From the IMG/VR virus record IMGVR_UViG_3300034095_001584: a stretch of DNA of 64,000 nt, one strand, 5' to 3'. This DNA is from a virus. Taxonomy: Duplodnaviria; Heunggongvirae; Uroviricota; Caudoviricetes. The notes under the pieces were generated by a model. It had not been told where the DNA came from. It saw nothing but the letters and a program-made list of their open reading frames with translations, and searched no databases. Position 1 is the stretch's first letter. Each line of letters opens with the position of its first letter. Both the position numbers and the translations under genes were made by a program. Shown here piece after piece: positions 1-64,000 of this stretch.

Positions 1-2
1 AG

Positions 3-197
3 AAACAGGTAACAAAGATCAAGAATAACGGGTATTCTGTTTTGAGTTATTTTATTAAGTGCAATGATTATGTTAATCCAAACTCTGTAGAGTTGTTTAA
101 GAAAATGTATGGAACAAATGCTTCATTCATTAATCCAAACAATCTATTGCAGGTTGCCAAAACAATGAACAGGATGTTTCTTGAAAAAAGTCATTGA
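3..197 (+). CDS. 3' end of a gene cut by the window edge, possibly a VWA-domain phage protein
   Basis: Open frame from base 3 to TGA at 195-197 (KQVTKIKNNGYSVLSYFI...FKKMYG...VAKTMNRMFLEKSH). VWA resemblance is from memory only. Confidence 0.5.
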   Translation, partial: KQVTKIKNNGYSVLSYFIKCNDYVNPNSVELFKKMYGTNASFINPNNLLQVAKTMNRMFLEKSH

Positions 198-222
198 CAT
201 TTTGGAGGATATAATATAAAGT
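194..222 (+). promoter_or_regulatory. sigma70-type promoter
   Basis: TTGACA (194-199), 17 nt spacer, TAAAGT (217-222). Confidence 0.7.
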
Positions 223-230
223 ATTTACAA

Positions 231-280
231 GGTTGAGATTCAACCAGTAAACATAAACAAGAAAATAAAACATAAAAAAT
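231..280 (+). promoter_or_regulatory. 5' hairpin plus A-rich leader without Shine-Dalgarno
   Basis: GGTTGA-gat-TCAACC (231-245) just after the predicted TSS, then an A/C-rich tract to ATG 281. Confidence 0.55.
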
Positions 281-661
281 ATGAGTAACAAGAAGACAAA
301 CCGCAAGAACAAGACAAACCTAACTGTAACCTGGCCATCAGCAGACAAGTATTTTACTATTGCTGATCTAATGGAAACAAACAAGGAGTTTATTCCCATT
401 ACACTTCGTGTACGTCTCAAGAACGCCATTGATGATGGTACTGTTGTTGAGATTGGTACTATTCATGGAGGTAAGGGTCGTCCAAAGTTGGCATTCGCAA
501 TGAATCCAGTAACTGAGGATGTTCTTGCTACCGCACGTCAAGCAGAAGTTGTACTTCATGATAAGTATAATACTGTCAAGGTACTTGACGTTACAAGCAA
601 GCCTACTGAAACACCAGTAAAAACAGAAGTTGAAGTGTCAAAGACAACTGTTAATGCCTAA
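281..661 (+). CDS. putative winged-helix DNA-binding protein
   Basis: 126 aa; FTIADL...LRVRLKNAIDDGTVVEIG...GKGRPKLAF fits a wHTH with wing; basic N-terminus. Confidence 0.55.
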   Translation: MSNKKTNRKNKTNLTVTWPSADKYFTIADLMETNKEFIPITLRVRLKNAIDDGTVVEIGTIHGGKGRPKLAFAMNPVTEDVLATARQAEVVLHDKYNTVKVLDVTSKPTETPVKTEVEVSKTTVNA

Positions 662-680
662 GAAAAAGATAACAAACAAA

Positions 681-851
681 ATGCCGTGTGATGACTCTGA
701 TGTAGCTGTCATTTACGGCATAATTTGTTTGAAAACAAAAAAATTACTCAAAGTACATTTGAGTGAGAAAGAAATTTGGTATGAGTTTAATACAGGTATG
801 TATGATGAAACCAAATACACTGTAATTAAATTAGATATCAAGGTGCAATAA
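681..851 (+). CDS. small hypothetical protein
   Basis: ORF 630-851; likely start MPCDD at 681 after the upstream stop. Confidence 0.5.
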   Translation: MPCDDSDVAVIYGIICLKTKKLLKVHLSEKEIWYEFNTGMYDETKYTVIKLDIKVQ

Positions 852-1095
852 TAGTATTCAAGGTATTGGTCCAATCAGGGGCCAATACCATTTTTTCTTT
901 ATTATCCTTTGAATAATAATAGAATTTGACGTTGGGATTTTGTTTTTTAATATTTTTTACTATAGCCGTCACCATGTTCCAATTTCCCCAATAAATAGCT
1001 TCATCCATCTCACCATCAAATATACTAAATTTAATGGTGGAGGTTTCAAAAACATAGAAAACTGTTTCTTTAGGGTTGATTTTTTTGAAAGTCAT
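838..1095 (-). CDS. hypothetical protein
   Basis: ORF 838-1200; likely start MTFKK at 1095 avoids overlap with the divergent gene and follows a TATTTATA motif. Confidence 0.55.
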   Translation of the reverse strand: MTFKKINPKETVFYVFETSTIKFSIFDGEMDEAIYWGNWNMVTAIVKNIKKQNPNVKFYYYSKDNKEKMVLAPDWTNTLNTIIAP

Positions 1096-1111
1096 GGTAT
1101 ATATAAATAGT

Positions 1112-2290
1112 ATGAGTAATCCATTTTTTGACACTGATGATTTTGACTTTGAAACTGAAAAACGTAAGTTCATCAAAAACCTTGACTTTTTAAAATCCAT
1201 GTCTGCGGAAGAACAGACTTTCTATAAAAAGTGGGTTGAAGTACAACAGTTATCCAGTTACATAAATAAATCTGGTGTAGCCAAAGCTAAGATTTGGACA
1301 CCAACTGATATCAACAATCAAGAACTTACAATTAAAGAAATTGAACAAATTAAACCAACTGTTGTTCATGTAGTGGATGATCCAATTGACACTGATTGGG
1401 TGATGTTGAGAACATTTTGTCATACCATGGAATATGCACAAACTCCTGGTAGATTTATTAAATTATTAATCAGTGACGGTAATGAAAACAATCCACGTTA
1501 TTTGGGAGTGGTTAGTATTTCAAGTGATGTAATTACTATTACAGACAGAGACAATTATATTGGATGGACTCCTGAAAACAAACTAGAACATAAGAAGTTG
1601 GTACATAGTGCAATTGGCAGTTGTATTATGAGTACACAACCATTTGGTTATAATTTCTTGGGTGGTAAACTGGTAGCTGCTTTGGTTACATCAAGTGCAA
1701 CTAGAAAAATTTGGAAGGATTTATATGGTCAAACTCTTGTAGGAATCACAACCACTTCATTGTATGGTAGTTACAGTATGTATAACAGTTTGAAGTGGTG
1801 GCATAAGTGTGGTTCTAGTACTGGTAAGATGACAATTAAACCAGATGATAGTGTGTACAATACATGGCATCAGTGGGTTAAAGAGAAAAAAGCAGATGAT
1901 TATAAGAAAGCCATGACACAAAAAGACGGTGTTAGTGGACCCGTTACTGGTGCAAAGAATCGTGTATTGAGTATGATTTTTCAATCTCTCAATATCAAAA
2001 CATCAGATTATACACATGGATATGAACGTGGTGTGTATTACAGTTGTTTTTATGAGAACACCAAGGAATTTCTACAAAACAAGATTGGTGAAGATGAATT
2101 GAAAATGAAAGAACTCTTTAAACGGGATACTGATGCTATTATGGAATGGTGGAAACCAAAGGCTATTGAACGGTATAAAAAGTTAAAGAGTGAAGGAAAT
2201 TTAAAGTCTGATATTCTTTATTATAATAAAATGATTGGTATGTCCTATGAAGAAGCCAAATCTAGCTTTTTCTCTGAAGTTGGACGTTGA
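1112..2290 (+). CDS. DruA/DUF4338-like protein
   Basis: Motifs PFGYNFLGGKLVAALV and GITTTSLYG..SMYNSL..W..CG.STG match my recollection of the DUF4338/DruA family; start MSNPF at 1112. Confidence 0.65.
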   Translation: MSNPFFDTDDFDFETEKRKFIKNLDFLKSMSAEEQTFYKKWVEVQQLSSYINKSGVAKAKIWTPTDINNQELTIKEIEQIKPTVVHVVDDPIDTDWVMLRTFCHTMEYAQTPGRFIKLLISDGNENNPRYLGVVSISSDVITITDRDNYIGWTPENKLEHKKLVHSAIGSCIMSTQPFGYNFLGGKLVAALVTSSATRKIWKDLYGQTLVGITTTSLYGSYSMYNSLKWWHKCGSSTGKMTIKPDDSVYNTWHQWVKEKKADDYKKAMTQKDGVSGPVTGAKNRVLSMIFQSLNIKTSDYTHGYERGVYYSCFYENTKEFLQNKIGEDELKMKELFKRDTDAIMEWWKPKAIERYKKLKSEGNLKSDILYYNKMIGMSYEEAKSSFFSEVGR

Positions 2291-2314
2291 CATTTTATAA
2301 TCCGCTGTTATAAT
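2287..2314 (+). promoter_or_regulatory. sigma70-type promoter with extended -10
   Basis: TTGACA (2287-2292), 16 nt, TGn-TATAAT (2309-2314); ATG at 2322. Confidence 0.8.
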
Positions 2315-2321
2315 AAAAAAG

Positions 2322-3236
2322 ATGAAAAAATCTCTATGTTGTATTTCCTTGCAGTTGCAAGAAAAAGGTATCAAAGCAAACACCATGACAAAGACACGGT
2401 TTCTTGCTTTGGAACGTAAAAGTGCTGTTGACACTGTATCCAAACGTACACTGAACAATGTATCTACTACGGTACAAATCATTTCATTGTGTGCAAAAAA
2501 AGGATGGAATTACCGTATCAGCAGTGATTTGTTTCCATTGGCTACATTGCCAGAAGCAAATTTGTCATTTGATATTCTTCCAGATAAAAATAAAATTTAT
2601 GAAATGTTTAAACTTGGTTCAGAAATTATTACAAAAAATAAAGTACGGTGTTCTACTCATCCAGATCAATTTGTGGTACCTGCTTCTGCTAATGCATCAG
2701 TTGTGCAGAAGTCTATTGTAGAACTAAAAAATCATGCTACTGTGATGGATTTGTTTGGTCTACCACAATCATATGAAGCTCCAATTAATATTCATATGAA
2801 TTGTTACAAAGGTGACACCAAGGATATTGCTAAACGGTTCATTGATGTATACAATGATTTTCCTGTAAATGTTAAGTCTCGTCTTGTTCTTGAGAATGAA
2901 GACAAACCTAACAGTTGGAAAGTAGATGAACTGTATGATTTGATTTATTCAAACACTGGTATTCCTATCACGTATGACAATTTGCACTTTCGTTGTAATA
3001 ACGGTAAATTGTCTTCTAAGGATGCAATGAAGTTGGCTATGTCAACATGGGGTAAGTATCGTCCTCTATTTCATTTTAGTGACAATGATCCAACCAACAA
3101 AAATCCACGTGCGCATGGTGATTATGTTCGTAGTATTCCTGAAGAATATGTTGACATGGACGGCGTTGATTATGAGTTTGAATTCAAGGCTAAAGACTAT
3201 GCTATTGAACGGTTTGAAAAAGAATTTCAAATATAA
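2322..3236 (+). CDS. uvsE: UV-damage endonuclease (UvsE/UvdE)
   Basis: YRISSDLFP, RCSTHPDQFVV, INIH, RLVLENED, IPITYDNLHF, FHFS, PRAHGDY and EFEFKAKD motifs. Confidence 0.92.
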   Translation: MKKSLCCISLQLQEKGIKANTMTKTRFLALERKSAVDTVSKRTLNNVSTTVQIISLCAKKGWNYRISSDLFPLATLPEANLSFDILPDKNKIYEMFKLGSEIITKNKVRCSTHPDQFVVPASANASVVQKSIVELKNHATVMDLFGLPQSYEAPINIHMNCYKGDTKDIAKRFIDVYNDFPVNVKSRLVLENEDKPNSWKVDELYDLIYSNTGIPITYDNLHFRCNNGKLSSKDAMKLAMSTWGKYRPLFHFSDNDPTNKNPRAHGDYVRSIPEEYVDMDGVDYEFEFKAKDYAIERFEKEFQI

Positions 3237-3249
3237 TTAATGATAAGTG

Positions 3250-3278
3250 TTGACGGAAGATAGGTATCATGTTAGAGT
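3250..3278 (+). promoter_or_regulatory. sigma70-type promoter with extended -10, followed by 5' hairpin
   Basis: TTGACG (3250-3255), 17 nt, TGn-TAGAGT (3273-3278); hairpin GTTAGTT-gatt-GACTAAC at 3286-3303. Confidence 0.65.
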
Positions 3279-3334
3279 CTTAATAGTTAGTTGATTGACT
3301 AACAATAAACAAAAACATAAAATAAATAAAACAT

Positions 3335-3538
3335 ATGGTTACACGTAAAAATACAAAAAATAAGACTACATTCGCTTACAACAAGGTTCAAGGTCTAGAG
3401 ACCTTTGCTTCTGCTCCATTCAAGGGAGTTAAGAGTGTTGGTAAGCGTTTGACAATTCGTGCTGGTAAGAAGCGTATTGAACTAAATGGTCGTCAAATCA
3501 ATGCTCTAAAGAATGTATTAGCTGAAGTTACTGCCTAA
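3335..3538 (+). CDS. small basic hypothetical protein
   Basis: 67 aa, Lys/Arg-rich, preceded by promoter and A-rich leader. Confidence 0.7.
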   Translation: MVTRKNTKNKTTFAYNKVQGLETFASAPFKGVKSVGKRLTIRAGKKRIELNGRQINALKNVLAEVTA

Positions 3539-3557
3539 TGTAGGCACAATAAAGACA

Positions 3558-3917
3558 ATGAGTATTACTAAACTAATTATAGTAGTTGTACTTGCAAGTA
3601 TTGCAGTTTCATTGTCTTTGTATTCCAAGTTTGTAACGCCACTTGCTTTACTAGCAGTGGCGTTATATTCTTTATATTTGGAAAATAAGATCAAGAAAAC
3701 TCTTGAATCTTCAAAGAATTTGGAGGAAACTGTAAGTAAGTTAACAACTGATGTAAACACATTATTTGAAAATCAGAAACAACTGTTGACAATTATAAAT
3801 TCACTAAGAGCTAGAATTAACAATTATTATGGGAAGACCACCAAAAAACAAGACCCTTCAATCAGTGAAAAACTCAGAAACATTGAAAGAAGAGAAAAAG
3901 AACTTAGTGAAGAGTAA
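3558..3917 (+). CDS. membrane protein with C-terminal coiled coil
   Basis: Two hydrophobic N-terminal segments then a heptad-like charged region. Confidence 0.65.
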   Translation: MSITKLIIVVVLASIAVSLSLYSKFVTPLALLAVALYSLYLENKIKKTLESSKNLEETVSKLTTDVNTLFENQKQLLTIINSLRARINNYYGKTTKKQDPSISEKLRNIERREKELSEE

Positions 3918-4356
3918 AGGGTTATTTGACCACATCAATCATATCAGAGAAGTAAAGTCTCCTGATTATTATGATAAACTATCAGTAGAAGAAAAGAAAT
4001 CTTTCAACAAGTATGTATTGTTGATGGGATTGAGCATGGATCAGTCTTGTATTGAAGAGATTGCTTATATCTCTAAATACTTTGATTCTATTCCAGATAG
4101 ATTGTTTTATAAGGTGAGTTGTGATGTGGTACCACATGGACGTAAGTTTTGTAAGTGGATCAAGGCTAGTAAGAAATCTGTCAATAAAGAGTTAATTCAA
4201 TTGGTTGCTACTCATTATCAGATAAGTAAGTCAGATGCGTATGACTATTGTGTTATGATGATTAAGAATGAAAAAGGATTGACAGATTTGGTTAATGTAT
4301 GTAAGTTATACGGCAAAACTGAAAAAGAATTGGAGAAATTATTTGATAATGACTAA
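3829..4356 (+). CDS. clamp loader small subunit (T4 gp62-like)
   Basis: LFDHINHI...FNKYVLLMGLSMD...RKFCKWIK...LVATHYQISKSDA resembles gp62-family proteins. Confidence 0.6.
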   Translation: MGRPPKNKTLQSVKNSETLKEEKKNLVKSKGLFDHINHIREVKSPDYYDKLSVEEKKSFNKYVLLMGLSMDQSCIEEIAYISKYFDSIPDRLFYKVSCDVVPHGRKFCKWIKASKKSVNKELIQLVATHYQISKSDAYDYCVMMIKNEKGLTDLVNVCKLYGKTEKELEKLFDND

Positions 4357-4954
4357 AAAATATATTGGTGTATCTGGTGTTGCTCGTAGTGGCAAAAATT
4401 TGTTTTGTGACATTGCAATTAAACAATTGTCACAAGATGGTATCAAAGCTAAACAATATGCATTAGCTTATTATCTTAAAAAAGACTGTGAAGAGTTTAT
4501 CAGAACTAAGTTGGGATTAGATGTGTTTACAGAGAAGACTGAAGATAAAGCTATTTTCAGAGAAATGTTGGTATGGTATGGTGGAGTAAAGAGAAAACAG
4601 ACTGAGGGTACATACTGGACATCTATGCTTCAGAAAGATATAGAATCAGATGATAGTGAAGTAATTTTTGTATCAGATATTAGATATGACCAGTATCCAC
4701 AAGATGAAGTGTATTGGATTAAAGAAGTATTGGGTGGAAAATTGATTCACGTAAACAAATACACTTACAATGATTGGGATCAACGTGTATTTACAGAACC
4801 ACCAAATGAACATGAAAAAATTAATGATCCTCTGGTAAAATTTAAGAGTGATTGTCAGCTGGAATGGAAACAAGCTGATAATAGTAAATCAATAATTGAT
4901 AATCCGTATTTAAATTCTTGTGTTAAAGATGCTTTAAAAACATTACTTAGTTAA
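4349..4954 (+). CDS. deoxynucleoside monophosphate kinase (T4 gp1-like)
   Basis: P-loop GVSGVARSGKN, FREMLVWYG, VIFVSDIRY..E...I. Confidence 0.75.
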   Translation: MTKKYIGVSGVARSGKNLFCDIAIKQLSQDGIKAKQYALAYYLKKDCEEFIRTKLGLDVFTEKTEDKAIFREMLVWYGGVKRKQTEGTYWTSMLQKDIESDDSEVIFVSDIRYDQYPQDEVYWIKEVLGGKLIHVNKYTYNDWDQRVFTEPPNEHEKINDPLVKFKSDCQLEWKQADNSKSIIDNPYLNSCVKDALKTLLS

Positions 4955-5230
4955 TGTAAGAATAACTGTTCCGCCGTCATAAAACACAACTACACTGTCA
5001 GTTGTGTTTTTAAATATTTCATGTTTTATTGCTGCAATGTCATTTAAAACGGATCTTTTGTATAGATCATGACACTCTCTGTACTTGTTTGATTTTTCAT
5101 TTGATTTACAATTACAGATACGGTTATAGTTATCTACACAATCAAGAAACACATTTAAGTTTGAGTTAAATGACTGTAAATTTGACCTTTTGACTAAATG
5201 ATAGAAATCAGTAACGTTGCTTATATTCAT
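4943..5230 (-). CDS. hypothetical protein with Cys cluster
   Basis: 95 aa ORF; CVDNYNRICNCK...EC. Confidence 0.6.
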   Translation of the reverse strand: MNISNVTDFYHLVKRSNLQSFNSNLNVFLDCVDNYNRICNCKSNEKSNKYRECHDLYKRSVLNDIAAIKHEIFKNTTDSVVVFYDGGTVILTLTK

Positions 5231-5556
5231 GGTGATAACTTAGTAAATATAAAATATATCAATAATGATAGTATATATATTATTGGAATACAAATAAATT
5301 GATAATTAAAAACAATTGTAAACAGAAAAGTTATCCAAAAATTAAAACATAGTGGACATGTAATTAGTCTGATTAAAAAGCTGTTGTATTTCTTTAATAA
5401 GAATGAGTGGTAGTTCAAACTAAAGTCATTATTTTTTTCAAGTTCATACTCTTTGATTTTGAATAAATTGCCGGTGAATTTGAAGTATTCAACAAATGCA
5501 TCTGTATTAAACCAGACAACCAACAAAAACGTATTTAAAAAAATTATATAAATCAT
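5227..5556 (-). CDS. membrane protein with CxxC (DUF1360-like)
   Basis: Hydrophobic helices and LITCPLCFNFW motif. Confidence 0.55.
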   Translation of the reverse strand: MIYIIFLNTFLLVVWFNTDAFVEYFKFTGNLFKIKEYELEKNNDFSLNYHSFLLKKYNSFLIRLITCPLCFNFWITFLFTIVFNYQFICIPIIYILSLLIYFIFTKLSP

Positions 5557-5564
5557 AAACGGTC

Positions 5565-5580
5565 TATTTATCTATAAATA
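5565..5580. promoter_or_regulatory. inverted pair of TATTTAT motifs between divergent genes (candidate bidirectional late promoter)
   Basis: TATTTAT-ct-ATAAATA in the 34 bp gap between the divergent starts 5556 and 5591. Confidence 0.4.
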
Positions 5581-5590
5581 TAAGAGTTAT

Positions 5591-6433
5591 ATGAAAGGAA
5601 TTATTTTATCTGGAGGAACTGGTAGTAGATTATATCCTCTTACAACAACGGTTAATAAACAATTATTACCAGTTTATGATAAACCAATGATCTACTATCC
5701 GTTATCTACAATGATAACATGTGGCATTAGAGAGTTTTGTATTATTAGTACACCAGAATATTTACCCTTGTATGAGAAATTGTTTGGTGACGGCAAACAT
5801 TTAGGTTTGGATATTTGTTATAAGGTTCAATATAAACCAAGGGGTATTGCTGAATCATTTATTATTGCTGAAGATTTTATTCAGAATGACGCTGTTGGAT
5901 TGATATTGGGAGACAATATTTTTCATGGAATGGCTAGAATGAAACCAACTTTAGATGGTGCAATTGTATTTGCATATCAAGTAAATGATCCAACTGCATA
6001 TGGTGTAATTGAGTTTAATGAAAATGGACAAGCTATTTCTATTGAAGAAAAGCCTACCAATCCAAAGAGTAACTATGCTGTTCCTGGTTTATATTTTTAT
6101 GACAATGAAGTGGTGAAACTAGCAAAGTCATTGAAGCCATCTGCTAGAGGTGAATTAGAAATCACTGATTTAAACAGAATTTATTTAGAAAAACAAAAGC
6201 TAACAGTAATACAATTTCCTAGAGGTACTGTGTGGTTGGATGCAGGAACACCTGAATCTTTATATCAAAGTGGTGCTTATATACAAACAATTCAAGAAAG
6301 ACAAGGCATTAAAATTGGATGTATTGAGGAAGATTGCTATAGAAAAAAATTTATTAATAAACAACAACTATCTAATATAGTTGACAAAATGCCTAAAAGC
6401 GAATATAAACAATACTTAGAAAAATTATTATGA
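5591..6433 (+). CDS. rmlA: glucose-1-phosphate thymidylyltransferase
   Basis: GIILSGGTGSRLYPLT, KQLLPVYDKPMIYYP, IEEKP, SARGELEITD, WLDAGT. Confidence 0.95.
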   Translation: MKGIILSGGTGSRLYPLTTTVNKQLLPVYDKPMIYYPLSTMITCGIREFCIISTPEYLPLYEKLFGDGKHLGLDICYKVQYKPRGIAESFIIAEDFIQNDAVGLILGDNIFHGMARMKPTLDGAIVFAYQVNDPTAYGVIEFNENGQAISIEEKPTNPKSNYAVPGLYFYDNEVVKLAKSLKPSARGELEITDLNRIYLEKQKLTVIQFPRGTVWLDAGTPESLYQSGAYIQTIQERQGIKIGCIEEDCYRKKFINKQQLSNIVDKMPKSEYKQYLEKLL

Positions 6434-7293
6434 TTATACTATTTGGATCAACCGGATACGTCGGAAGTGAATTTAAACGTCAATTAGAACAAAAACAAAT
6501 TGAATTTAAATGTTGGCCTAACGCAGCAAACACAACATTTTATGATTTGGAGAAATGGTATGAAAAGGCAGGATATCCAATTATTGATGCAGTAATTAAT
6601 GCGGCTGGATATACTGGAAAGCCAAACGTGGATGCATGTGAAACAAATAAAGATGTTTGTATTCACGCAAATATTATATTTCCACAAATACTAACTGATT
6701 GGTGTGTATTAAATGATATTCCACTTGGTCATGTATCAAGTGGTTGTATTTATTATGGATCTGGTCCAAACGGAACTGGATTCACTGAAGAAGATGAACC
6801 AAATTTTTCATTTGGTCAAAATAATTGTAGTATCTATAGTGGAATAAAAGCTCTTTCAGAGAAGTTAGTAAGAAAGTGGGAGAAATCGTATGTATGGAGA
6901 TTGAGGATGCCATTTGAAGAATATGACAATTCCCGTAATTTGATTAGTAAATTAGTCAAGTATCAGAAACAATTAAAGGCAGAAAATTCAATATCACACA
7001 AACAAGAATTTGTTAATGCTTGTATTGAGACGATAACCAAAAATGTTCCATATGGAATTTATAATGTAACTAACACTGGATATATTACTACTGAATTATT
7101 GGTTGAAAAACTAAAGAAAACTATTGCAAAAGATAAAGTATTTGAGTTGATTGAAGCAGATGAATTTTATAAATCTTGTGCAGTTACTCCTAGATCTAAC
7201 TGTATTTTGGATAATAGTAAGTTACTATCTACAGGCATTAAAATGAGTAGTGTAGATGAATCATTGGATTATTGTTTGAATAATTGGAAATAA
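6430..7293 (+). CDS. NDP-4-keto-6-deoxyglucose epimerase/reductase (RmlD-like, UER1-type)
   Basis: GSTGYVG Rossmann motif, NAAGYTGKPNVDACE, SSGCIY, EEDEPNF, YSGIK, RLRMP. Confidence 0.75.
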   Translation: MIILFGSTGYVGSEFKRQLEQKQIEFKCWPNAANTTFYDLEKWYEKAGYPIIDAVINAAGYTGKPNVDACETNKDVCIHANIIFPQILTDWCVLNDIPLGHVSSGCIYYGSGPNGTGFTEEDEPNFSFGQNNCSIYSGIKALSEKLVRKWEKSYVWRLRMPFEEYDNSRNLISKLVKYQKQLKAENSISHKQEFVNACIETITKNVPYGIYNVTNTGYITTELLVEKLKKTIAKDKVFELIEADEFYKSCAVTPRSNCILDNSKLLSTGIKMSSVDESLDYCLNNWK

Positions 7294-7294
7294 T

Positions 7295-8254
7295 ATGAAT
7301 ATACTAATAACAGGCGGATGTGGATTTATAGGCAGTCACTTTATTGAAGAAATTCTTAAACGTGATAATGTAGTAAAAGTTTATAATATTGATGCTGGGA
7401 CATATGCGGCTAATAAAAAACTACCATTTCAAGATGATACAAGATATCAAAGATTGAGTATGGATATTTCTGCTCCATATTTTCCTGATCAGAAGAAATA
7501 TATTGACTCACTTAATTTAGATTATGTAGTTCATTTTGCAGCGGAATCTCATGTAGATAATTCAATTAAGAGTCCAAAAAAGTTCATTGACACTAATATC
7601 AACGGTACATTTAATTTATTAGAAATGTTTAAGGGTACCAATATAAAGAAGTTTATACACATATCTACAGATGAAGTATTTGGTAGTTTAAGTTATAAAG
7701 AGAGAGAATTTAACGTTGATAGTCCATATAGACCAAATAGTCCTTATGCCGCAACAAAAGCGTCTAGTGACTTGTTAGTAAGAAGTTATGTTAAGACATA
7801 TAATTTTCCAGCTATAATCACAAATTGTAGCAATAATTTTGGTCCAAGACAATATCCAGAAAAATTAATACCAGTTTGTGTTAACAAATTGAAAAACAAA
7901 GAAAAAATACCATTATATGGAAACGGATCAAACATCAGAGATTGGATCTATGTTAAAGACCACGTTAATGCTCTAATTAATGTTTTATTGGATGGTATTG
8001 TAGGAAAACAATACTTGATTGGAGGTAACAATGAATTATCTAATATACAATTAATACACTTAATTGTTGCTACATATGAAATCATTACAAATCAAAAAGT
8101 TGACTGGGAATGGTTTGAATATGTAACAGACCGAAAAGGTCATGATTTTAGATATGCAATTGATGTCAAAGACTTTCAAATGGAATTTAATAAGTTCAAA
8201 TTAACAGATTTTAATGAGAATTTAAAAGAAACAGTTAAATCTTATATTGTTTAA
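7295..8254 (+). CDS. rmlB: dTDP-glucose 4,6-dehydratase
   Basis: ITGGCGFIGSH, HFAAESHVDNSI, HISTDEVFG, SPYAATKA, NNFGPRQYPEKLIP, RKGHDFRYA. Confidence 0.95.
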   Translation: MNILITGGCGFIGSHFIEEILKRDNVVKVYNIDAGTYAANKKLPFQDDTRYQRLSMDISAPYFPDQKKYIDSLNLDYVVHFAAESHVDNSIKSPKKFIDTNINGTFNLLEMFKGTNIKKFIHISTDEVFGSLSYKEREFNVDSPYRPNSPYAATKASSDLLVRSYVKTYNFPAIITNCSNNFGPRQYPEKLIPVCVNKLKNKEKIPLYGNGSNIRDWIYVKDHVNALINVLLDGIVGKQYLIGGNNELSNIQLIHLIVATYEIITNQKVDWEWFEYVTDRKGHDFRYAIDVKDFQMEFNKFKLTDFNENLKETVKSYIV

Positions 8255-9411
8255 CTATTTTTTACATTTATCAAATCATTTTCATATGTCTTTAATGATT
8301 TAATGTGAAGTTTGAATATATCATATTCCATTTCACCTAGTTCACCTGAGTCTTTCAAGACGTTAGGTAGATGTGAAGTTAAAAAGTCATATCTATCTTT
8401 GTTAAATAATGATCCATCAAATTCAACAATTACATCATTATTTTTTTGTTCATCAATATTTTTAATTTTTGATGATAAATCAAATGACGTTTTTGATTGT
8501 TCTTGATTTATATATTCATTTTTTTTGCAATTTACGTATAAATTACTGGCCCATGGTTCTAAATGTTGCAATAATGATGTGTTGCAATTATGTATAATGA
8601 AACCAATGTTAAATTTTGGTGTTAATATTGGATAACTGTATTCATCATTTTTTATCCAACTTCCCCATTTTCTTATAAAATTTCTTGAGTTTTTGTAACA
8701 ACATTCTTTATAGAAATCATCATCTTTTTGAATTTTTTCAGTCCATCTGTGTCCTCTACATGTCAAATGGTATACAAGGGCATCTCTGGATTGTATCAAT
8801 TCAAATCCATTTAGTATCCATCTTTGAAAGATATCACTATCTTCATATGGAAATGGTGAGAACATATGATCATGTCCTCCAATTGATTGAAAATCTTTTT
8901 TATACAAAATCCAAGGGGCAAACATGCCTTTTGTTGTTTTATCTTTTGAATTCAATTGTTCAGTTGAACAAAATGATTCAAATTTTGTAATATCAAGATT
9001 ATCAAAATCTAATCCAAAATTTTGTGTTATTTTCTCCTTACCTGAAGGATGTAAAGGTGGTTCTACTCTTGTAGCACATACCACCTTATTTGGTTTTAAA
9101 TGTTTTAATAGATTTTCTACATAATTTGGACCAATGATCATATCCGCATGCAATATGCTAACAATATCATTTTTTGCTAGATTTATGCCAACGTCATACA
9201 AGACTGTATGACCAACTCTAGATTTACTTCTATATTTTTGAATATTTGTATCAGTCAATGACAGTATCCATTCCCACGTTCCATCTAAAGATCCGTCATC
9301 CAATAATATTATTTCATGATTAGATGCATGTTTTTTGATACTAAAATATGCATTTTTTAGATGTCTAAGATTATTATAACTTGGTATAATAAAACTAATT
9401 GTAGGTTTCAT
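8251..9411 (-). CDS. GT2 glycosyltransferase with C-terminal extension
   Basis: ISFIIPSYNN, IILLDDGSLDGT, LHADM, EDSDIF. Confidence 0.85.
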   Translation of the reverse strand: MKPTISFIIPSYNNLRHLKNAYFSIKKHASNHEIILLDDGSLDGTWEWILSLTDTNIQKYRSKSRVGHTVLYDVGINLAKNDIVSILHADMIIGPNYVENLLKHLKPNKVVCATRVEPPLHPSGKEKITQNFGLDFDNLDITKFESFCSTEQLNSKDKTTKGMFAPWILYKKDFQSIGGHDHMFSPFPYEDSDIFQRWILNGFELIQSRDALVYHLTCRGHRWTEKIQKDDDFYKECCYKNSRNFIRKWGSWIKNDEYSYPILTPKFNIGFIIHNCNTSLLQHLEPWASNLYVNCKKNEYINQEQSKTSFDLSSKIKNIDEQKNNDVIVEFDGSLFNKDRYDFLTSHLPNVLKDSGELGEMEYDIFKLHIKSLKTYENDLINVKNS

Positions 9412-10015
9412 ATTTTCTTTCTAAAAAGTCTTCTGTTAATTTATATTTTTTCTTTTTTAGGAATACTTGCCATCCAAAGTATAATACTTCATATAAATCT
9501 CTGTATATATACATAAAAGCATCTATTGCTGGTTTTGGTGTTTCTGTATCTACTCTATCAGATCCCCAACCGTAATCATCTAATATCATAATACCATCTT
9601 GTTTTAATAAGTTCCATGATATTACCATATCTTCTAATACGTTTTTTGCATGATGACTTCCGTCAACATAAACAAAATCAGCAAATTCATAACAATTGTT
9701 ATTATGATTTAGTGTTCTCAATACGTCAAATGAATTTCCTTTTATAAAAGTTACATTTTTATATACTGATAAGTTGTGTTTTAATAACTCATGTTCTTCA
9801 ATATCAATACAATATAAATGTCCTGATTCTTTTATAATATTTTCAATTGACCATACTGCACTCCCTCCGCAAAATGATCCAATTTCAATTCCAATATTGT
9901 TGTCTTTTTGTTTTAGAGGATCTAAAATTTGATTCCATACTGGAATATGGTTTTCATGGAAATTTAACCATTTGTCTTCCGGGAATTTTACATGTTTTGG
10001 CCATTCATAATTCAT
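9395..10015 (-). CDS. class I SAM methyltransferase (Methyltransf_24-like)
   Basis: IEIGSFCGGS, YVDGSH, GIMILDDY. Confidence 0.85.
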   Translation of the reverse strand: MNYEWPKHVKFPEDKWLNFHENHIPVWNQILDPLKQKDNNIGIEIGSFCGGSAVWSIENIIKESGHLYCIDIEEHELLKHNLSVYKNVTFIKGNSFDVLRTLNHNNNCYEFADFVYVDGSHHAKNVLEDMVISWNLLKQDGIMILDDYGWGSDRVDTETPKPAIDAFMYIYRDLYEVLYFGWQVFLKKKKYKLTEDFLERKYETYN

Positions 10016-10899
10016 AATTTAATTAAATGATTATATTTTTCTTTGTTTATGTTACTTGGATATGTGGAAAAGGAAGTATTTGTTAATGATGGAAAAAATC
10101 CCCATTTTTTGTAAAATTTTTGTGCTCCAATTTTTTCATAATTCTTGGCAGTTTCTGCTCTTACAATTTCATCATTAGGAAAATTACTTTTATCTGATCT
10201 ACTACCAAAGTGAAATACTATTGAATTAGTAGTCATTATAAATTTATAATTTGCTAATTGCATTCTTATAAAGAGATCAATGTCTTCCCAAAATGCTGGT
10301 TGATATATTGGATCATTGCCTCCAATATAGTCCCAATCTTTTTTTCTAATTAATCCTGATACTCCTTCACCTTTTTCTATTTCAATATCATTATTTAATT
10401 TTGAAAATTCTTCTGCGTATTGTATGAAATAGTCTTCATCAAAATTATCATGTTTATATCCAAAATCTTCATATGGAAACATTATTGTTCCTGGTCTGTT
10501 ATTTTCTTTCCATATATTTGGTTGAAATCTTTGTGATGAAACCCACAGAGGTGTGTTTGGATACTTTTCAAATAACTTCAAACATTCTAAATCCCAATTT
10601 TTTGAAACAAAAAAGTCAGCGTGTAAAAACATGATATATTCAGTTTTCACATGAGATGCACATAAATTCATTCCACCACCAATTCCTTTGGTTGTTTCAA
10701 CAGAATTATTTTCAATAAAAACGGTTAATTTATATTTATCTTTATTTTCCTCTAACCATTTATATGTATCATCTTTATCACAATTTTCAGCAAATACAAT
10801 AAATTCAGCATCTTTAAAATGTGAATATGTTCTAACTGAATGTACAGCTAATTTTAGATAATTTAAATTGTTACAACAACTTACACAAAATGTAATCAT
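10012..10899 (-). CDS. GT2 glycosyltransferase
   Basis: IGGGMNL, IMFLHADF, WEDIDLF, FHFGSRS. Confidence 0.8.
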   Translation of the reverse strand: MITFCVSCCNNLNYLKLAVHSVRTYSHFKDAEFIVFAENCDKDDTYKWLEENKDKYKLTVFIENNSVETTKGIGGGMNLCASHVKTEYIMFLHADFFVSKNWDLECLKLFEKYPNTPLWVSSQRFQPNIWKENNRPGTIMFPYEDFGYKHDNFDEDYFIQYAEEFSKLNNDIEIEKGEGVSGLIRKKDWDYIGGNDPIYQPAFWEDIDLFIRMQLANYKFIMTTNSIVFHFGSRSDKSNFPNDEIVRAETAKNYEKIGAQKFYKKWGFFPSLTNTSFSTYPSNINKEKYNHLIKL

Positions 10900-11633
10900 A
10901 ATTTATATGAAGATCCTTCTAGTCTTACTTGGTTAAATTCTTTGAGTAAATTTGATTTAGTAAAAAATTTAGTTTGTCCTTCTTCTGCTCTTTTACAATA
11001 TTCATTTACATCAAATTCAACTGCTTTTAATTTTACTGTTAAACTATTATAATGTAAAGCAGATAATCTATCCATTACTCCCATTTTCCAATTGTGTTTT
11101 TTACACATAATAGCAAACAAAGCATCAATTCCCCATCCATATATAAGGTCTGAATCAATTTCTTTAATCTCCTTTAAAACATCTTTATGTATTAAAGGCA
11201 TTTGAAAATCAATAAATGGTACTTCTCTAGTTTTAGATTTCCCCCAATTATGCATTGTTTTCCAAAAACATTGACCAGTTGGTTCAACATTAAAAAAACA
11301 TGCACTTAATATTTTAAAGTTTTCATTAAACATTTCTGTTCTTAGAGTTTTTACAAACTCATACCCAAATACAATTAAATCATTATTTAAAAATAACAGT
11401 GAATCATATTCATCTGATGTTAATACTAATTGCATTGCTGCGTTAAATCCTCCTCCCATATAACAGTTGGTATCTAATGCATGAGTGGTATATTGACTCA
11501 TTTTTTCAGATATAGATCCATTATCAATTACAATTAAATCATATATATTTGATTGATAAGGACTTAAGTTATTATACAAATAATCAGTATATTCCGGTAA
11601 GTTATGATTTAATATTGCTACTAATGTTTTCAT
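10896..11633 (-). CDS. GT2-like glycosyltransferase
   Basis: LIVIDNGS, GGGFNAA, LFLNNDL, GWGID. Confidence 0.75.
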   Translation of the reverse strand: MKTLVAILNHNLPEYTDYLYNNLSPYQSNIYDLIVIDNGSISEKMSQYTTHALDTNCYMGGGFNAAMQLVLTSDEYDSLLFLNNDLIVFGYEFVKTLRTEMFNENFKILSACFFNVEPTGQCFWKTMHNWGKSKTREVPFIDFQMPLIHKDVLKEIKEIDSDLIYGWGIDALFAIMCKKHNWKMGVMDRLSALHYNSLTVKLKAVEFDVNEYCKRAEEGQTKFFTKSNLLKEFNQVRLEGSSYKL

Positions 11634-12439
11634 TAATATTCTAGTGGAAGGTTTGAACTACTTTGCATTACTACTCCAACATAGTTTTCTGCCCAGTCTT
11701 TTAATGTATATCCTAAATTTTTATATTCTATATATTGTTGATAATAATGAAAAAATTTAAATGGAGGTTCAACTGGATATAATTTTATCTCATTGCTATA
11801 TAATAACCATTCACCATACCAAGAAAATTCTGAAGGTCTTTGTTGAATCAATTGGTGAAATTTAATTCCATTTGGTTCCAAATAATTTTTTTCTAAAGAC
11901 TCCCATACTTTTCTTGACCAAATAACAGGACCTGGACCAAAATCATATATTTTTCCTTTACGATCAAACAAATTCATTACAAATTTTCGTTCTTCAATAA
12001 AACTATTCTTAGGATTAAATCCTAATATATTTTGATTTTTGGTACTCCAGGCAAACAAATCTTTTTGTTCATGCATAACAGTATATGGCGTTTCACTATC
12101 ATACATAAACATATCTTCATTGAATTCTTTAATAAAATAAGAATCTGAGTCTATCATCAAATAATTGTTACACACATTTAATTTCCAAAATGAAGATTTT
12201 ACTATTTGTTGAGATTCCCATCCTCTCATTGTAGGAATATTATTGTATATATCTTCATCAGCAACAAATTTTACATAATCACTTCCTATTTGATTTTTAA
12301 ATAAATTTAAATCTGTACTTGGAACTGACGTATAAAAATCTAAGTTTTTTACATTAAATTTTTTTACAGAGTTTACCAATTTTTTATAACGTTCAATATC
12401 TCTATTGAATGATTTACAATATATAACAAAATTTTTCAT
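11633..12439 (-). CDS. GT-A fold protein (DUF6492-like)
   Basis: SQQIVK, YLMIDSDSYF DxD motif, SEFSWYG. Confidence 0.6.
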   Translation of the reverse strand: MKNFVIYCKSFNRDIERYKKLVNSVKKFNVKNLDFYTSVPSTDLNLFKNQIGSDYVKFVADEDIYNNIPTMRGWESQQIVKSSFWKLNVCNNYLMIDSDSYFIKEFNEDMFMYDSETPYTVMHEQKDLFAWSTKNQNILGFNPKNSFIEERKFVMNLFDRKGKIYDFGPGPVIWSRKVWESLEKNYLEPNGIKFHQLIQQRPSEFSWYGEWLLYSNEIKLYPVEPPFKFFHYYQQYIEYKNLGYTLKDWAENYVGVVMQSSSNLPLEY

Positions 12440-13209
12440 ACAATATTCCAGATTTTATTTAATACAAAATGTGAAGCTTGATTTCTAAAATTTAAATCAC
12501 CACACAAGTGAAAAACATTAATACAATCATTTATATGAACAACTGGATCTATTCTTCTGTTTAATTCATCTGTATAATCATAAAAAAAGTTTTGTGCATG
12601 CCAAGCTAATACATTATAACTTCTAGGAAGAAGATTTAATCCCATATTTGATTTTGACAATTCAAAGTTTAAAATAGTTTGGTCATTTAAATCATCTGCT
12701 TTATTGTGAATTGCAAATTCATTTTTATTTTTAAAATAGAATTCTTGGGTTTTTTTAAATACTTCTCTATGAGATTTATTTACAATAATAAATCCTGAAT
12801 TAAAATATGTATCCCACGTTACAAATTCATCTTCTTTATAAAAATGATCTTTAAATAATCTAACTAATCTATTTAACTGTGGACCAAATCCATTATCTAA
12901 AACAGCAGTAAACTTTCCGTTTGTCAATTCAAAAAAATTTTTACAATTTTTTGTTGGAATTGTATCATGATCTACTATTGCCATTTGATCATATTCAATT
13001 CCATTTTTATCAATTATGTCCATGGTCCACATTTTTTGCATTTGTGGTACAATATAATCAAAATTTGCAATTGGGGTGTCAATTATAAAAAAATCACAAT
13101 TATTTTTCTCACACCATTTTTTCCATCCTATTTTACAAAATTTAACAAAATCTGGTTCTACTTGGTTTATATCTTTTTTGAAATCCGGCATCACTACTAT
13201 ATTTTTCAT
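12436..13209 (-). CDS. GT8/GT34-like glycosyltransferase
   Basis: WCEKNN, IVDHDT DxD, YFNSGF, DQTILN. Confidence 0.75.
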   Translation of the reverse strand: MKNIVVMPDFKKDINQVEPDFVKFCKIGWKKWCEKNNCDFFIIDTPIANFDYIVPQMQKMWTMDIIDKNGIEYDQMAIVDHDTIPTKNCKNFFELTNGKFTAVLDNGFGPQLNRLVRLFKDHFYKEDEFVTWDTYFNSGFIIVNKSHREVFKKTQEFYFKNKNEFAIHNKADDLNDQTILNFELSKSNMGLNLLPRSYNVLAWHAQNFFYDYTDELNRRIDPVVHINDCINVFHLCGDLNFRNQASHFVLNKIWNIV

Positions 13210-14069
13210 AGGATTGATTCTATAACTTTCTTTGTTGTTAACTTATCTTTTGTGTACTTTAATAATATATCAACATATTCATCATAAAAATTTAATATAT
13301 TATCTTCTTTGTTTATTATATTCATAACCTTAATTATTATGTCTTTTGGAAAATGACTCATTGTATATTTAGGACATTTTTCCAATTCAGGAAAATATGG
13401 AATACAACCGTTCATTAATATTTCATAATGTCGTAAACAATCCCATCCGCCTTTTTTAAAGGTTACTCCAAAATATGATTTTTGATAATCTTCATAATAA
13501 GGAAATTCTTCAGTGAATATATAAGTCTGAGGATCACCAGGAATTACATAACCATAATCTTTTTCTTTTTTTGGTACTGAATTTAATACTAATTCCTCTG
13601 GTATACAAAATCCAATTGGTCTCAATTCTTCACTTGGTTCATAAACTAACTCTCTTTTAAAATAAATACCTTTACCAAAAAAATTACGGTTTATAGTAGT
13701 ATTATCTTCACCGTCAATAATGATAATATCTTTTTTATTGTATATTGAAGTTATTTCATTAAATAATAAACTGTTTCTTGTTATAGACCCATACACAATC
13801 TTATCAAAAAATTTATTTTTTATTTTTTCATGTAAATTAGATCTGTCTATGTTAATTCTTGGTAATTTTCCATATAACGTGAACCCTCTACCATATGACA
13901 TTCCATTTTCTGGTACTCTATGATTCCAATACTGTTTCATGTCATCATACATGTACCATGCATCATTACAGTCTACACAACTATCACCAAACACTGACCT
14001 CAGTCCATGAAAAATCATGTCACTTTGAAAATCAGGTAAATCAAAATTTGAAATATAGAGTATTTTCAT
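13206..14069 (-). CDS. GT-B-like glycosyltransferase
   Basis: IDGED, YFKRE, GGWDCLRHYEILMNGCIPYF. Confidence 0.7.
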   Translation of the reverse strand: MKILYISNFDLPDFQSDMIFHGLRSVFGDSCVDCNDAWYMYDDMKQYWNHRVPENGMSYGRGFTLYGKLPRINIDRSNLHEKIKNKFFDKIVYGSITRNSLLFNEITSIYNKKDIIIIDGEDNTTINRNFFGKGIYFKRELVYEPSEELRPIGFCIPEELVLNSVPKKEKDYGYVIPGDPQTYIFTEEFPYYEDYQKSYFGVTFKKGGWDCLRHYEILMNGCIPYFPELEKCPKYTMSHFPKDIIIKVMNIINKEDNILNFYDEYVDILLKYTKDKLTTKKVIESIL

Positions 14070-14075
14070 TTTATA

Positions 14076-14627
14076 TCAATCATTTATTTTATATCCAAAT
14101 ATAAATGCGTCATGATTTTGACCTGCATATAATGTAGATTTAAACCCTAAATTGATATAGTCTTCAAAAGTCCAATGTGATATATGTTTTTCATATACAT
14201 TTCCATACATTTCATCTTGATGATTTACACCATGAGGAGTTTCAATCATCATATATTTAAAATATGGATTTAACCTTTCAAATGTTTTTATTGCTTCATC
14301 TTTACTTACATGTTCTGGTCCATGTTGCCATAAAAACAAGTCATATTTTTTATCAGGTGTATAATTTCTAATATCATCACATATTGCTTTTATACTTGGT
14401 TGTGTGATTGATTTTAAGTTTGGTTCATAGATTTCAACAATAGTTACTTGCTTATTTTGTGATATCAAGTAATCTACAAATGTTTTGTCAGAATCATGTC
14501 TCCACCCAACCATTAAGATATCTTTTGTTACTTTAAATAAATTATCTACTTTATCTTTAAAATGAATATCAAGAAAATCTTCATTATTGTTTCTATTTTT
14601 GAATTGAGATGTAAATGTATATGACAT
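14076..14627 (-). CDS. class I SAM methyltransferase-like protein
   Basis: ILMVG..., IVEIYEPN, CDDIR, YDLFLWQHGPEHV. Confidence 0.65.
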   Translation of the reverse strand: MSYTFTSQFKNRNNNEDFLDIHFKDKVDNLFKVTKDILMVGWRHDSDKTFVDYLISQNKQVTIVEIYEPNLKSITQPSIKAICDDIRNYTPDKKYDLFLWQHGPEHVSKDEAIKTFERLNPYFKYMMIETPHGVNHQDEMYGNVYEKHISHWTFEDYINLGFKSTLYAGQNHDAFIFGYKIND

Positions 14628-14628
14628 A

Positions 14629-15363
14629 TTATTTTGGTATTATATCTAATAATTGATCAAAAGTCAAGAATCCCGTATTTGTTTTTGTATGTTTATTTGA
14701 GGCGTGATGAATCAATAATTGTTCTAATTTATCTACAGGATATACCTTTTCCAACGTATTAGGCAAACCAGGCCATAAATTTGACTTATAAAAATTTGAA
14801 GCGGCTGCTTCTAAACCAGGACCTAGATTTAGAGTAAATTGATTATTTGATATGAATTTTTTAAGATGCCTTTGTTCTAGTAGATAACATCCTTGATGAA
14901 CATTGTTTAATGTAAAATACAATTTATTATTTATTGTTTTAAATGTTGGTAGATGATTGTGTGTACAACCAGGCATAAATTCATTTAAATACTTTTTGTT
15001 ATTACAGTCTTCATATCTTATGAATCCAACAGTGGTATTATCATCTAATAGACTGTTTTCTTCTATAAATGTATCAAGTGTTGATTCATTTATTATGATA
15101 TCATTTTCTAAATATAGAAATAGATCATAATCATTAATAGATATTGGAATATGTTTTCTGTGTTCTGTAACTAAGTTTTCTTTTATAGATTTATCATATG
15201 TAATAACTTTTACATTATTCAATAAATAAATAGGATTGACTGGTTCTGTTGTATAGATTATGACATCAAGTTTATATTTTTTATAAGATAAAACCGTTTC
15301 TAATACTTTATAAAATTCACTATGGTTAGTGAATGATGCGATATAACATAATATTTTTTTCAT
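14629..15363 (-). CDS. GT-A-like protein
   Basis: YDLFLYLENDIII, VGFIRYE, NVHQGCYLL; similar to 42722-43498. Confidence 0.55.
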   Translation of the reverse strand: MKKILCYIASFTNHSEFYKVLETVLSYKKYKLDVIIYTTEPVNPIYLLNNVKVITYDKSIKENLVTEHRKHIPISINDYDLFLYLENDIIINESTLDTFIEENSLLDDNTTVGFIRYEDCNNKKYLNEFMPGCTHNHLPTFKTINNKLYFTLNNVHQGCYLLEQRHLKKFISNNQFTLNLGPGLEAAASNFYKSNLWPGLPNTLEKVYPVDKLEQLLIHHASNKHTKTNTGFLTFDQLLDIIPK

Positions 15364-16019
15364 ACTTTTATAATATTGTGGAATTTGTTTCTGTAATATA
15401 CTTGTGGGTTAAATCCCGGATCACAATAAATATTACACTTTAAATTAAATAAATCCATTAACACTGGTGAGGATGTACATCCAAAGTGTCTTTCTTTAGA
15501 TTTTACTGAATACCATACATTTTTTTCAAACGGAGTATTATACGGGTCTAGTTCAGTTACGTCTGAAGGCATCATTTTTTTCCATATTGGCCAATAACCG
15601 TTTTTTTGATGTGCAACTTCCATTGTTACTTTTTCATGTGGTATATCATCAAATTCAATTAATGTTGGTACATAATCATGATCTACACCTAGTCCATGTC
15701 GTTCCGCATAATATTGGGGAACATAGTCATTTAATGTAACCGATCTATAAAATCCAAAATTAAGATAAGATCCTGTGATACCAAAATCTGATGGATTAAA
15801 ATCAAAATTTCTAGAGTCTAATGCATTAGATCCAACATCAACATATGTAATTTCTTGTGTAAATGGTTGGTGACGTAGAAATTTATCTATTATTGGATAC
15901 ATATAGTAATTTTTTGTTACTACAAAGTGTACTTTTTCTTTGTGTGTTTTATAATACCATGATGCAACTGGCCATAATAAGAAAAAATCTCCAATCCAAC
16001 TAACATTTGTAAATATCAT
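15360..16019 (-). CDS. GT9-like (GT-B) protein
   Basis: N-terminal IGDFFLLWP motif; similar layout to 44580-45308. Confidence 0.45.
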   Translation of the reverse strand: MIFTNVSWIGDFFLLWPVASWYYKTHKEKVHFVVTKNYYMYPIIDKFLRHQPFTQEITYVDVGSNALDSRNFDFNPSDFGITGSYLNFGFYRSVTLNDYVPQYYAERHGLGVDHDYVPTLIEFDDIPHEKVTMEVAHQKNGYWPIWKKMMPSDVTELDPYNTPFEKNVWYSVKSKERHFGCTSSPVLMDLFNLKCNIYCDPGFNPQVYYRNKFHNIIKV

Positions 16020-16031
16020 AATAATATATTT

Positions 16032-16694
16032 TTATTTTTTTAAATGAAATACTGCAAAACCAAACCACCATTTATCATCCAAGTGAGCAAAGTTACTATC
16101 TACAATTGAACCTTTTTCTAATTCAACTTTATATAATATTTCTAATCCAAGTTCTGAAATAGCATCATATGTTCCCTCTCTTACACCCCATCCACTAGTG
16201 TCCCAATCATCTACACATAATATAAATTCATCCGCAAAAGATTTATAAAAATGAGTTATTCCACTTTTATGTTCATTATATGAATGGTGACCATCATAAA
16301 GATAAACATTTATGTTTTGTATTTGATTGGTATCAATGTTTTTATAATCCGTGTTATAAAAATTTTTTGGGGTATTGCCAATTATTTTTGTAAAATTATT
16401 TAGAAATGCATTTTTAGTTCCTTCTGGACCTAATTGACTAGGAAATTCACTGTAATTATCAATTAGAAAATAATCATCTACATTTTTAGAATATAAAGAT
16501 GATATTGAAGTACTACCTTTATAACAACCAACTTCTAAATACCTATCACCTGATTTTATTAAATTGTTGAGTAGATGTCTAATCTTTGGACTTGAACATC
16601 CTTCTAACATACGTATTTCATCAGTAATGTTTGATTCACATTCAATTGCTTTTGATACTGCAGTTTTAATTCTTTCTGTGTAATTGTTTTTCAT
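16032..16694 (-). CDS. class I SAM methyltransferase (Methyltransf_24-like)
   Basis: YLEVGCYKGST, YLYDGHH, CVDDW; start MKNN at 16694. Confidence 0.85.
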   Translation of the reverse strand: MKNNYTERIKTAVSKAIECESNITDEIRMLEGCSSPKIRHLLNNLIKSGDRYLEVGCYKGSTSISSLYSKNVDDYFLIDNYSEFPSQLGPEGTKNAFLNNFTKIIGNTPKNFYNTDYKNIDTNQIQNINVYLYDGHHSYNEHKSGITHFYKSFADEFILCVDDWDTSGWGVREGTYDAISELGLEILYKVELEKGSIVDSNFAHLDDKWWFGFAVFHLKK

Positions 16695-17428
16695 GGTCTT
16701 AATATATCTATAAAATCTATTCCTTGACATGGAATATTAAATTTTTCTATTAATTTAAATAAAATTCCTTCACCACATCTCCAATCCGGTCTTACTATTG
16801 ATAAATAATAGTTTAAATTGTAAAATAAACTGCAGTATGTGTTCATATATGTATCATTTGATATTGCAAAAAAATCATGTATATGATCATGATGCACTTG
16901 ACTTGATACATTCATTATATTTGGGTTTATATTCTCATATATCAATTTATAACGATAAGTAACATCAAATCTGGCTCGTATTACAAGATCATAATTTATA
17001 TTACTTTCTTTTGAGTACAATTCTTTTTGTAAATTTGACATCATTATGCTATACCACATACTGTGGATCATATTTACAAAATATTTTGCTCCATCAGGAT
17101 TGTTAAAATGATTACATTTTGATTCCCATAGTGGTTTAAAATAATGTTCTACTTTTTCTCCATTTATTATATTAACATTAAAAGTTTTTGGTTTTTCAAA
17201 TAAGAATTTTTTTGGCTTATATAAATCTAATATTTTACTATTGATGTTTACGTCTTGTGTGACATTTCTCCATATTCCGTCATTTCTAAATTGATAACTT
17301 TTATCTTCATCTATCCATGAATGAACAAATACATCAACATCATAACCACGTATTAAATTTTCATAAATATTTGGAAACGCTTTTTCAACAAAACGGGGTT
17401 GGCCTGATAGACATAATGCAATTTTCAT
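16691..17428 (-). CDS. glycosyltransferase-like protein
   Basis: MKIALCLSGQPR, VFVHSW, YDLVIRARFD, HDFFAI. Confidence 0.6.
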   Translation of the reverse strand: MKIALCLSGQPRFVEKAFPNIYENLIRGYDVDVFVHSWIDEDKSYQFRNDGIWRNVTQDVNINSKILDLYKPKKFLFEKPKTFNVNIINGEKVEHYFKPLWESKCNHFNNPDGAKYFVNMIHSMWYSIMMSNLQKELYSKESNINYDLVIRARFDVTYRYKLIYENINPNIMNVSSQVHHDHIHDFFAISNDTYMNTYCSLFYNLNYYLSIVRPDWRCGEGILFKLIEKFNIPCQGIDFIDILRP

Positions 17429-17430
17429 AA

Positions 17431-17751
17431 TTAACAAATATACTTGTCAGTTGGATCTGAAGGGGTTCTAATTACTAATATTTCAGTATCTTCTAGAAAA
17501 TTACTCTCAGAGATTTCATTAGGAAGAAATACAAATATATCTCCTTTATTTAACAGTTTACCGCAAATATTAACTTTTCCATTTAAAACTAAATTGTATT
17601 CAGTGCTTTTTGCATGATAATGTTTTATCCCAACAAATCCTTTTGGATGAAATTGAACTGATACTTCAAAATTTTCATTTTTAAATAATGATGGTTCAAA
17701 ATTACCTAAGAACCATCCATTTTTAAAATTTTTAATGTTATCATAAATCAT
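17431..17751 (-). CDS. cupin-domain protein
   Basis: GWFLGNFEP, HYHAKSTEYNLVLNG, GDIFVF. Confidence 0.8.
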   Translation of the reverse strand: MIYDNIKNFKNGWFLGNFEPSLFKNENFEVSVQFHPKGFVGIKHYHAKSTEYNLVLNGKVNICGKLLNKGDIFVFLPNEISESNFLEDTEILVIRTPSDPTDKYIC

Positions 17752-18908
17752 ATTTTTTGTAATCTATTTTGGTGTCTTCCGCCATCAAATGTATTATTAA
17801 GTATAGAAGTTAGAATATTATTTAAATCTTCATCAGTCTTTATATATTTTGATGAAATTGAGAAAAAGTTTGCGCAATTATGTCTGACTGCATATTCAGC
17901 AAAATATGAATCAACAATTAATGCGGATCTTATTCCTTCTATTTTGTTGGCACATATATTAATTCCTTGTCCACTTCTACAAAAACCAAATCCAAAATCT
18001 GTTTTTTTCTCTATTATTGATTTACAACTAAGTTTTACATAATCTGAGTAATCACAATCATTTTCATTAAATGTACCAAAATCAATATAATTGATATTAT
18101 TTTGATCAAGAAGTTTCTTAAATTTTTCTTTTATTTCAAATCCTGAATGATCAGAACATATTGACGCTATTTTTTTATTTTCTTTCCATGATTTCAATGA
18201 ATTGTTAATAAAAAAATTGTATTCATCTGGAGTACCAAATACATGCATCTTTTCCACTTCTGATGTATATATCTTAAGACCGTCATTAATTAGTAAATTG
18301 TATAATGGACAAATATAGTATTCATTATTTGTTTTTAGATTTTCTTCAATCATCTTTTTTGCATATTTAACAAACAATTTGCCTGATTTGAAATGATATA
18401 ATCCAACAGAAGCATTATTACTTATAACACTTTTTTCTTTTGTTTTAATTACAAATCCTTCATTATTTAATTGTGAATAACTGTAATTAGGAGAATTTGA
18501 TTTAAACGTTAATATACAACCGTCTAAATTTGAATTTATTTGATGTGGATTAAGTTTTTTCTCAAAATAGACATCAGAACAGTGTATTAATAAAGGTAAA
18601 TCATTGTCAATTAACTCTTCAGCTAATAAACAAGAACAAACAGATCCTTCTGTAATTTTATCTGTTACTACTATTTGTATGTCATTTCCAAATTTGCTTT
18701 TTAGGAAACTATCAATACAAAATTCATCAACATGTTCTTTTCTTACTATAAAGATAAGGTTACAATCAGTATAGTCTATACAACTCATTGTCCATTCAAT
18801 GATTGTTTTTTTATCTAATAAAATTAAAGGTTTTGGTGCTATATAAACTTCTTTTGGGAATCTAGAACCTTTTCCTGCAATAGGGATTAACAAATTAAAT
18901 TTTTTCAT
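17748..18908 (-). CDS. sugar nucleotidyltransferase fused to RpiB/LacAB-type sugar-phosphate isomerase
   Basis: LIPIAGKGSRF, PKPLI, EYYICP, GTPDEY then SDHSGF, FCRSGQGINICANKIEGIRSAL, FDGGRHQNRL. Confidence 0.88.
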   Translation of the reverse strand: MKKFNLLIPIAGKGSRFPKEVYIAPKPLILLDKKTIIEWTMSCIDYTDCNLIFIVRKEHVDEFCIDSFLKSKFGNDIQIVVTDKITEGSVCSCLLAEELIDNDLPLLIHCSDVYFEKKLNPHQINSNLDGCILTFKSNSPNYSYSQLNNEGFVIKTKEKSVISNNASVGLYHFKSGKLFVKYAKKMIEENLKTNNEYYICPLYNLLINDGLKIYTSEVEKMHVFGTPDEYNFFINNSLKSWKENKKIASICSDHSGFEIKEKFKKLLDQNNINYIDFGTFNENDCDYSDYVKLSCKSIIEKKTDFGFGFCRSGQGINICANKIEGIRSALIVDSYFAEYAVRHNCANFFSISSKYIKTDEDLNNILTSILNNTFDGGRHQNRLQKI

Positions 18909-19569
18909 TTTTTCTTTCCAATAACCTTTTATATGTATCATCATGAGACATTTGTAGGCTTTTTTTAATTTGTATATTTTTTAACATATTAACAATAAAA
19001 TATGATATGTACATATCACCTGCTCCTAATACATTTACATCATTTATTTCTTGAGTATTTATTACAATTTTTTCTTTTTTATTTGATGATATACTTCCTG
19101 TTTTATGATGTAATATAACCCATCCTTTTGTTAAATTACATAGTGAATCAAAATCAGTAAACATGTCTTCATCTGATATAAAGAGATAATCAACGTATTT
19201 TAATAAATGTACATCTATTGGTTTTCCAACACTTATATCATATGATATCACACCAGTGTTGATGTCTTTAATAAAAGACGTATCCGGTAAATTATTTACA
19301 TATAAAATATGATTCCATTTTGAATCTTTTATACAAGGTGTATTAGTTTTTAAATTTAACTCTGGTTTTGATACTCTAGTTGATGTTGATTTATCAATAT
19401 AAATTAATGCTTGTCCAATAGATGTAGGTTGTAAATTGATTTTTAATGATGGGTCTATTTTTACTAGAGTGCTCCATACATTTGCAATTGAACCAATTGA
19501 ATCTTTTCTTTCAAAGTCTTCAAAAATTATATCCCTTGTTAGGTGGCCATATAAACTAATATCATACAT
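18895..19569 (-). CDS. PfkB-family carbohydrate kinase
   Basis: LYGHLTRD, LFISDED, C-terminal VNVLGAGDMY anion-hole motif. Confidence 0.8.
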   Translation of the reverse strand: MYDISLYGHLTRDIIFEDFERKDSIGSIANVWSTLVKIDPSLKINLQPTSIGQALIYIDKSTSTRVSKPELNLKTNTPCIKDSKWNHILYVNNLPDTSFIKDINTGVISYDISVGKPIDVHLLKYVDYLFISDEDMFTDFDSLCNLTKGWVILHHKTGSISSNKKEKIVINTQEINDVNVLGAGDMYISYFIVNMLKNIQIKKSLQMSHDDTYKRLLERKNEKI

Positions 19570-19571
19570 AA

Positions 19572-20099
19572 TTAAAATTTTTCTTTTTTATCTAATTCAT
19601 ATATTTTTGACATAATTTCTTCGTAAGTCAATGACGGTATTAATTTACTTTTTTCAATATATTCAAATAAATGTAATACTGCATTATTTCCACCAAAAAC
19701 ATTTAATTCAATTGAATGTAATTTAACTATTAATGGTGAATCACTTGTGCAAAATGAATATCCTACTTCTTTCATTATGCCAATATCAAATAAATCATCA
19801 CCAAAATAACAAATATTTTTTCTATCTATATTATATTTTGATTCAATTGTTTTCAATAAAAATTCTTTTGGTATAGATCTACTCAGATAAAAATCAATAT
19901 TTCTATTATCAGCTACTAGTTTATTTATATTTTCATCTCCTGATAAAAATATCACATTGATTCCAAGTGATTTAAATCTTTTAATACTTGTCCAATCTTT
20001 ATCACAGAAAGATTTTAAATATACAGATCCATCTTGACCATAATACTTTTTTCCGTCCGTCATTATTCCATCAACATCTAATATAATTAATTTAATCAT
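19572..20099 (-). CDS. KdsC-like HAD phosphatase
   Basis: ILDVDGIMTDG, LSG, YFGDDLFD, GGNNAV. Confidence 0.85.
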   Translation of the reverse strand: MIKLIILDVDGIMTDGKKYYGQDGSVYLKSFCDKDWTSIKRFKSLGINVIFLSGDENINKLVADNRNIDFYLSRSIPKEFLLKTIESKYNIDRKNICYFGDDLFDIGIMKEVGYSFCTSDSPLIVKLHSIELNVFGGNNAVLHLFEYIEKSKLIPSLTYEEIMSKIYELDKKEKF

Positions 20100-20535
20100 A
20101 ATTTAAAATATAATCACTGCATATACCTATACAATTACTAATATCACCGCTATATCCTACCTCAGGCATTACACAAATGCTTTTTGGATATAAGGTTTTA
20201 TTTGGATAAGTCCATATATAACCTTTACTGGTTAAAATCCAATCTTCATTTGTATGCCAAAATACATTTATATTGTTATATTGCAATAGTATATTAAATG
20301 CATCTCCATTCTTTGCATGTAACCATAACTTATCATTATTCAAAAAATCAAATTTTATCTCAAATACAGGATTGTCATGTCCCAAATACCAATTATTATT
20401 AGTATACCATACATCAATTTCAACATTGTAACCTAATTGTAATGCTTGTATAATATAATCAGGATGATTTTCTTTATCAGCATTAGGTCCGTTAACATTG
20501 CCTCTATGAGATATTAGAAATTTGTTAAATGACAC
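20092..20535 (-). CDS. PLC-like/GDPD-like phosphodiesterase (short)
   Basis: ISHRGN, ENHPDYI, VEIDVW, LGHD, WLHAKN, GICSD. Confidence 0.7.
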   Translation of the reverse strand: MSFNKFLISHRGNVNGPNADKENHPDYIIQALQLGYNVEIDVWYTNNNWYLGHDNPVFEIKFDFLNNDKLWLHAKNGDAFNILLQYNNINVFWHTNEDWILTSKGYIWTYPNKTLYPKSICVMPEVGYSGDISNCIGICSDYILNYD

Positions 20536-20540
20536 GTTTA

Positions 20541-21761
20541 TTACCCTATGATTTTAAATTCTGGACATGGTACAATTAACTTCCCACCTTTCTTGATGAA
20601 TTCACTTTCTCTTTTTTCAAATTCATCAATAAAATGCCAAGGTAAAATTAACAAATAATCAGGATTTCTTGATCTCATTTCTTCTTCTGATATAATTGGA
20701 ATATTTGTACCTATAGTTTTCAATCCAAATTTATAAGGACTTCTCTCAGCAATTGCATCAATTAAAGTATGATCTAATCCAAAATATTGTAATAGAGTAT
20801 TTCCTTTTGTAGATGCACCGTAACCATATATTTTCTTACCTTTGCTTTTTTCTTCTTTAATAAAAGATACGGTTTGTTCTTTTAACTTATTTAGTCTATC
20901 ACCGAAATTTGACCAAACATTTTGATTACTGATGTCATATTTTTCTTTTTCAATTGAAAGAATAGATTCAATTCTAAAATTACAAACATCTCGTAATGGA
21001 GCAGATCCAAACGTAGATTTGTTTGCTACATTTTTTTGAAAGTATACTCTGAAACTGCCGCCATTAGTATCATTTAATTCACAGTCAACTAAATTAAATC
21101 CGTTATCACTAAATAACTTTTTAATAGTTGTTAATGAATAATAATAAATGTGTTCATGACAGATATTATCAAACGCTAATTGATTGATCATTAATGGTGT
21201 ATATGACATTTGTAATACCAATAACCCATCATCATCTAAAATTTCATATAAATCATTGATTACAGGTATTGGATTTTCAATATCATAAAACATTGCAATA
21301 ATAGTAACCACCTTGCATTTTTTATCACCATATCCAGTTTTTTCATATGAACTTTTTGAAAAATAATCTTGTACAACAGTAGCTACTTTTGATGATTCAT
21401 TATAATAAGAATTATCCGCTGGATCAATTCCCAATTTTATAAAATCAAATGGAACATTTTTTAGCAATGTACCGTCATTGCATGCAATATCTAACCAAAT
21501 ATCACCCTTTTTAAATTTAATTCTTGAACATATTTGGTTTACTATGTCACGTAACTGCATTGTCATTGATATATTTATTCCTGATCTATACCAGTATTTT
21601 CCATACATACTATCCAATGGCGCAGATGTTTTTAATCTTGGCGCATTGATTTTTTCATCCAAATATAAGTCTAATGAATATTTTTTAATATTTTCATATG
21701 AATCTGACGGATTCATAAAATCAGATACATAATGTTCACCTAATTCCAATAGTTTTTTCAT
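20541..21761 (-). CDS. NDP-hexose C-methyltransferase
   Basis: YWYRSG, LDIACNDGTLL, DNICHEHIYYYS, NGGSFR, YGASTKGNTLLQ, ILPWHF. Confidence 0.88.
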   Translation of the reverse strand: MKKLLELGEHYVSDFMNPSDSYENIKKYSLDLYLDEKINAPRLKTSAPLDSMYGKYWYRSGINISMTMQLRDIVNQICSRIKFKKGDIWLDIACNDGTLLKNVPFDFIKLGIDPADNSYYNESSKVATVVQDYFSKSSYEKTGYGDKKCKVVTIIAMFYDIENPIPVINDLYEILDDDGLLVLQMSYTPLMINQLAFDNICHEHIYYYSLTTIKKLFSDNGFNLVDCELNDTNGGSFRVYFQKNVANKSTFGSAPLRDVCNFRIESILSIEKEKYDISNQNVWSNFGDRLNKLKEQTVSFIKEEKSKGKKIYGYGASTKGNTLLQYFGLDHTLIDAIAERSPYKFGLKTIGTNIPIISEEEMRSRNPDYLLILPWHFIDEFEKRESEFIKKGGKLIVPCPEFKIIG

Positions 21762-22426
21762 ATTTTAAATCCTTTATTTTCTTCTTCTGTAAATAATTTG
21801 TTATACTTTATATTAGTCTGTATTTGTTTTTCAATTGTTTTGTTGTGGTGTAACGCAAATTCATATTCATATGGTAGATGAACATGTGTTTTTGATCCTT
21901 CCACCTTTTCATGTAATCTACGTTTCCACTCAATATAAGGTAAATTTTTAAATAATCTACCTTGTACATCAGGCCAATTAACAATCAATCTATCCTCATA
22001 GGGAGTCAATTTCCATCCCCATTGTTGGGCGTTTATATGATTAACTCCTCTAAAGTCATTAATACGTGGAATCCAAAATAAATCAATATCTTTATTAAGA
22101 TTAAGTAATTCTTTTAATGATTCTAATAATGTTTCAGTTGGTAATTCATCATCATCAATTTGAAAAATATATTCTCCTTGACATTGACTCTTACCATAGT
22201 TTTTATGTTCACTATAATTTCTATCTAATTTATGTTTATAAATCTTAAAGAAATTATTGTCAGATACGTTATTTAATACTTGTAACGTCAATGGATCATC
22301 ACTGTAATCATCTAAAATAATACATTCATTGTTAGAACCATATTTATACAATCGTTCCAAAAGAGTTTGGAGTTCAAATCCTGTATTTTTTGTTGTTACT
22401 AGATATGATATAAAAATATCATTCAT
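21758..22426 (-). CDS. GT2 glycosyltransferase
   Basis: ISYLVTT, ILDDYS, IFQIDDDE, WIPRIN, WPDVQGR. Confidence 0.85.
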   Translation of the reverse strand: MNDIFISYLVTTKNTGFELQTLLERLYKYGSNNECIILDDYSDDPLTLQVLNNVSDNNFFKIYKHKLDRNYSEHKNYGKSQCQGEYIFQIDDDELPTETLLESLKELLNLNKDIDLFWIPRINDFRGVNHINAQQWGWKLTPYEDRLIVNWPDVQGRLFKNLPYIEWKRRLHEKVEGSKTHVHLPYEYEFALHHNKTIEKQIQTNIKYNKLFTEEENKGFKI

Positions 22427-22430
22427 ATTG

Positions 22431-23762
22431 TTACAATTTTTTAAGAGTTGGTAATTCAATTTTATTTAGTTTTGGTGCCTCAATTTTTTTCAATTTAGGC
22501 AACACCAGTGTACGTTCAACTGAAAATTCAGGAACGTATTTATTTAAAATTTCATGTAATCTAACATCCATTGCTTGAATACTAAATTTTTGTTCATTTT
22601 CAACTCTTAACTTTTCATAGTCTTCCAAAATATCTTTTGATAGACTATTATACAATTTCTTTAGTTTATCTGATGCCAGACTTTGTGACACATAAAACCA
22701 AGAAGATTCTTTGATCAACCAATCATTTACTGATCCCGGATCAATTGGTTTAACTGTTCCTTCAAAAAATTCCGCATACTTAGGATTCAAGAAATCTAAA
22801 TGTCCGCTCCAATTTGAAACAACAGTTGGTTTTCCACTTAATGTTGATAACAAAATTGGATGTCCAAATCCTTCACCATGAGTAAAATTGACATGTACCT
22901 TTACTTTTTCATGATTGAATAATGCATTCATCTCAACTGGACTTAGTTCTCCGTGAATTAAATATACATTTGGAACATTACCTCCAACTAAAGATTGAAC
23001 TTTTTTTATTTTCTTTAAAATGTCTTCTCTATCAACTTTTGAGAAATTTGCTCCATTAGTCTTTATGATTAAACAGGGTCTATTATCTGTTTTTGAATCT
23101 TTAAATGTTTCAGAGAATACCTTGATTAAAGTAGCAATGTCCTTTCTGTCAGTAAATAATCCACCATGCGTCCATTGGCCAACAAATAAAAATGCAAATT
23201 TTTCTGGAATTGTTGACATTACATCATCAACGTTTTGAACTTTTTCATCTGTTTTCTTGTAAATTGATGTGTCAGCACCCCAGAAACATACTTCAATTGG
23301 TTTTTCACTTTTTAATGGTTCTACTTTGCCATCTTGATATTGTTTTTGGTATTGTGCAGATTCAAATACTTTCTTTACATGATTACTTGTAACAATATTC
23401 ATGTTCATCTTATTTAAACCTTCAATGAATTGACCAGATGCCGCAGTAGTTTCAATACCAGCGGTAATACCAATATTATATTTACCTATTGATTGGAATT
23501 CATTTGGAATGCTAATCTGTACAAATAGATCAGGTTGTTTTTGTAGAGGAGCAGTTAAAAAGTGACTGAATAACTTTTTATCTTCTTCAGATGTAAGATC
23601 TGAATCAGTTATTTTTGATGGACATCCACCCCATCTTGTAGGAGCAATTTTAACATCATATTTATTATATCTAATGATACTTTTTGCAAGATCTGTTGCC
23701 AAATCACCATAACCGCTTCTACTGAAGACTGGTCCTTGAATTACACATAATGGTTTATTCAT
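22431..23762 (-). CDS. GT4 (GT-B) glycosyltransferase
   Basis: PVFSRSGYG, GITAGIET, FLFVGQW, THGEGFGHP. Confidence 0.85.
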   Translation of the reverse strand: MNKPLCVIQGPVFSRSGYGDLATDLAKSIIRYNKYDVKIAPTRWGGCPSKITDSDLTSEEDKKLFSHFLTAPLQKQPDLFVQISIPNEFQSIGKYNIGITAGIETTAASGQFIEGLNKMNMNIVTSNHVKKVFESAQYQKQYQDGKVEPLKSEKPIEVCFWGADTSIYKKTDEKVQNVDDVMSTIPEKFAFLFVGQWTHGGLFTDRKDIATLIKVFSETFKDSKTDNRPCLIIKTNGANFSKVDREDILKKIKKVQSLVGGNVPNVYLIHGELSPVEMNALFNHEKVKVHVNFTHGEGFGHPILLSTLSGKPTVVSNWSGHLDFLNPKYAEFFEGTVKPIDPGSVNDWLIKESSWFYVSQSLASDKLKKLYNSLSKDILEDYEKLRVENEQKFSIQAMDVRLHEILNKYVPEFSVERTLVLPKLKKIEAPKLNKIELPTLKKL

Positions 23763-23766
23763 AAAT

Positions 23767-24429
23767 TTATCCTAGTTTTTGTTCTCTTTCTTTAATTGCA
23801 TCAATATATTTTTTTTGTGGTGTTACTGTACTGTTATTGTTTTTCTCATACAATTCAGCAATGTTTTTAATTTGTTGTTTGGTGTCTGTACTGCCAAAAC
23901 CACCTTCACCTCTATTAGTAGAATCTAATTCATCTACTAACACAAATTCAACGTTTTCTACCTTAGTCACTTTGAGTTGACACACTTTATCACCTTTATT
24001 ATAGAGTTTAGTAGAGTTAACATATCCTTCCAATAGATTATCTGTTCTAATTTTATAATCTTCTGGTTGCCAGATATACTTGAAACGAAGTAATACTTCA
24101 CCACGATAATCTGCGTCAATTAATCCAATACAGTTGGCTAATACTAGATTGTACTTACTAACACTACTACGAGGAAATGCTAGAATATCATAGTCCAAAT
24201 CAGTGTAACCAAAGTTACTAAATACTCTATCTTTTTGTACAGCTAACTTAAGATTGGTTTTATATTGAATATAATCAATACGTTTGTATGCACCATTCTC
24301 ATACTTTTCACCAATAATTTCAGGATCACTGGTGACAATCACATCAAATCCAGTAGCTCTATCAGTACCTTTCTTGGGTAGATTATCTACGGATTGATAA
24401 GTTTCATTCTTTAATACTTGAATCTTCAT
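23767..24429 (-). CDS. dut: trimeric dUTPase
   Basis: All five motifs: ATGFDV, PRSS, GLIDADYRGE, GDKVCQL, RGEGGFGST. Confidence 0.93.
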   Translation of the reverse strand: MKIQVLKNETYQSVDNLPKKGTDRATGFDVIVTSDPEIIGEKYENGAYKRIDYIQYKTNLKLAVQKDRVFSNFGYTDLDYDILAFPRSSVSKYNLVLANCIGLIDADYRGEVLLRFKYIWQPEDYKIRTDNLLEGYVNSTKLYNKGDKVCQLKVTKVENVEFVLVDELDSTNRGEGGFGSTDTKQQIKNIAELYEKNNNSTVTPQKKYIDAIKEREQKLG

Positions 24430-25412
24430 AGTTTAGATAGTGTAGTATCAATTTCTGATTTTAATTTGTCAATGTTAATCTTAGGAACTTCTACACCAAA
24501 CGTATTATGTGGTTGTGAATTACCAACACAATCAGATGTTGTATGAATAGAAAACCCAGGTTCTGGAATAAAGTTATTAATAGTATAATCCATTGCCTTG
24601 ATGAATTGAGCACACATATTCTTGGCATTAATACCACCTTCATTCATTGCCCATCTACGACCTTCCAAACCACACTTTTCACGTTGTTCTGGTGTCATTA
24701 GATACCAATACATGATTGCTTCAGCAGCTTCTTCCCATGTACATACATCATCAAAGATATATGGAGTTGGTACACTTCCTTGAATTGTTTTAACTGCGGG
24801 CCAAATTGGCTTAGCCCACACACCATGATTTCTATATTTTCCAGTACTATTAGTGCCAAATTCAAGGGTAAATTCAAATGGTTTGCCTTCATTATCTACT
24901 TGACCAATTTGATCTTGTAACCCTCCAGTTACCGTAGTAATTACTGGAGTACCACACATAATTGATTCAGCAATACTCAATCCAAATCCTTCATTGGAAC
25001 TGATTAGAATTGTAACATCTGCAATATTGTACATTGCACACATTTCTTCTGGACTAATCTTATGTTCAACAAATACTACGTCATAATTTGGACACAGAGC
25101 AGTAATTACTTCTGGTAAGTCTGTACCTGCGTCTTGTACTTTTTCTGTATGTAATACCAATACACACTTAGCAGCTTGTTCTGGTGTTAGATTGTCACAG
25201 AATGCTCTAAAAGCTAATACTGCGTTACTTGTCTTTTTACGTTGAACGTTACGACTGTTGTAGAATAATACAAAGTCATATTGTTTATCACCAAATAGTT
25301 GCTTTTTCTTTTCTTTGATCAACTTATGATCCGCAGCTAGTGGTATAAATACATCACTGTTGATACCGTGAGGAACTAAATGTAATAGATGTTTTTTATT
25401 TTTAAATGGCAT
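24426..25412 (-). CDS. GT4 glycosyltransferase, C-terminal (donor-binding) half
   Basis: Starts VPHGIN, YNSRNVQRK, SSNEGFGLSIAES, TGGLQDQ. Confidence 0.85.
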   Translation of the reverse strand: MPFKNKKHLLHLVPHGINSDVFIPLAADHKLIKEKKKQLFGDKQYDFVLFYNSRNVQRKKTSNAVLAFRAFCDNLTPEQAAKCVLVLHTEKVQDAGTDLPEVITALCPNYDVVFVEHKISPEEMCAMYNIADVTILISSNEGFGLSIAESIMCGTPVITTVTGGLQDQIGQVDNEGKPFEFTLEFGTNSTGKYRNHGVWAKPIWPAVKTIQGSVPTPYIFDDVCTWEEAAEAIMYWYLMTPEQREKCGLEGRRWAMNEGGINAKNMCAQFIKAMDYTINNFIPEPGFSIHTTSDCVGNSQPHNTFGVEVPKINIDKLKSEIDTTLSKL

Positions 25413-25419
25413 AACTTTA

Positions 25420-25950
25420 TTAAACTGTTTGGTTTTCTACTTCATCTAATGAGAAACAATTTTCTGCTCCCAATACGTGTTTAGCAATATTATTTGATTG
25501 TTTACTAATAGCAAACAATGCGTCACAACTCTGATAAAATGGTCTATTCCACATTGGATATGGCAAATCATCCCAAATATGAAGATACGTCAATGGTAAT
25601 TTGGCTCTAACTTGTTTTTCAATAGCATATAACCATCCCCAGAATCTAGGATCAGTAAAATGCATGATTGCGTCAGGTTTTTCTGATTGAATAACAGAAA
25701 ATAACATTTGTTCATTTCCATAACCATCGGTAGGATACAATTTGATATTTGCATCTGGTACTTTTGTCAAATCTCTTGTTGCTTGATTTAAGTCAACAAT
25801 TTTACCTGCTTCTGGATGTTTGATTGCACCTGCAATTTGAACCCAATCATAGTGATGAACTGTACCCAAGGCCAATTCTCTAGACATAGTTGCAATACCA
25901 CTATGCATTCTTAAATCATCTGATAGTAATAATATTTTCTTTTTCTTCAT
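25420..25950 (-). CDS. GT4 glycosyltransferase, N-terminal half
   Basis: KILLLSDDLRMHSGIATM, PDAIMHFTDPRFW, IWDDLPYP, AISKQS. Confidence 0.8.
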   Translation of the reverse strand: MKKKKILLLSDDLRMHSGIATMSRELALGTVHHYDWVQIAGAIKHPEAGKIVDLNQATRDLTKVPDANIKLYPTDGYGNEQMLFSVIQSEKPDAIMHFTDPRFWGWLYAIEKQVRAKLPLTYLHIWDDLPYPMWNRPFYQSCDALFAISKQSNNIAKHVLGAENCFSLDEVENQTV

Positions 25951-25956
25951 AAATTG

Positions 25957-26181
25957 TTAGTTTTTAGATCCAGTAATACTTAATTTGGTAACTTGTGCCT
26001 CTTCACTTAAAACTGGAATGCTGAAATTATATAATCTGTCTTTAAATTCTCTGTCATTCAAATACAAATACATTGCTCTATTCACTAGATCTTGCAAATG
26101 AAACTTGGATTTAACGTTTTGAATCTTAAATGACTCATATAAACCATTATCTACCTTTACGGTTGTAACACTGCTTTTCAT
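25957..26181 (-). CDS. ribbon-helix-helix DNA-binding protein
   Basis: TTVKVDNGLYESFK...LQDLVNRAMYLYL: alternating beta strand then two helices. Confidence 0.6.
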   Translation of the reverse strand: MKSSVTTVKVDNGLYESFKIQNVKSKFHLQDLVNRAMYLYLNDREFKDRLYNFSIPVLSEEAQVTKLSITGSKN

Positions 26182-26204
26182 ATATACGTATATACATATA
26201 TACG
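26181..26204. repeat. three tandem 8-bp repeats TATATAC(g/a) including a 14-bp palindrome
   Basis: tatatacg tatataca tatatacg; 26181-26194 is self-complementary; abuts the RHH start codon. Confidence 0.8.
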
Positions 26205-26224
26205 GCAGTTAAGGTAGATTTATT

Positions 26225-27133
26225 TTAATCTAACAATTTATCTGCTTTGCCATTACAATTAACCTTGTGATGTTGACAATACTTACAATTCTTCTTAGCT
26301 TTACCAGGAATCTTTGGATATGAACCATTTACATTGTAATCACCTTCAACGGTAAAACACTCAGTAACAAATGTTGCAAAGTCACCTAGAGTAGATGCAA
26401 TTGCTTGTTTATTGTGCATGGGTTCATAGATTTGAATACGACTTTGAGGAAAGTCTACAGCTTCATATAGTTTTCTCTTTAAGATAAAGAATTCTACTTC
26501 AATGTGATTCAAATCAACGTTGAACTTCTTTGCATAAAATGCTTTATATAGCAAGATCTGACTAAACTTGGCTGGATCTTCCTTTTGATACTTATTCCAT
26601 CCATTAGAACTAGTCTTAAAGTCGTAAATCTTATACTTACCAGTTTCTTTATCTTTAAGAACCAAGTCAACGTAAGCAATAAACTCTACGTTATTCTTAA
26701 TTGGTAGATCCAATGGAATTTCCACACCAATAAACTCATATTTCTGAGAAGGAAAGTATTTGAGACGGTTCTTTGTACTAAGAAATGTCTTTAAGATATC
26801 TTCACCGTCAAATAAAAATTCAGTGTATTCATCATCTGTATAGGTAAATTTACTACCTGGTTTACTCTTTTCTTTTTGGATTTCTTCCTCAAACTTAGTC
26901 TTAAACAGTTCAAATACATTGATACTATCAGCTTTCTCAACAGATTCAGTATATAGTGATTGTAAGAATGTTTGTACGGAATGATGGATTGCGGTACCAA
27001 AGAATATGTTTAAACTTGCGTCATAGATTCTTTTACCTTCCAGATAGTTAAGTTTCCAACTATAGGGACATTTCATCCACATTGAATATTGGCTGAAACT
27101 TACCCGCTTCTTTTTTATTTCTTGTACATCCAT
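26225..27133 (-). CDS. PD-(D/E)XK nuclease (RecB/Cas4-like)
   Basis: VSFSQYSMWMKCP, FGTAIH, E...AYVDLV...IYDFKT, Q.LLY, NCKYC Zn cluster. Confidence 0.88.
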   Translation of the reverse strand: MDVQEIKKKRVSFSQYSMWMKCPYSWKLNYLEGKRIYDASLNIFFGTAIHHSVQTFLQSLYTESVEKADSINVFELFKTKFEEEIQKEKSKPGSKFTYTDDEYTEFLFDGEDILKTFLSTKNRLKYFPSQKYEFIGVEIPLDLPIKNNVEFIAYVDLVLKDKETGKYKIYDFKTSSNGWNKYQKEDPAKFSQILLYKAFYAKKFNVDLNHIEVEFFILKRKLYEAVDFPQSRIQIYEPMHNKQAIASTLGDFATFVTECFTVEGDYNVNGSYPKIPGKAKKNCKYCQHHKVNCNGKADKLLD

Positions 27134-27139
27134 TTGAAT

Positions 27140-27168
27140 AGAATAACTTATAAAATATATGAAGTCAA
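27140..27168 (-). promoter_or_regulatory. sigma70-type promoter
   Basis: Minus strand TTGACT (27168-27163), 17 nt, TATTCT (27145-27140); ATG 6 nt later. Confidence 0.6.
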
Positions 27169-27191
27169 TCTATAACAACTATTTATTAAAT

Positions 27192-27926
27192 ATGAAAAAT
27201 CTATTATTCTCATTATTAATGGTGTTGTCTGTTAACGCAAACAGTTTGTTTCTTTATGATTCCACAGAAAAAACTGAGTTATCAGAAGTAGTTGGTGGAA
27301 AATTGAGTGTGTTGTCCACTACTGTTGGTAACACATATACACTAACAAATGGTCTTAGTGTTGTAGCTGGTACAAATCAAACTACTTCTTACGTGTTTCC
27401 ACATAAAATTGCTGTATATCAAAAGGAATCTACCAGCGTATACTTCAACCAAACACCAATTGAATACAATAATACGTTCAAATTACCTGAAATAGTTAAG
27501 TTAAAAGAATCCGCATTCAATTTTACTGTAGATGGTGTTTTATATTGCGTAAGCAAATGTCCTAGTCAAACTACTATAGGTACTCCTCTTGGATTTATTA
27601 CATTTACCAATGCTAAATTCTTTGTAACATCTGGTGCTAAATATACTCATGTATACGTAGTAGAAGGTAATGTAACAGTTTCAGATACAAAGTCAAAGAA
27701 AAAGAAACAATTAAAAGCTGATGATTACCTTGTTATAACACCACAAATAGTGTTGTCTCCAAGAGAAGGTACTATAAGTAACTTAGGCAACTCTTTCAGT
27801 ATCAAAGAAGTAGAAGATACAGAAAAAGAAGTACACGTTAAAGAAACTCAAGTGTTAACTGATAAACTTAATAACGTACTTTTTATAAACTATGACGCAA
27901 ATATATTTGGTGTTAAATTAAATTGA
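27192..27926 (+). CDS. secreted FecR-like beta-sandwich protein
   Basis: Signal peptide MKNLLFSLLMVLSVNANS; TTIGTPLG..TF...F.V....THVYVVEGNVTV FecR-type pattern. Confidence 0.6.
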   Translation: MKNLLFSLLMVLSVNANSLFLYDSTEKTELSEVVGGKLSVLSTTVGNTYTLTNGLSVVAGTNQTTSYVFPHKIAVYQKESTSVYFNQTPIEYNNTFKLPEIVKLKESAFNFTVDGVLYCVSKCPSQTTIGTPLGFITFTNAKFFVTSGAKYTHVYVVEGNVTVSDTKSKKKKQLKADDYLVITPQIVLSPREGTISNLGNSFSIKEVEDTEKEVHVKETQVLTDKLNNVLFINYDANIFGVKLN

Positions 27927-27951
27927 CAGTGTTTAAAAATTAGGTTATAAT
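27923..27951 (+). promoter_or_regulatory. consensus sigma70 promoter
   Basis: TTGACA (27923-27928), 17 nt, TATAAT (27946-27951); ATG at 27958. Confidence 0.88.
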
Positions 27952-27957
27952 AGAATT

Positions 27958-28185
27958 ATGAGATTAGAACAATTGTATTCATTAACTGAAGATGAAACCG
28001 CAATGCTTTGGGGAATTGTTAATTTAGCAACTCCTCCTGTTATTAGCGCTTATCAAATGGAAGTGGAATTATTCACAGCTATTAAAGATGAAAAGCTAAA
28101 ACAACGAGTGAATCAGTTTGACAAGTACGTAAAACCAGAGTATATTGAACTATACAACTCACTTAAAGCTAAGTTGGGTTATTAA
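27958..28185 (+). CDS. hypothetical protein
   Basis: 75 aa ORF between the consensus promoter and the polymerase. Confidence 0.7.
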   Translation: MRLEQLYSLTEDETAMLWGIVNLATPPVISAYQMEVELFTAIKDEKLKQRVNQFDKYVKPEYIELYNSLKAKLGY

Positions 28186-28189
28186 AAAT

Positions 28190-30724
28190 ATGTATCAAAA
28201 CATTTTTGTAGATAAAAAAGAAAACATCACATACATATGGGATGATGAAAAGGGACTTTTGAAGTTTCCATTCAGAAACTACGCATACAGAAAGAGTTCT
28301 AACGGAACTTACCGTTCAATCTATGGTGACAAGTTGGAGAAGATTTATAACTTCAATCCAAGAGATCCATCATTGTTTGAAAGTGACGTTCCAATGGAAA
28401 CTCGTATTCTAATTGATGCGTATGAAGACAGTGATGAACCATCAAAAGGTCACCGTGTAGTCACAATTGACATTGAGGTTAGTTCTGAAGGTGGATTTCC
28501 AGTTGTAGAAGAAGGTGATAAGGAAATCACAGCTATTGCTATTCATGATGATGCAACAAAACAATATACTGTATTCATCTTGGATAAGGAAATGAAGATT
28601 CAAGACAGTATCAATGACAACGTTGAAATCAAGTCATATGACAATGAAGAATCATTGTTGATGCACTTCTTCACCAAATGGGAAGAAATTCAACCTACTA
28701 TTGTAACTGGTTGGAACATTGACGGATTTGATATGGTTTACTTGTACAACCGTGCAAAACGTGTTGTTGGTGAAACCAATGCTAAACGTCTAAGTTCAAT
28801 TGGTATTTGTTATTTCAACAAGTTCTTGGAACGTATGACTATTGCTGGTGTATCTTGTTTGGATTATATGATTCTATACAAGAAGTTCAGTGGTAAGAAT
28901 GAACCAAGTTATGCTCTAGGTGCTATTGGCAAGAAGGTTGTTAATATTGAAAAGATCAGTTACAAAGGTAGTTTGAATGATTTGTACAAAGATGATATTA
29001 ACAGATACATTGAATATAACTTGAATGACGTTAAGATCGTTGTTGCTCTTGATAAAAAATTACAGTTTATTGATCTAGCTAGAGGTATCTGTCATACTGG
29101 ACACGTAGGTTATGAGAATTTTGGCATGAGTTCTAGGTTTTTGGAAGGTGCTATTCTTATTTATCTACGTAGAAAGAAACAAGTTGCTCCTAACAAATCA
29201 TTGGAAGGTCGAGCTGAATATGAAAACCAGTTGGAACAAAATGAAGAAGGTTTTGAAGGTGCTTATGTTAAAGATCCTATTCCCGGCCGTTATGATTGGG
29301 TGTTTGACTTGGACCTTACATCAATGTATCCGAATATCATCATCAGTCTTAACATCAGTCCAGAGACTAAAGTAGGTAAAGTAGAAAACTGGAATGTAGA
29401 AGAATATGTTAAAAACAATGTAACTACTTTATACATTGGTGGTAATCCATATACTGTGGATGAATTTAAATCACTATTGTCTGAAAACAATCTGAGTATT
29501 GCTAGTAACGGTGTCTTGTATAAGAAACCAGAACCAAGTGGTGATATGGGAACTGTACCTAGCATTCTGGTTAAGTGGTTTGATGAACGTAAAAATTTAA
29601 GAAAGTTGGCTAAGAAACATGCAGATTTAAAAGAATGGGAAAAATATGAATTCTATGATAACAGACAAAAAATTCAAAAGATCTTGCTTAACAGTATTTA
29701 CGGTTGCTTGGGTCTACCTGTATTCCGTTTTTATGATAAGGACAATGCTGAAGCAGTTACACTAACTGGTGTTGACATTATTAAAACCGCCGGTAAATCT
29801 ATTAACCAATATTACAAAAATGTACTCAAAGAAGATGGTGATTATCTTATTTACACTGATACCGATTCTTGTTTTGCTAGCGCTCTACCTATCATTCAAA
29901 AGACAATGCCGGAGATTGATCTCAAAGATGAAGAACAGATGACCAAAGCAATCTTACAAGTCTGTGGTGAAGTTCAATCATTTGTAAATCAAATGTTCAA
30001 TATCATGGCAGACCGTATGTTCAACGTTCAAGTACATAGGTTTGATGCTAAACAAGAAGTTATTGCTAAGACTTCATTCTGGTTGGCAAAGAAACGTTAT
30101 TGTCAATTCATCATCAACAAAGGTGGTGTAGTGTGTGATGAACTGGAAGTTAAAGGTATTGACGTTGTTAGAACATCATTTCCAGCTAAATTCCGTTCAT
30201 TCATGCAAGAGTTCTTGATTGATCTATTAAAGAAGGCGGATAAAGAAACTATTGACCAAAAAATCTTGGACTTCAAAGAAAATATCAAGAACTTGAATAT
30301 TGTTGATATTGCTAAGAACACCAGCGTTAAGTTTGAGAGTCAAGACAAGACCAAGAGTTATGACAACAACAAACGTCAACCATTCAAGTTTTTGTCTGGT
30401 ACTCCAGCTCAAGCTAAAGCTGCTTTGGCTTACAATGACTTACTTGTCAAATGGAACTTGGTCAAATCAGTTCCAAAGATCCTACATGGTCAAAAGATCA
30501 AGTGGGTATATCTGAAACAAAATGAATATGGCATTGAAGGTATTGCCATGAAAGCTGATGGTACTGATCCAGATCAAATCATGGACTTTATCACCAAGTA
30601 TGTAGACCGTGAAGCTATGTATGAACAAGAATTAAAGAGTAAATTGGTAGACTTTTATAGTGTCTTGAAGTGGGATTATCCCAATGAAAATGATGCTAAA
30701 GCTAGTGAGTTTTTTGGATTTTAA
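28190..30724 (+). CDS. polB: family B DNA polymerase (T4 gp43-like)
   Basis: Exonuclease TIDIEV, GWNIDGFD, YNLND; polymerase DLTSMYP, KILLNSIYG, YTDTDS; start MYQN at 28190. Confidence 0.97.
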   Translation: MYQNIFVDKKENITYIWDDEKGLLKFPFRNYAYRKSSNGTYRSIYGDKLEKIYNFNPRDPSLFESDVPMETRILIDAYEDSDEPSKGHRVVTIDIEVSSEGGFPVVEEGDKEITAIAIHDDATKQYTVFILDKEMKIQDSINDNVEIKSYDNEESLLMHFFTKWEEIQPTIVTGWNIDGFDMVYLYNRAKRVVGETNAKRLSSIGICYFNKFLERMTIAGVSCLDYMILYKKFSGKNEPSYALGAIGKKVVNIEKISYKGSLNDLYKDDINRYIEYNLNDVKIVVALDKKLQFIDLARGICHTGHVGYENFGMSSRFLEGAILIYLRRKKQVAPNKSLEGRAEYENQLEQNEEGFEGAYVKDPIPGRYDWVFDLDLTSMYPNIIISLNISPETKVGKVENWNVEEYVKNNVTTLYIGGNPYTVDEFKSLLSENNLSIASNGVLYKKPEPSGDMGTVPSILVKWFDERKNLRKLAKKHADLKEWEKYEFYDNRQKIQKILLNSIYGCLGLPVFRFYDKDNAEAVTLTGVDIIKTAGKSINQYYKNVLKEDGDYLIYTDTDSCFASALPIIQKTMPEIDLKDEEQMTKAILQVCGEVQSFVNQMFNIMADRMFNVQVHRFDAKQEVIAKTSFWLAKKRYCQFIINKGGVVCDELEVKGIDVVRTSFPAKFRSFMQEFLIDLLKKADKETIDQKILDFKENIKNLNIVDIAKNTSVKFESQDKTKSYDNNKRQPFKFLSGTPAQAKAALAYNDLLVKWNLVKSVPKILHGQKIKWVYLKQNEYGIEGIAMKADGTDPDQIMDFITKYVDREAMYEQELKSKLVDFYSVLKWDYPNENDAKASEFFGF

Positions 30725-30729
30725 TTGTT

Positions 30730-31326
30730 ATGTGTTTAAAAGAAAAGAAAGATCCATACTCATATAGTTATATATGTTGTTTTTATAATCTATATAGTGA
30801 TTGCGTTTTTACTTCTCAAAAAGTATGTTTAAATTCATTTCATAAGATAACAAATGAATTAAAAAAAGCAAAAAGAATCTATGATATAGATCCGTCATAT
30901 AATTTACATTGTTTAGTTAGAAACCCATATTCTAGAATAGAATCATTATACAAAGATAAGTTGTTGTGTTCAATTGTAAAAAATAATCCACAAAACTGTC
31001 AATTAGAAATAATGAAGGTATTTGGGGAAAATAGTTTTTATGACAAAAAAATAACATTTGAACAATTTGTAATTGAAGGGTTGCCTATTCTTTTTGATAA
31101 AGAATCTCATTTTTTTCCGCAGTCTGTTTTTATACCTCAATTTGTGAGTAATGTATATCATCTTGAAATAAAAAAAGAATTAAACTATGTATTTTCTTTG
31201 TTTTGTGATAATGAATATCATGAACATAAAACATATGATTACAGTTTTGAATGGACATCCAATATGAAAGATGTAGTTTCAAGTGTATACGGTCAAGATT
31301 TTTATAGGTTTTCCTACGATATATAA
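30730..31326 (+). CDS. sulfotransferase family 2-like protein
   Basis: VRNPYSRIESLY, HFFPQS, YGQDFYRFSY; the 5'-PSB motif is degenerate. Confidence 0.65.
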   Translation: MCLKEKKDPYSYSYICCFYNLYSDCVFTSQKVCLNSFHKITNELKKAKRIYDIDPSYNLHCLVRNPYSRIESLYKDKLLCSIVKNNPQNCQLEIMKVFGENSFYDKKITFEQFVIEGLPILFDKESHFFPQSVFIPQFVSNVYHLEIKKELNYVFSLFCDNEYHEHKTYDYSFEWTSNMKDVVSSVYGQDFYRFSYDI

Positions 31327-31332
31327 TTTATT

Positions 31333-31755
31333 ATGAAAGAAAAAAAATATAGAGATATGTTAACCATCCCAATAGAGGATGGATCAAATATCCCTTTGTA
31401 TCTAAATGCACCACATTTTGCTATTGCCAGTGGTTATAACAGAGTGGTCATAGGACAACGTGGACCATATGTAGAATTTAATAAAAATCAAATCATCTGT
31501 AATGCATTGCATATACCGTGTAGTCAATTATATAGATTGAGTGACCCAAAAGTATATTACATTGAATTTAGAACAACTGAATGTGATGTAAAAGTGTATT
31601 ATCAAATGAGAAGTGTAGCTTATGCAGACTACAAGATAGGATGTTTTTATATTTCACCAAGTGATTTATATAAAGTTGACGGAACTTCATGTATGGTTTT
31701 ACCTGGAGATATCACAGAATCAGCTAAAGAGTTTTTTGATTTTGAGACAAAATAA
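31333..31755 (+). CDS. conserved hypothetical protein
   Basis: 140 aa; RVVIGQRGPYVEF and YQMRSVAYADYKIG. Confidence 0.7.
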   Translation: MKEKKYRDMLTIPIEDGSNIPLYLNAPHFAIASGYNRVVIGQRGPYVEFNKNQIICNALHIPCSQLYRLSDPKVYYIEFRTTECDVKVYYQMRSVAYADYKIGCFYISPSDLYKVDGTSCMVLPGDITESAKEFFDFETK

Positions 31756-31795
31756 AAAATAGACAAAACAAAAAAGTATAGTAGACTAAAAAAGT

Positions 31796-32533
31796 ATGAC
31801 AAAAGACACATTAAAGACGTTTATCAGCAAGTACTACCTTGGCGGTACAATTGAATCCGTAAAGTGGGTAGTTGATAAGAATAACAAACAACTCAAGACA
31901 AGTGCTATTACTGAAGACAAAAACGTTCTGTTGAACGTCACCTTCAATAACTTTGAAGATCTAACTGATGCTGAATTGGGTATCAATGATACTTCCAAGT
32001 TGGTAAAGCTACTTAATGTACTTGGTGATAACATCAACGGATCATATAATACCAGTGGCGAAAAGATCACTAGTATTGTATTCAGTGATGATCATACTGA
32101 TGTACAGTATGTAACTGCTGATCTAAGTGTTATTCCAGTAGCTCCTCCACTCAAGAAACTTCCTCCTACAAATGCAGAGATTGCTCTTGACGCTGAATTT
32201 ATTTCACGTTACATCTCTTCAAAGAACGCTCTTCCAGACGTTGAAACATTCACTCTTCTTATGAACAAGAAAGGTGTACTTGAATTGGTAATTGGTCATT
32301 CAAGTATCAACAGTAACCGTATTAAGTTGAATGTTGCCACTAAGAATGGTAAAGACAAGGTTGCAAAGAACATTAGTTTCAACGCAAATCATCTAAAAGA
32401 GATCCTTATTGCTAACAAGGACTGTACTGACGCAACCTTGAAGGTAAGTGACGCTGGTCTTAGTGTAGTTGAGTTCACTTGTGGTGAATTTACCGCTAAC
32501 TATTACCTAGTTGAACTCAAGACCATTGACTAA
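31796..32533 (+). CDS. DNA sliding clamp (T4 gp45-like)
   Basis: 245 aa two-domain clamp-like protein (ELGINDTSKLVKLL, YVTADLSVI, C-terminal YYLV) between polymerase and clamp loader. Confidence 0.75.
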   Translation: MTKDTLKTFISKYYLGGTIESVKWVVDKNNKQLKTSAITEDKNVLLNVTFNNFEDLTDAELGINDTSKLVKLLNVLGDNINGSYNTSGEKITSIVFSDDHTDVQYVTADLSVIPVAPPLKKLPPTNAEIALDAEFISRYISSKNALPDVETFTLLMNKKGVLELVIGHSSINSNRIKLNVATKNGKDKVAKNISFNANHLKEILIANKDCTDATLKVSDAGLSVVEFTCGEFTANYYLVELKTID

Positions 32534-32572
32534 AATTTAGAGAAAAGAAAGACAAAACATACATCATCATCT

Positions 32573-32599
32573 CCCGGCACCTGTTGTGCCGGGTTTTTT
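32573..32599 (+). terminator. intrinsic terminator
   Basis: CCCGGCAC-ctgtt-GTGCCGGG followed by TTTTTT. Confidence 0.9.
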
Positions 32600-32604
32600 G
32601 TTGG

Positions 32605-32632
32605 TTGACTTTTGGACCAAACATGGTAATCT
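32605..32632 (+). promoter_or_regulatory. sigma70-type promoter with extended -10
   Basis: TTGACT (32605-32610), 16 nt, TGn-TAATCT (32627-32632). Confidence 0.65.
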
Positions 32633-32641
32633 ATTAAAGAT

Positions 32642-33592
32642 ATGAGTTTTATTGCATTTGAAGAAGTTAAACAGACTGAAACGCAACATTATCTATGGGT
32701 TGAGAAGTACCGTCCCAACACTTTAGAGAATTATGTTGGAAATCAACAGTTGAAAGATACTGTCAAGGGTTATATTGAGAAACATGATATTCCTCATTTG
32801 TTGTTTTATGGTACTGCTGGTACTGGCAAGACTACATTGGCTAAGGCTATTACAAAGAATATTGACTGTGATGTGATGTATATTAATGCATCTGATGAAA
32901 ACAGTGTAGACAATGTACGAACCAAGATCAAAGGTTTTGCTAGTAGTGTTGGTTTTAGGAAGATTAAGGTTATTATCCTTGATGAATCTGACTTCTTGAG
33001 TCCAGAAGCTCAAGCTGCTCTACGTAACATGATGGAAACCTATAGTTTGACTACACGGTTTATTCTGACTTGTAACTATGTAGAGAAGATTATTCCCGCT
33101 TTGGTTTCACGTTGTCAGACTTATAAGATTGAACCGTTGAGCAAGAAAGAAGTAGCGGTACATTTAAAGATGATTTTGGATAAGGAATCTGTACAATATA
33201 CACCAGAAGATCTAGGATATATTGTTAACACTTACTATCCAGATATCCGTAAGATTCTAAACTACAGTCAACAAAGTGTTCTTGATGGTAAGATCAAGAT
33301 CAGTGAATTAAACAGTACCAGTGTAGATGTAAAGAACAAGGTTATTGAATTGATCAAATCCAAGTCACCAAGTGCTTTTAATGACATCCGTCAATTGATT
33401 GCAAATAGTGATATTAAGCATTTTGAGGAGATTTATGATACTTTGTATGATAAGGTGGATGATTATTCTAATGGTAAACAAACTTTGGCAGTTTTAGTTA
33501 TTGCTGAATATATGTATCAGAGTGCAATGGTTGTCAATAAGGAGATTACTTTCATGGCTTGTATTGGCAAACTACTCAAGGATCTCAAATGA
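32642..33592 (+). CDS. clamp loader large subunit, RFC/gp44-like AAA+ ATPase
   Basis: WVEKYRP, GTAGTGKT Walker A, INASDE, ILDESD Walker B, LVSRC. Confidence 0.95.
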   Translation: MSFIAFEEVKQTETQHYLWVEKYRPNTLENYVGNQQLKDTVKGYIEKHDIPHLLFYGTAGTGKTTLAKAITKNIDCDVMYINASDENSVDNVRTKIKGFASSVGFRKIKVIILDESDFLSPEAQAALRNMMETYSLTTRFILTCNYVEKIIPALVSRCQTYKIEPLSKKEVAVHLKMILDKESVQYTPEDLGYIVNTYYPDIRKILNYSQQSVLDGKIKISELNSTSVDVKNKVIELIKSKSPSAFNDIRQLIANSDIKHFEEIYDTLYDKVDDYSNGKQTLAVLVIAEYMYQSAMVVNKEITFMACIGKLLKDLK

Positions 33593-33870
33593 AAAAGAAA
33601 CAAACTCCAGTATGTCAGAAGGTTGAACTAGATAATTGTTTTAGTTGTAAAGTTGTTGCCGGTAAATCACATAAGAAAAAGTGTGATATTGAACGGTGTA
33701 GTGAATGTGGTGGTCAAAAGTTAGGTTGTGATTGTACTAATCATGACAAACAGTTTGCTAGATGGACTGGTTTTTGGCCTGGAGAGTTGGAGTGTAAAGC
33801 ATTGAATATGGACTTGAATACCTTTTATATGACTGGTATGCACAAGATATTCTTTGTTAAACCTTCCTAA
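33589..33870 (+). CDS. Cys-rich (putative Zn-binding) hypothetical protein
   Basis: CFSC...HKKKCDIERCSECGGQKLGCDC, RWTGFWPG. Confidence 0.65.
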   Translation: MKKKQTPVCQKVELDNCFSCKVVAGKSHKKKCDIERCSECGGQKLGCDCTNHDKQFARWTGFWPGELECKALNMDLNTFYMTGMHKIFFVKPS

Positions 33871-34243
33871 CTTTGTCAAAGAATTCAGAATTATAATTGG
33901 TGGTCATGTAAACTTTAATTTCTTTATCTTTGAGTTTAAAGAATTTCTTGGCTCTTTTGTATAATTTTGTACCAATTCCTTTTCTTCTGTACTTACGGCG
34001 TATATACACCATGAATTCAAACTTAAAATTTGTATTTCTGGATGATTTACGTTCTTTAATTACAGCCCAACCAACACATTCACCGTTATCTTTTACAATA
34101 AACACTCTGTTTTTAATTTTGTGTCTTATATCACAACATTCTACATAAAGTGTGTAAATTGAACCACTTGTAACAAGTTTGCTACAAGCTTTTTCTTCCT
34201 CCAAATTTACTCTTAAAGCGTCCTTTGAGTAGATACGGATCAT
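33857..34243 (-). CDS. GNAT acetyltransferase
   Basis: VYIRRKYRRKGIGTKL acetyl-CoA binding motif. Confidence 0.85.
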   Translation of the reverse strand: MIRIYSKDALRVNLEEEKACSKLVTSGSIYTLYVECCDIRHKIKNRVFIVKDNGECVGWAVIKERKSSRNTNFKFEFMVYIRRKYRRKGIGTKLYKRAKKFFKLKDKEIKVYMTTNYNSEFFDKVRKV

Positions 34244-34277
34244 AATTATTATAAAAATAAATATAAAAACAAAATTG

Positions 34278-34306
34278 TTGACATCTAAGTGATTTGAAAC
34301 TATACT
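34278..34306 (+). promoter_or_regulatory. sigma70-type promoter
   Basis: TTGACA (34278-34283), 17 nt, TATACT (34301-34306). Confidence 0.82.
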
Positions 34307-34323
34307 GTTAAAAATTAAAATAT

Positions 34324-34557
34324 ATGGAAAAAGAACTAACTATTAAAGACAAAGTAAACAAACATATCATCATTCAACATGATGACCTTAAATTTGATGG
34401 TAAAACAATTACCATTCCAGGCTATTATGTTGGTGTACTTTTGGAGTATATTGCTGATTATAATCTATCAAAGTTATCTCAAGCAGATCTTGATGATCAT
34501 GCCGCATTTCGTAATTTCTTACTTGATATACAAGAGTACAAAAATCAAGGAAACTAA
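34324..34557 (+). CDS. hypothetical protein
   Basis: 77 aa ORF downstream of the promoter. Confidence 0.7.
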   Translation: MEKELTIKDKVNKHIIIQHDDLKFDGKTITIPGYYVGVLLEYIADYNLSKLSQADLDDHAAFRNFLLDIQEYKNQGN

Positions 34558-34560
34558 TTT

Positions 34561-35148
34561 ATGGGAATGTTTGATGACATAGTATGTAAATACCCACTTC
34601 CGTTACCTGAAGATCCTAAAGGTTATTGTAATAACAAGTATCAAACCAAGGATTTTGATAACGCAATGGATTTGTATGAAATCCGTGAAGATGGTACACT
34701 TTGGTTGCGTTGTGCAGAGTATGAATATACAGACGGTAACCCAAATGCTAAAAGTTTAATTGAAAAATTGCCAACTCGTAAGGAAATCAAAGTTTGGTGG
34801 CAACAAATTTTCCCAATAACAGATACAGTCAGACTGTATGCGTATGATAGTGATACTAATGATACATATGATTATTGGATTGAATATGATGTTACATTTG
34901 TTGATGGTAAGGTAACTGGAGCTAAATTGTTAGAATTTACCGCAACTGATAATAGTGAACGCAAAGAACGACATAGAAAGGATGTTGAATATTGGACAAA
35001 TAGACAAAAATTTGAATATACACTATTTTACAGATATATCGGTAAACCTTATAATAAAACAATTAGTTTCATCTGTAGAACCATTCATAAATCCGCAACT
35101 TGGGTGACTTACAAAATTTGGAAGGTTGAACGGTTTTTAAAAATATAA
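34561..35148 (+). CDS. conserved phage hypothetical protein
   Basis: MGMFDDIVC...YQTKDFD..MDLYEIREDGTLW N-terminus. Confidence 0.7.
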   Translation: MGMFDDIVCKYPLPLPEDPKGYCNNKYQTKDFDNAMDLYEIREDGTLWLRCAEYEYTDGNPNAKSLIEKLPTRKEIKVWWQQIFPITDTVRLYAYDSDTNDTYDYWIEYDVTFVDGKVTGAKLLEFTATDNSERKERHRKDVEYWTNRQKFEYTLFYRYIGKPYNKTISFICRTIHKSATWVTYKIWKVERFLKI

Positions 35149-35188
35149 TTATAAATGATTTTGTCTATTTGATAGTTATACCCAAGTT

Positions 35189-37627
35189 ATGCGTAATGTA
35201 CATTATATTAGTCAGACAGGAACATCTGGATATGCAAATGCCTCCAAGGGGTATGTGTATGATCTAATAAAGAAGGGTATAAATGTCAAATGGACAACGT
35301 TTCTATGTGATCAATCATTGACTGCGGAAACAACTGAATTTGATGGTTATATAAACAAATATAGGAATAACAATATTCCAGAGAATGAAATTGATACAGT
35401 TATAATTCATTCTACTCCTGATATTTGGCAAAAGATCATAGAAGACTTAAATATACAGTGTGAAGGTAAAACTGTAATTGGAAGAACTGTATGGGAATTC
35501 AATAAGTTGATACCTGAATGGGTGGATTGTATAAATACAAGTCAAGTTACACAAGTAAGTGTTCCTACAAAATGGAATAAAAAAGTATTTGAAAAAAGTG
35601 GGGTCAATAAATCTATTACTATTGATCCCCATTTGTATGTAGATTACCCATACAAATCATATGATTTAAAACATATTTTAGAAAATAAATCTACCATAAT
35701 ATACAATGGTGATTTTAATAAAATTGATTTTAATTCTTCTTATAAATTTCTAACTATAGGACAATTAATTCCTAGAAAAGGTATATCTGAAACAGTACAT
35801 GCGTTTTGTAAGACATTTACGGATCAAGAAGGTGTATTGCTCATAGTAAAAACGTTTAGGTTGAATTATTCATATGAAGAACAACTTAAATGTTTAGAAG
35901 AACTAATGAAAGTATTAAAGGATACTAATAATCCTAAACATCCACCTATTATTTTCATAAAAGAAAATTTGACATATGATGAAATGCAATCATTGCATGA
36001 TATATCTGATTGTTATGTTCAGTTAACTAAAGCTGAAGGATTTGGTTTAGGAATATTTGATTCATTTAATAAAAACAAGTCAGTTATTGTAACTGGACAT
36101 GGTGGTCAAGTTGAATTTTTAGGAAGTGATTATGCAGGATTAGTTGATTTTGAACTCAAATCTATAAATGCGGAAAACAAAAAGTTTTTCCAATTTGACT
36201 TGGACGGAAGTTATACATGGGCACAAGCATCTATTGATCATGCTTGTTTTTTGATGAGATCAAAACTTCCAAGTCAACTGGAATTGTTTCATAAAAAATA
36301 TAATTTTTGTTTTGGTGAAGGTTTATATGAGTTGGAATATGAGAACAATATTGCATTTAGATGGTTATCAGATAAGTCAGAGTTTTATATATTTGATGAA
36401 TCAATTCAATCAATTGAATTAGAATTAGTTGCTGGGTTTGAAAACCAAAAATTTTCAGTAAATGGATTCAAAGTTAATCTAATAAGAGGAGTAAATAAAA
36501 TTAAGATATATGACAGAGTAATAAAAACAGAACAATCTATATTTGTTCCGTCAAATATTTCAAACATTGAAAATTTTGATACAAGAAAATTGTCAGTCAG
36601 ATTGTATAAAGTCACATATAATTACTTAAATGGTGTTAATGAACAACATTCCATATCTGAAATCAATTATGTAGATAAGTCAATTATTAAACTGTGGAAT
36701 AAAAATGCAGTTCATTATGTAATTAAAAATCTTAAAAACAGTATTTTTCAACAACAAAAAGATGTTAAGATTGTAGATTTACCATATGATGATAAGAATT
36801 TTTACTTCAATTCATGTTTATTTGCCAATGACAATACCAATTATTTAATGGTTAGACACTCAAAATTGATTGGGAAGAACAAGTTTAAAAACACTTTAAA
36901 GTTATATCAGTTGGATGATTCATATAATGTAGTTAAAGATTTAAAGTTAAAAATTATAGATGAAGTAGATAATGAACAATATGAAGATCCTAGAGTATTG
37001 TTTCATGATAACAAATACTACGTTGGATGTGCAAATTACCAATATGGTAATATAAAATATGTACATCAAAAAGTATTAGTGTTTGATAAAGATTTCAATC
37101 ATATTGATAATATACACCTTGAATATGACGGAAACGGTAAAACAATAAAGGACAATACAATTCATCAAAAGAACTGGACATGGTTTATTCAAAACAATTC
37201 TTTAATGATTGTATATAGAATGAATCCCCATGTAGTTCTTGAGGTGGATTTAACTACAAAAAAAGTAGTAACAGAATATAAACATTTTCAAGATATTAGT
37301 GAAATGTGGGATTTTGGTGAGTGTAGAATGGGCAGCAATCCAATCTTAAAAGATGGGTATTACCATAATTTTTTCCATAGTAGTTTACCATGGAAACATC
37401 CAAAGAGACAATACTTTATGGGATACTATAAATTTGAAAGTGTTCCACCATTTAAGATTGTTGAAGTTTCAAAGGAACCAATATTGTATGGAAATGAAAT
37501 TGATGAGAGAGTATTGAAAAATATAAGTCCATTAGTAATTTTTCCTTGTGGATCTATTGAAAAAGATGGAAAATTTGTTGTTAGTTTTGGATTAAATGAT
37601 GAAAAAACAGGAATTATAAAAATATGA
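35189..37627 (+). CDS. GT4 glycosyltransferase fused to a beta-sandwich and a five-bladed beta-propeller glycosidase/phosphorylase-like domain
   Basis: SGYANAS, TVWEF, PRKG, KAEGFGL; FRWL...RKLSVRL linker; EDPRV, QKNWTWF, VIFPCG, VSFG.NDE. Confidence 0.8.
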   Translation: MRNVHYISQTGTSGYANASKGYVYDLIKKGINVKWTTFLCDQSLTAETTEFDGYINKYRNNNIPENEIDTVIIHSTPDIWQKIIEDLNIQCEGKTVIGRTVWEFNKLIPEWVDCINTSQVTQVSVPTKWNKKVFEKSGVNKSITIDPHLYVDYPYKSYDLKHILENKSTIIYNGDFNKIDFNSSYKFLTIGQLIPRKGISETVHAFCKTFTDQEGVLLIVKTFRLNYSYEEQLKCLEELMKVLKDTNNPKHPPIIFIKENLTYDEMQSLHDISDCYVQLTKAEGFGLGIFDSFNKNKSVIVTGHGGQVEFLGSDYAGLVDFELKSINAENKKFFQFDLDGSYTWAQASIDHACFLMRSKLPSQLELFHKKYNFCFGEGLYELEYENNIAFRWLSDKSEFYIFDESIQSIELELVAGFENQKFSVNGFKVNLIRGVNKIKIYDRVIKTEQSIFVPSNISNIENFDTRKLSVRLYKVTYNYLNGVNEQHSISEINYVDKSIIKLWNKNAVHYVIKNLKNSIFQQQKDVKIVDLPYDDKNFYFNSCLFANDNTNYLMVRHSKLIGKNKFKNTLKLYQLDDSYNVVKDLKLKIIDEVDNEQYEDPRVLFHDNKYYVGCANYQYGNIKYVHQKVLVFDKDFNHIDNIHLEYDGNGKTIKDNTIHQKNWTWFIQNNSLMIVYRMNPHVVLEVDLTTKKVVTEYKHFQDISEMWDFGECRMGSNPILKDGYYHNFFHSSLPWKHPKRQYFMGYYKFESVPPFKIVEVSKEPILYGNEIDERVLKNISPLVIFPCGSIEKDGKFVVSFGLNDEKTGIIKI

Positions 37628-38202
37628 ACGTAGAACAGTATTATAAATTAGCAAAAACAGAAAATTCAGATATAAATGATCATCTTGAAGTATTAGTAAA
37701 ATACGCAAGTCAGTGTGAACACATAACAGAATTTGGAATTAGAAGCGGAAACTCAACAAAAGCTTTTTTATATAGTAAACCTAAATTTTATAGAGGATAT
37801 GATATAGGTAAAGGTGAAAATGATGATTTATTACAATCATTAGCAAAAGAAAATAAAATTGATTTTAAAATAATATATGATTCAACATTAAATGTTATAA
37901 TAGAAGATACTGATTTATTATTTATTGATACTTATCATTGTTTTTCTCAGATCATTCAAGAATTATTTTTACATGGTCGTAAAGTTAAAAAATATATTAT
38001 TTTCCATGATACTGTTTCATATGGAACATTTGATGAAGGTCATTGTAAAAATTGTTATCATCCTATTTATTTAAATAATGATCATTTTCCTACATTTGGA
38101 ATAATGCCGGCAATAAATTTATTTATGAATGAAACAAAAATGTTCAGAGAAGTTGAAAATTTAAAAACTTCATCTGGACTATATATAATAGAAAAGATAT
38201 AA
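37624..38202 (+). CDS. class I SAM methyltransferase (Methyltransf_24-like)
   Basis: ITEFGIRSGNST, LLFIDTYH, IIFHDT. Confidence 0.82.
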   Translation: MNVEQYYKLAKTENSDINDHLEVLVKYASQCEHITEFGIRSGNSTKAFLYSKPKFYRGYDIGKGENDDLLQSLAKENKIDFKIIYDSTLNVIIEDTDLLFIDTYHCFSQIIQELFLHGRKVKKYIIFHDTVSYGTFDEGHCKNCYHPIYLNNDHFPTFGIMPAINLFMNETKMFREVENLKTSSGLYIIEKI

Positions 38203-38213
38203 AATAATAACAT

Positions 38214-38924
38214 ATGATAAAACAATCTGACATTATAATATTATGTTCAACTAGAAATGAAAAAGTTTTAGATTTTCAAGTTCAAATGATTGATTCTTTT
38301 GTAGAAAATACTCCAGAAGAATGTAAATTGTTAATCATTGAAAATACATCTACACCAGATACACATAATATTTGGAAGGATTATGTAATTTCTAAAAAAC
38401 AAAATTTTATATTTTCTAATAGTGGATTTAATATCAATAAATTATATAATGAAGGTAAAAGTCTAACCAATAATGAATATATCATGTATGCTAATAGTGA
38501 TATCATATTTTATCCGGATTGGTATTATAATTTATTAAATTGGTTTGATAAAATTGATAATTTGTTTGTTATTTCACCGTTTACAAAATCTTTTGATTGG
38601 GATCAAAATCCAAGTGGCGCATATCGAACTGATACAACATTGATTAATCAATTTTATGATACAATTCATATGCCAGGTTGGTTTTATTGCTTTCAAAGAA
38701 AAACTAACTATATTTGGGATGAGAGATTTAAAGCTCATTATCAAGATAATGATTTTGTATTTACAATAGACAAGATGAGGAAGGAAAATTTAATATTAAA
38801 AAGTGGTATAGCCTATAATAGTCGAGTGGATCATATGGGTGGTAAAACAGCAATGAACGTTAGTCAAGACTATTTTAATCCAGAAGGAAAAGAGTTTATG
38901 ATTCAAAAATGGGGTAGAAGTTAA
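38214..38924 (+). CDS. GT2-like glycosyltransferase
   Basis: LIIEN, INKLYNEG, YANSDII, YQDND. Confidence 0.75.
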   Translation: MIKQSDIIILCSTRNEKVLDFQVQMIDSFVENTPEECKLLIIENTSTPDTHNIWKDYVISKKQNFIFSNSGFNINKLYNEGKSLTNNEYIMYANSDIIFYPDWYYNLLNWFDKIDNLFVISPFTKSFDWDQNPSGAYRTDTTLINQFYDTIHMPGWFYCFQRKTNYIWDERFKAHYQDNDFVFTIDKMRKENLILKSGIAYNSRVDHMGGKTAMNVSQDYFNPEGKEFMIQKWGRS

Positions 38925-38928
38925 TAAA

Positions 38929-39615
38929 ATGAATGTATTACCAAAAATATTTTGTTTAACATTAAAAGATACTCCTAAAAGACGAGAGTATGCGGAACAA
39001 CATTTCAAACAACATCAATTAGATGTTGAATTTTTTGATGGTATTAATGGTGCAAAATTTGGATTAAGAACTGTAATACCATATAAAGATGATAATCCAG
39101 ACGGACCTGACTATTTTATAAAGCAAGGTAGAATTGGATGTTTACTGTCTCATTATATGTTATGGCAAACACTATGGCATTTACCGTATGAAGAAATTCT
39201 TATATTAGAAGATGATGCATTTTTATGTGAAAATTTTCAAGAGAGATTTTTAGAATTTAAAAAACAACTTCCTGATGATTGGCAATATGTTTTTGTTGGA
39301 CATTGTTGTTTACCACCAGAAGATTATCAAATAAAATTAACTGATAATATAATTACTACTACACATGCTCCTATGTGTACACACGCATATATGATTAAAA
39401 AATCAAGTATACCAGTTTTACTTGACACTAATCATCAAGCTTGGGCAGCAGTTGATATACAGATACAAAAGAAAACGTTAAAGATACTTAAACATTATGT
39501 GTTTTTACCTGTTTTGATTGATCAAGTAAGTTTACTAAAACAAAGACAGCCAAATAAATCAATTGATTTTGAAAATGTGTTTGATTCACTTACATTAGAT
39601 TCAAATTATATATGA
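38929..39615 (+). CDS. GT25 glycosyltransferase
   Basis: CLTLKDTPKRR, FFDGING, GCLLSH, ILEDDA, THAYMI. Confidence 0.9.
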   Translation: MNVLPKIFCLTLKDTPKRREYAEQHFKQHQLDVEFFDGINGAKFGLRTVIPYKDDNPDGPDYFIKQGRIGCLLSHYMLWQTLWHLPYEEILILEDDAFLCENFQERFLEFKKQLPDDWQYVFVGHCCLPPEDYQIKLTDNIITTTHAPMCTHAYMIKKSSIPVLLDTNHQAWAAVDIQIQKKTLKILKHYVFLPVLIDQVSLLKQRQPNKSIDFENVFDSLTLDSNYI

Positions 39616-40259
39616 TACCTAAATTTATACATCACATATGGATTGGTACAAATCCGTTTCCTTCAGTTTATATTGATTATTTAAATAGATGGAAATCTTT
39701 ATATCCAGATTACAATTTTGTTTTTTGGAATAATCAATTGGTTGAATCAACCAATATTGTGTCTGATGATATTAAAAAATATTACTATAGTGATTGTAAC
39801 ATTGCGTTAAAAACAGATTTACTGAGGTTTAAAATATTAGAAAAATTTGGTGGAATATATGTAGATGCTGATACAGAACCTTTGAAAAGAATGCCAGACA
39901 ACGTACTAAATTATAATTTTTTCTCTGGTTATCAACCTAATAATGAAATTGCAATAGGTATTATGGGATCTAGATCTCAAGAATCACTTGTTAGTTTTTA
40001 TATTGACTCTGTATTAGAAAATATTACTAAATTTACTTATAATGGTAAAGTAAGTAATGAAATTTGGAAAATAAGTGGACCAGAGTTTTTTACACAATTT
40101 TTAAATCCATATTTGAATAATCCAACATATAAATTTTTTGAAGTTAAGTATTTCTATCCATATGCTTGGTATGAAATGGAAAGAAAAGAAGAAAATTTTA
40201 GTATAACTTCACCTGAATCATATTCAGTACATCATTGGGCAAAAAGCTGGATATCATGA
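39612..40259 (+). CDS. GT32 (OCH1-like) glycosyltransferase
   Basis: IPKFIHHIW, KTDLLRF..L..FGGIYVDAD, SGP, HHWAKSW. Confidence 0.92.
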   Translation: MIPKFIHHIWIGTNPFPSVYIDYLNRWKSLYPDYNFVFWNNQLVESTNIVSDDIKKYYYSDCNIALKTDLLRFKILEKFGGIYVDADTEPLKRMPDNVLNYNFFSGYQPNNEIAIGIMGSRSQESLVSFYIDSVLENITKFTYNGKVSNEIWKISGPEFFTQFLNPYLNNPTYKFFEVKYFYPYAWYEMERKEENFSITSPESYSVHHWAKSWIS

Positions 40260-40903
40260 ATACCAAATCTAGATTTAATGTATTTTTTGAAAAAGTATAT
40301 GTTATAACATGTGATTCATTTAATGAAAGACATGAATATATTAATAATCATTTTTATAAAAATAACGTTAAGTTTGATTTTTTTGTATCTGTTGATCCCA
40401 AATTATTAAGTGCAGATGTCATTAGCAGTACAGAAAAAAGTTTGTCAATGTCTCATTTAAATTGTGTGATTAATGCAAAATTAAATGGTTATAAATCCAT
40501 TATGATATGTGAAGATGATATAAATTTTGTCAATGATATAGAGGAAAATTTTAATAATTTCATTAAAAACATACCTTTAGATTGGAATTTTTTACAAATA
40601 GGCAATCAAATATGGGCAGAAAAATGGTTGAGAAGAAAATACATTGCGGAAAATTTATATAAATTTGAATGGGGAACCGGCTCTCATTGTATTGGTATTA
40701 ATTCAAATTCATATGACGTACTAATAAATAATTTTAAAAAATTAGATGCGCCTGTGGATTTTATGTATTACAAATTATATTCAGAATTAAACTGTTATTG
40801 TCCAGAGAAATTTTTAGCTGATGCATTATCTAAAAATGATCATATAAATCATTATGACACAAAATATATATTTGATAGTACTATAGTTCATAAAAACGTA
40901 TGA
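40256..40903 (+). CDS. GT25 glycosyltransferase
   Basis: YVIT...ERHEY, SLSMSH, ICEDDI, PVD. Confidence 0.82.
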   Translation: MNTKSRFNVFFEKVYVITCDSFNERHEYINNHFYKNNVKFDFFVSVDPKLLSADVISSTEKSLSMSHLNCVINAKLNGYKSIMICEDDINFVNDIEENFNNFIKNIPLDWNFLQIGNQIWAEKWLRRKYIAENLYKFEWGTGSHCIGINSNSYDVLINNFKKLDAPVDFMYYKLYSELNCYCPEKFLADALSKNDHINHYDTKYIFDSTIVHKNV

Positions 40904-41475
40904 TATGTCATGAATATAAGTGTATATTTATACATGTTCCTAAAGCCGCAGGCACATCAATTATTACTGCTTTTAATAAAAAATGGGATAAAAATGACAA
41001 TGATATGTTGTTTTTATTAGGTGGCAATTGTACGGAAAATGTAAATGAGTGGGATATATACAAAAATAGATACAGTGACTATATAAAATTTACATCAGTT
41101 AGAAATCCGTGGGATAGATTTATATCAGGATGGAAGTATTGTAATAGTACAAAAAATAAACCTTTAATTGATGTATTAAATGATTTGCCAAAACGTGAAA
41201 ATAATCCACATGATCATGATCATCTAACAAGATTACAAACTGATATTATCTACAATAATAAAAATGAATTACTGGTTGATTTTATAATAAGATATGAAAA
41301 TTTACAAGGTGATTTTGATAATTTGTGTGATTTAATAAAAAAACCAAAAACAAAACTTCCGTTATTAAATACAACTGAACACAATCACTATAAAGAATAT
41401 TTTGATGAAAATTCAAATTATATATTCAGTCATATATATAAAAAAGATATTGTTAATTTAAATTATATATTTTAA
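40900..41475 (+). CDS. sulfotransferase family 2
   Basis: FIHVPKAAGTSI (5'-PSB), VRNPWDRFISGW (3'-PB), RYENL, YKKD...LNY. Confidence 0.9.
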   Translation: MICHEYKCIFIHVPKAAGTSIITAFNKKWDKNDNDMLFLLGGNCTENVNEWDIYKNRYSDYIKFTSVRNPWDRFISGWKYCNSTKNKPLIDVLNDLPKRENNPHDHDHLTRLQTDIIYNNKNELLVDFIIRYENLQGDFDNLCDLIKKPKTKLPLLNTTEHNHYKEYFDENSNYIFSHIYKKDIVNLNYIF

Positions 41476-41509
41476 TTATATATATGATGGTATTAGTTCA
41501 CAAAAATAT

Positions 41510-42118
41510 ATGAATATTGAGTTTTATTCTTATGCACATATAACATTATCTGATGAGATACTTAAATATCAATCTTTAGTTTTTAATAAATTTGGATATA
41601 AAATAAATCAAGTTGTAAATGACAAAAGACATTATGAAAATATAGAAAATTTCATTAAAACAAAAAACGTAGATTGTATTGTTATACTTGATATTGACTG
41701 TATACCTCTTACTAAACATTTATTAACTTATATTCAAGAAGATTTGATTGACAATGATTTGGTTGGAGTTATTGGATGTGCAAATCATTTAAATAAAAAT
41801 GATGTATATGTACATCCATCATTTATGTTTTTTAGACCACAATTATATTTTGATTGTGGATGTCCATTTTTACATGAAGATCATAATAATGATGTTGCTC
41901 AAAATTTCACAAGATCTTGTATTAAAAATAATAAAAAAATAAAATATTGGCCAAATACATATTCAAATGATTATATATGGGACTTACCAAATAATACTAA
42001 ATTTGGACATGGAACTGTATATGAACAAAAAGTTTATCATCAATTTGAAATTAGAAAACAAGAACAACATGATAGTTTTATTAAAAAATGTCAAGATATA
42101 TTAAATTATGAATTATAA
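41510..42118 (+). CDS. GT-A-like protein (paralogue 1)
   Basis: ILDIDCIPL DxD motif, HPSFM, YHQF. Confidence 0.6.
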   Translation: MNIEFYSYAHITLSDEILKYQSLVFNKFGYKINQVVNDKRHYENIENFIKTKNVDCIVILDIDCIPLTKHLLTYIQEDLIDNDLVGVIGCANHLNKNDVYVHPSFMFFRPQLYFDCGCPFLHEDHNNDVAQNFTRSCIKNNKKIKYWPNTYSNDYIWDLPNNTKFGHGTVYEQKVYHQFEIRKQEQHDSFIKKCQDILNYEL

Positions 42119-42725
42119 GATTTATTCATTTTCAAATGATGACTTACATGATGATATAAAAATTTATCAAAAAAAAGTATTTGATAAATTTAATATAGAG
42201 ATCAACCAAATTGTATGGAAAAAAGACGTTATAAAATATGGATCTTTAATTCTAAATGATGGTAGTATATATTCTAATAATCATCCTCATTTTTTAGATT
42301 ACATAATACATAATGATAAATCTGATTATTTAATTTTTTTTGATGTGGATTGTATACCTTTATCACCATTATTTTTGGATAAGTTATTAAATGAAATATC
42401 AGACAAAAATACACTAAGTGGAGCAATTCAGAGTAATATATTTGGGACGTATGTTTCAGCATGGTTTGTTGGTTTTTATAGAAATTTATACTTTGAATGT
42501 GGATCACCACCAATAACAGATAAAGATACAGATCCATTTTTAAAATTTACTAAATCATGTATTGAAAATAACAAAAGAATAAATTATTGGATGCCAAGTC
42601 ATGTTGAACGACCTCCATTTGGTACAACGTATGACAATTTGATTTATCATGAAATGCAAATCAGGAATCAATCTAATAAAGATTATTTTATAAAAAAATG
42701 TAAAAAAATATTGGGTGAATTATGA
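42108..42725 (+). CDS. GT-A-like protein (paralogue 2)
   Basis: FFDVDCIPL; colinear similarity to 41510-42118. Confidence 0.6.
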   Translation: MNYKIYSFSNDDLHDDIKIYQKKVFDKFNIEINQIVWKKDVIKYGSLILNDGSIYSNNHPHFLDYIIHNDKSDYLIFFDVDCIPLSPLFLDKLLNEISDKNTLSGAIQSNIFGTYVSAWFVGFYRNLYFECGSPPITDKDTDPFLKFTKSCIENNKRINYWMPSHVERPPFGTTYDNLIYHEMQIRNQSNKDYFIKKCKKILGEL

Positions 42726-43498
42726 AAATATTAGTTTCAATTACTTCTTATCATAAAGATAAAGAAAAATATCTATCTGAAATATTAAAGTGTTATGAAA
42801 ATATATCAAATGACTTAAATTATACAATTGATGTAGTCTTATCAATAAACTATGACCATACATATGTAACAACAAATAAATTAATTATTAACAAAAGTGA
42901 ATATGAAGGAGAAAGTCATTGTTGGGCTAATAGAAAATATATTTATGAAAATTATTCAAGTTATGATTATGTTATAGAATCTGATGATGATATTTTAATT
43001 ACTCAAGAAAATATACTACAATATATAAAATATCAACATATTGATAACAATTTTATTCCTGGATTTGTTGTAACTGAAGATGATAATGAGAAAAATACAT
43101 ACATACACAGTATGTTATTCAATAAACCAGTTCATATTTTAAATAAATTTGTATTAGAAAATAAGACTTGGTATGTTCCTAGAAATATACATTCAGCATG
43201 TTTTATCATAGATAGAAACAGATTGAAAAATTTTTTTAATAATAATCCTAACGCTCTTTTTGTCAAATCAGTAGGTGTATATGATGTACAATGTACCGCT
43301 AGAAGTGAAATTTATACGTTTTATACTAAAATTATAAATTTAGATGATATCTATCTTCATTTAGTTAAACATTTACCAAATAAGTATTTATACGCAAATA
43401 TCTTTCCTGTAGACCAGTATAGAACCGTTGATTTTTGGAAAGAATATATAAGTAATATTTATAGGCCTATAAAAGAAAATGATTTGGTTCTACAATAA
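42722..43498 (+). CDS. GT-A-like protein
   Basis: YDYVIESDDDILI, PGFVVTE, NIHSACFI. Confidence 0.55.
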   Translation: MKILVSITSYHKDKEKYLSEILKCYENISNDLNYTIDVVLSINYDHTYVTTNKLIINKSEYEGESHCWANRKYIYENYSSYDYVIESDDDILITQENILQYIKYQHIDNNFIPGFVVTEDDNEKNTYIHSMLFNKPVHILNKFVLENKTWYVPRNIHSACFIIDRNRLKNFFNNNPNALFVKSVGVYDVQCTARSEIYTFYTKIINLDDIYLHLVKHLPNKYLYANIFPVDQYRTVDFWKEYISNIYRPIKENDLVLQ

Positions 43499-44063
43499 AG
43501 TATCCTTGATGTCTTAGATCTTTTTGTATTATATGAGTATGGTTGAAAGTATCAAAAACAAAATTTATATTTTGTCCACCAAGAGTTACTCTGTCTTTCC
43601 AATTACCATCTGTGTAATTATCATCTTCATATATTCTTAAATCATCAATTATAAACACAGAACTTGCAAAAAACTTGTACTCACTGAATATTACCTCAAG
43701 TTCTTTTTGCAATGGTAATCTTGTATCCATGTTTTTTTCGGTTGAATAATCTGCATAACCAAAATCAGCACCAGGAAAATGAGCATCTAAAAAAAATAGA
43801 CTACTATCATTTACGTTTTTCAAGATATTTTTTAGAACTTCATATGAATTGCCATGGTGAAGTTCACATTTACTGTCATCTTTAAATTTTTCTTTAGCTA
43901 TTTTATAGATTTCATCATGTATTTCGATTGAGATACATTTTTCAAAATTGAAATTTCTACAAAAGTCTAAACATCCTCCCATTCCAGTACCAGTTTCAAT
44001 ATAATATTTTAATTTATATTTGTCAATGTAATGTTTGATGTCGTGATTAAAAATTGCACCCAT
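43467..44063 (-). CDS. class I SAM methyltransferase-like protein
   Basis: YIETGTGMG, SIEI, GNS, FFLDAH, IIDDLR. Confidence 0.75.
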   Translation of the reverse strand: MGAIFNHDIKHYIDKYKLKYYIETGTGMGGCLDFCRNFNFEKCISIEIHDEIYKIAKEKFKDDSKCELHHGNSYEVLKNILKNVNDSSLFFLDAHFPGADFGYADYSTEKNMDTRLPLQKELEVIFSEYKFFASSVFIIDDLRIYEDDNYTDGNWKDRVTLGGQNINFVFDTFNHTHIIQKDLRHQGYFIVEPNHFLL

Positions 44064-44081
44064 ATTATTTTTGTTATTTAA

Positions 44082-44570
44082 TTATTTTTCACCGAAAATC
44101 ATAAAAGAATCGTTTAAATCTTTTTCACTTCTAAATATATTTTTATAACCTTTGTCTTTCATATAATCATTTATAATTTCTGGAGTAAAGATATGTAAAT
44201 GTTTTCTATTGTTCCAAGGTTTCCAATATTCTTGAGAATAATGTGGAAGATATAAGAATAATATTCCTTCATTTTCTAGTTTATCATACCAATAATTCAT
44301 CACTTCTACCCAATTTGGTATGTGTTCTAAACAATGAGACGAAAATATATAATTTATCTTTATATCAGGAAGATTTAAAGCAGAATACCCATCATTAAAT
44401 TGTAAATCTATTGGAATAGAATTAGGAAATGACCATTCTTTTCTATTACATCCAATATCAACTCCTACACCATTACATACCATTTGTGCATATGGTATAG
44501 CAAATTTAGCCGCATTTCCTTGACTTTGAAATTTTGGATATGTTTTATTTTTAAATTGTATTAATTCCAT
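44082..44570 (-). CDS. class I SAM methyltransferase (Methyltransf_11-like)
   Basis: GVDIGC, YIFSSHCLEH, GILFLYLP. Confidence 0.82.
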   Translation of the reverse strand: MELIQFKNKTYPKFQSQGNAAKFAIPYAQMVCNGVGVDIGCNRKEWSFPNSIPIDLQFNDGYSALNLPDIKINYIFSSHCLEHIPNWVEVMNYWYDKLENEGILFLYLPHYSQEYWKPWNNRKHLHIFTPEIINDYMKDKGYKNIFRSEKDLNDSFMIFGEK

Positions 44571-44579
44571 ATATAAAAA

Positions 44580-45308
44580 TTAATAGTTGATCATTTTCCA
44601 AGGTTTATTTAATATTGGATTTAAATATGGTGAATCTAAAAGTGGTGTTCTAGTTCCATGCATAAAAAAATCATTTGTTTTGAAATTTAATTTATCAGCA
44701 AAATTATAAATTCCACTAGCCACAACATGAATTTCTTTGGCATTTTCTATTGTATGTTTATATAAGAACACATTTTGTACATAATGTGGTTCAAATATAG
44801 GTAAGTTTTTATTAATTATATACGATCTATCAATTTTTGGATGTATTCCTTCATGAAGAAAAATATATTCCTCTGGAAGATTCAATGATTTATGAAATCT
44901 TTCTGATTCATCATCATCTATTGGTATGTAATATTCTTTGGTATCTCTATTCCAGTCAAATCCTGCACTTGAATACATAGCTCTGTTGTATGGTTGATTT
45001 AAGTTTTTGGTATCAATAACAAACTTATGTTCTACATATTTACCTAAACAACTGATCAAATCAATGCAGTCATAACCTCTTTCTTTATAATATGGTCCAG
45101 TAACATTTATATCAGGAAGTCCAGATTGACAATTATACTCCAATTGTACATTTTCGAGATCTTTGAACATATTAGGTAAAAATTCAGCTGAATATGAATT
45201 GTAGATTAATGCAACTCTTTCATATTTTTTAGATAATATTCTTACAATTGGATTTACCATTACCCAGTCACCAAGACCTTGAGGACAAAATATTATACAT
45301 TTTTTCAT
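44580..45308 (-). CDS. GT-B-like glycosyltransferase
   Basis: PQGLGDWVMVNP, YIFLH, IENAKEIH. Confidence 0.55.
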   Translation of the reverse strand: MKKCIIFCPQGLGDWVMVNPIVRILSKKYERVALIYNSYSAEFLPNMFKDLENVQLEYNCQSGLPDINVTGPYYKERGYDCIDLISCLGKYVEHKFVIDTKNLNQPYNRAMYSSAGFDWNRDTKEYYIPIDDDESERFHKSLNLPEEYIFLHEGIHPKIDRSYIINKNLPIFEPHYVQNVFLYKHTIENAKEIHVVASGIYNFADKLNFKTNDFFMHGTRTPLLDSPYLNPILNKPWKMINY

Positions 45309-45380
45309 AACTTCAATACATATACCTACTAGAATCAAAACTTTTTTTTTAAAACGTTATGTTTTCTAATATTTATAGGT

Positions 45381-45956
45381 ATGTTTAAACCTATAAAAGA
45401 AAATGATTTGGGTGATAGAATGTACACCGGCCAATCTTATATTCAAGGTGGCGGTGGTTCTGGAGTAGATACATTTAGTTCACCTGATGTATCACAAACA
45501 CCAAAAAGTTTTAGTTATGTTCCTAATATTGCTGGTAGTCAAAGTAACATAACTGCAGTTCCACCGGTGGATTATGACAATAAACCAATGGTAGATCCAG
45601 CACAATTTGATAAAGAAGTTGAAGAAATCAAAACAAAAGTAACTCCTGATGAAGTTATTGCCGGAATTCAATATGAATTGAAGAAAATGGTCTACAAAAG
45701 AAAAGATCTAGCTAAGATCTTGGTAGTAGCAAATCTTAAAAGAGATCCAAAATATTACAGCAAATTACATATGTTGAATATTGATGATGATGATATTGAA
45801 CCAGCTCAAGCTCCTTTTATTCCTACACAAAACCCATATCAAAGTGAACCAGTACTTCAATATCAAGATTATAGAACTGATGGTGAAAAAGCAATTGCTG
45901 AAATAATGAAAGAAATGGCTCAAAAGAAACATGAAAAAAGATATCCAAAACATTAA
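45381..45956 (+). CDS. putative virion/head protein with DUF5661-like motif
   Basis: GIQYELKKM...ANLKRDPKYYSKL. Confidence 0.6.
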   Translation: MFKPIKENDLGDRMYTGQSYIQGGGGSGVDTFSSPDVSQTPKSFSYVPNIAGSQSNITAVPPVDYDNKPMVDPAQFDKEVEEIKTKVTPDEVIAGIQYELKKMVYKRKDLAKILVVANLKRDPKYYSKLHMLNIDDDDIEPAQAPFIPTQNPYQSEPVLQYQDYRTDGEKAIAEIMKEMAQKKHEKRYPKH

Positions 45957-47487
45957 TGAAGAGCCAAATGACCCTCTTATTGGTGATCCAAGAATGAAGG
46001 GTAGAAGATGGCAAATTGATCCTTACTATGATGATCATGAAACATTTAGTAAGATACAAAAACCAATGAAAAAACAAAAACCTATGCCAGATAATAAATT
46101 TAAACGTATTAATGAATTCGATAAGTGGATTGATACTAAACACAATGATTGGGATGTCTCATATAGAGAGTTCTATGAAGATGTCATTGGTGAACAAGTA
46201 AACACATTAACTGGTGGTGTAGGTGATACAACAGCACCATCTAACGTAAATACCAAAGAATTAGCAATTGGTGTGCAAGTAGAAATGGAACACACAAATG
46301 ATCCAAAAATTGCAACTGAAATTGCAATGGACCATTTAACAGAAGATCCTGAATATTATACAAAATTAGTAAATGCTGGTTTAGCTACTGAATTTAAACC
46401 ATCTGCCAATTCAGGTTTAGGTGATCCTACTCAAAGTTTTAATGATAAAGCAAGAGTAGGTAATAATAGTGTTAATGGTGGTAACATGGGTGGTACTATT
46501 GGTAAAACATCAAATGGTCAAGTAAGTGGTAGAAAAAGTGACCCAATCATAGATAAAACCGTTGAAATTGATATTACTGAACCAACATATCAAGAGTTAA
46601 ATGAAGTAAGAAAAAAGAAGAAAAAGAGAGGAGCAAAACCAACCAATCCTAAATTATGGTCAAGAGCCAAATCAATGGCAAGATCAAAGTTTGATGTGTA
46701 TCCGTGTGTACCATTGGATAGTAAATCATTAACAAAAAACGGATGGAAATCATATGAAGAATTAAATAAAGGTGAATTAATTCTTACATATAATATAGAA
46801 AAGGATGAATTGGAATGGAAACCAATTATAAATCTTAATTTTTTTGAAAACGCAGAGTTGGTGAGAATGTATAAACCAACCGGATTTTCAATCAAATGTA
46901 CACCTAATCATAAATGGGTAGTTAGAAGAGGCAATGATTATTCCATTACTGAATTAATTGAAACTAAAGATTTGCCAAAAAGATCTAGGATCGTAATGTG
47001 TGCTGAATTAAAAACTGAAAATAAAATTTTATTAGAAGATTTTTCAAAATTTGACAATTGGACTGAAAATGTAATTAATATGAGTTCAGATCAAAGAAAA
47101 GCATTTTTAGCTGCATCAATAATATATGATGGTTGGGATAAAGGTACATCTTCTAAAATAGAAGGAAGACATACATTTGGGTTTGTACAGAAAAATTCAG
47201 ATCACTTAGATGCCGGATTACTTGCCGCTTATCTAAGTGGTTATTATGTTTCAGTAAATGATAGAGACTATATTACCGCTGCTAGTTTTATTAGAAATAA
47301 AAAGTTTCATTCCGTTCAAAACATTAAATTTGAAAAAGTTGAAAATGAAGATGTATGGTGTCCAACAACTGAAAATAATACTTGGGTTATGTATCAAAAT
47401 GGTTTGATAACAATAACTGGCAATTCAGCTTATGCTAATGCTTGGGCTGCTAAATGGTACAAGAAAAAAGGTGGCGGTTGGAGATAA
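45931..47487 (+). CDS. modular putative head protein (DUF5661-like plus PSAYAN micro-domain) interrupted by an intein
   Basis: GVQVEMEHTND...DHLTEDPEYYTKL; KPTNPKLWSRAKSMARSKFDVYP/SAYANAWAAKWYKKKGGGWR is split by the intein. Confidence 0.8.
   Translation: MKKDIQNINEEPNDPLIGDPRMKGRRWQIDPYYDDHETFSKIQKPMKKQKPMPDNKFKRINEFDKWIDTKHNDWDVSYREFYEDVIGEQVNTLTGGVGDTTAPSNVNTKELAIGVQVEMEHTNDPKIATEIAMDHLTEDPEYYTKLVNAGLATEFKPSANSGLGDPTQSFNDKARVGNNSVNGGNMGGTIGKTSNGQVSGRKSDPIIDKTVEIDITEPTYQELNEVRKKKKKRGAKPTNPKLWSRAKSMARSKFDVYPCVPLDSKSLTKNGWKSYEELNKGELILTYNIEKDELEWKPIINLNFFENAELVRMYKPTGFSIKCTPNHKWVVRRGNDYSITELIETKDLPKRSRIVMCAELKTENKILLEDFSKFDNWTENVINMSSDQRKAFLAASIIYDGWDKGTSSKIEGRHTFGFVQKNSDHLDAGLLAAYLSGYYVSVNDRDYITAASFIRNKKFHSVQNIKFEKVENEDVWCPTTENNTWVMYQNGLITITGNSAYANAWAAKWYKKKGGGWR
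46705..47424 (+). mobile_element. intein, 240 aa, with reduced LAGLIDADG-like remnant
   Basis: Block A CVPLDSKSLTKNG, block B KCTPNHKW, AFLAASIIYDG, block F DVWCPTTENNTWV, block G ITITGN followed by Ser +1. Confidence 0.92.
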
Positions 47488-47507
47488 TTTAATATTTATT
47501 ACATTAT

Positions 47508-55530: not shown

Positions 55531-58500
55531 TTATAAGTTAGTGCTAACCAATGCTTGTGCCACAACAGTTCCTATCCAAACAGGTGTACCAGCACCACCT
55601 TGATAACTGGTTAACATAAATACGTCTGCAAAACCATTTGTAGCAGTTAATGTTGGAGCCACACCATTTGCCCATATTACGCTTGTAAATGTAATTGATG
55701 CCGTACCAGCGTATTTTACAACCAACATCAAAGTATTTACAGATGGATTATTATCTCTGTTACTGTAACTTATTGTTGTTATAGTTGCACCACTTGTCAT
55801 TGAAACTATGTGTACTGCTGCAGCTGCAACATTAAGTGTTAGTGTTTGATTTGTACCAGTAATACTTTGTGTAGTACTATTTTGTACAAATTTACCAGCA
55901 CACTTTAGTGATCCACTAACATCTAGTAATGCGCTTGGAACCGTTGTACCTATACCAACATTTAAATTCGGATCAAAAGTCATTATTATAGCTTCACTGT
56001 TATTTGGCGCAGGATTTCCTGATCCTCTATAAAAATAAAATCTATTACTATCTGCTGCTGCTCTTGAACTCAATGACCAATAAATTCCAGTCCAACTAGT
56101 TTCATTAGCTACTGCTGTATGGCCAAATAAAACATCTGATGGATAAGATGTGCCATTAGAATCCAATCTTACTGTAGCTCTATTTGCAATTGAAAAGTCT
56201 CTTCCTATTCTTACTCCTAGAGTATCTACTTTAGCAGTAGGAAATGTTGTACCTATACCCAAATTACCATCGGCTTTTATTCTAACTAATCCAGTAGTAC
56301 CTCCTGTAGCTTTTTCTACATGTAAATTTTGACTCAACACTGTAGCTCCACCTGCATAATTTATATATGCTGCACCAGCAGAAGCGCCATTATAAAAATT
56401 TAATTGATCTCCACTTTGGACTCTTACAGTATAATTTGCATCATAAGATCCAAATATTATTTCACCTCCACTGCCTGCTCTTACATCTAATTTACCAACT
56501 GGATTTGTTGTACCAATACCAACATTACCGCCCATAAATATTGCGGATGGTATTGATGTGGAACTTGTAACTTGTAATTTAGCTACTGGATTATTTGTAC
56601 CAATACCCACTTTATTATTAACTACAACAAAATCGTTTTGACCATATTGTCCCGCAACAATTCTATCATCCGCAAATACTTCTAGTACAGGTAATCCAGC
56701 ACTATTGTTTACACTCATCAAGCTATCACTTAAATCATCAACCACACTAAATAATGTACCACTGGTACCATCTGTTCTTAATAATGTAGCACCAGCAGTT
56801 GTGGAATTTACATGCAATGAAGCAGATGGAGATGTGGTACCAATACCTACATTTCCTCCATTCGTTATGCGCATTCTTTCAGTTTGTGAAGAAATATTTG
56901 TTGCACTTGATCTAAATATTATACCATTATAACCAGCAATATTTGCTTGTAGAGTATTACTAAAATATATACCAACACTATCATTTGATGATCCATTATA
57001 AAGTTTATAACTGTCACTTAAACTTATATTTCCATTAACTATTGATAGTTTATCTGTTACACTTGTTGTGCCTATACCTAAGTTTCCATTACTATTAATT
57101 AATGCATATACACTGGAACCACCTCTATTTCTAAAAACATGATTTGTATTATCAAAATAATTACTTGGATCACCGGCGTTACCTAAATATATTGCTATAT
57201 TACCAGCAGGTTCAAATATTCTAAAATAATTAGTTGATAAATCTAAAAATCTAAGACCACCCACGCCAATTGCACCATTTACATCCAATTTAAAAGCAGG
57301 ACTTGTTGTACCTATACCAACATTACCACCACCATCTGCTTTGATAGTCATGCGGGTAGTCATTGTTCCCGCTACATTTTGTCTAAAATAGATATCACCA
57401 AATACTTGACCTGAACTTGTAGGATATGTATTATCAATATATGAAGTTGCTATATTTGCATTATAAAATAAATGTAATCCGTGAGTATCAGAATTATTAT
57501 AACTTATTTTAATTCCATGGTCACTTGTACTTGTATTGTTAATTCTAACAAATGGATTAGCACCATGTACATTTAACAATGAAGAAGGACCAGCAGTACC
57601 TATACCAACGTTTCCTTTGAAATAAGAAGTACCTGTGCTAGCTTCTACGCTAAACAATAAGTCTGCACCTGTACTATAAATTCCAAATTTTGGTTGTACG
57701 CCACTTCCATAGTCAGCGGCGTTTGGAATATGAACACTCAATACTCTATCTGTATAAGCTCCACCTCTACCAATAAAATAATAATTATTAGCAGATGAAG
57801 TAGTACTTTGTACATCAGGAAATCCTATACCAGCCCATTTTCCTATAGTAGAAGTGTCTGAAACTCTCAATACGGAAGAGAAAGTATTTTGTGAACCATC
57901 ACCTACTATTGTTAATCTTCCATTTGGTGATGTTGTGCCTATACCAACATTACCATTAAATTTAATTCTAACTTTTTCTGATCTGACGGTGCCAGCATCT
58001 GATGTGTAGAATACAAGATCACCGGATTCAGCCCCATTCGTATTTGTTATAACATGTGCGCCTAGTCCGCCATATTCATGTTCATTACCAGCACTATCAT
58101 TTAATGTAAAATATAAGTTGGAACCATTTCCAACTGTACCATCATTCATATGCAAATATAAAAGCCCATAATTCGCAGCCGTACCAGAATATCCAGATTT
58201 TCTCAGTCTAAATGGTACAGGTGTGGTAGTTCCTGTATGTTCAAATAGAGTTGTTACATCATTTCTATTACCCACATCAACATAAAATGCATTACCTGTA
58301 CCACCATTGTTGTTAACCACAAATTTAGCACCAGGACTAGTTGTGCCTATACCCACGTTACCATTGCCTTTGATACGCATGGTTTCTGTTTTACCATTAA
58401 TGGTTTCACTTGAACCATTTTGGAATATATGGTCTTGATATGTACCATATATCATACTATCAGATCCAGCTACAACATCACCTGTATAATTTCTGAATAC

Positions 58501-61044
58501 TATGTAACCTCCAGTATTGTTATCCAAGAATGTTAGACCAGCATAAGTTCCATTGTCAGCGGTATTTCTAAAAGTTATATAATTGCTTGTATTAGAATCA
58601 ATTAGCAAATTTGTGCCAGTTGTAACTGTTCCAGTGCCAGTTGGTGCAGAAGCACGAATATTTAATAATGCACCTGGTGCAGTTGTACCAATACCTATGT
58701 TTGCTGATGCTTGTAAACTTGCAAGTCTAAATATGCCATCCGCAGCTGGTATACCAGATGCACTATAGTCACCCCAATTTAATATACCATTTAAATTCAT
58801 CCAGAGACTGTTAGAAACTCTGTTTGCCCAGTGGAAATTAATATTAGGACCATACTTATCAGCTGATTGAGCATTTCCTACCAAGTCTCTTTCTCTTATG
58901 CTTATTGGACTATTTGACCAATCTTCATTATCTGTTAAATTTGTATAAGACACCAACATTCTGGTGCTTGTACCGCCACTAAATCCTATATCTCCAACCA
59001 CTTGTAACTTATTAGCCGGAGCAGTTGAACCTATACCAACATTACCACCACTTAATATTGTAAATAACGGCGTGCCGTTATGAATGTGTTGAAAAGCTTT
59101 GTTACTATCAGTATAAGTGTACAATGCGCCAGCTAGAGCGCCATTAGTGGTATCAGATGTTGTATTTTTAAGCAAATATGCATTACTCGTACCATCATCA
59201 AATCGAATATATGAAAAGGAACCACCACCATTTAAGTGTATCCATGGATTGCTAGCTTTATATATGGTAAGAGGCGCACCAGGAGTTGTAGTACCAATAC
59301 CAACGTTGCCTGTACTTATGATACGCACTCTTTCAACACCATTAGTATAAAATCTTGTATTACCATGTGTGAAATTAGCATTATTTTTTGTTAATTGTCC
59401 TATTTCTAGAGATCCACCAGCTGCACCATATGTTCCAGGTGTATAATAAATTCCAGCTTGAGCATCCCAATCCCAATTTGAACCTAAAATCAAACCATTT
59501 GTAGCATTGTTACCAATCATCCACAAATTACCATCATTGTATCCCAATAAATCAAATCCGTAATATCTGACACGTTCATAACCTTGTGTCAATTTAGCTA
59601 CAACAACATTGCTTGATCCAGCTCCAATTTCAAATTTAAAATTAGGAACGGTTGTGCCTATGCCAACGTTACCATTATCAAGATTAACTATTGACCCAGT
59701 AGTTATTGTTGTTGTACTGTTAAATTTAGCAACATAGTTTGTTAAACCTGTCACAGTTACACTTGTTCCACTTGATCCAGATGTGCCTGAACTGCCACTG
59801 GTTCCGCTTGATCCACTTGATCCACTTGTACCACTACTTCCACTTGTGCCTGAACTACCACTGGTTCCGCTTGATCCGCTTGTTCCGCTTGATCCACTTG
59901 TTCCGCTTGATCCGCTTGATCCAGATGTGCCTGAACTACCACTGGTTCCGCTTGATCCGCTTGATCCGCTTGTTCCGCTTGATCCACTGGTTCCACTTGA
60001 TCCGCTTGATCCACTTGTTCCACTTGATCCACTGGTTCCACTTGATCCGCTTGATCCAGATGTGCCTGAACTACCACTAGTTCCGCTTGATCCACTTGTT
60101 CCACTTGATCCACTGGTTCCACTTGATCCGCTTGATCCAGATGTGCCTGAACTACCACTAGTTCCGCTTGATCCACTTGTTCCACTTGATCCAGATGTGC
60201 CTGCTGCGGTTGCGGTGGATTTATAAACAACACCTGTTGTATTATCTACTGTTAGATAGTATCCGGTTGCATTAGTAGTTAGACCGTCAATTTCAACTGA
60301 ACCACTAACATGTAATTTAGCTGTTGGATTATTTGTGCCAATACCTACTCTATTGTTTCTTAAAACAAAGTCATTTGTACCATATTGACCCATTACAACT
60401 CTATCATCCGCAAATACTTCCAATACAGGTAAACCTGCACTGTTGTTTACACTCATCAAACTGTCACTTAAATCATCAACTACACTAAATAATGTTCCAT
60501 TTGTACCATCTGTTCTCAATACAGTAGCACCTGAAGTGGTTGAGTTTACATGCAATCTAGCAGCAGTAGTAGTTGTTCCAATACCAATGTTTCCACTACT
60601 AGAAATAAACAATCTAGTAGCACTACCAGCAGTAAAAGACAATCCAACATCATTAGTTCCTAAAATAGACTGTGTACTATTTCCCCATGTAAGACTATTT
60701 CCAGAATCTATATATAAAGTACCATTATTAACATAAGCAGATCCAACTACTTGAAATTTGAATATTGGACTTGTAGTGCCTATACCAACGTTTGTACCAT
60801 TATCATACACTAAACTATTAGCTATAGTGGAATTTCCTGTAAATTTACTTAAATAGTTACTAGTAGGTTGTACAGATGTAACAAATGCACCTCCACCACC
60901 TGTTGATATTGCACTTGCTGATAGTGGACCTGTAAATAATATGGTTGATGCATCAATCAACCTCATTGAATTAGTTACTTGTTCACCTTTAACTGTGAAA
61001 AAATCAATTTTACCAACTGATGGATTTATTATGATATCTGGCAT
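55531..61044 (-). CDS. large tail fibre protein, 1837 aa
   Basis: About 17 GNVGIGTTxP-type repeats, a Gly-Ser/Thr collagen-like tract, and a fibre-tip-like C-terminus (VIWANGVAPTLT...DVFML). Confidence 0.88.
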   Translation of the reverse strand: MPDIIINPSVGKIDFFTVKGEQVTNSMRLIDASTILFTGPLSASAISTGGGGAFVTSVQPTSNYLSKFTGNSTIANSLVYDNGTNVGIGTTSPIFKFQVVGSAYVNNGTLYIDSGNSLTWGNSTQSILGTNDVGLSFTAGSATRLFISSSGNIGIGTTTTAARLHVNSTTSGATVLRTDGTNGTLFSVVDDLSDSLMSVNNSAGLPVLEVFADDRVVMGQYGTNDFVLRNNRVGIGTNNPTAKLHVSGSVEIDGLTTNATGYYLTVDNTTGVVYKSTATAAGTSGSSGTSGSSGTSGSSGTSGSSGSSGTSGSSGTSGSSGTSGSSGTSGSSGSSGTSGSSGTSGSSGSSGTSGSSGTSGSSGSSGTSGSSGTSGSSGSSGTSGSSGTSGSSGTSGSSGTSGSSGTSGSSGSSGTSGSSGTSGSSGTSVTVTGLTNYVAKFNSTTTITTGSIVNLDNGNVGIGTTVPNFKFEIGAGSSNVVVAKLTQGYERVRYYGFDLLGYNDGNLWMIGNNATNGLILGSNWDWDAQAGIYYTPGTYGAAGGSLEIGQLTKNNANFTHGNTRFYTNGVERVRIISTGNVGIGTTTPGAPLTIYKASNPWIHLNGGGSFSYIRFDDGTSNAYLLKNTTSDTTNGALAGALYTYTDSNKAFQHIHNGTPLFTILSGGNVGIGSTAPANKLQVVGDIGFSGGTSTRMLVSYTNLTDNEDWSNSPISIRERDLVGNAQSADKYGPNINFHWANRVSNSLWMNLNGILNWGDYSASGIPAADGIFRLASLQASANIGIGTTAPGALLNIRASAPTGTGTVTTGTNLLIDSNTSNYITFRNTADNGTYAGLTFLDNNTGGYIVFRNYTGDVVAGSDSMIYGTYQDHIFQNGSSETINGKTETMRIKGNGNVGIGTTSPGAKFVVNNNGGTGNAFYVDVGNRNDVTTLFEHTGTTTPVPFRLRKSGYSGTAANYGLLYLHMNDGTVGNGSNLYFTLNDSAGNEHEYGGLGAHVITNTNGAESGDLVFYTSDAGTVRSEKVRIKFNGNVGIGTTSPNGRLTIVGDGSQNTFSSVLRVSDTSTIGKWAGIGFPDVQSTTSSANNYYFIGRGGAYTDRVLSVHIPNAADYGSGVQPKFGIYSTGADLLFSVEASTGTSYFKGNVGIGTAGPSSLLNVHGANPFVRINNTSTSDHGIKISYNNSDTHGLHLFYNANIATSYIDNTYPTSSGQVFGDIYFRQNVAGTMTTRMTIKADGGGNVGIGTTSPAFKLDVNGAIGVGGLRFLDLSTNYFRIFEPAGNIAIYLGNAGDPSNYFDNTNHVFRNRGGSSVYALINSNGNLGIGTTSVTDKLSIVNGNISLSDSYKLYNGSSNDSVGIYFSNTLQANIAGYNGIIFRSSATNISSQTERMRITNGGNVGIGTTSPSASLHVNSTTAGATLLRTDGTSGTLFSVVDDLSDSLMSVNNSAGLPVLEVFADDRIVAGQYGQNDFVVVNNKVGIGTNNPVAKLQVTSSTSIPSAIFMGGNVGIGTTNPVGKLDVRAGSGGEIIFGSYDANYTVRVQSGDQLNFYNGASAGAAYINYAGGATVLSQNLHVEKATGGTTGLVRIKADGNLGIGTTFPTAKVDTLGVRIGRDFSIANRATVRLDSNGTSYPSDVLFGHTAVANETSWTGIYWSLSSRAAADSNRFYFYRGSGNPAPNNSEAIIMTFDPNLNVGIGTTVPSALLDVSGSLKCAGKFVQNSTTQSITGTNQTLTLNVAAAAVHIVSMTSGATITTISYSNRDNNPSVNTLMLVVKYAGTASITFTSVIWANGVAPTLTATNGFADVFMLTSYQGGAGTPVWIGTVVAQALVSTNL
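56570..56858 (-). repeat. copy B of an about 290-bp internal duplication in the tail fibre
   Basis: Encodes GTLFSVVDDLSDSLMSVNNSAGLPVLEVFADDR, identical to copy A. Confidence 0.9.
59761..60202 (-). repeat. about 49 Gly-(Thr/Ser)-Ser triplets (9-bp period coding repeat)
   Basis: (GTS/GSS)n in the fibre; DNA units such as gttccgcttgatcc with higher-order blocks gatccagatgtgcctgaactacca. Confidence 0.95.
60310..60600 (-). repeat. copy A of the internal duplication in the tail fibre
   Basis: Same 33-aa identical core as 56570-56858, with synonymous nucleotide differences. Confidence 0.9.
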
Positions 61045-61086
61045 ATACTGTATAAATAGAACCTAAATTATATAATCAAACAGTAT

Positions 61087-63129
61087 TTATAGACCAAATC
61101 TACCTTTTGTAGCATTGTAATTTTGTAAAACTTGAGCGGCAGATAATGCAATATTGTAGCATCTAGCTGATGCTATTCTACAACTTTGATATCTACCCAA
61201 GTGATTTCCACCAATTACTAAATTTTGACCTGACGTTGTTGTGCCTGTAATTTTTGTTTTTGATGCTCTTACTATTCCATCAACATAAATATGCATATTG
61301 GACCCGTCAACGACTCCAACCAAATGATGCCATACACTATCGCAAATACTTGATCCATAAACTGCATCGTCTGCCGTTCCTAAACTATTTCTTTGGCCGA
61401 AAAATACATTTCCAGTATCAAGAATATGTAAACTTGTGTATGGAGTAGTACCCACTGCGCCATAATTAGAAATTATAGCAGTATTGCTATTAAATCCGCC
61501 GGGAGAATTATCCCAAAACCAAGCTTCCCACGTTATTTGTGCGTTGTCTGTGTTTTGATTAAGATCAGTCTGAATATATCCATTTACACCATCAAGAATA
61601 AAATCTCCACCGTAAAGCGATGAATATGTTACTCCTCCAGTTAATGTTCCAATTTTACCATTTCCACTTACATCATAAAATGTTGTTCCAGCGCCGCCAT
61701 AACTATATATATTACCAGCATCAAGATTTAATACTAATCCTTGTTGTACAATTGTATTTGCAAATCTAGATTTTTGAGCTTCATAATTTTGAAGTATTTC
61801 TGTAGCGGATAAATTTCTATTATATATTTTAACAGAACCTATTTTTCCATTCCATATAGACGTTGGAGTTGTAAACCTAGACCCAATAGTTACATTATCA
61901 GTATTATCATTAACAGCATTAGTAGGATTTACAACTGTTCCAGATACTTGAGATCCATTTATGTAAATTTTTATATCTGAAGATCCTGATGCTCTTAAAT
62001 GTGTCGCGCTAATGTGATACCAAGTATTTAAAGCGAAAGTATAACTAGCATCTACATATGGACCGCCTCCAGAACCTACGTCAAAATAAACTTTGTTATT
62101 TACATAATGAACCAATAAACAATACTCTTCATTTGTATCAGAAACGCCTTTGCCAACTATTGCTCCATAATAATTCATCGATGAAGAAATCAAAACCCAC
62201 GCCTCAACAGTTAATGCTGAAGTGCTTTTTAATGAAGATGAATTAGGAATAACTATATAATCATTAGAACCATCAAATAAAAAAGCTCCTTTATTGTAGT
62301 AATCAAAAAGAGGCATATTTGATCCGGTTCCATTACCAAACAGTCCATTATCATCATTTCCTGATAAATCAATTATACTTCTATCAGTATTAGATATACC
62401 CCATTTTTGTCCAAGATATGTGTGGACTAATCTTCTTTCTGTGGTTGTTAGAAGCCTATTAAATACAATAATTTCTGCTGCTTCGCAAGTAGAAACTTCG
62501 CTACTGATATTGACGCCTAGCCCAAGCGGCCCTGCGTTTGCGCCATTAGAATTTGTAGTTATTGCAGTTCCATTACTATATAAATTTGCCAAATCAGTTG
62601 AGCTACCACTCCAATCTCCCATATACATTCTCCAAGTATTATCTGCTGGATAACCTTGATATTGGACCCATCCTTCTGCATAATATTGATTATAATGACC
62701 TCCCCAATGCCCTAATAGCCAATTTGTTCCAGTCGCTCCTGTATATAGAGTACTTAAAACCCTGTTAGGATTTATTCCTGATAATCTAGTCACACAAAAT
62801 ATTGTATAAGCAGAAGTAACTAAATTAATTGAAGAATTCCATATTTGTTGACTTGTAGTGCATGCTATTACTTTTCTTGAATTTAAAAAAGCATTTCTAG
62901 TTGGTCCAGCAGAAACAGGAACCATATGATAATTAAATCCGCTTTTATCACGCCATTGACTCACTGTGGTTCCTGAACTATAACTAAATGTAGTATCATC
63001 AGCAGCATCCATCCACATAAGCAAGCCGCCTTTCACTGGCAAATCAGTTGGATATGATTTATTTTGTGATGCATCTAAACACATCACTAAACCATCTTGC
63101 ACTATTTTTGGTGAATATTGTAAAGCCAT
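61087..63129 (-). CDS. multi-LamG/ConA-like lectin tail protein
   Basis: VQDGLVMCLDA and VQQGLVLNLDA modules, WYHISAT, WNGKIGSVKIYNRNLSATEILQNY, QNYNATKGRFGL. Confidence 0.88.
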   Translation of the reverse strand: MALQYSPKIVQDGLVMCLDASQNKSYPTDLPVKGGLLMWMDAADDTTFSYSSGTTVSQWRDKSGFNYHMVPVSAGPTRNAFLNSRKVIACTTSQQIWNSSINLVTSAYTIFCVTRLSGINPNRVLSTLYTGATGTNWLLGHWGGHYNQYYAEGWVQYQGYPADNTWRMYMGDWSGSSTDLANLYSNGTAITTNSNGANAGPLGLGVNISSEVSTCEAAEIIVFNRLLTTTERRLVHTYLGQKWGISNTDRSIIDLSGNDDNGLFGNGTGSNMPLFDYYNKGAFLFDGSNDYIVIPNSSSLKSTSALTVEAWVLISSSMNYYGAIVGKGVSDTNEEYCLLVHYVNNKVYFDVGSGGGPYVDASYTFALNTWYHISATHLRASGSSDIKIYINGSQVSGTVVNPTNAVNDNTDNVTIGSRFTTPTSIWNGKIGSVKIYNRNLSATEILQNYEAQKSRFANTIVQQGLVLNLDAGNIYSYGGAGTTFYDVSGNGKIGTLTGGVTYSSLYGGDFILDGVNGYIQTDLNQNTDNAQITWEAWFWDNSPGGFNSNTAIISNYGAVGTTPYTSLHILDTGNVFFGQRNSLGTADDAVYGSSICDSVWHHLVGVVDGSNMHIYVDGIVRASKTKITGTTTSGQNLVIGGNHLGRYQSCRIASARCYNIALSAAQVLQNYNATKGRFGL

Positions 63130-63132
63130 ATA

Positions 63133-64000
63133 TTATATATATTGTGTTTTTGCTGATTGATAATTAGCAGAGACTTCTGATGCAGAGATCTCTCTATTAT
63201 ACATTCTTATTTCACCCATTTCTCCATTCCAATGCGCTGTACCAGACCCACGATAACCAAGTCCTCTAGGAGTTGTACCAGATCCAATGCTAGTTACATT
63301 TTGACGACCATTTGCAGCTTGTAATGTTGATGTGGTTGATTCTAAATTTCCGTTCAAATAGACTTTTATGGTACTTCCACTCCATGCGTATACTACATGA
63401 TACCATACGTTTGCGGAAATGGTTGATGTAGATCTAGCACCAGTATTAAATCCACCATTATTATCAAACCAGCCACTACCATTTCCCAAATCGCTTCCAA
63501 AAGCAACTGTACCGCTGCTAGCATATAAAGAAAACCATACAACATTTTCTTGAATATAAATTTGCTGATAGTTACCTGACGTAGGTAAACTATAACACTT
63601 TAACCAAAATTCCCATGTACCGGCTGTTTGTCCCGAATTGATATTTGATGCAAAATTGATATAAGAACTCGACGCACTATCAAAAACAATTGGGCCTCCT
63701 TTAATTCTCGGAAGACCGAAATTTATATGAGCTACTTGAGAAGGATTTGTTGTATAGTTTTCATATGCCCATCCAAAAGCATTTCCTTGTCCCAATCCCG
63801 GCTGTCCAATTAATATCCACTCAGGAGCAGCTATATAATCAGATTCTAAAAATCCAGCAGGTTTTCCTAAATCAGTTAAGATATCTCTTACTGTGGAATT
63901 GTAAGTATCTGCTCTATGACTGCCCATTACTATGAAAGTAGCTTTTGGATAATAAGATTTTATTGTATTATAATTAGATACAAATAACGCCAATTCAGTA
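63133..64000 (-). CDS. LamG-domain tail protein with ILEI/PANDER-like segment, 5' end outside the window
   Basis: Frame stays open to the window edge; FIVMGSH...LTDLG...WILIGQPGLGQG then WYHVVYAW...GEMGEIRMYNREISASEVSANY. Confidence 0.75.
   Translation of the reverse strand, partial: TELALFVSNYNTIKSYYPKATFIVMGSHRADTYNSTVRDILTDLGKPAGFLESDYIAAPEWILIGQPGLGQGNAFGWAYENYTTNPSQVAHINFGLPRIKGGPIVFDSASSSYINFASNINSGQTAGTWEFWLKCYSLPTSGNYQQIYIQENVVWFSLYASSGTVAFGSDLGNGSGWFDNNGGFNTGARSTSTISANVWYHVVYAWSGSTIKVYLNGNLESTTSTLQAANGRQNVTSIGSGTTPRGLGYRGSGTAHWNGEMGEIRMYNREISASEVSANYQSAKTQYI

What the first reader, a model, noticed from the sequence alone, without database searches (positions are those of the whole stretch)
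17431..20535. Unexplained five-gene sugar-activation module: cupin, nucleotidyltransferase-RpiB fusion, PfkB kinase, KdsC-like phosphatase, PLC-like enzyme
Seen: five overlapping or abutting minus-strand genes, including an NTP-transferase fused to a full RpiB domain. Known: isomerase, kinase, phosphatase and nucleotidyltransferase is the logic of ADP/GDP-heptose (GmhA/HldE/GmhB) and Kdo synthesis, but no GmhA, KdsA or KdsD is present. Inference: a parallel, possibly undescribed route to an activated pentose, pentitol or rare sugar, with the cupin as an epimerase.
Basis: partly seen in the sequence, partly recalled or inferred. Interest (0 to 1): 0.7.

Follow-up and report, generated by a model that had tools for sequence, protein, structure and literature searches.

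The report
Phage cassette for an activated pentose
An uncultured large phage carries a tightly packed set of enzymes, shared by hundreds of other aquatic phage contigs, that most likely turns a common pentose phosphate into a nucleotide-activated sugar (probably ribose) for glycan building; the product has not been identified and no paper found here describes the set.

Summary
They are a small cupin, a nucleotidyltransferase::RpiB fusion, a minimal PfkB kinase, a KdsC-type HAD phosphatase and a 147-aa mini-GDPD (the 'PLC-like' protein). A sixth gene belongs with them: DUF7796 (16691-17437), predicted to be a GT-A glycosyltransferase.

The set co-occurs, same strand and nearly the same order, in cultured cyanophages Bellamy and SynMITS9220M01. 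IMG/VR holds 193 contigs with the fusion. In 88 fetched fusion loci: kinase 87, HAD 83, mini-GDPD 77, cupin 62, DUF7796 61.

The logic is isomerase, kinase, phosphatase, nucleotidyltransferase, as in NDP-heptose synthesis. The closest precedent is the recently described phage UDP-D-arabinofuranose route (RB69/DLP3/HY126), also fed by ribulose-5-P. With RpiB replacing arabinose-5-P isomerase, the most likely product is NDP-D-ribofuranose. That is inferred, not shown.

Gene fusions elsewhere tie this nucleotidyltransferase family to mini-GDPD, HAD, GT2, GT61 and kinase domains. I found no sign of a DNA target.

This scan met the same cassette before on other DNA, also without a product. Verdict: a new variant of a known kind.

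The parts
20092..20535 (-). Mini-GDPD (147 aa): a reduced glycerophosphodiester-phosphodiesterase / PLC-like protein. Role unknown; possibly a sugar cyclic-phosphate phosphodiesterase.
   Evidence: HRG, EN, ExD and HD motifs with invariant H10 R11 N23 E39 D41 H53 H73 K75. PDB profile hit to GDPD at E 2e-3. AF2 pLDDT 94, Foldseek best hits are GDPDs at E 5e-3. phrog_34507. Found in 77-79 related loci. Fused to the NT family in P0128, P0136, P0164, P0165, P0195 and P0236.
19572..20099 (-). KdsC/YrbI-type HAD-IIIA phosphatase (175 aa). Proposed to remove the distal (5-) phosphate of the sugar bisphosphate.
   Evidence: TIGR01670 83.2 bits (cut-off 106.95) and KDN-9-P phosphatase 74 bits. Profile against PDB: 2p9j 2e-26, KdsC and BT1713 about 1e-21. 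Invariant D8 and D10 (DxD), K78, and G100 D101 D102 / D105. Present in 83 of 88 fusion loci, directly upstream of the kinase.
18895..19569 (-). Minimal PfkB (ribokinase-superfamily) kinase (224 aa). Proposed anomeric kinase acting on the aldose phosphate.
   Evidence: PfkB Pfam hit 19 bits, below the 25.8 cut-off. A 15-sequence profile hits YdjH, ribokinases and nucleoside kinases at E 1e-6 to 1e-5. Invariant D13, G26, N30, D111 and the G182-x-G184-D185 motif. Present in 87 of 88 fusion loci.
17748..18944 (-). Nucleotidyltransferase::RpiB fusion (398 aa as listed; probable start at 18908, about 386 aa). The RpiB domain is the aldose-ketose phosphate isomerase; the NT domain forms the NDP-sugar.
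   Evidence: Pfam and NCBIfam. RpiB residues aligned to solved RpiBs: SDHsG, C-R-S-G-Q-G (canonical C-G-T-G), RHNcAN, GGRHqnR. The NT domain keeps AGxGxRF and PKPL; its nearest solved structure is 4EVW, of unknown function, at 1e-27. 1289 homologues by word-index search, 193 IMG/VR contigs.
17431..17751 (-). Small metal-type cupin (106 aa), an accessory member. Role unknown; possibly an isomerase or epimerase.
   Evidence: Cupin motif 1 with invariant H44 H46 E51. PDB profile hits KdgF and Cupin_2 at E 2e-4 to 8e-4. Atlas neighbours are Cupin_2 clusters, score 0.96. phrog_24762. Present in 62-64 loci and absent from type II loci.
16691..17437 (-). DUF7796 protein (248 aa; likely start at the MKIAL Met, 17428): a GT-A-fold glycosyltransferase and the probable user of the NDP-sugar.
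   Evidence: PF25072 33.5 bits, above the 27 cut-off. AF2 pLDDT 83 and pTM 0.86; Foldseek hits GT6 and GT8 retaining glycosyltransferases at E about 5e-6, probability 1.0. Follows the cupin in Bellamy and SynMITS9220M01. In 61-64 loci, often in two or three copies. In the nearest relative, L005, a WavE-like protein takes its place.

Best explanation
The five ORFs plus the adjacent DUF7796 gene form one co-transcribed cassette. It draws a sugar phosphate from the host pentose-phosphate/Calvin pool and turns it into a nucleotide-activated sugar for a dedicated glycosyltransferase.

Proposed steps:
1. The RpiB domain converts ribulose-5-P to ribose-5-P.
2. The minimal PfkB kinase phosphorylates the anomeric hydroxyl, giving ribose-1,5-bisphosphate.
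3. The KdsC-type HAD removes the 5-phosphate, giving ribose-1-P. Kinase plus phosphatase together do the work of a phosphomutase.
4. The nucleotidyltransferase domain makes NDP-D-ribofuranose. The nucleotide is unknown.
5. The GT-A protein DUF7796 transfers the sugar to a soluble or cytoplasmic-face acceptor within a larger methylated glycan.

The mini-GDPD belongs to the pathway. Its step is unknown. My guess is hydrolysis of a sugar 1,2-cyclic phosphate to the 1-phosphate, either as salvage or as supply. The cupin is an optional tailoring or isomerase step.

Shown: the domain identities, the intact catalytic motifs, the conserved linkage, and the fusions of the nucleotidyltransferase family to mini-GDPD, HAD, kinase and glycosyltransferase domains.

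Inferred: every substrate, the order of kinase and phosphatase, the identity of the sugar and the acceptor.
For: 1. Domains and catalytic residues are intact.
2. Linkage is conserved. The order HAD-kinase-NT::RpiB-cupin-DUF7796 appears in the cultured cyanophages Bellamy and SynMITS9220M01. In 88 fusion loci the counts are kinase 87, HAD 83, mini-GDPD 77, cupin 62, DUF7796 61, all on one strand.
3. There is a described precedent with the same four steps from the same precursor. In phages RB69, DLP3 and HY126 the route is ribulose-5-P to Araf5P (isomerase), to Araf1,5P2 (AfhE kinase domain), to Araf1P (AfhF HAD), to UDP-Araf (AfhE NT domain); AfhE and AfhF were assayed in HY126 according to PMC13326640.
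4. The link to that route is more than analogy. The S-SKS1 variant of this NT family (NT::RibB) sits beside homologues of the RB69 gp52 kinase (30% identity, 1e-14) and the gp51 HAD (30%, 8e-14). P0267 has an NT domain followed by what reads, by eye, as an APH-like kinase region, like AfhE.
5. The RpiB domain scores best as RpiB: 104 bits against 50-62 bits for LacA, LacB and DerI. It aligns end to end with solved ribose-5-P isomerases.
6. The product is used by glycosyltransferases. DUF7796 has a GT-A fold. The same NT family is fused to GT2 and GT61 domains (read by eye).
7. The mini-GDPD is fused between NT and HAD domains in six representative proteins (GDPD domain E 2e-9 to 4e-50; 1e-43 or better in five). 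Five of the six end in a domain with two HxTx motifs, as in 2H cyclic phosphodiesterases.
8. Variants without a kinase carry a beta-phosphoglucomutase-like HAD_2 fused to the NT (S-CAM9; a SAR11-like genome). This fits kinase plus phosphatase being equivalent to a mutase.
Against: - No substrate or product has been measured for any member.
- RpiB-family enzymes also act on hexose phosphates (allose-6-P, galactose-6-P) and erythrulose-4-P. The domain is below the RpiB equivalog cut-off (104 against 139 bits). It also has an invariant Arg next to the catalytic Cys where RpiB has Gly, so the substrate may not be ribulose-5-P.
- The only PfkB kinase known to me that phosphorylates an anomeric hydroxyl is the heptose kinase HldE/HldA. 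The solved relatives nearest to this kinase are 5'-kinases.
- No NDP-ribofuranose donor is known in biology. As far as I know, characterised ribofuranosylation uses PRPP.
- A GDP-mannose-3,5-epimerase-like SDR abuts the cassette in 9 loci, and extended SDRs are present in 69 of 88 loci. These normally act on NDP-pyranoses.
- Type II loci place a transketolase-like pair after the fusion, which would also fit a heptulose route.
- The roles of the cupin and the mini-GDPD are guesses.
Confidence: 0.45

Rival explanations
1. Same four-step logic, but the sugar is a heptose or a hexose. The RpiB domain would act on sedoheptulose-7-P (standing in for GmhA) or on psicose-6-P. The PfkB kinase would act like HldE/HldA and the HAD like GmhB. 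The NT would make an NDP-heptose or NDP-allose, which neighbouring SDRs and the cupin then modify.
For: The PfkB kinase, HAD-IIIA phosphatase and NTP_transferase are the same superfamilies as HldE-N/HldA, GmhB and HddC. None of five complete or near-complete phage genomes with the cassette has a GmhA-type SIS_2 gene above cut-off. Extended SDRs are in 69 of 88 loci, and a GME-like SDR abuts the HAD gene in 9. A transketolase-like pair follows the fusion in 12 loci. GHMP-kinase/cupin/NT sets of the HddA/HddC type lie next to the cassette in Bellamy and others. An earlier scan note reports RpiB also fused to an HldE-domain-II-type transferase (e1-5772864; not checked here).
Against: RpiB's known ketose substrates have the opposite C3 configuration to sedoheptulose and fructose (my knowledge). 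No HldA/HldE structure appears among the kinase's PDB hits at E<1. The GmhB model scores 18.6 bits against a 178 cut-off, whereas KdsC-type models score 70-83 bits. No GT9 heptosyltransferase was seen in the operon. The SDRs in the window lie on the other strand with their own RmlA. Transketolase can equally supply ribose-5-P.
Confidence: 0.2
2. The nucleotidyltransferase activates a terminal phosphate ester rather than a sugar-1-phosphate. It would make NDP-5-ribose, NDP-ribulose or, after reduction, a CDP-ribitol-like donor for phosphodiester-linked substituents. The mini-GDPD would handle phosphodiesters.
For: There are weak IspD hits on the NT domain (E 0.002). A relative is fused to RibB, whose product 3,4-dihydroxy-2-butanone-4-P has no anomeric carbon. 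Another relative is fused to a RuBisCO-like protein. A phosphodiesterase-fold protein is a constant partner. LicC-type relatives of this fold make CDP-alcohols (my knowledge; LicC also appears as a structural neighbour of the AfhE NT domain in PMC13326640).
Against: This reading leaves the near-universal kinase and phosphatase without a role. The partner transferase is a GT-A fold, and the NT family is fused to GT2 and GT61 domains, which use NDP-sugars. No reductase, LicD, TagF or Stealth-type phosphotransferase is in the cassette. The best NT models are sugar-1-P transferases: RmlA-long, the archaeal GlmU type, and 4EVW.
Confidence: 0.1
3. The cassette makes the sugar donor for DNA hypermodification, as in RB69. 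It would not serve a protein or polysaccharide glycan.
For: The design matches the UDP-Araf route for 5-hydroxycytosine arabinosylation. In the window the operon lies next to the PolB gene, as the RB69 cluster does, and contains a dUTPase-like gene and a PD-(D/E)XK nuclease. None of about 25 operon proteins has a membrane-spanning segment.
Against: No homologue of the RB69 ThyA-like 5hoC synthase or of its transferases (gp46/47) was found in the window, and none in the phage loci; the single hit, in L093, lies in a SAR11-like bacterial genome. Four of five complete or near-complete phage genomes with the cassette have no ThyA-family gene at all. The surrounding genes are GT2, GT4, GT-A, O- and C-methyltransferases and, elsewhere, sulfotransferases, which are typical of glycans.
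Confidence: 0.05
4. The genes are not one pathway. The RpiB domain is a metabolic helper that boosts ribose-5-P for nucleotide synthesis, and the other genes serve unrelated glycan steps.
For: Cyanophages carry many pentose-phosphate genes (background in PMC12801897). Stand-alone RpiB genes occur in other phages.
Against: The isomerase is covalently fused to the nucleotidyltransferase in more than 1000 database proteins. HAD, kinase and fusion are contiguous in nearly every locus across divergent phage lineages.
Confidence: 0.05

Closest known systems
Phage UDP-D-arabinofuranose pathway of RB69, DLP3 and HY126 (arabinose-5-P isomerase; AfhE bifunctional kinase/uridylyltransferase; AfhF HAD phosphatase). 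Source: PMC13326640.
   Same: A phage-encoded route from ribulose-5-P through pentose-5-P, pentose-1,5-bisphosphate and pentose-1-P to an NDP-pentofuranose. The NT is of the MurU/LicC/RmlA fold, the phosphatase is a HAD, and one enzyme is a fusion that includes the NT. Variants of the present NT family (S-SKS1) sit beside true homologues of the RB69 kinase and phosphatase.
   Different: The isomerase is RpiB, not a SIS-fold arabinose-5-P isomerase, so the expected sugar is the C2 epimer. The kinase is PfkB, not APH-like. The HAD is KdsC-type, not AfhF-type. The NT is fused to the isomerase, not the kinase. NT similarity to RB69 gp53 is marginal (hhalign E 0.0017, probability 16%). The transferase is GT-A, not GT-B. 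No ThyA-like base hydroxylase accompanies it. A cupin and a mini-GDPD are added.
ADP-L-glycero-beta-D-manno-heptose and GDP-D-glycero-alpha-D-manno-heptose pathways (GmhA; HldE or HldA/HldC, or HddA/HddC; GmhB).
   Same: Isomerase, anomeric kinase, distal phosphatase and nucleotidyltransferase. The kinase (PfkB), phosphatase (HAD-IIIA) and NT (NTP_transferase, as in HddC) belong to the same superfamilies.
   Different: There is no SIS-fold GmhA. The phosphatase is KdsC-type, not GmhB. No GT9 heptosyltransferase is present. The isomerase belongs to a family whose known substrates are pentose, hexose and tetrose phosphates, not heptoses.
Type II phosphomannose isomerase / GDP-mannose pyrophosphorylase (AlgA, ManC, WbpW). 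From my knowledge; not tested here.
   Same: One polypeptide joins an NTP_transferase domain to an aldose-ketose phosphate isomerase. The two domains catalyse the first and last steps of one NDP-sugar pathway, and a separate enzyme moves the phosphate to C1.
   Different: There the isomerase is a cupin and the middle step is a phosphomutase. Here the isomerase is RpiB and the middle step is a kinase plus a phosphatase.
Kdo pathway (KdsD, KdsA, KdsC, KdsB).
   Same: It starts from ribulose-5-P and uses a KdsC-fold phosphatase.
   Different: No KdsD, KdsA or KdsB is present. The HAD scores below the KdsC cut-offs. The NT is not of the CMP-Kdo synthetase family.
PRPP-dependent ribofuranosylation of bacterial glycans (phosphoribosyltransferase plus phosphoribosyl phosphatase). 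From my knowledge.
   Same: It would deliver the same residue, D-ribofuranose, from ribose-5-P, with a HAD phosphatase removing a 5-phosphate.
   Different: The donor there is PRPP, not an NDP-sugar, and dephosphorylation follows transfer. No PRPP synthetase or phosphoribosyltransferase fold is in this cassette.

Membership tests
RpiB/LacA/LacB sugar-phosphate isomerases | Full domain above the family cut-off, with catalytic Cys, the Asp-His pair, His-Asn, and GGRHxxR phosphate-binding residues. | tested here: met
   TIGR00689 121.7 bits against 88.3; PF02502 at 8e-36. D265 H266, C322, H355 N356 and R390 H391 R394 are invariant and align to solved RpiBs.
RpiB proper (ribose-5-P isomerase B equivalog) | Score above the equivalog cut-off; canonical C-G-T-G active-site loop. 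| tested here: not met
   TIGR01120 104.3 bits against 138.65; PRK05571 120 against 135. The loop is C-R-S-G with an invariant Arg. Substrate not testable here.
PfkB / ribokinase superfamily kinases | C-terminal GAGD anion-hole and catalytic Asp motif; N-terminal substrate-binding Asp and GG/N motif; about 300 aa with a lid. | tested here: inconclusive
   The G-x-G-D motif, D13 and N30 are invariant, and the profile hits ribokinase-family structures at 1e-6. However, Pfam gives 19 bits against 25.8 and the length is only about 220 aa.
KdsC (Kdo-8-P phosphatase) | Score above the KdsC cut-off, and genomic company of KdsA, KdsB and KdsD. | tested here: not met
   TIGR01670 83.2 bits against 106.95; PRK09484 69.5 against 208. 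No KdsA, KdsB or KdsD in the operon. The fold and subfamily are KdsC/YrbI-like.
NDP-heptose pathway (GmhA, HldE or HddA, GmhB, HldC or HddC) | SIS-fold sedoheptulose-7-P isomerase GmhA. | tested here: not met
   No SIS domain in any operon ORF. No SIS_2 above cut-off in five complete or near-complete phage genomes with the cassette.
NDP-heptose pathway (GmhA, HldE or HddA, GmhB, HldC or HddC) | GmhB-type phosphatase and a GT9 heptosyltransferase. | tested here: not met
   GmhB model 18.6 bits against 178. No GT9 among the operon's Pfam hits.
Phage UDP-arabinofuranose pathway (API, AfhE, AfhF) | SIS arabinose-5-P isomerase, an NT::APH-like kinase fusion, and an AfhF-type HAD. | tested here: not met
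   tblastn with RB69 gp51, gp52, gp53 and gp55 against the window gives nothing below E 0.02. hhalign of the NT profile against gp53 gives E 0.0017, probability 16%.
Phage UDP-arabinofuranose pathway (API, AfhE, AfhF) | Coupling to a ThyA-like 5-hydroxy-dCMP synthase and DNA glycosyltransferases. | tested here: not met
   No ThyA-like hit in the window; among the loci only L093, a SAR11-like bacterial genome, has one. PF00303 is absent from 4 of 5 complete or near-complete genomes with the cassette.
Glycerophosphodiester phosphodiesterase (GDPD, PLC-like superfamily) | Catalytic His/Arg, Glu/Asp metal ligands and a second His, within a complete (beta/alpha)8 barrel of about 220-250 aa. | tested here: inconclusive
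   The motifs are present and invariant. PDB profile E 2e-3. Foldseek best hits are GDPDs at E 5e-3, TM 0.34-0.5. No Pfam hit, and only 147 aa.
Cupin superfamily | Motif 1 G-x5-HxH-x3,4-E-x6-G, and motif 2 with a further His. | tested here: inconclusive
   Motif 1 is present and invariant, but there is no invariant His in the motif-2 region. PDB profile hits are at 2e-4. No Pfam or NCBIfam hit.
GT-A fold glycosyltransferases (DUF7796) | Rossmann-like GT-A fold with an acidic metal-binding motif. | tested here: met
   AF2 pLDDT 83; Foldseek hits GT6 and GT8 enzymes at E about 5e-6, probability 1.0, but with modest TM 0.4-0.5. Invariant Y149 D150, R156 and D158. Donor and acceptor not testable here.

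The most novel reading that the evidence does not exclude
The cassette makes NDP-D-ribofuranose. That would be the first nucleotide-activated ribofuranosyl donor and a route independent of PRPP. The mini-GDPD (and, in large fused relatives, a 2H domain) would convert ribose 1,2-cyclic phosphate to ribose-1-P. This would either salvage the breakdown product of a labile 1,2-cis furanosyl nucleotide or supply the 1-phosphate without a kinase. The sugar would then decorate virion proteins of abundant aquatic phages.
Probability: 0.3. Interest if true: 0.75.

Novelty: new variant of a known kind. Interest (0 to 1): 0.6.

Why it matters
The cassette is common. The fusion protein alone has more than 1000 relatives in public data and sits on at least 193 IMG/VR contigs. 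Two phages that carry it are in culture, so the hypothesis can be tested directly.

If the product is NDP-ribofuranose or another undescribed nucleotide sugar, it would add a donor to the known repertoire. It would also add a second phage example of the isomerase, 1-kinase, phosphatase, nucleotidyltransferase design that was first seen for heptose and recently for arabinofuranose.

It would give functions to four unassigned protein families: the 4EVW-like nucleotidyltransferases, the mini-GDPD, DUF7796 and this small cupin.

The whole 25-gene glycan operon lacks membrane proteins. That points to glycosylation of a soluble target such as virion proteins, which is little explored in aquatic phages.

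Tried and rejected
Context came from the search for related loci and annotated phage records instead.
- Kdo-type route: rejected. There is no KdsA, KdsB or KdsD, and the NT is not KdsB-like.
- DUF7796 as a WavE relative: hhalign against a Brachyspira WavE protein gave nothing (probability 0.2%). WavE-like proteins do replace DUF7796 in some loci, but homology is not shown.
- Apparent 751-aa 'kinase-NT-RpiB' triple fusion in L091: an artefact of an upstream open frame in high-GC DNA.
- The 217-223-aa proteins beside the NT in S-CAM9 and S-SKS1, first taken for kinases: they are DUF7796 paralogues.
- DNA-modification reading: tested and not supported.
- Promoter and terminator scan of the operon: counts at or below shuffled expectation and no internal terminator in the cassette; uninformative.
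- Literature searches for the fusion, the cassette, WavE function, or a transketolase/RpiB capsule route found no description.
- The Atlas look-up only confirmed the cupin and the weak GDPD affinities.
- The nearest held virus record, G001, is a 49-kb fragment without ThyA; uninformative.

Full report
**Setting.** The window has low G+C (24-38%) and is viral. It encodes a T4-type family B DNA polymerase (phrog_262, E 6e-181), a clamp-loader-like AAA protein, UvdE, a lysozyme-domain protein, and collagen-repeat and LamG-domain proteins. The polymerase is 45% identical to that of Microcystis phage Mel-JY01 and under 32% identical to those of the Synechococcus and other T4-like phages listed after it. 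The window's own assembly is not held. The finding lies inside a run of about 25 minus-strand genes (27133 down to 8251) made up of glycosyltransferases, methyltransferases and unknowns.

**Observation.** All five ORFs are at the stated coordinates and overlap or abut.
- The 398-aa ORF joins an NTP_transferase domain to a complete RpiB domain. Aligned with solved ribose-5-P isomerases, it keeps SDHxG, the catalytic Cys, RHNxAN and GGRHxxR. The loop reads C-R-S-G instead of C-G-T-G, and the Arg is invariant in 24 homologues.
- The 224-aa ORF is a minimal PfkB kinase. It has the GAGD motif and conserved N-terminal Asp and Asn, and its profile hits ribokinase-family structures at about 1e-6.
- The 175-aa ORF is a KdsC/YrbI-type HAD that scores below the KdsC cut-offs.
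- The 106-aa ORF carries cupin motif 1 with invariant HxH...E.
- The 147-aa ORF has the HRG, EN, ExD and HD motifs of glycerophosphodiester phosphodiesterases in a protein about 60% of normal length. A confident model (pLDDT 94) finds GDPDs first, but weakly.

**A sixth member.** The next gene downstream, DUF7796 (16691-17437), follows the cupin in the same way in Bellamy and SynMITS9220M01. Its model (pLDDT 83) matches GT-A retaining glycosyltransferases of families GT6 and GT8 at E about 5e-6. It is the likely user of the product.

**Co-occurrence.** The fusion has 1289 relatives in the word-index search, many from Tara and other marine data. It lies on 193 IMG/VR contigs, of which 80 were fetched. 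In 88 fusion-bearing loci, clustering of same-strand ORFs gives kinase 87, HAD 83, mini-GDPD 77, extended SDR 69, cupin 62 and DUF7796 61; HMM searches agree.
- HAD, kinase and fusion are contiguous almost everywhere.
- The mini-GDPD moves. It is upstream of the HAD here and after the cupin in most loci.
- A second locus type lacks the cupin. It has, right after the fusion, a split minimal transketolase-like pair, a WavE-like protein and two sulfotransferases.
- Genome-collection hits with the whole fusion are short MAG contigs. Stand-alone or HAD_2-fused NT relatives occur in real bacterial contexts: a SAR11-like single-cell genome, Brachyspira, and Firmicutes. There they sit with an APH-like kinase and a HAD_2 phosphatase.

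**Known analogue.** In RB69, DLP3 and HY126 the route runs as follows:
1. Ribulose-5-P is isomerised to arabinose-5-P.
2. The C-terminal kinase domain of AfhE phosphorylates it at C1.
3. The HAD AfhF removes the 5-phosphate.
4. The N-terminal domain of AfhE uridylylates the product.

The window cassette has the same four activities in other folds, with RpiB in place of the arabinose-5-P isomerase. The connection is more than analogy. In Synechococcus phage S-SKS1 a member of the same NT family, fused to a RibB domain, sits beside homologues of the RB69 kinase (1e-14) and phosphatase (8e-14) and three DUF7796 paralogues.

**The nucleotidyltransferase family.** A profile of the NT domain finds 12,930 representatives in 1.84 billion clusters. 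My own domain HMMs, run on the best 150, give these architectures:
- single NT hit: 90 (partner domains outside my HMM set not counted);
- tandem NT-NT: 43;
- NT-RpiB: 10;
- NT, mini-GDPD, NT: 6;
- KdsC-type HAD, NT: 1.

In five of the six NT, mini-GDPD, NT proteins a HAD motif (DxDG) lies between the mini-GDPD and the second NT, and the C-terminal domain bears two HxTx motifs, the signature of 2H cyclic phosphodiesterases (the assignment rests on the motifs). Other partners, read by eye, are GT2, two GT61-like repeats, an APH-like kinase (P0267) and longer PLC/GDPD-like domains. One relative (P0223) is fused to a RuBisCO-like protein, confirmed against PDB at 1e-46. These fusions show three things:
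- The mini-GDPD works with the NT.
- The product feeds glycosyltransferases.
- The family repeatedly recruits enzymes of pentulose-phosphate chemistry (RpiB, RibB, RuBisCO-like).

**Mechanism proposed.**
1. Ribulose-5-P is converted to ribose-5-P (RpiB domain).
2. Ribose-5-P is converted to ribose-1,5-bisphosphate (PfkB kinase).
3. The bisphosphate is converted to ribose-1-P (HAD).
4. Ribose-1-P is converted to NDP-ribofuranose (NT domain).
5. The sugar is transferred by DUF7796.

Variants without a kinase carry a beta-phosphoglucomutase-like HAD_2 fused to the NT. This fits kinase plus phosphatase being equivalent to a mutase. The fusion of NT with the isomerase recalls type II PMI-GMP enzymes such as AlgA (my knowledge).

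For the mini-GDPD I suggest hydrolysis of a sugar 1,2-cyclic phosphate to the 1-phosphate. This is by analogy with PhnP acting on phosphoribosyl cyclic phosphate and with 2H enzymes acting on ADP-ribose 1'',2''-cyclic phosphate (my knowledge). It is untested.

All substrates are inferred. I put about 0.75 on the general logic and about 0.4 on ribose.

**Rivals.**
- A heptose or hexose product remains possible. The superfamilies match the heptose pathway. No GmhA is present in five complete or near-complete phage genomes with the cassette. GME-like and other SDRs are frequent neighbours. A transketolase-like pair occurs in some loci.
- Activation of a terminal phosphate (a CDP-ribitol-like donor) is weakened by the GT-A, GT2 and GT61 partners and by the unexplained kinase and phosphatase.
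- A DNA target like that of RB69 is unlikely. No ThyA-like gene is in the window; among the fetched loci the only hit lies in a SAR11-like bacterial genome. Four of five complete or near-complete genomes with the cassette lack the ThyA family altogether.

**Target.** None of the operon's roughly 25 proteins has a hydrophobic segment that passes a simple transmembrane test. No flippase, polymerase or initiating phosphoglycosyl transferase was seen. The acceptor is therefore probably soluble or at the cytoplasmic face. Virion proteins are an obvious candidate, but nothing here shows it.

**Novelty.** My searches found no paper describing the cassette. The scan has met it several times in other genomes, with the same open question. 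It is a new variant of a known design and can be tested at once in two cultured cyanophages.

Noticed in passing
window 8251-27133 (minus strand): A run of about 25 contiguous genes: GT2 x3, GT4-like, an O-methyltransferase, an NDP-hexose C-methyltransferase-like gene, DUF707-like, DUF6492, a dUTPase-like gene, a PD-(D/E)XK nuclease and six ORFs with no family hit. None has a predicted membrane segment. No flippase, polymerase or initiating transferase was seen.
   Followed up: partly
window 24426-25412 and 25420-25950: The C-terminal (Glycos_transf_1) and N-terminal (Glyco_transf_4, weak) halves of a GT4 enzyme lie in two adjacent ORFs. This is either a split gene or a frameshift.
   Followed up: no
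window 5591-8254 (plus strand): RmlA, an RmlD-like gene and an RmlB-like gene lie divergent from the operon. No RmlC was seen, so the dTDP-rhamnose set is incomplete.
   Followed up: no
window 1076-2290: A phage ORF with a Druantia DruA domain (PF14236, E 6e-23), next to a UvdE UV endonuclease (2322-3236).
   Followed up: no
window 35189-43498 (plus strand): A second block of short co-directional ORFs. It is led by an 812-aa protein that joins a GT1 domain to a GH130 (mannoside phosphorylase-like) domain.
   Followed up: no
window 45931-47487: A 518-aa ORF with DUF5661 and a weak intein-splicing match (23.8 bits, below the cut-off).
   Followed up: no
window 53332-63129 (minus strand): A sulfotransferase, an 1837-aa protein with collagen triple-helix repeats and a 680-aa protein with two LamG/ConA-like domains. 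These are possible fibre proteins and candidate glycan acceptors.
   Followed up: no
L013:7161-8277, L014 and ten other loci: In cassette loci without the cupin, a split minimal transketolase-like pair (215 + 159 aa) directly follows the NT::RpiB gene. Downstream are a WavE-like protein and two sulfotransferases.
   Followed up: partly
P0128, P0136, P0164, P0165, P0236 (database proteins, 1000-1300 aa): Single polypeptides that join NT, mini-GDPD, a HAD, a second NT and a C-terminal domain with two HxTx motifs (2H phosphoesterase-like). Their origin is unknown. The low-complexity linkers suggest eukaryotes or large viruses.
   Followed up: partly
L004 (Synechococcus phage S-SKS1) 4536-8733: NT fused to a full RibB (DHBP synthase) domain. 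It is flanked by three DUF7796 paralogues and by homologues of the RB69 arabinose-pathway kinase and phosphatase. The HAD is annotated 'phosphoheptose isomerase' in both records, which looks like a mis-annotation.
   Followed up: partly
L001 (Bellamy) 10223-17034: A second activation set lies beside the cassette: a tandem NT (524 aa), GT61, a class II aldolase/AraD-like protein, an AfhF-like small HAD, the mini-GDPD, a DUF7796 paralogue, a GHMP kinase, a Cupin_2 protein and an HddC-like NT.
   Followed up: partly
L023:3773-4816 and eight other loci: The SDR directly upstream of the cassette is a close relative of GDP-mannose 3,5-epimerase (E 2e-85 to 2C59). This suggests L-galactose or L-gulose in the same glycan.
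   Followed up: partly
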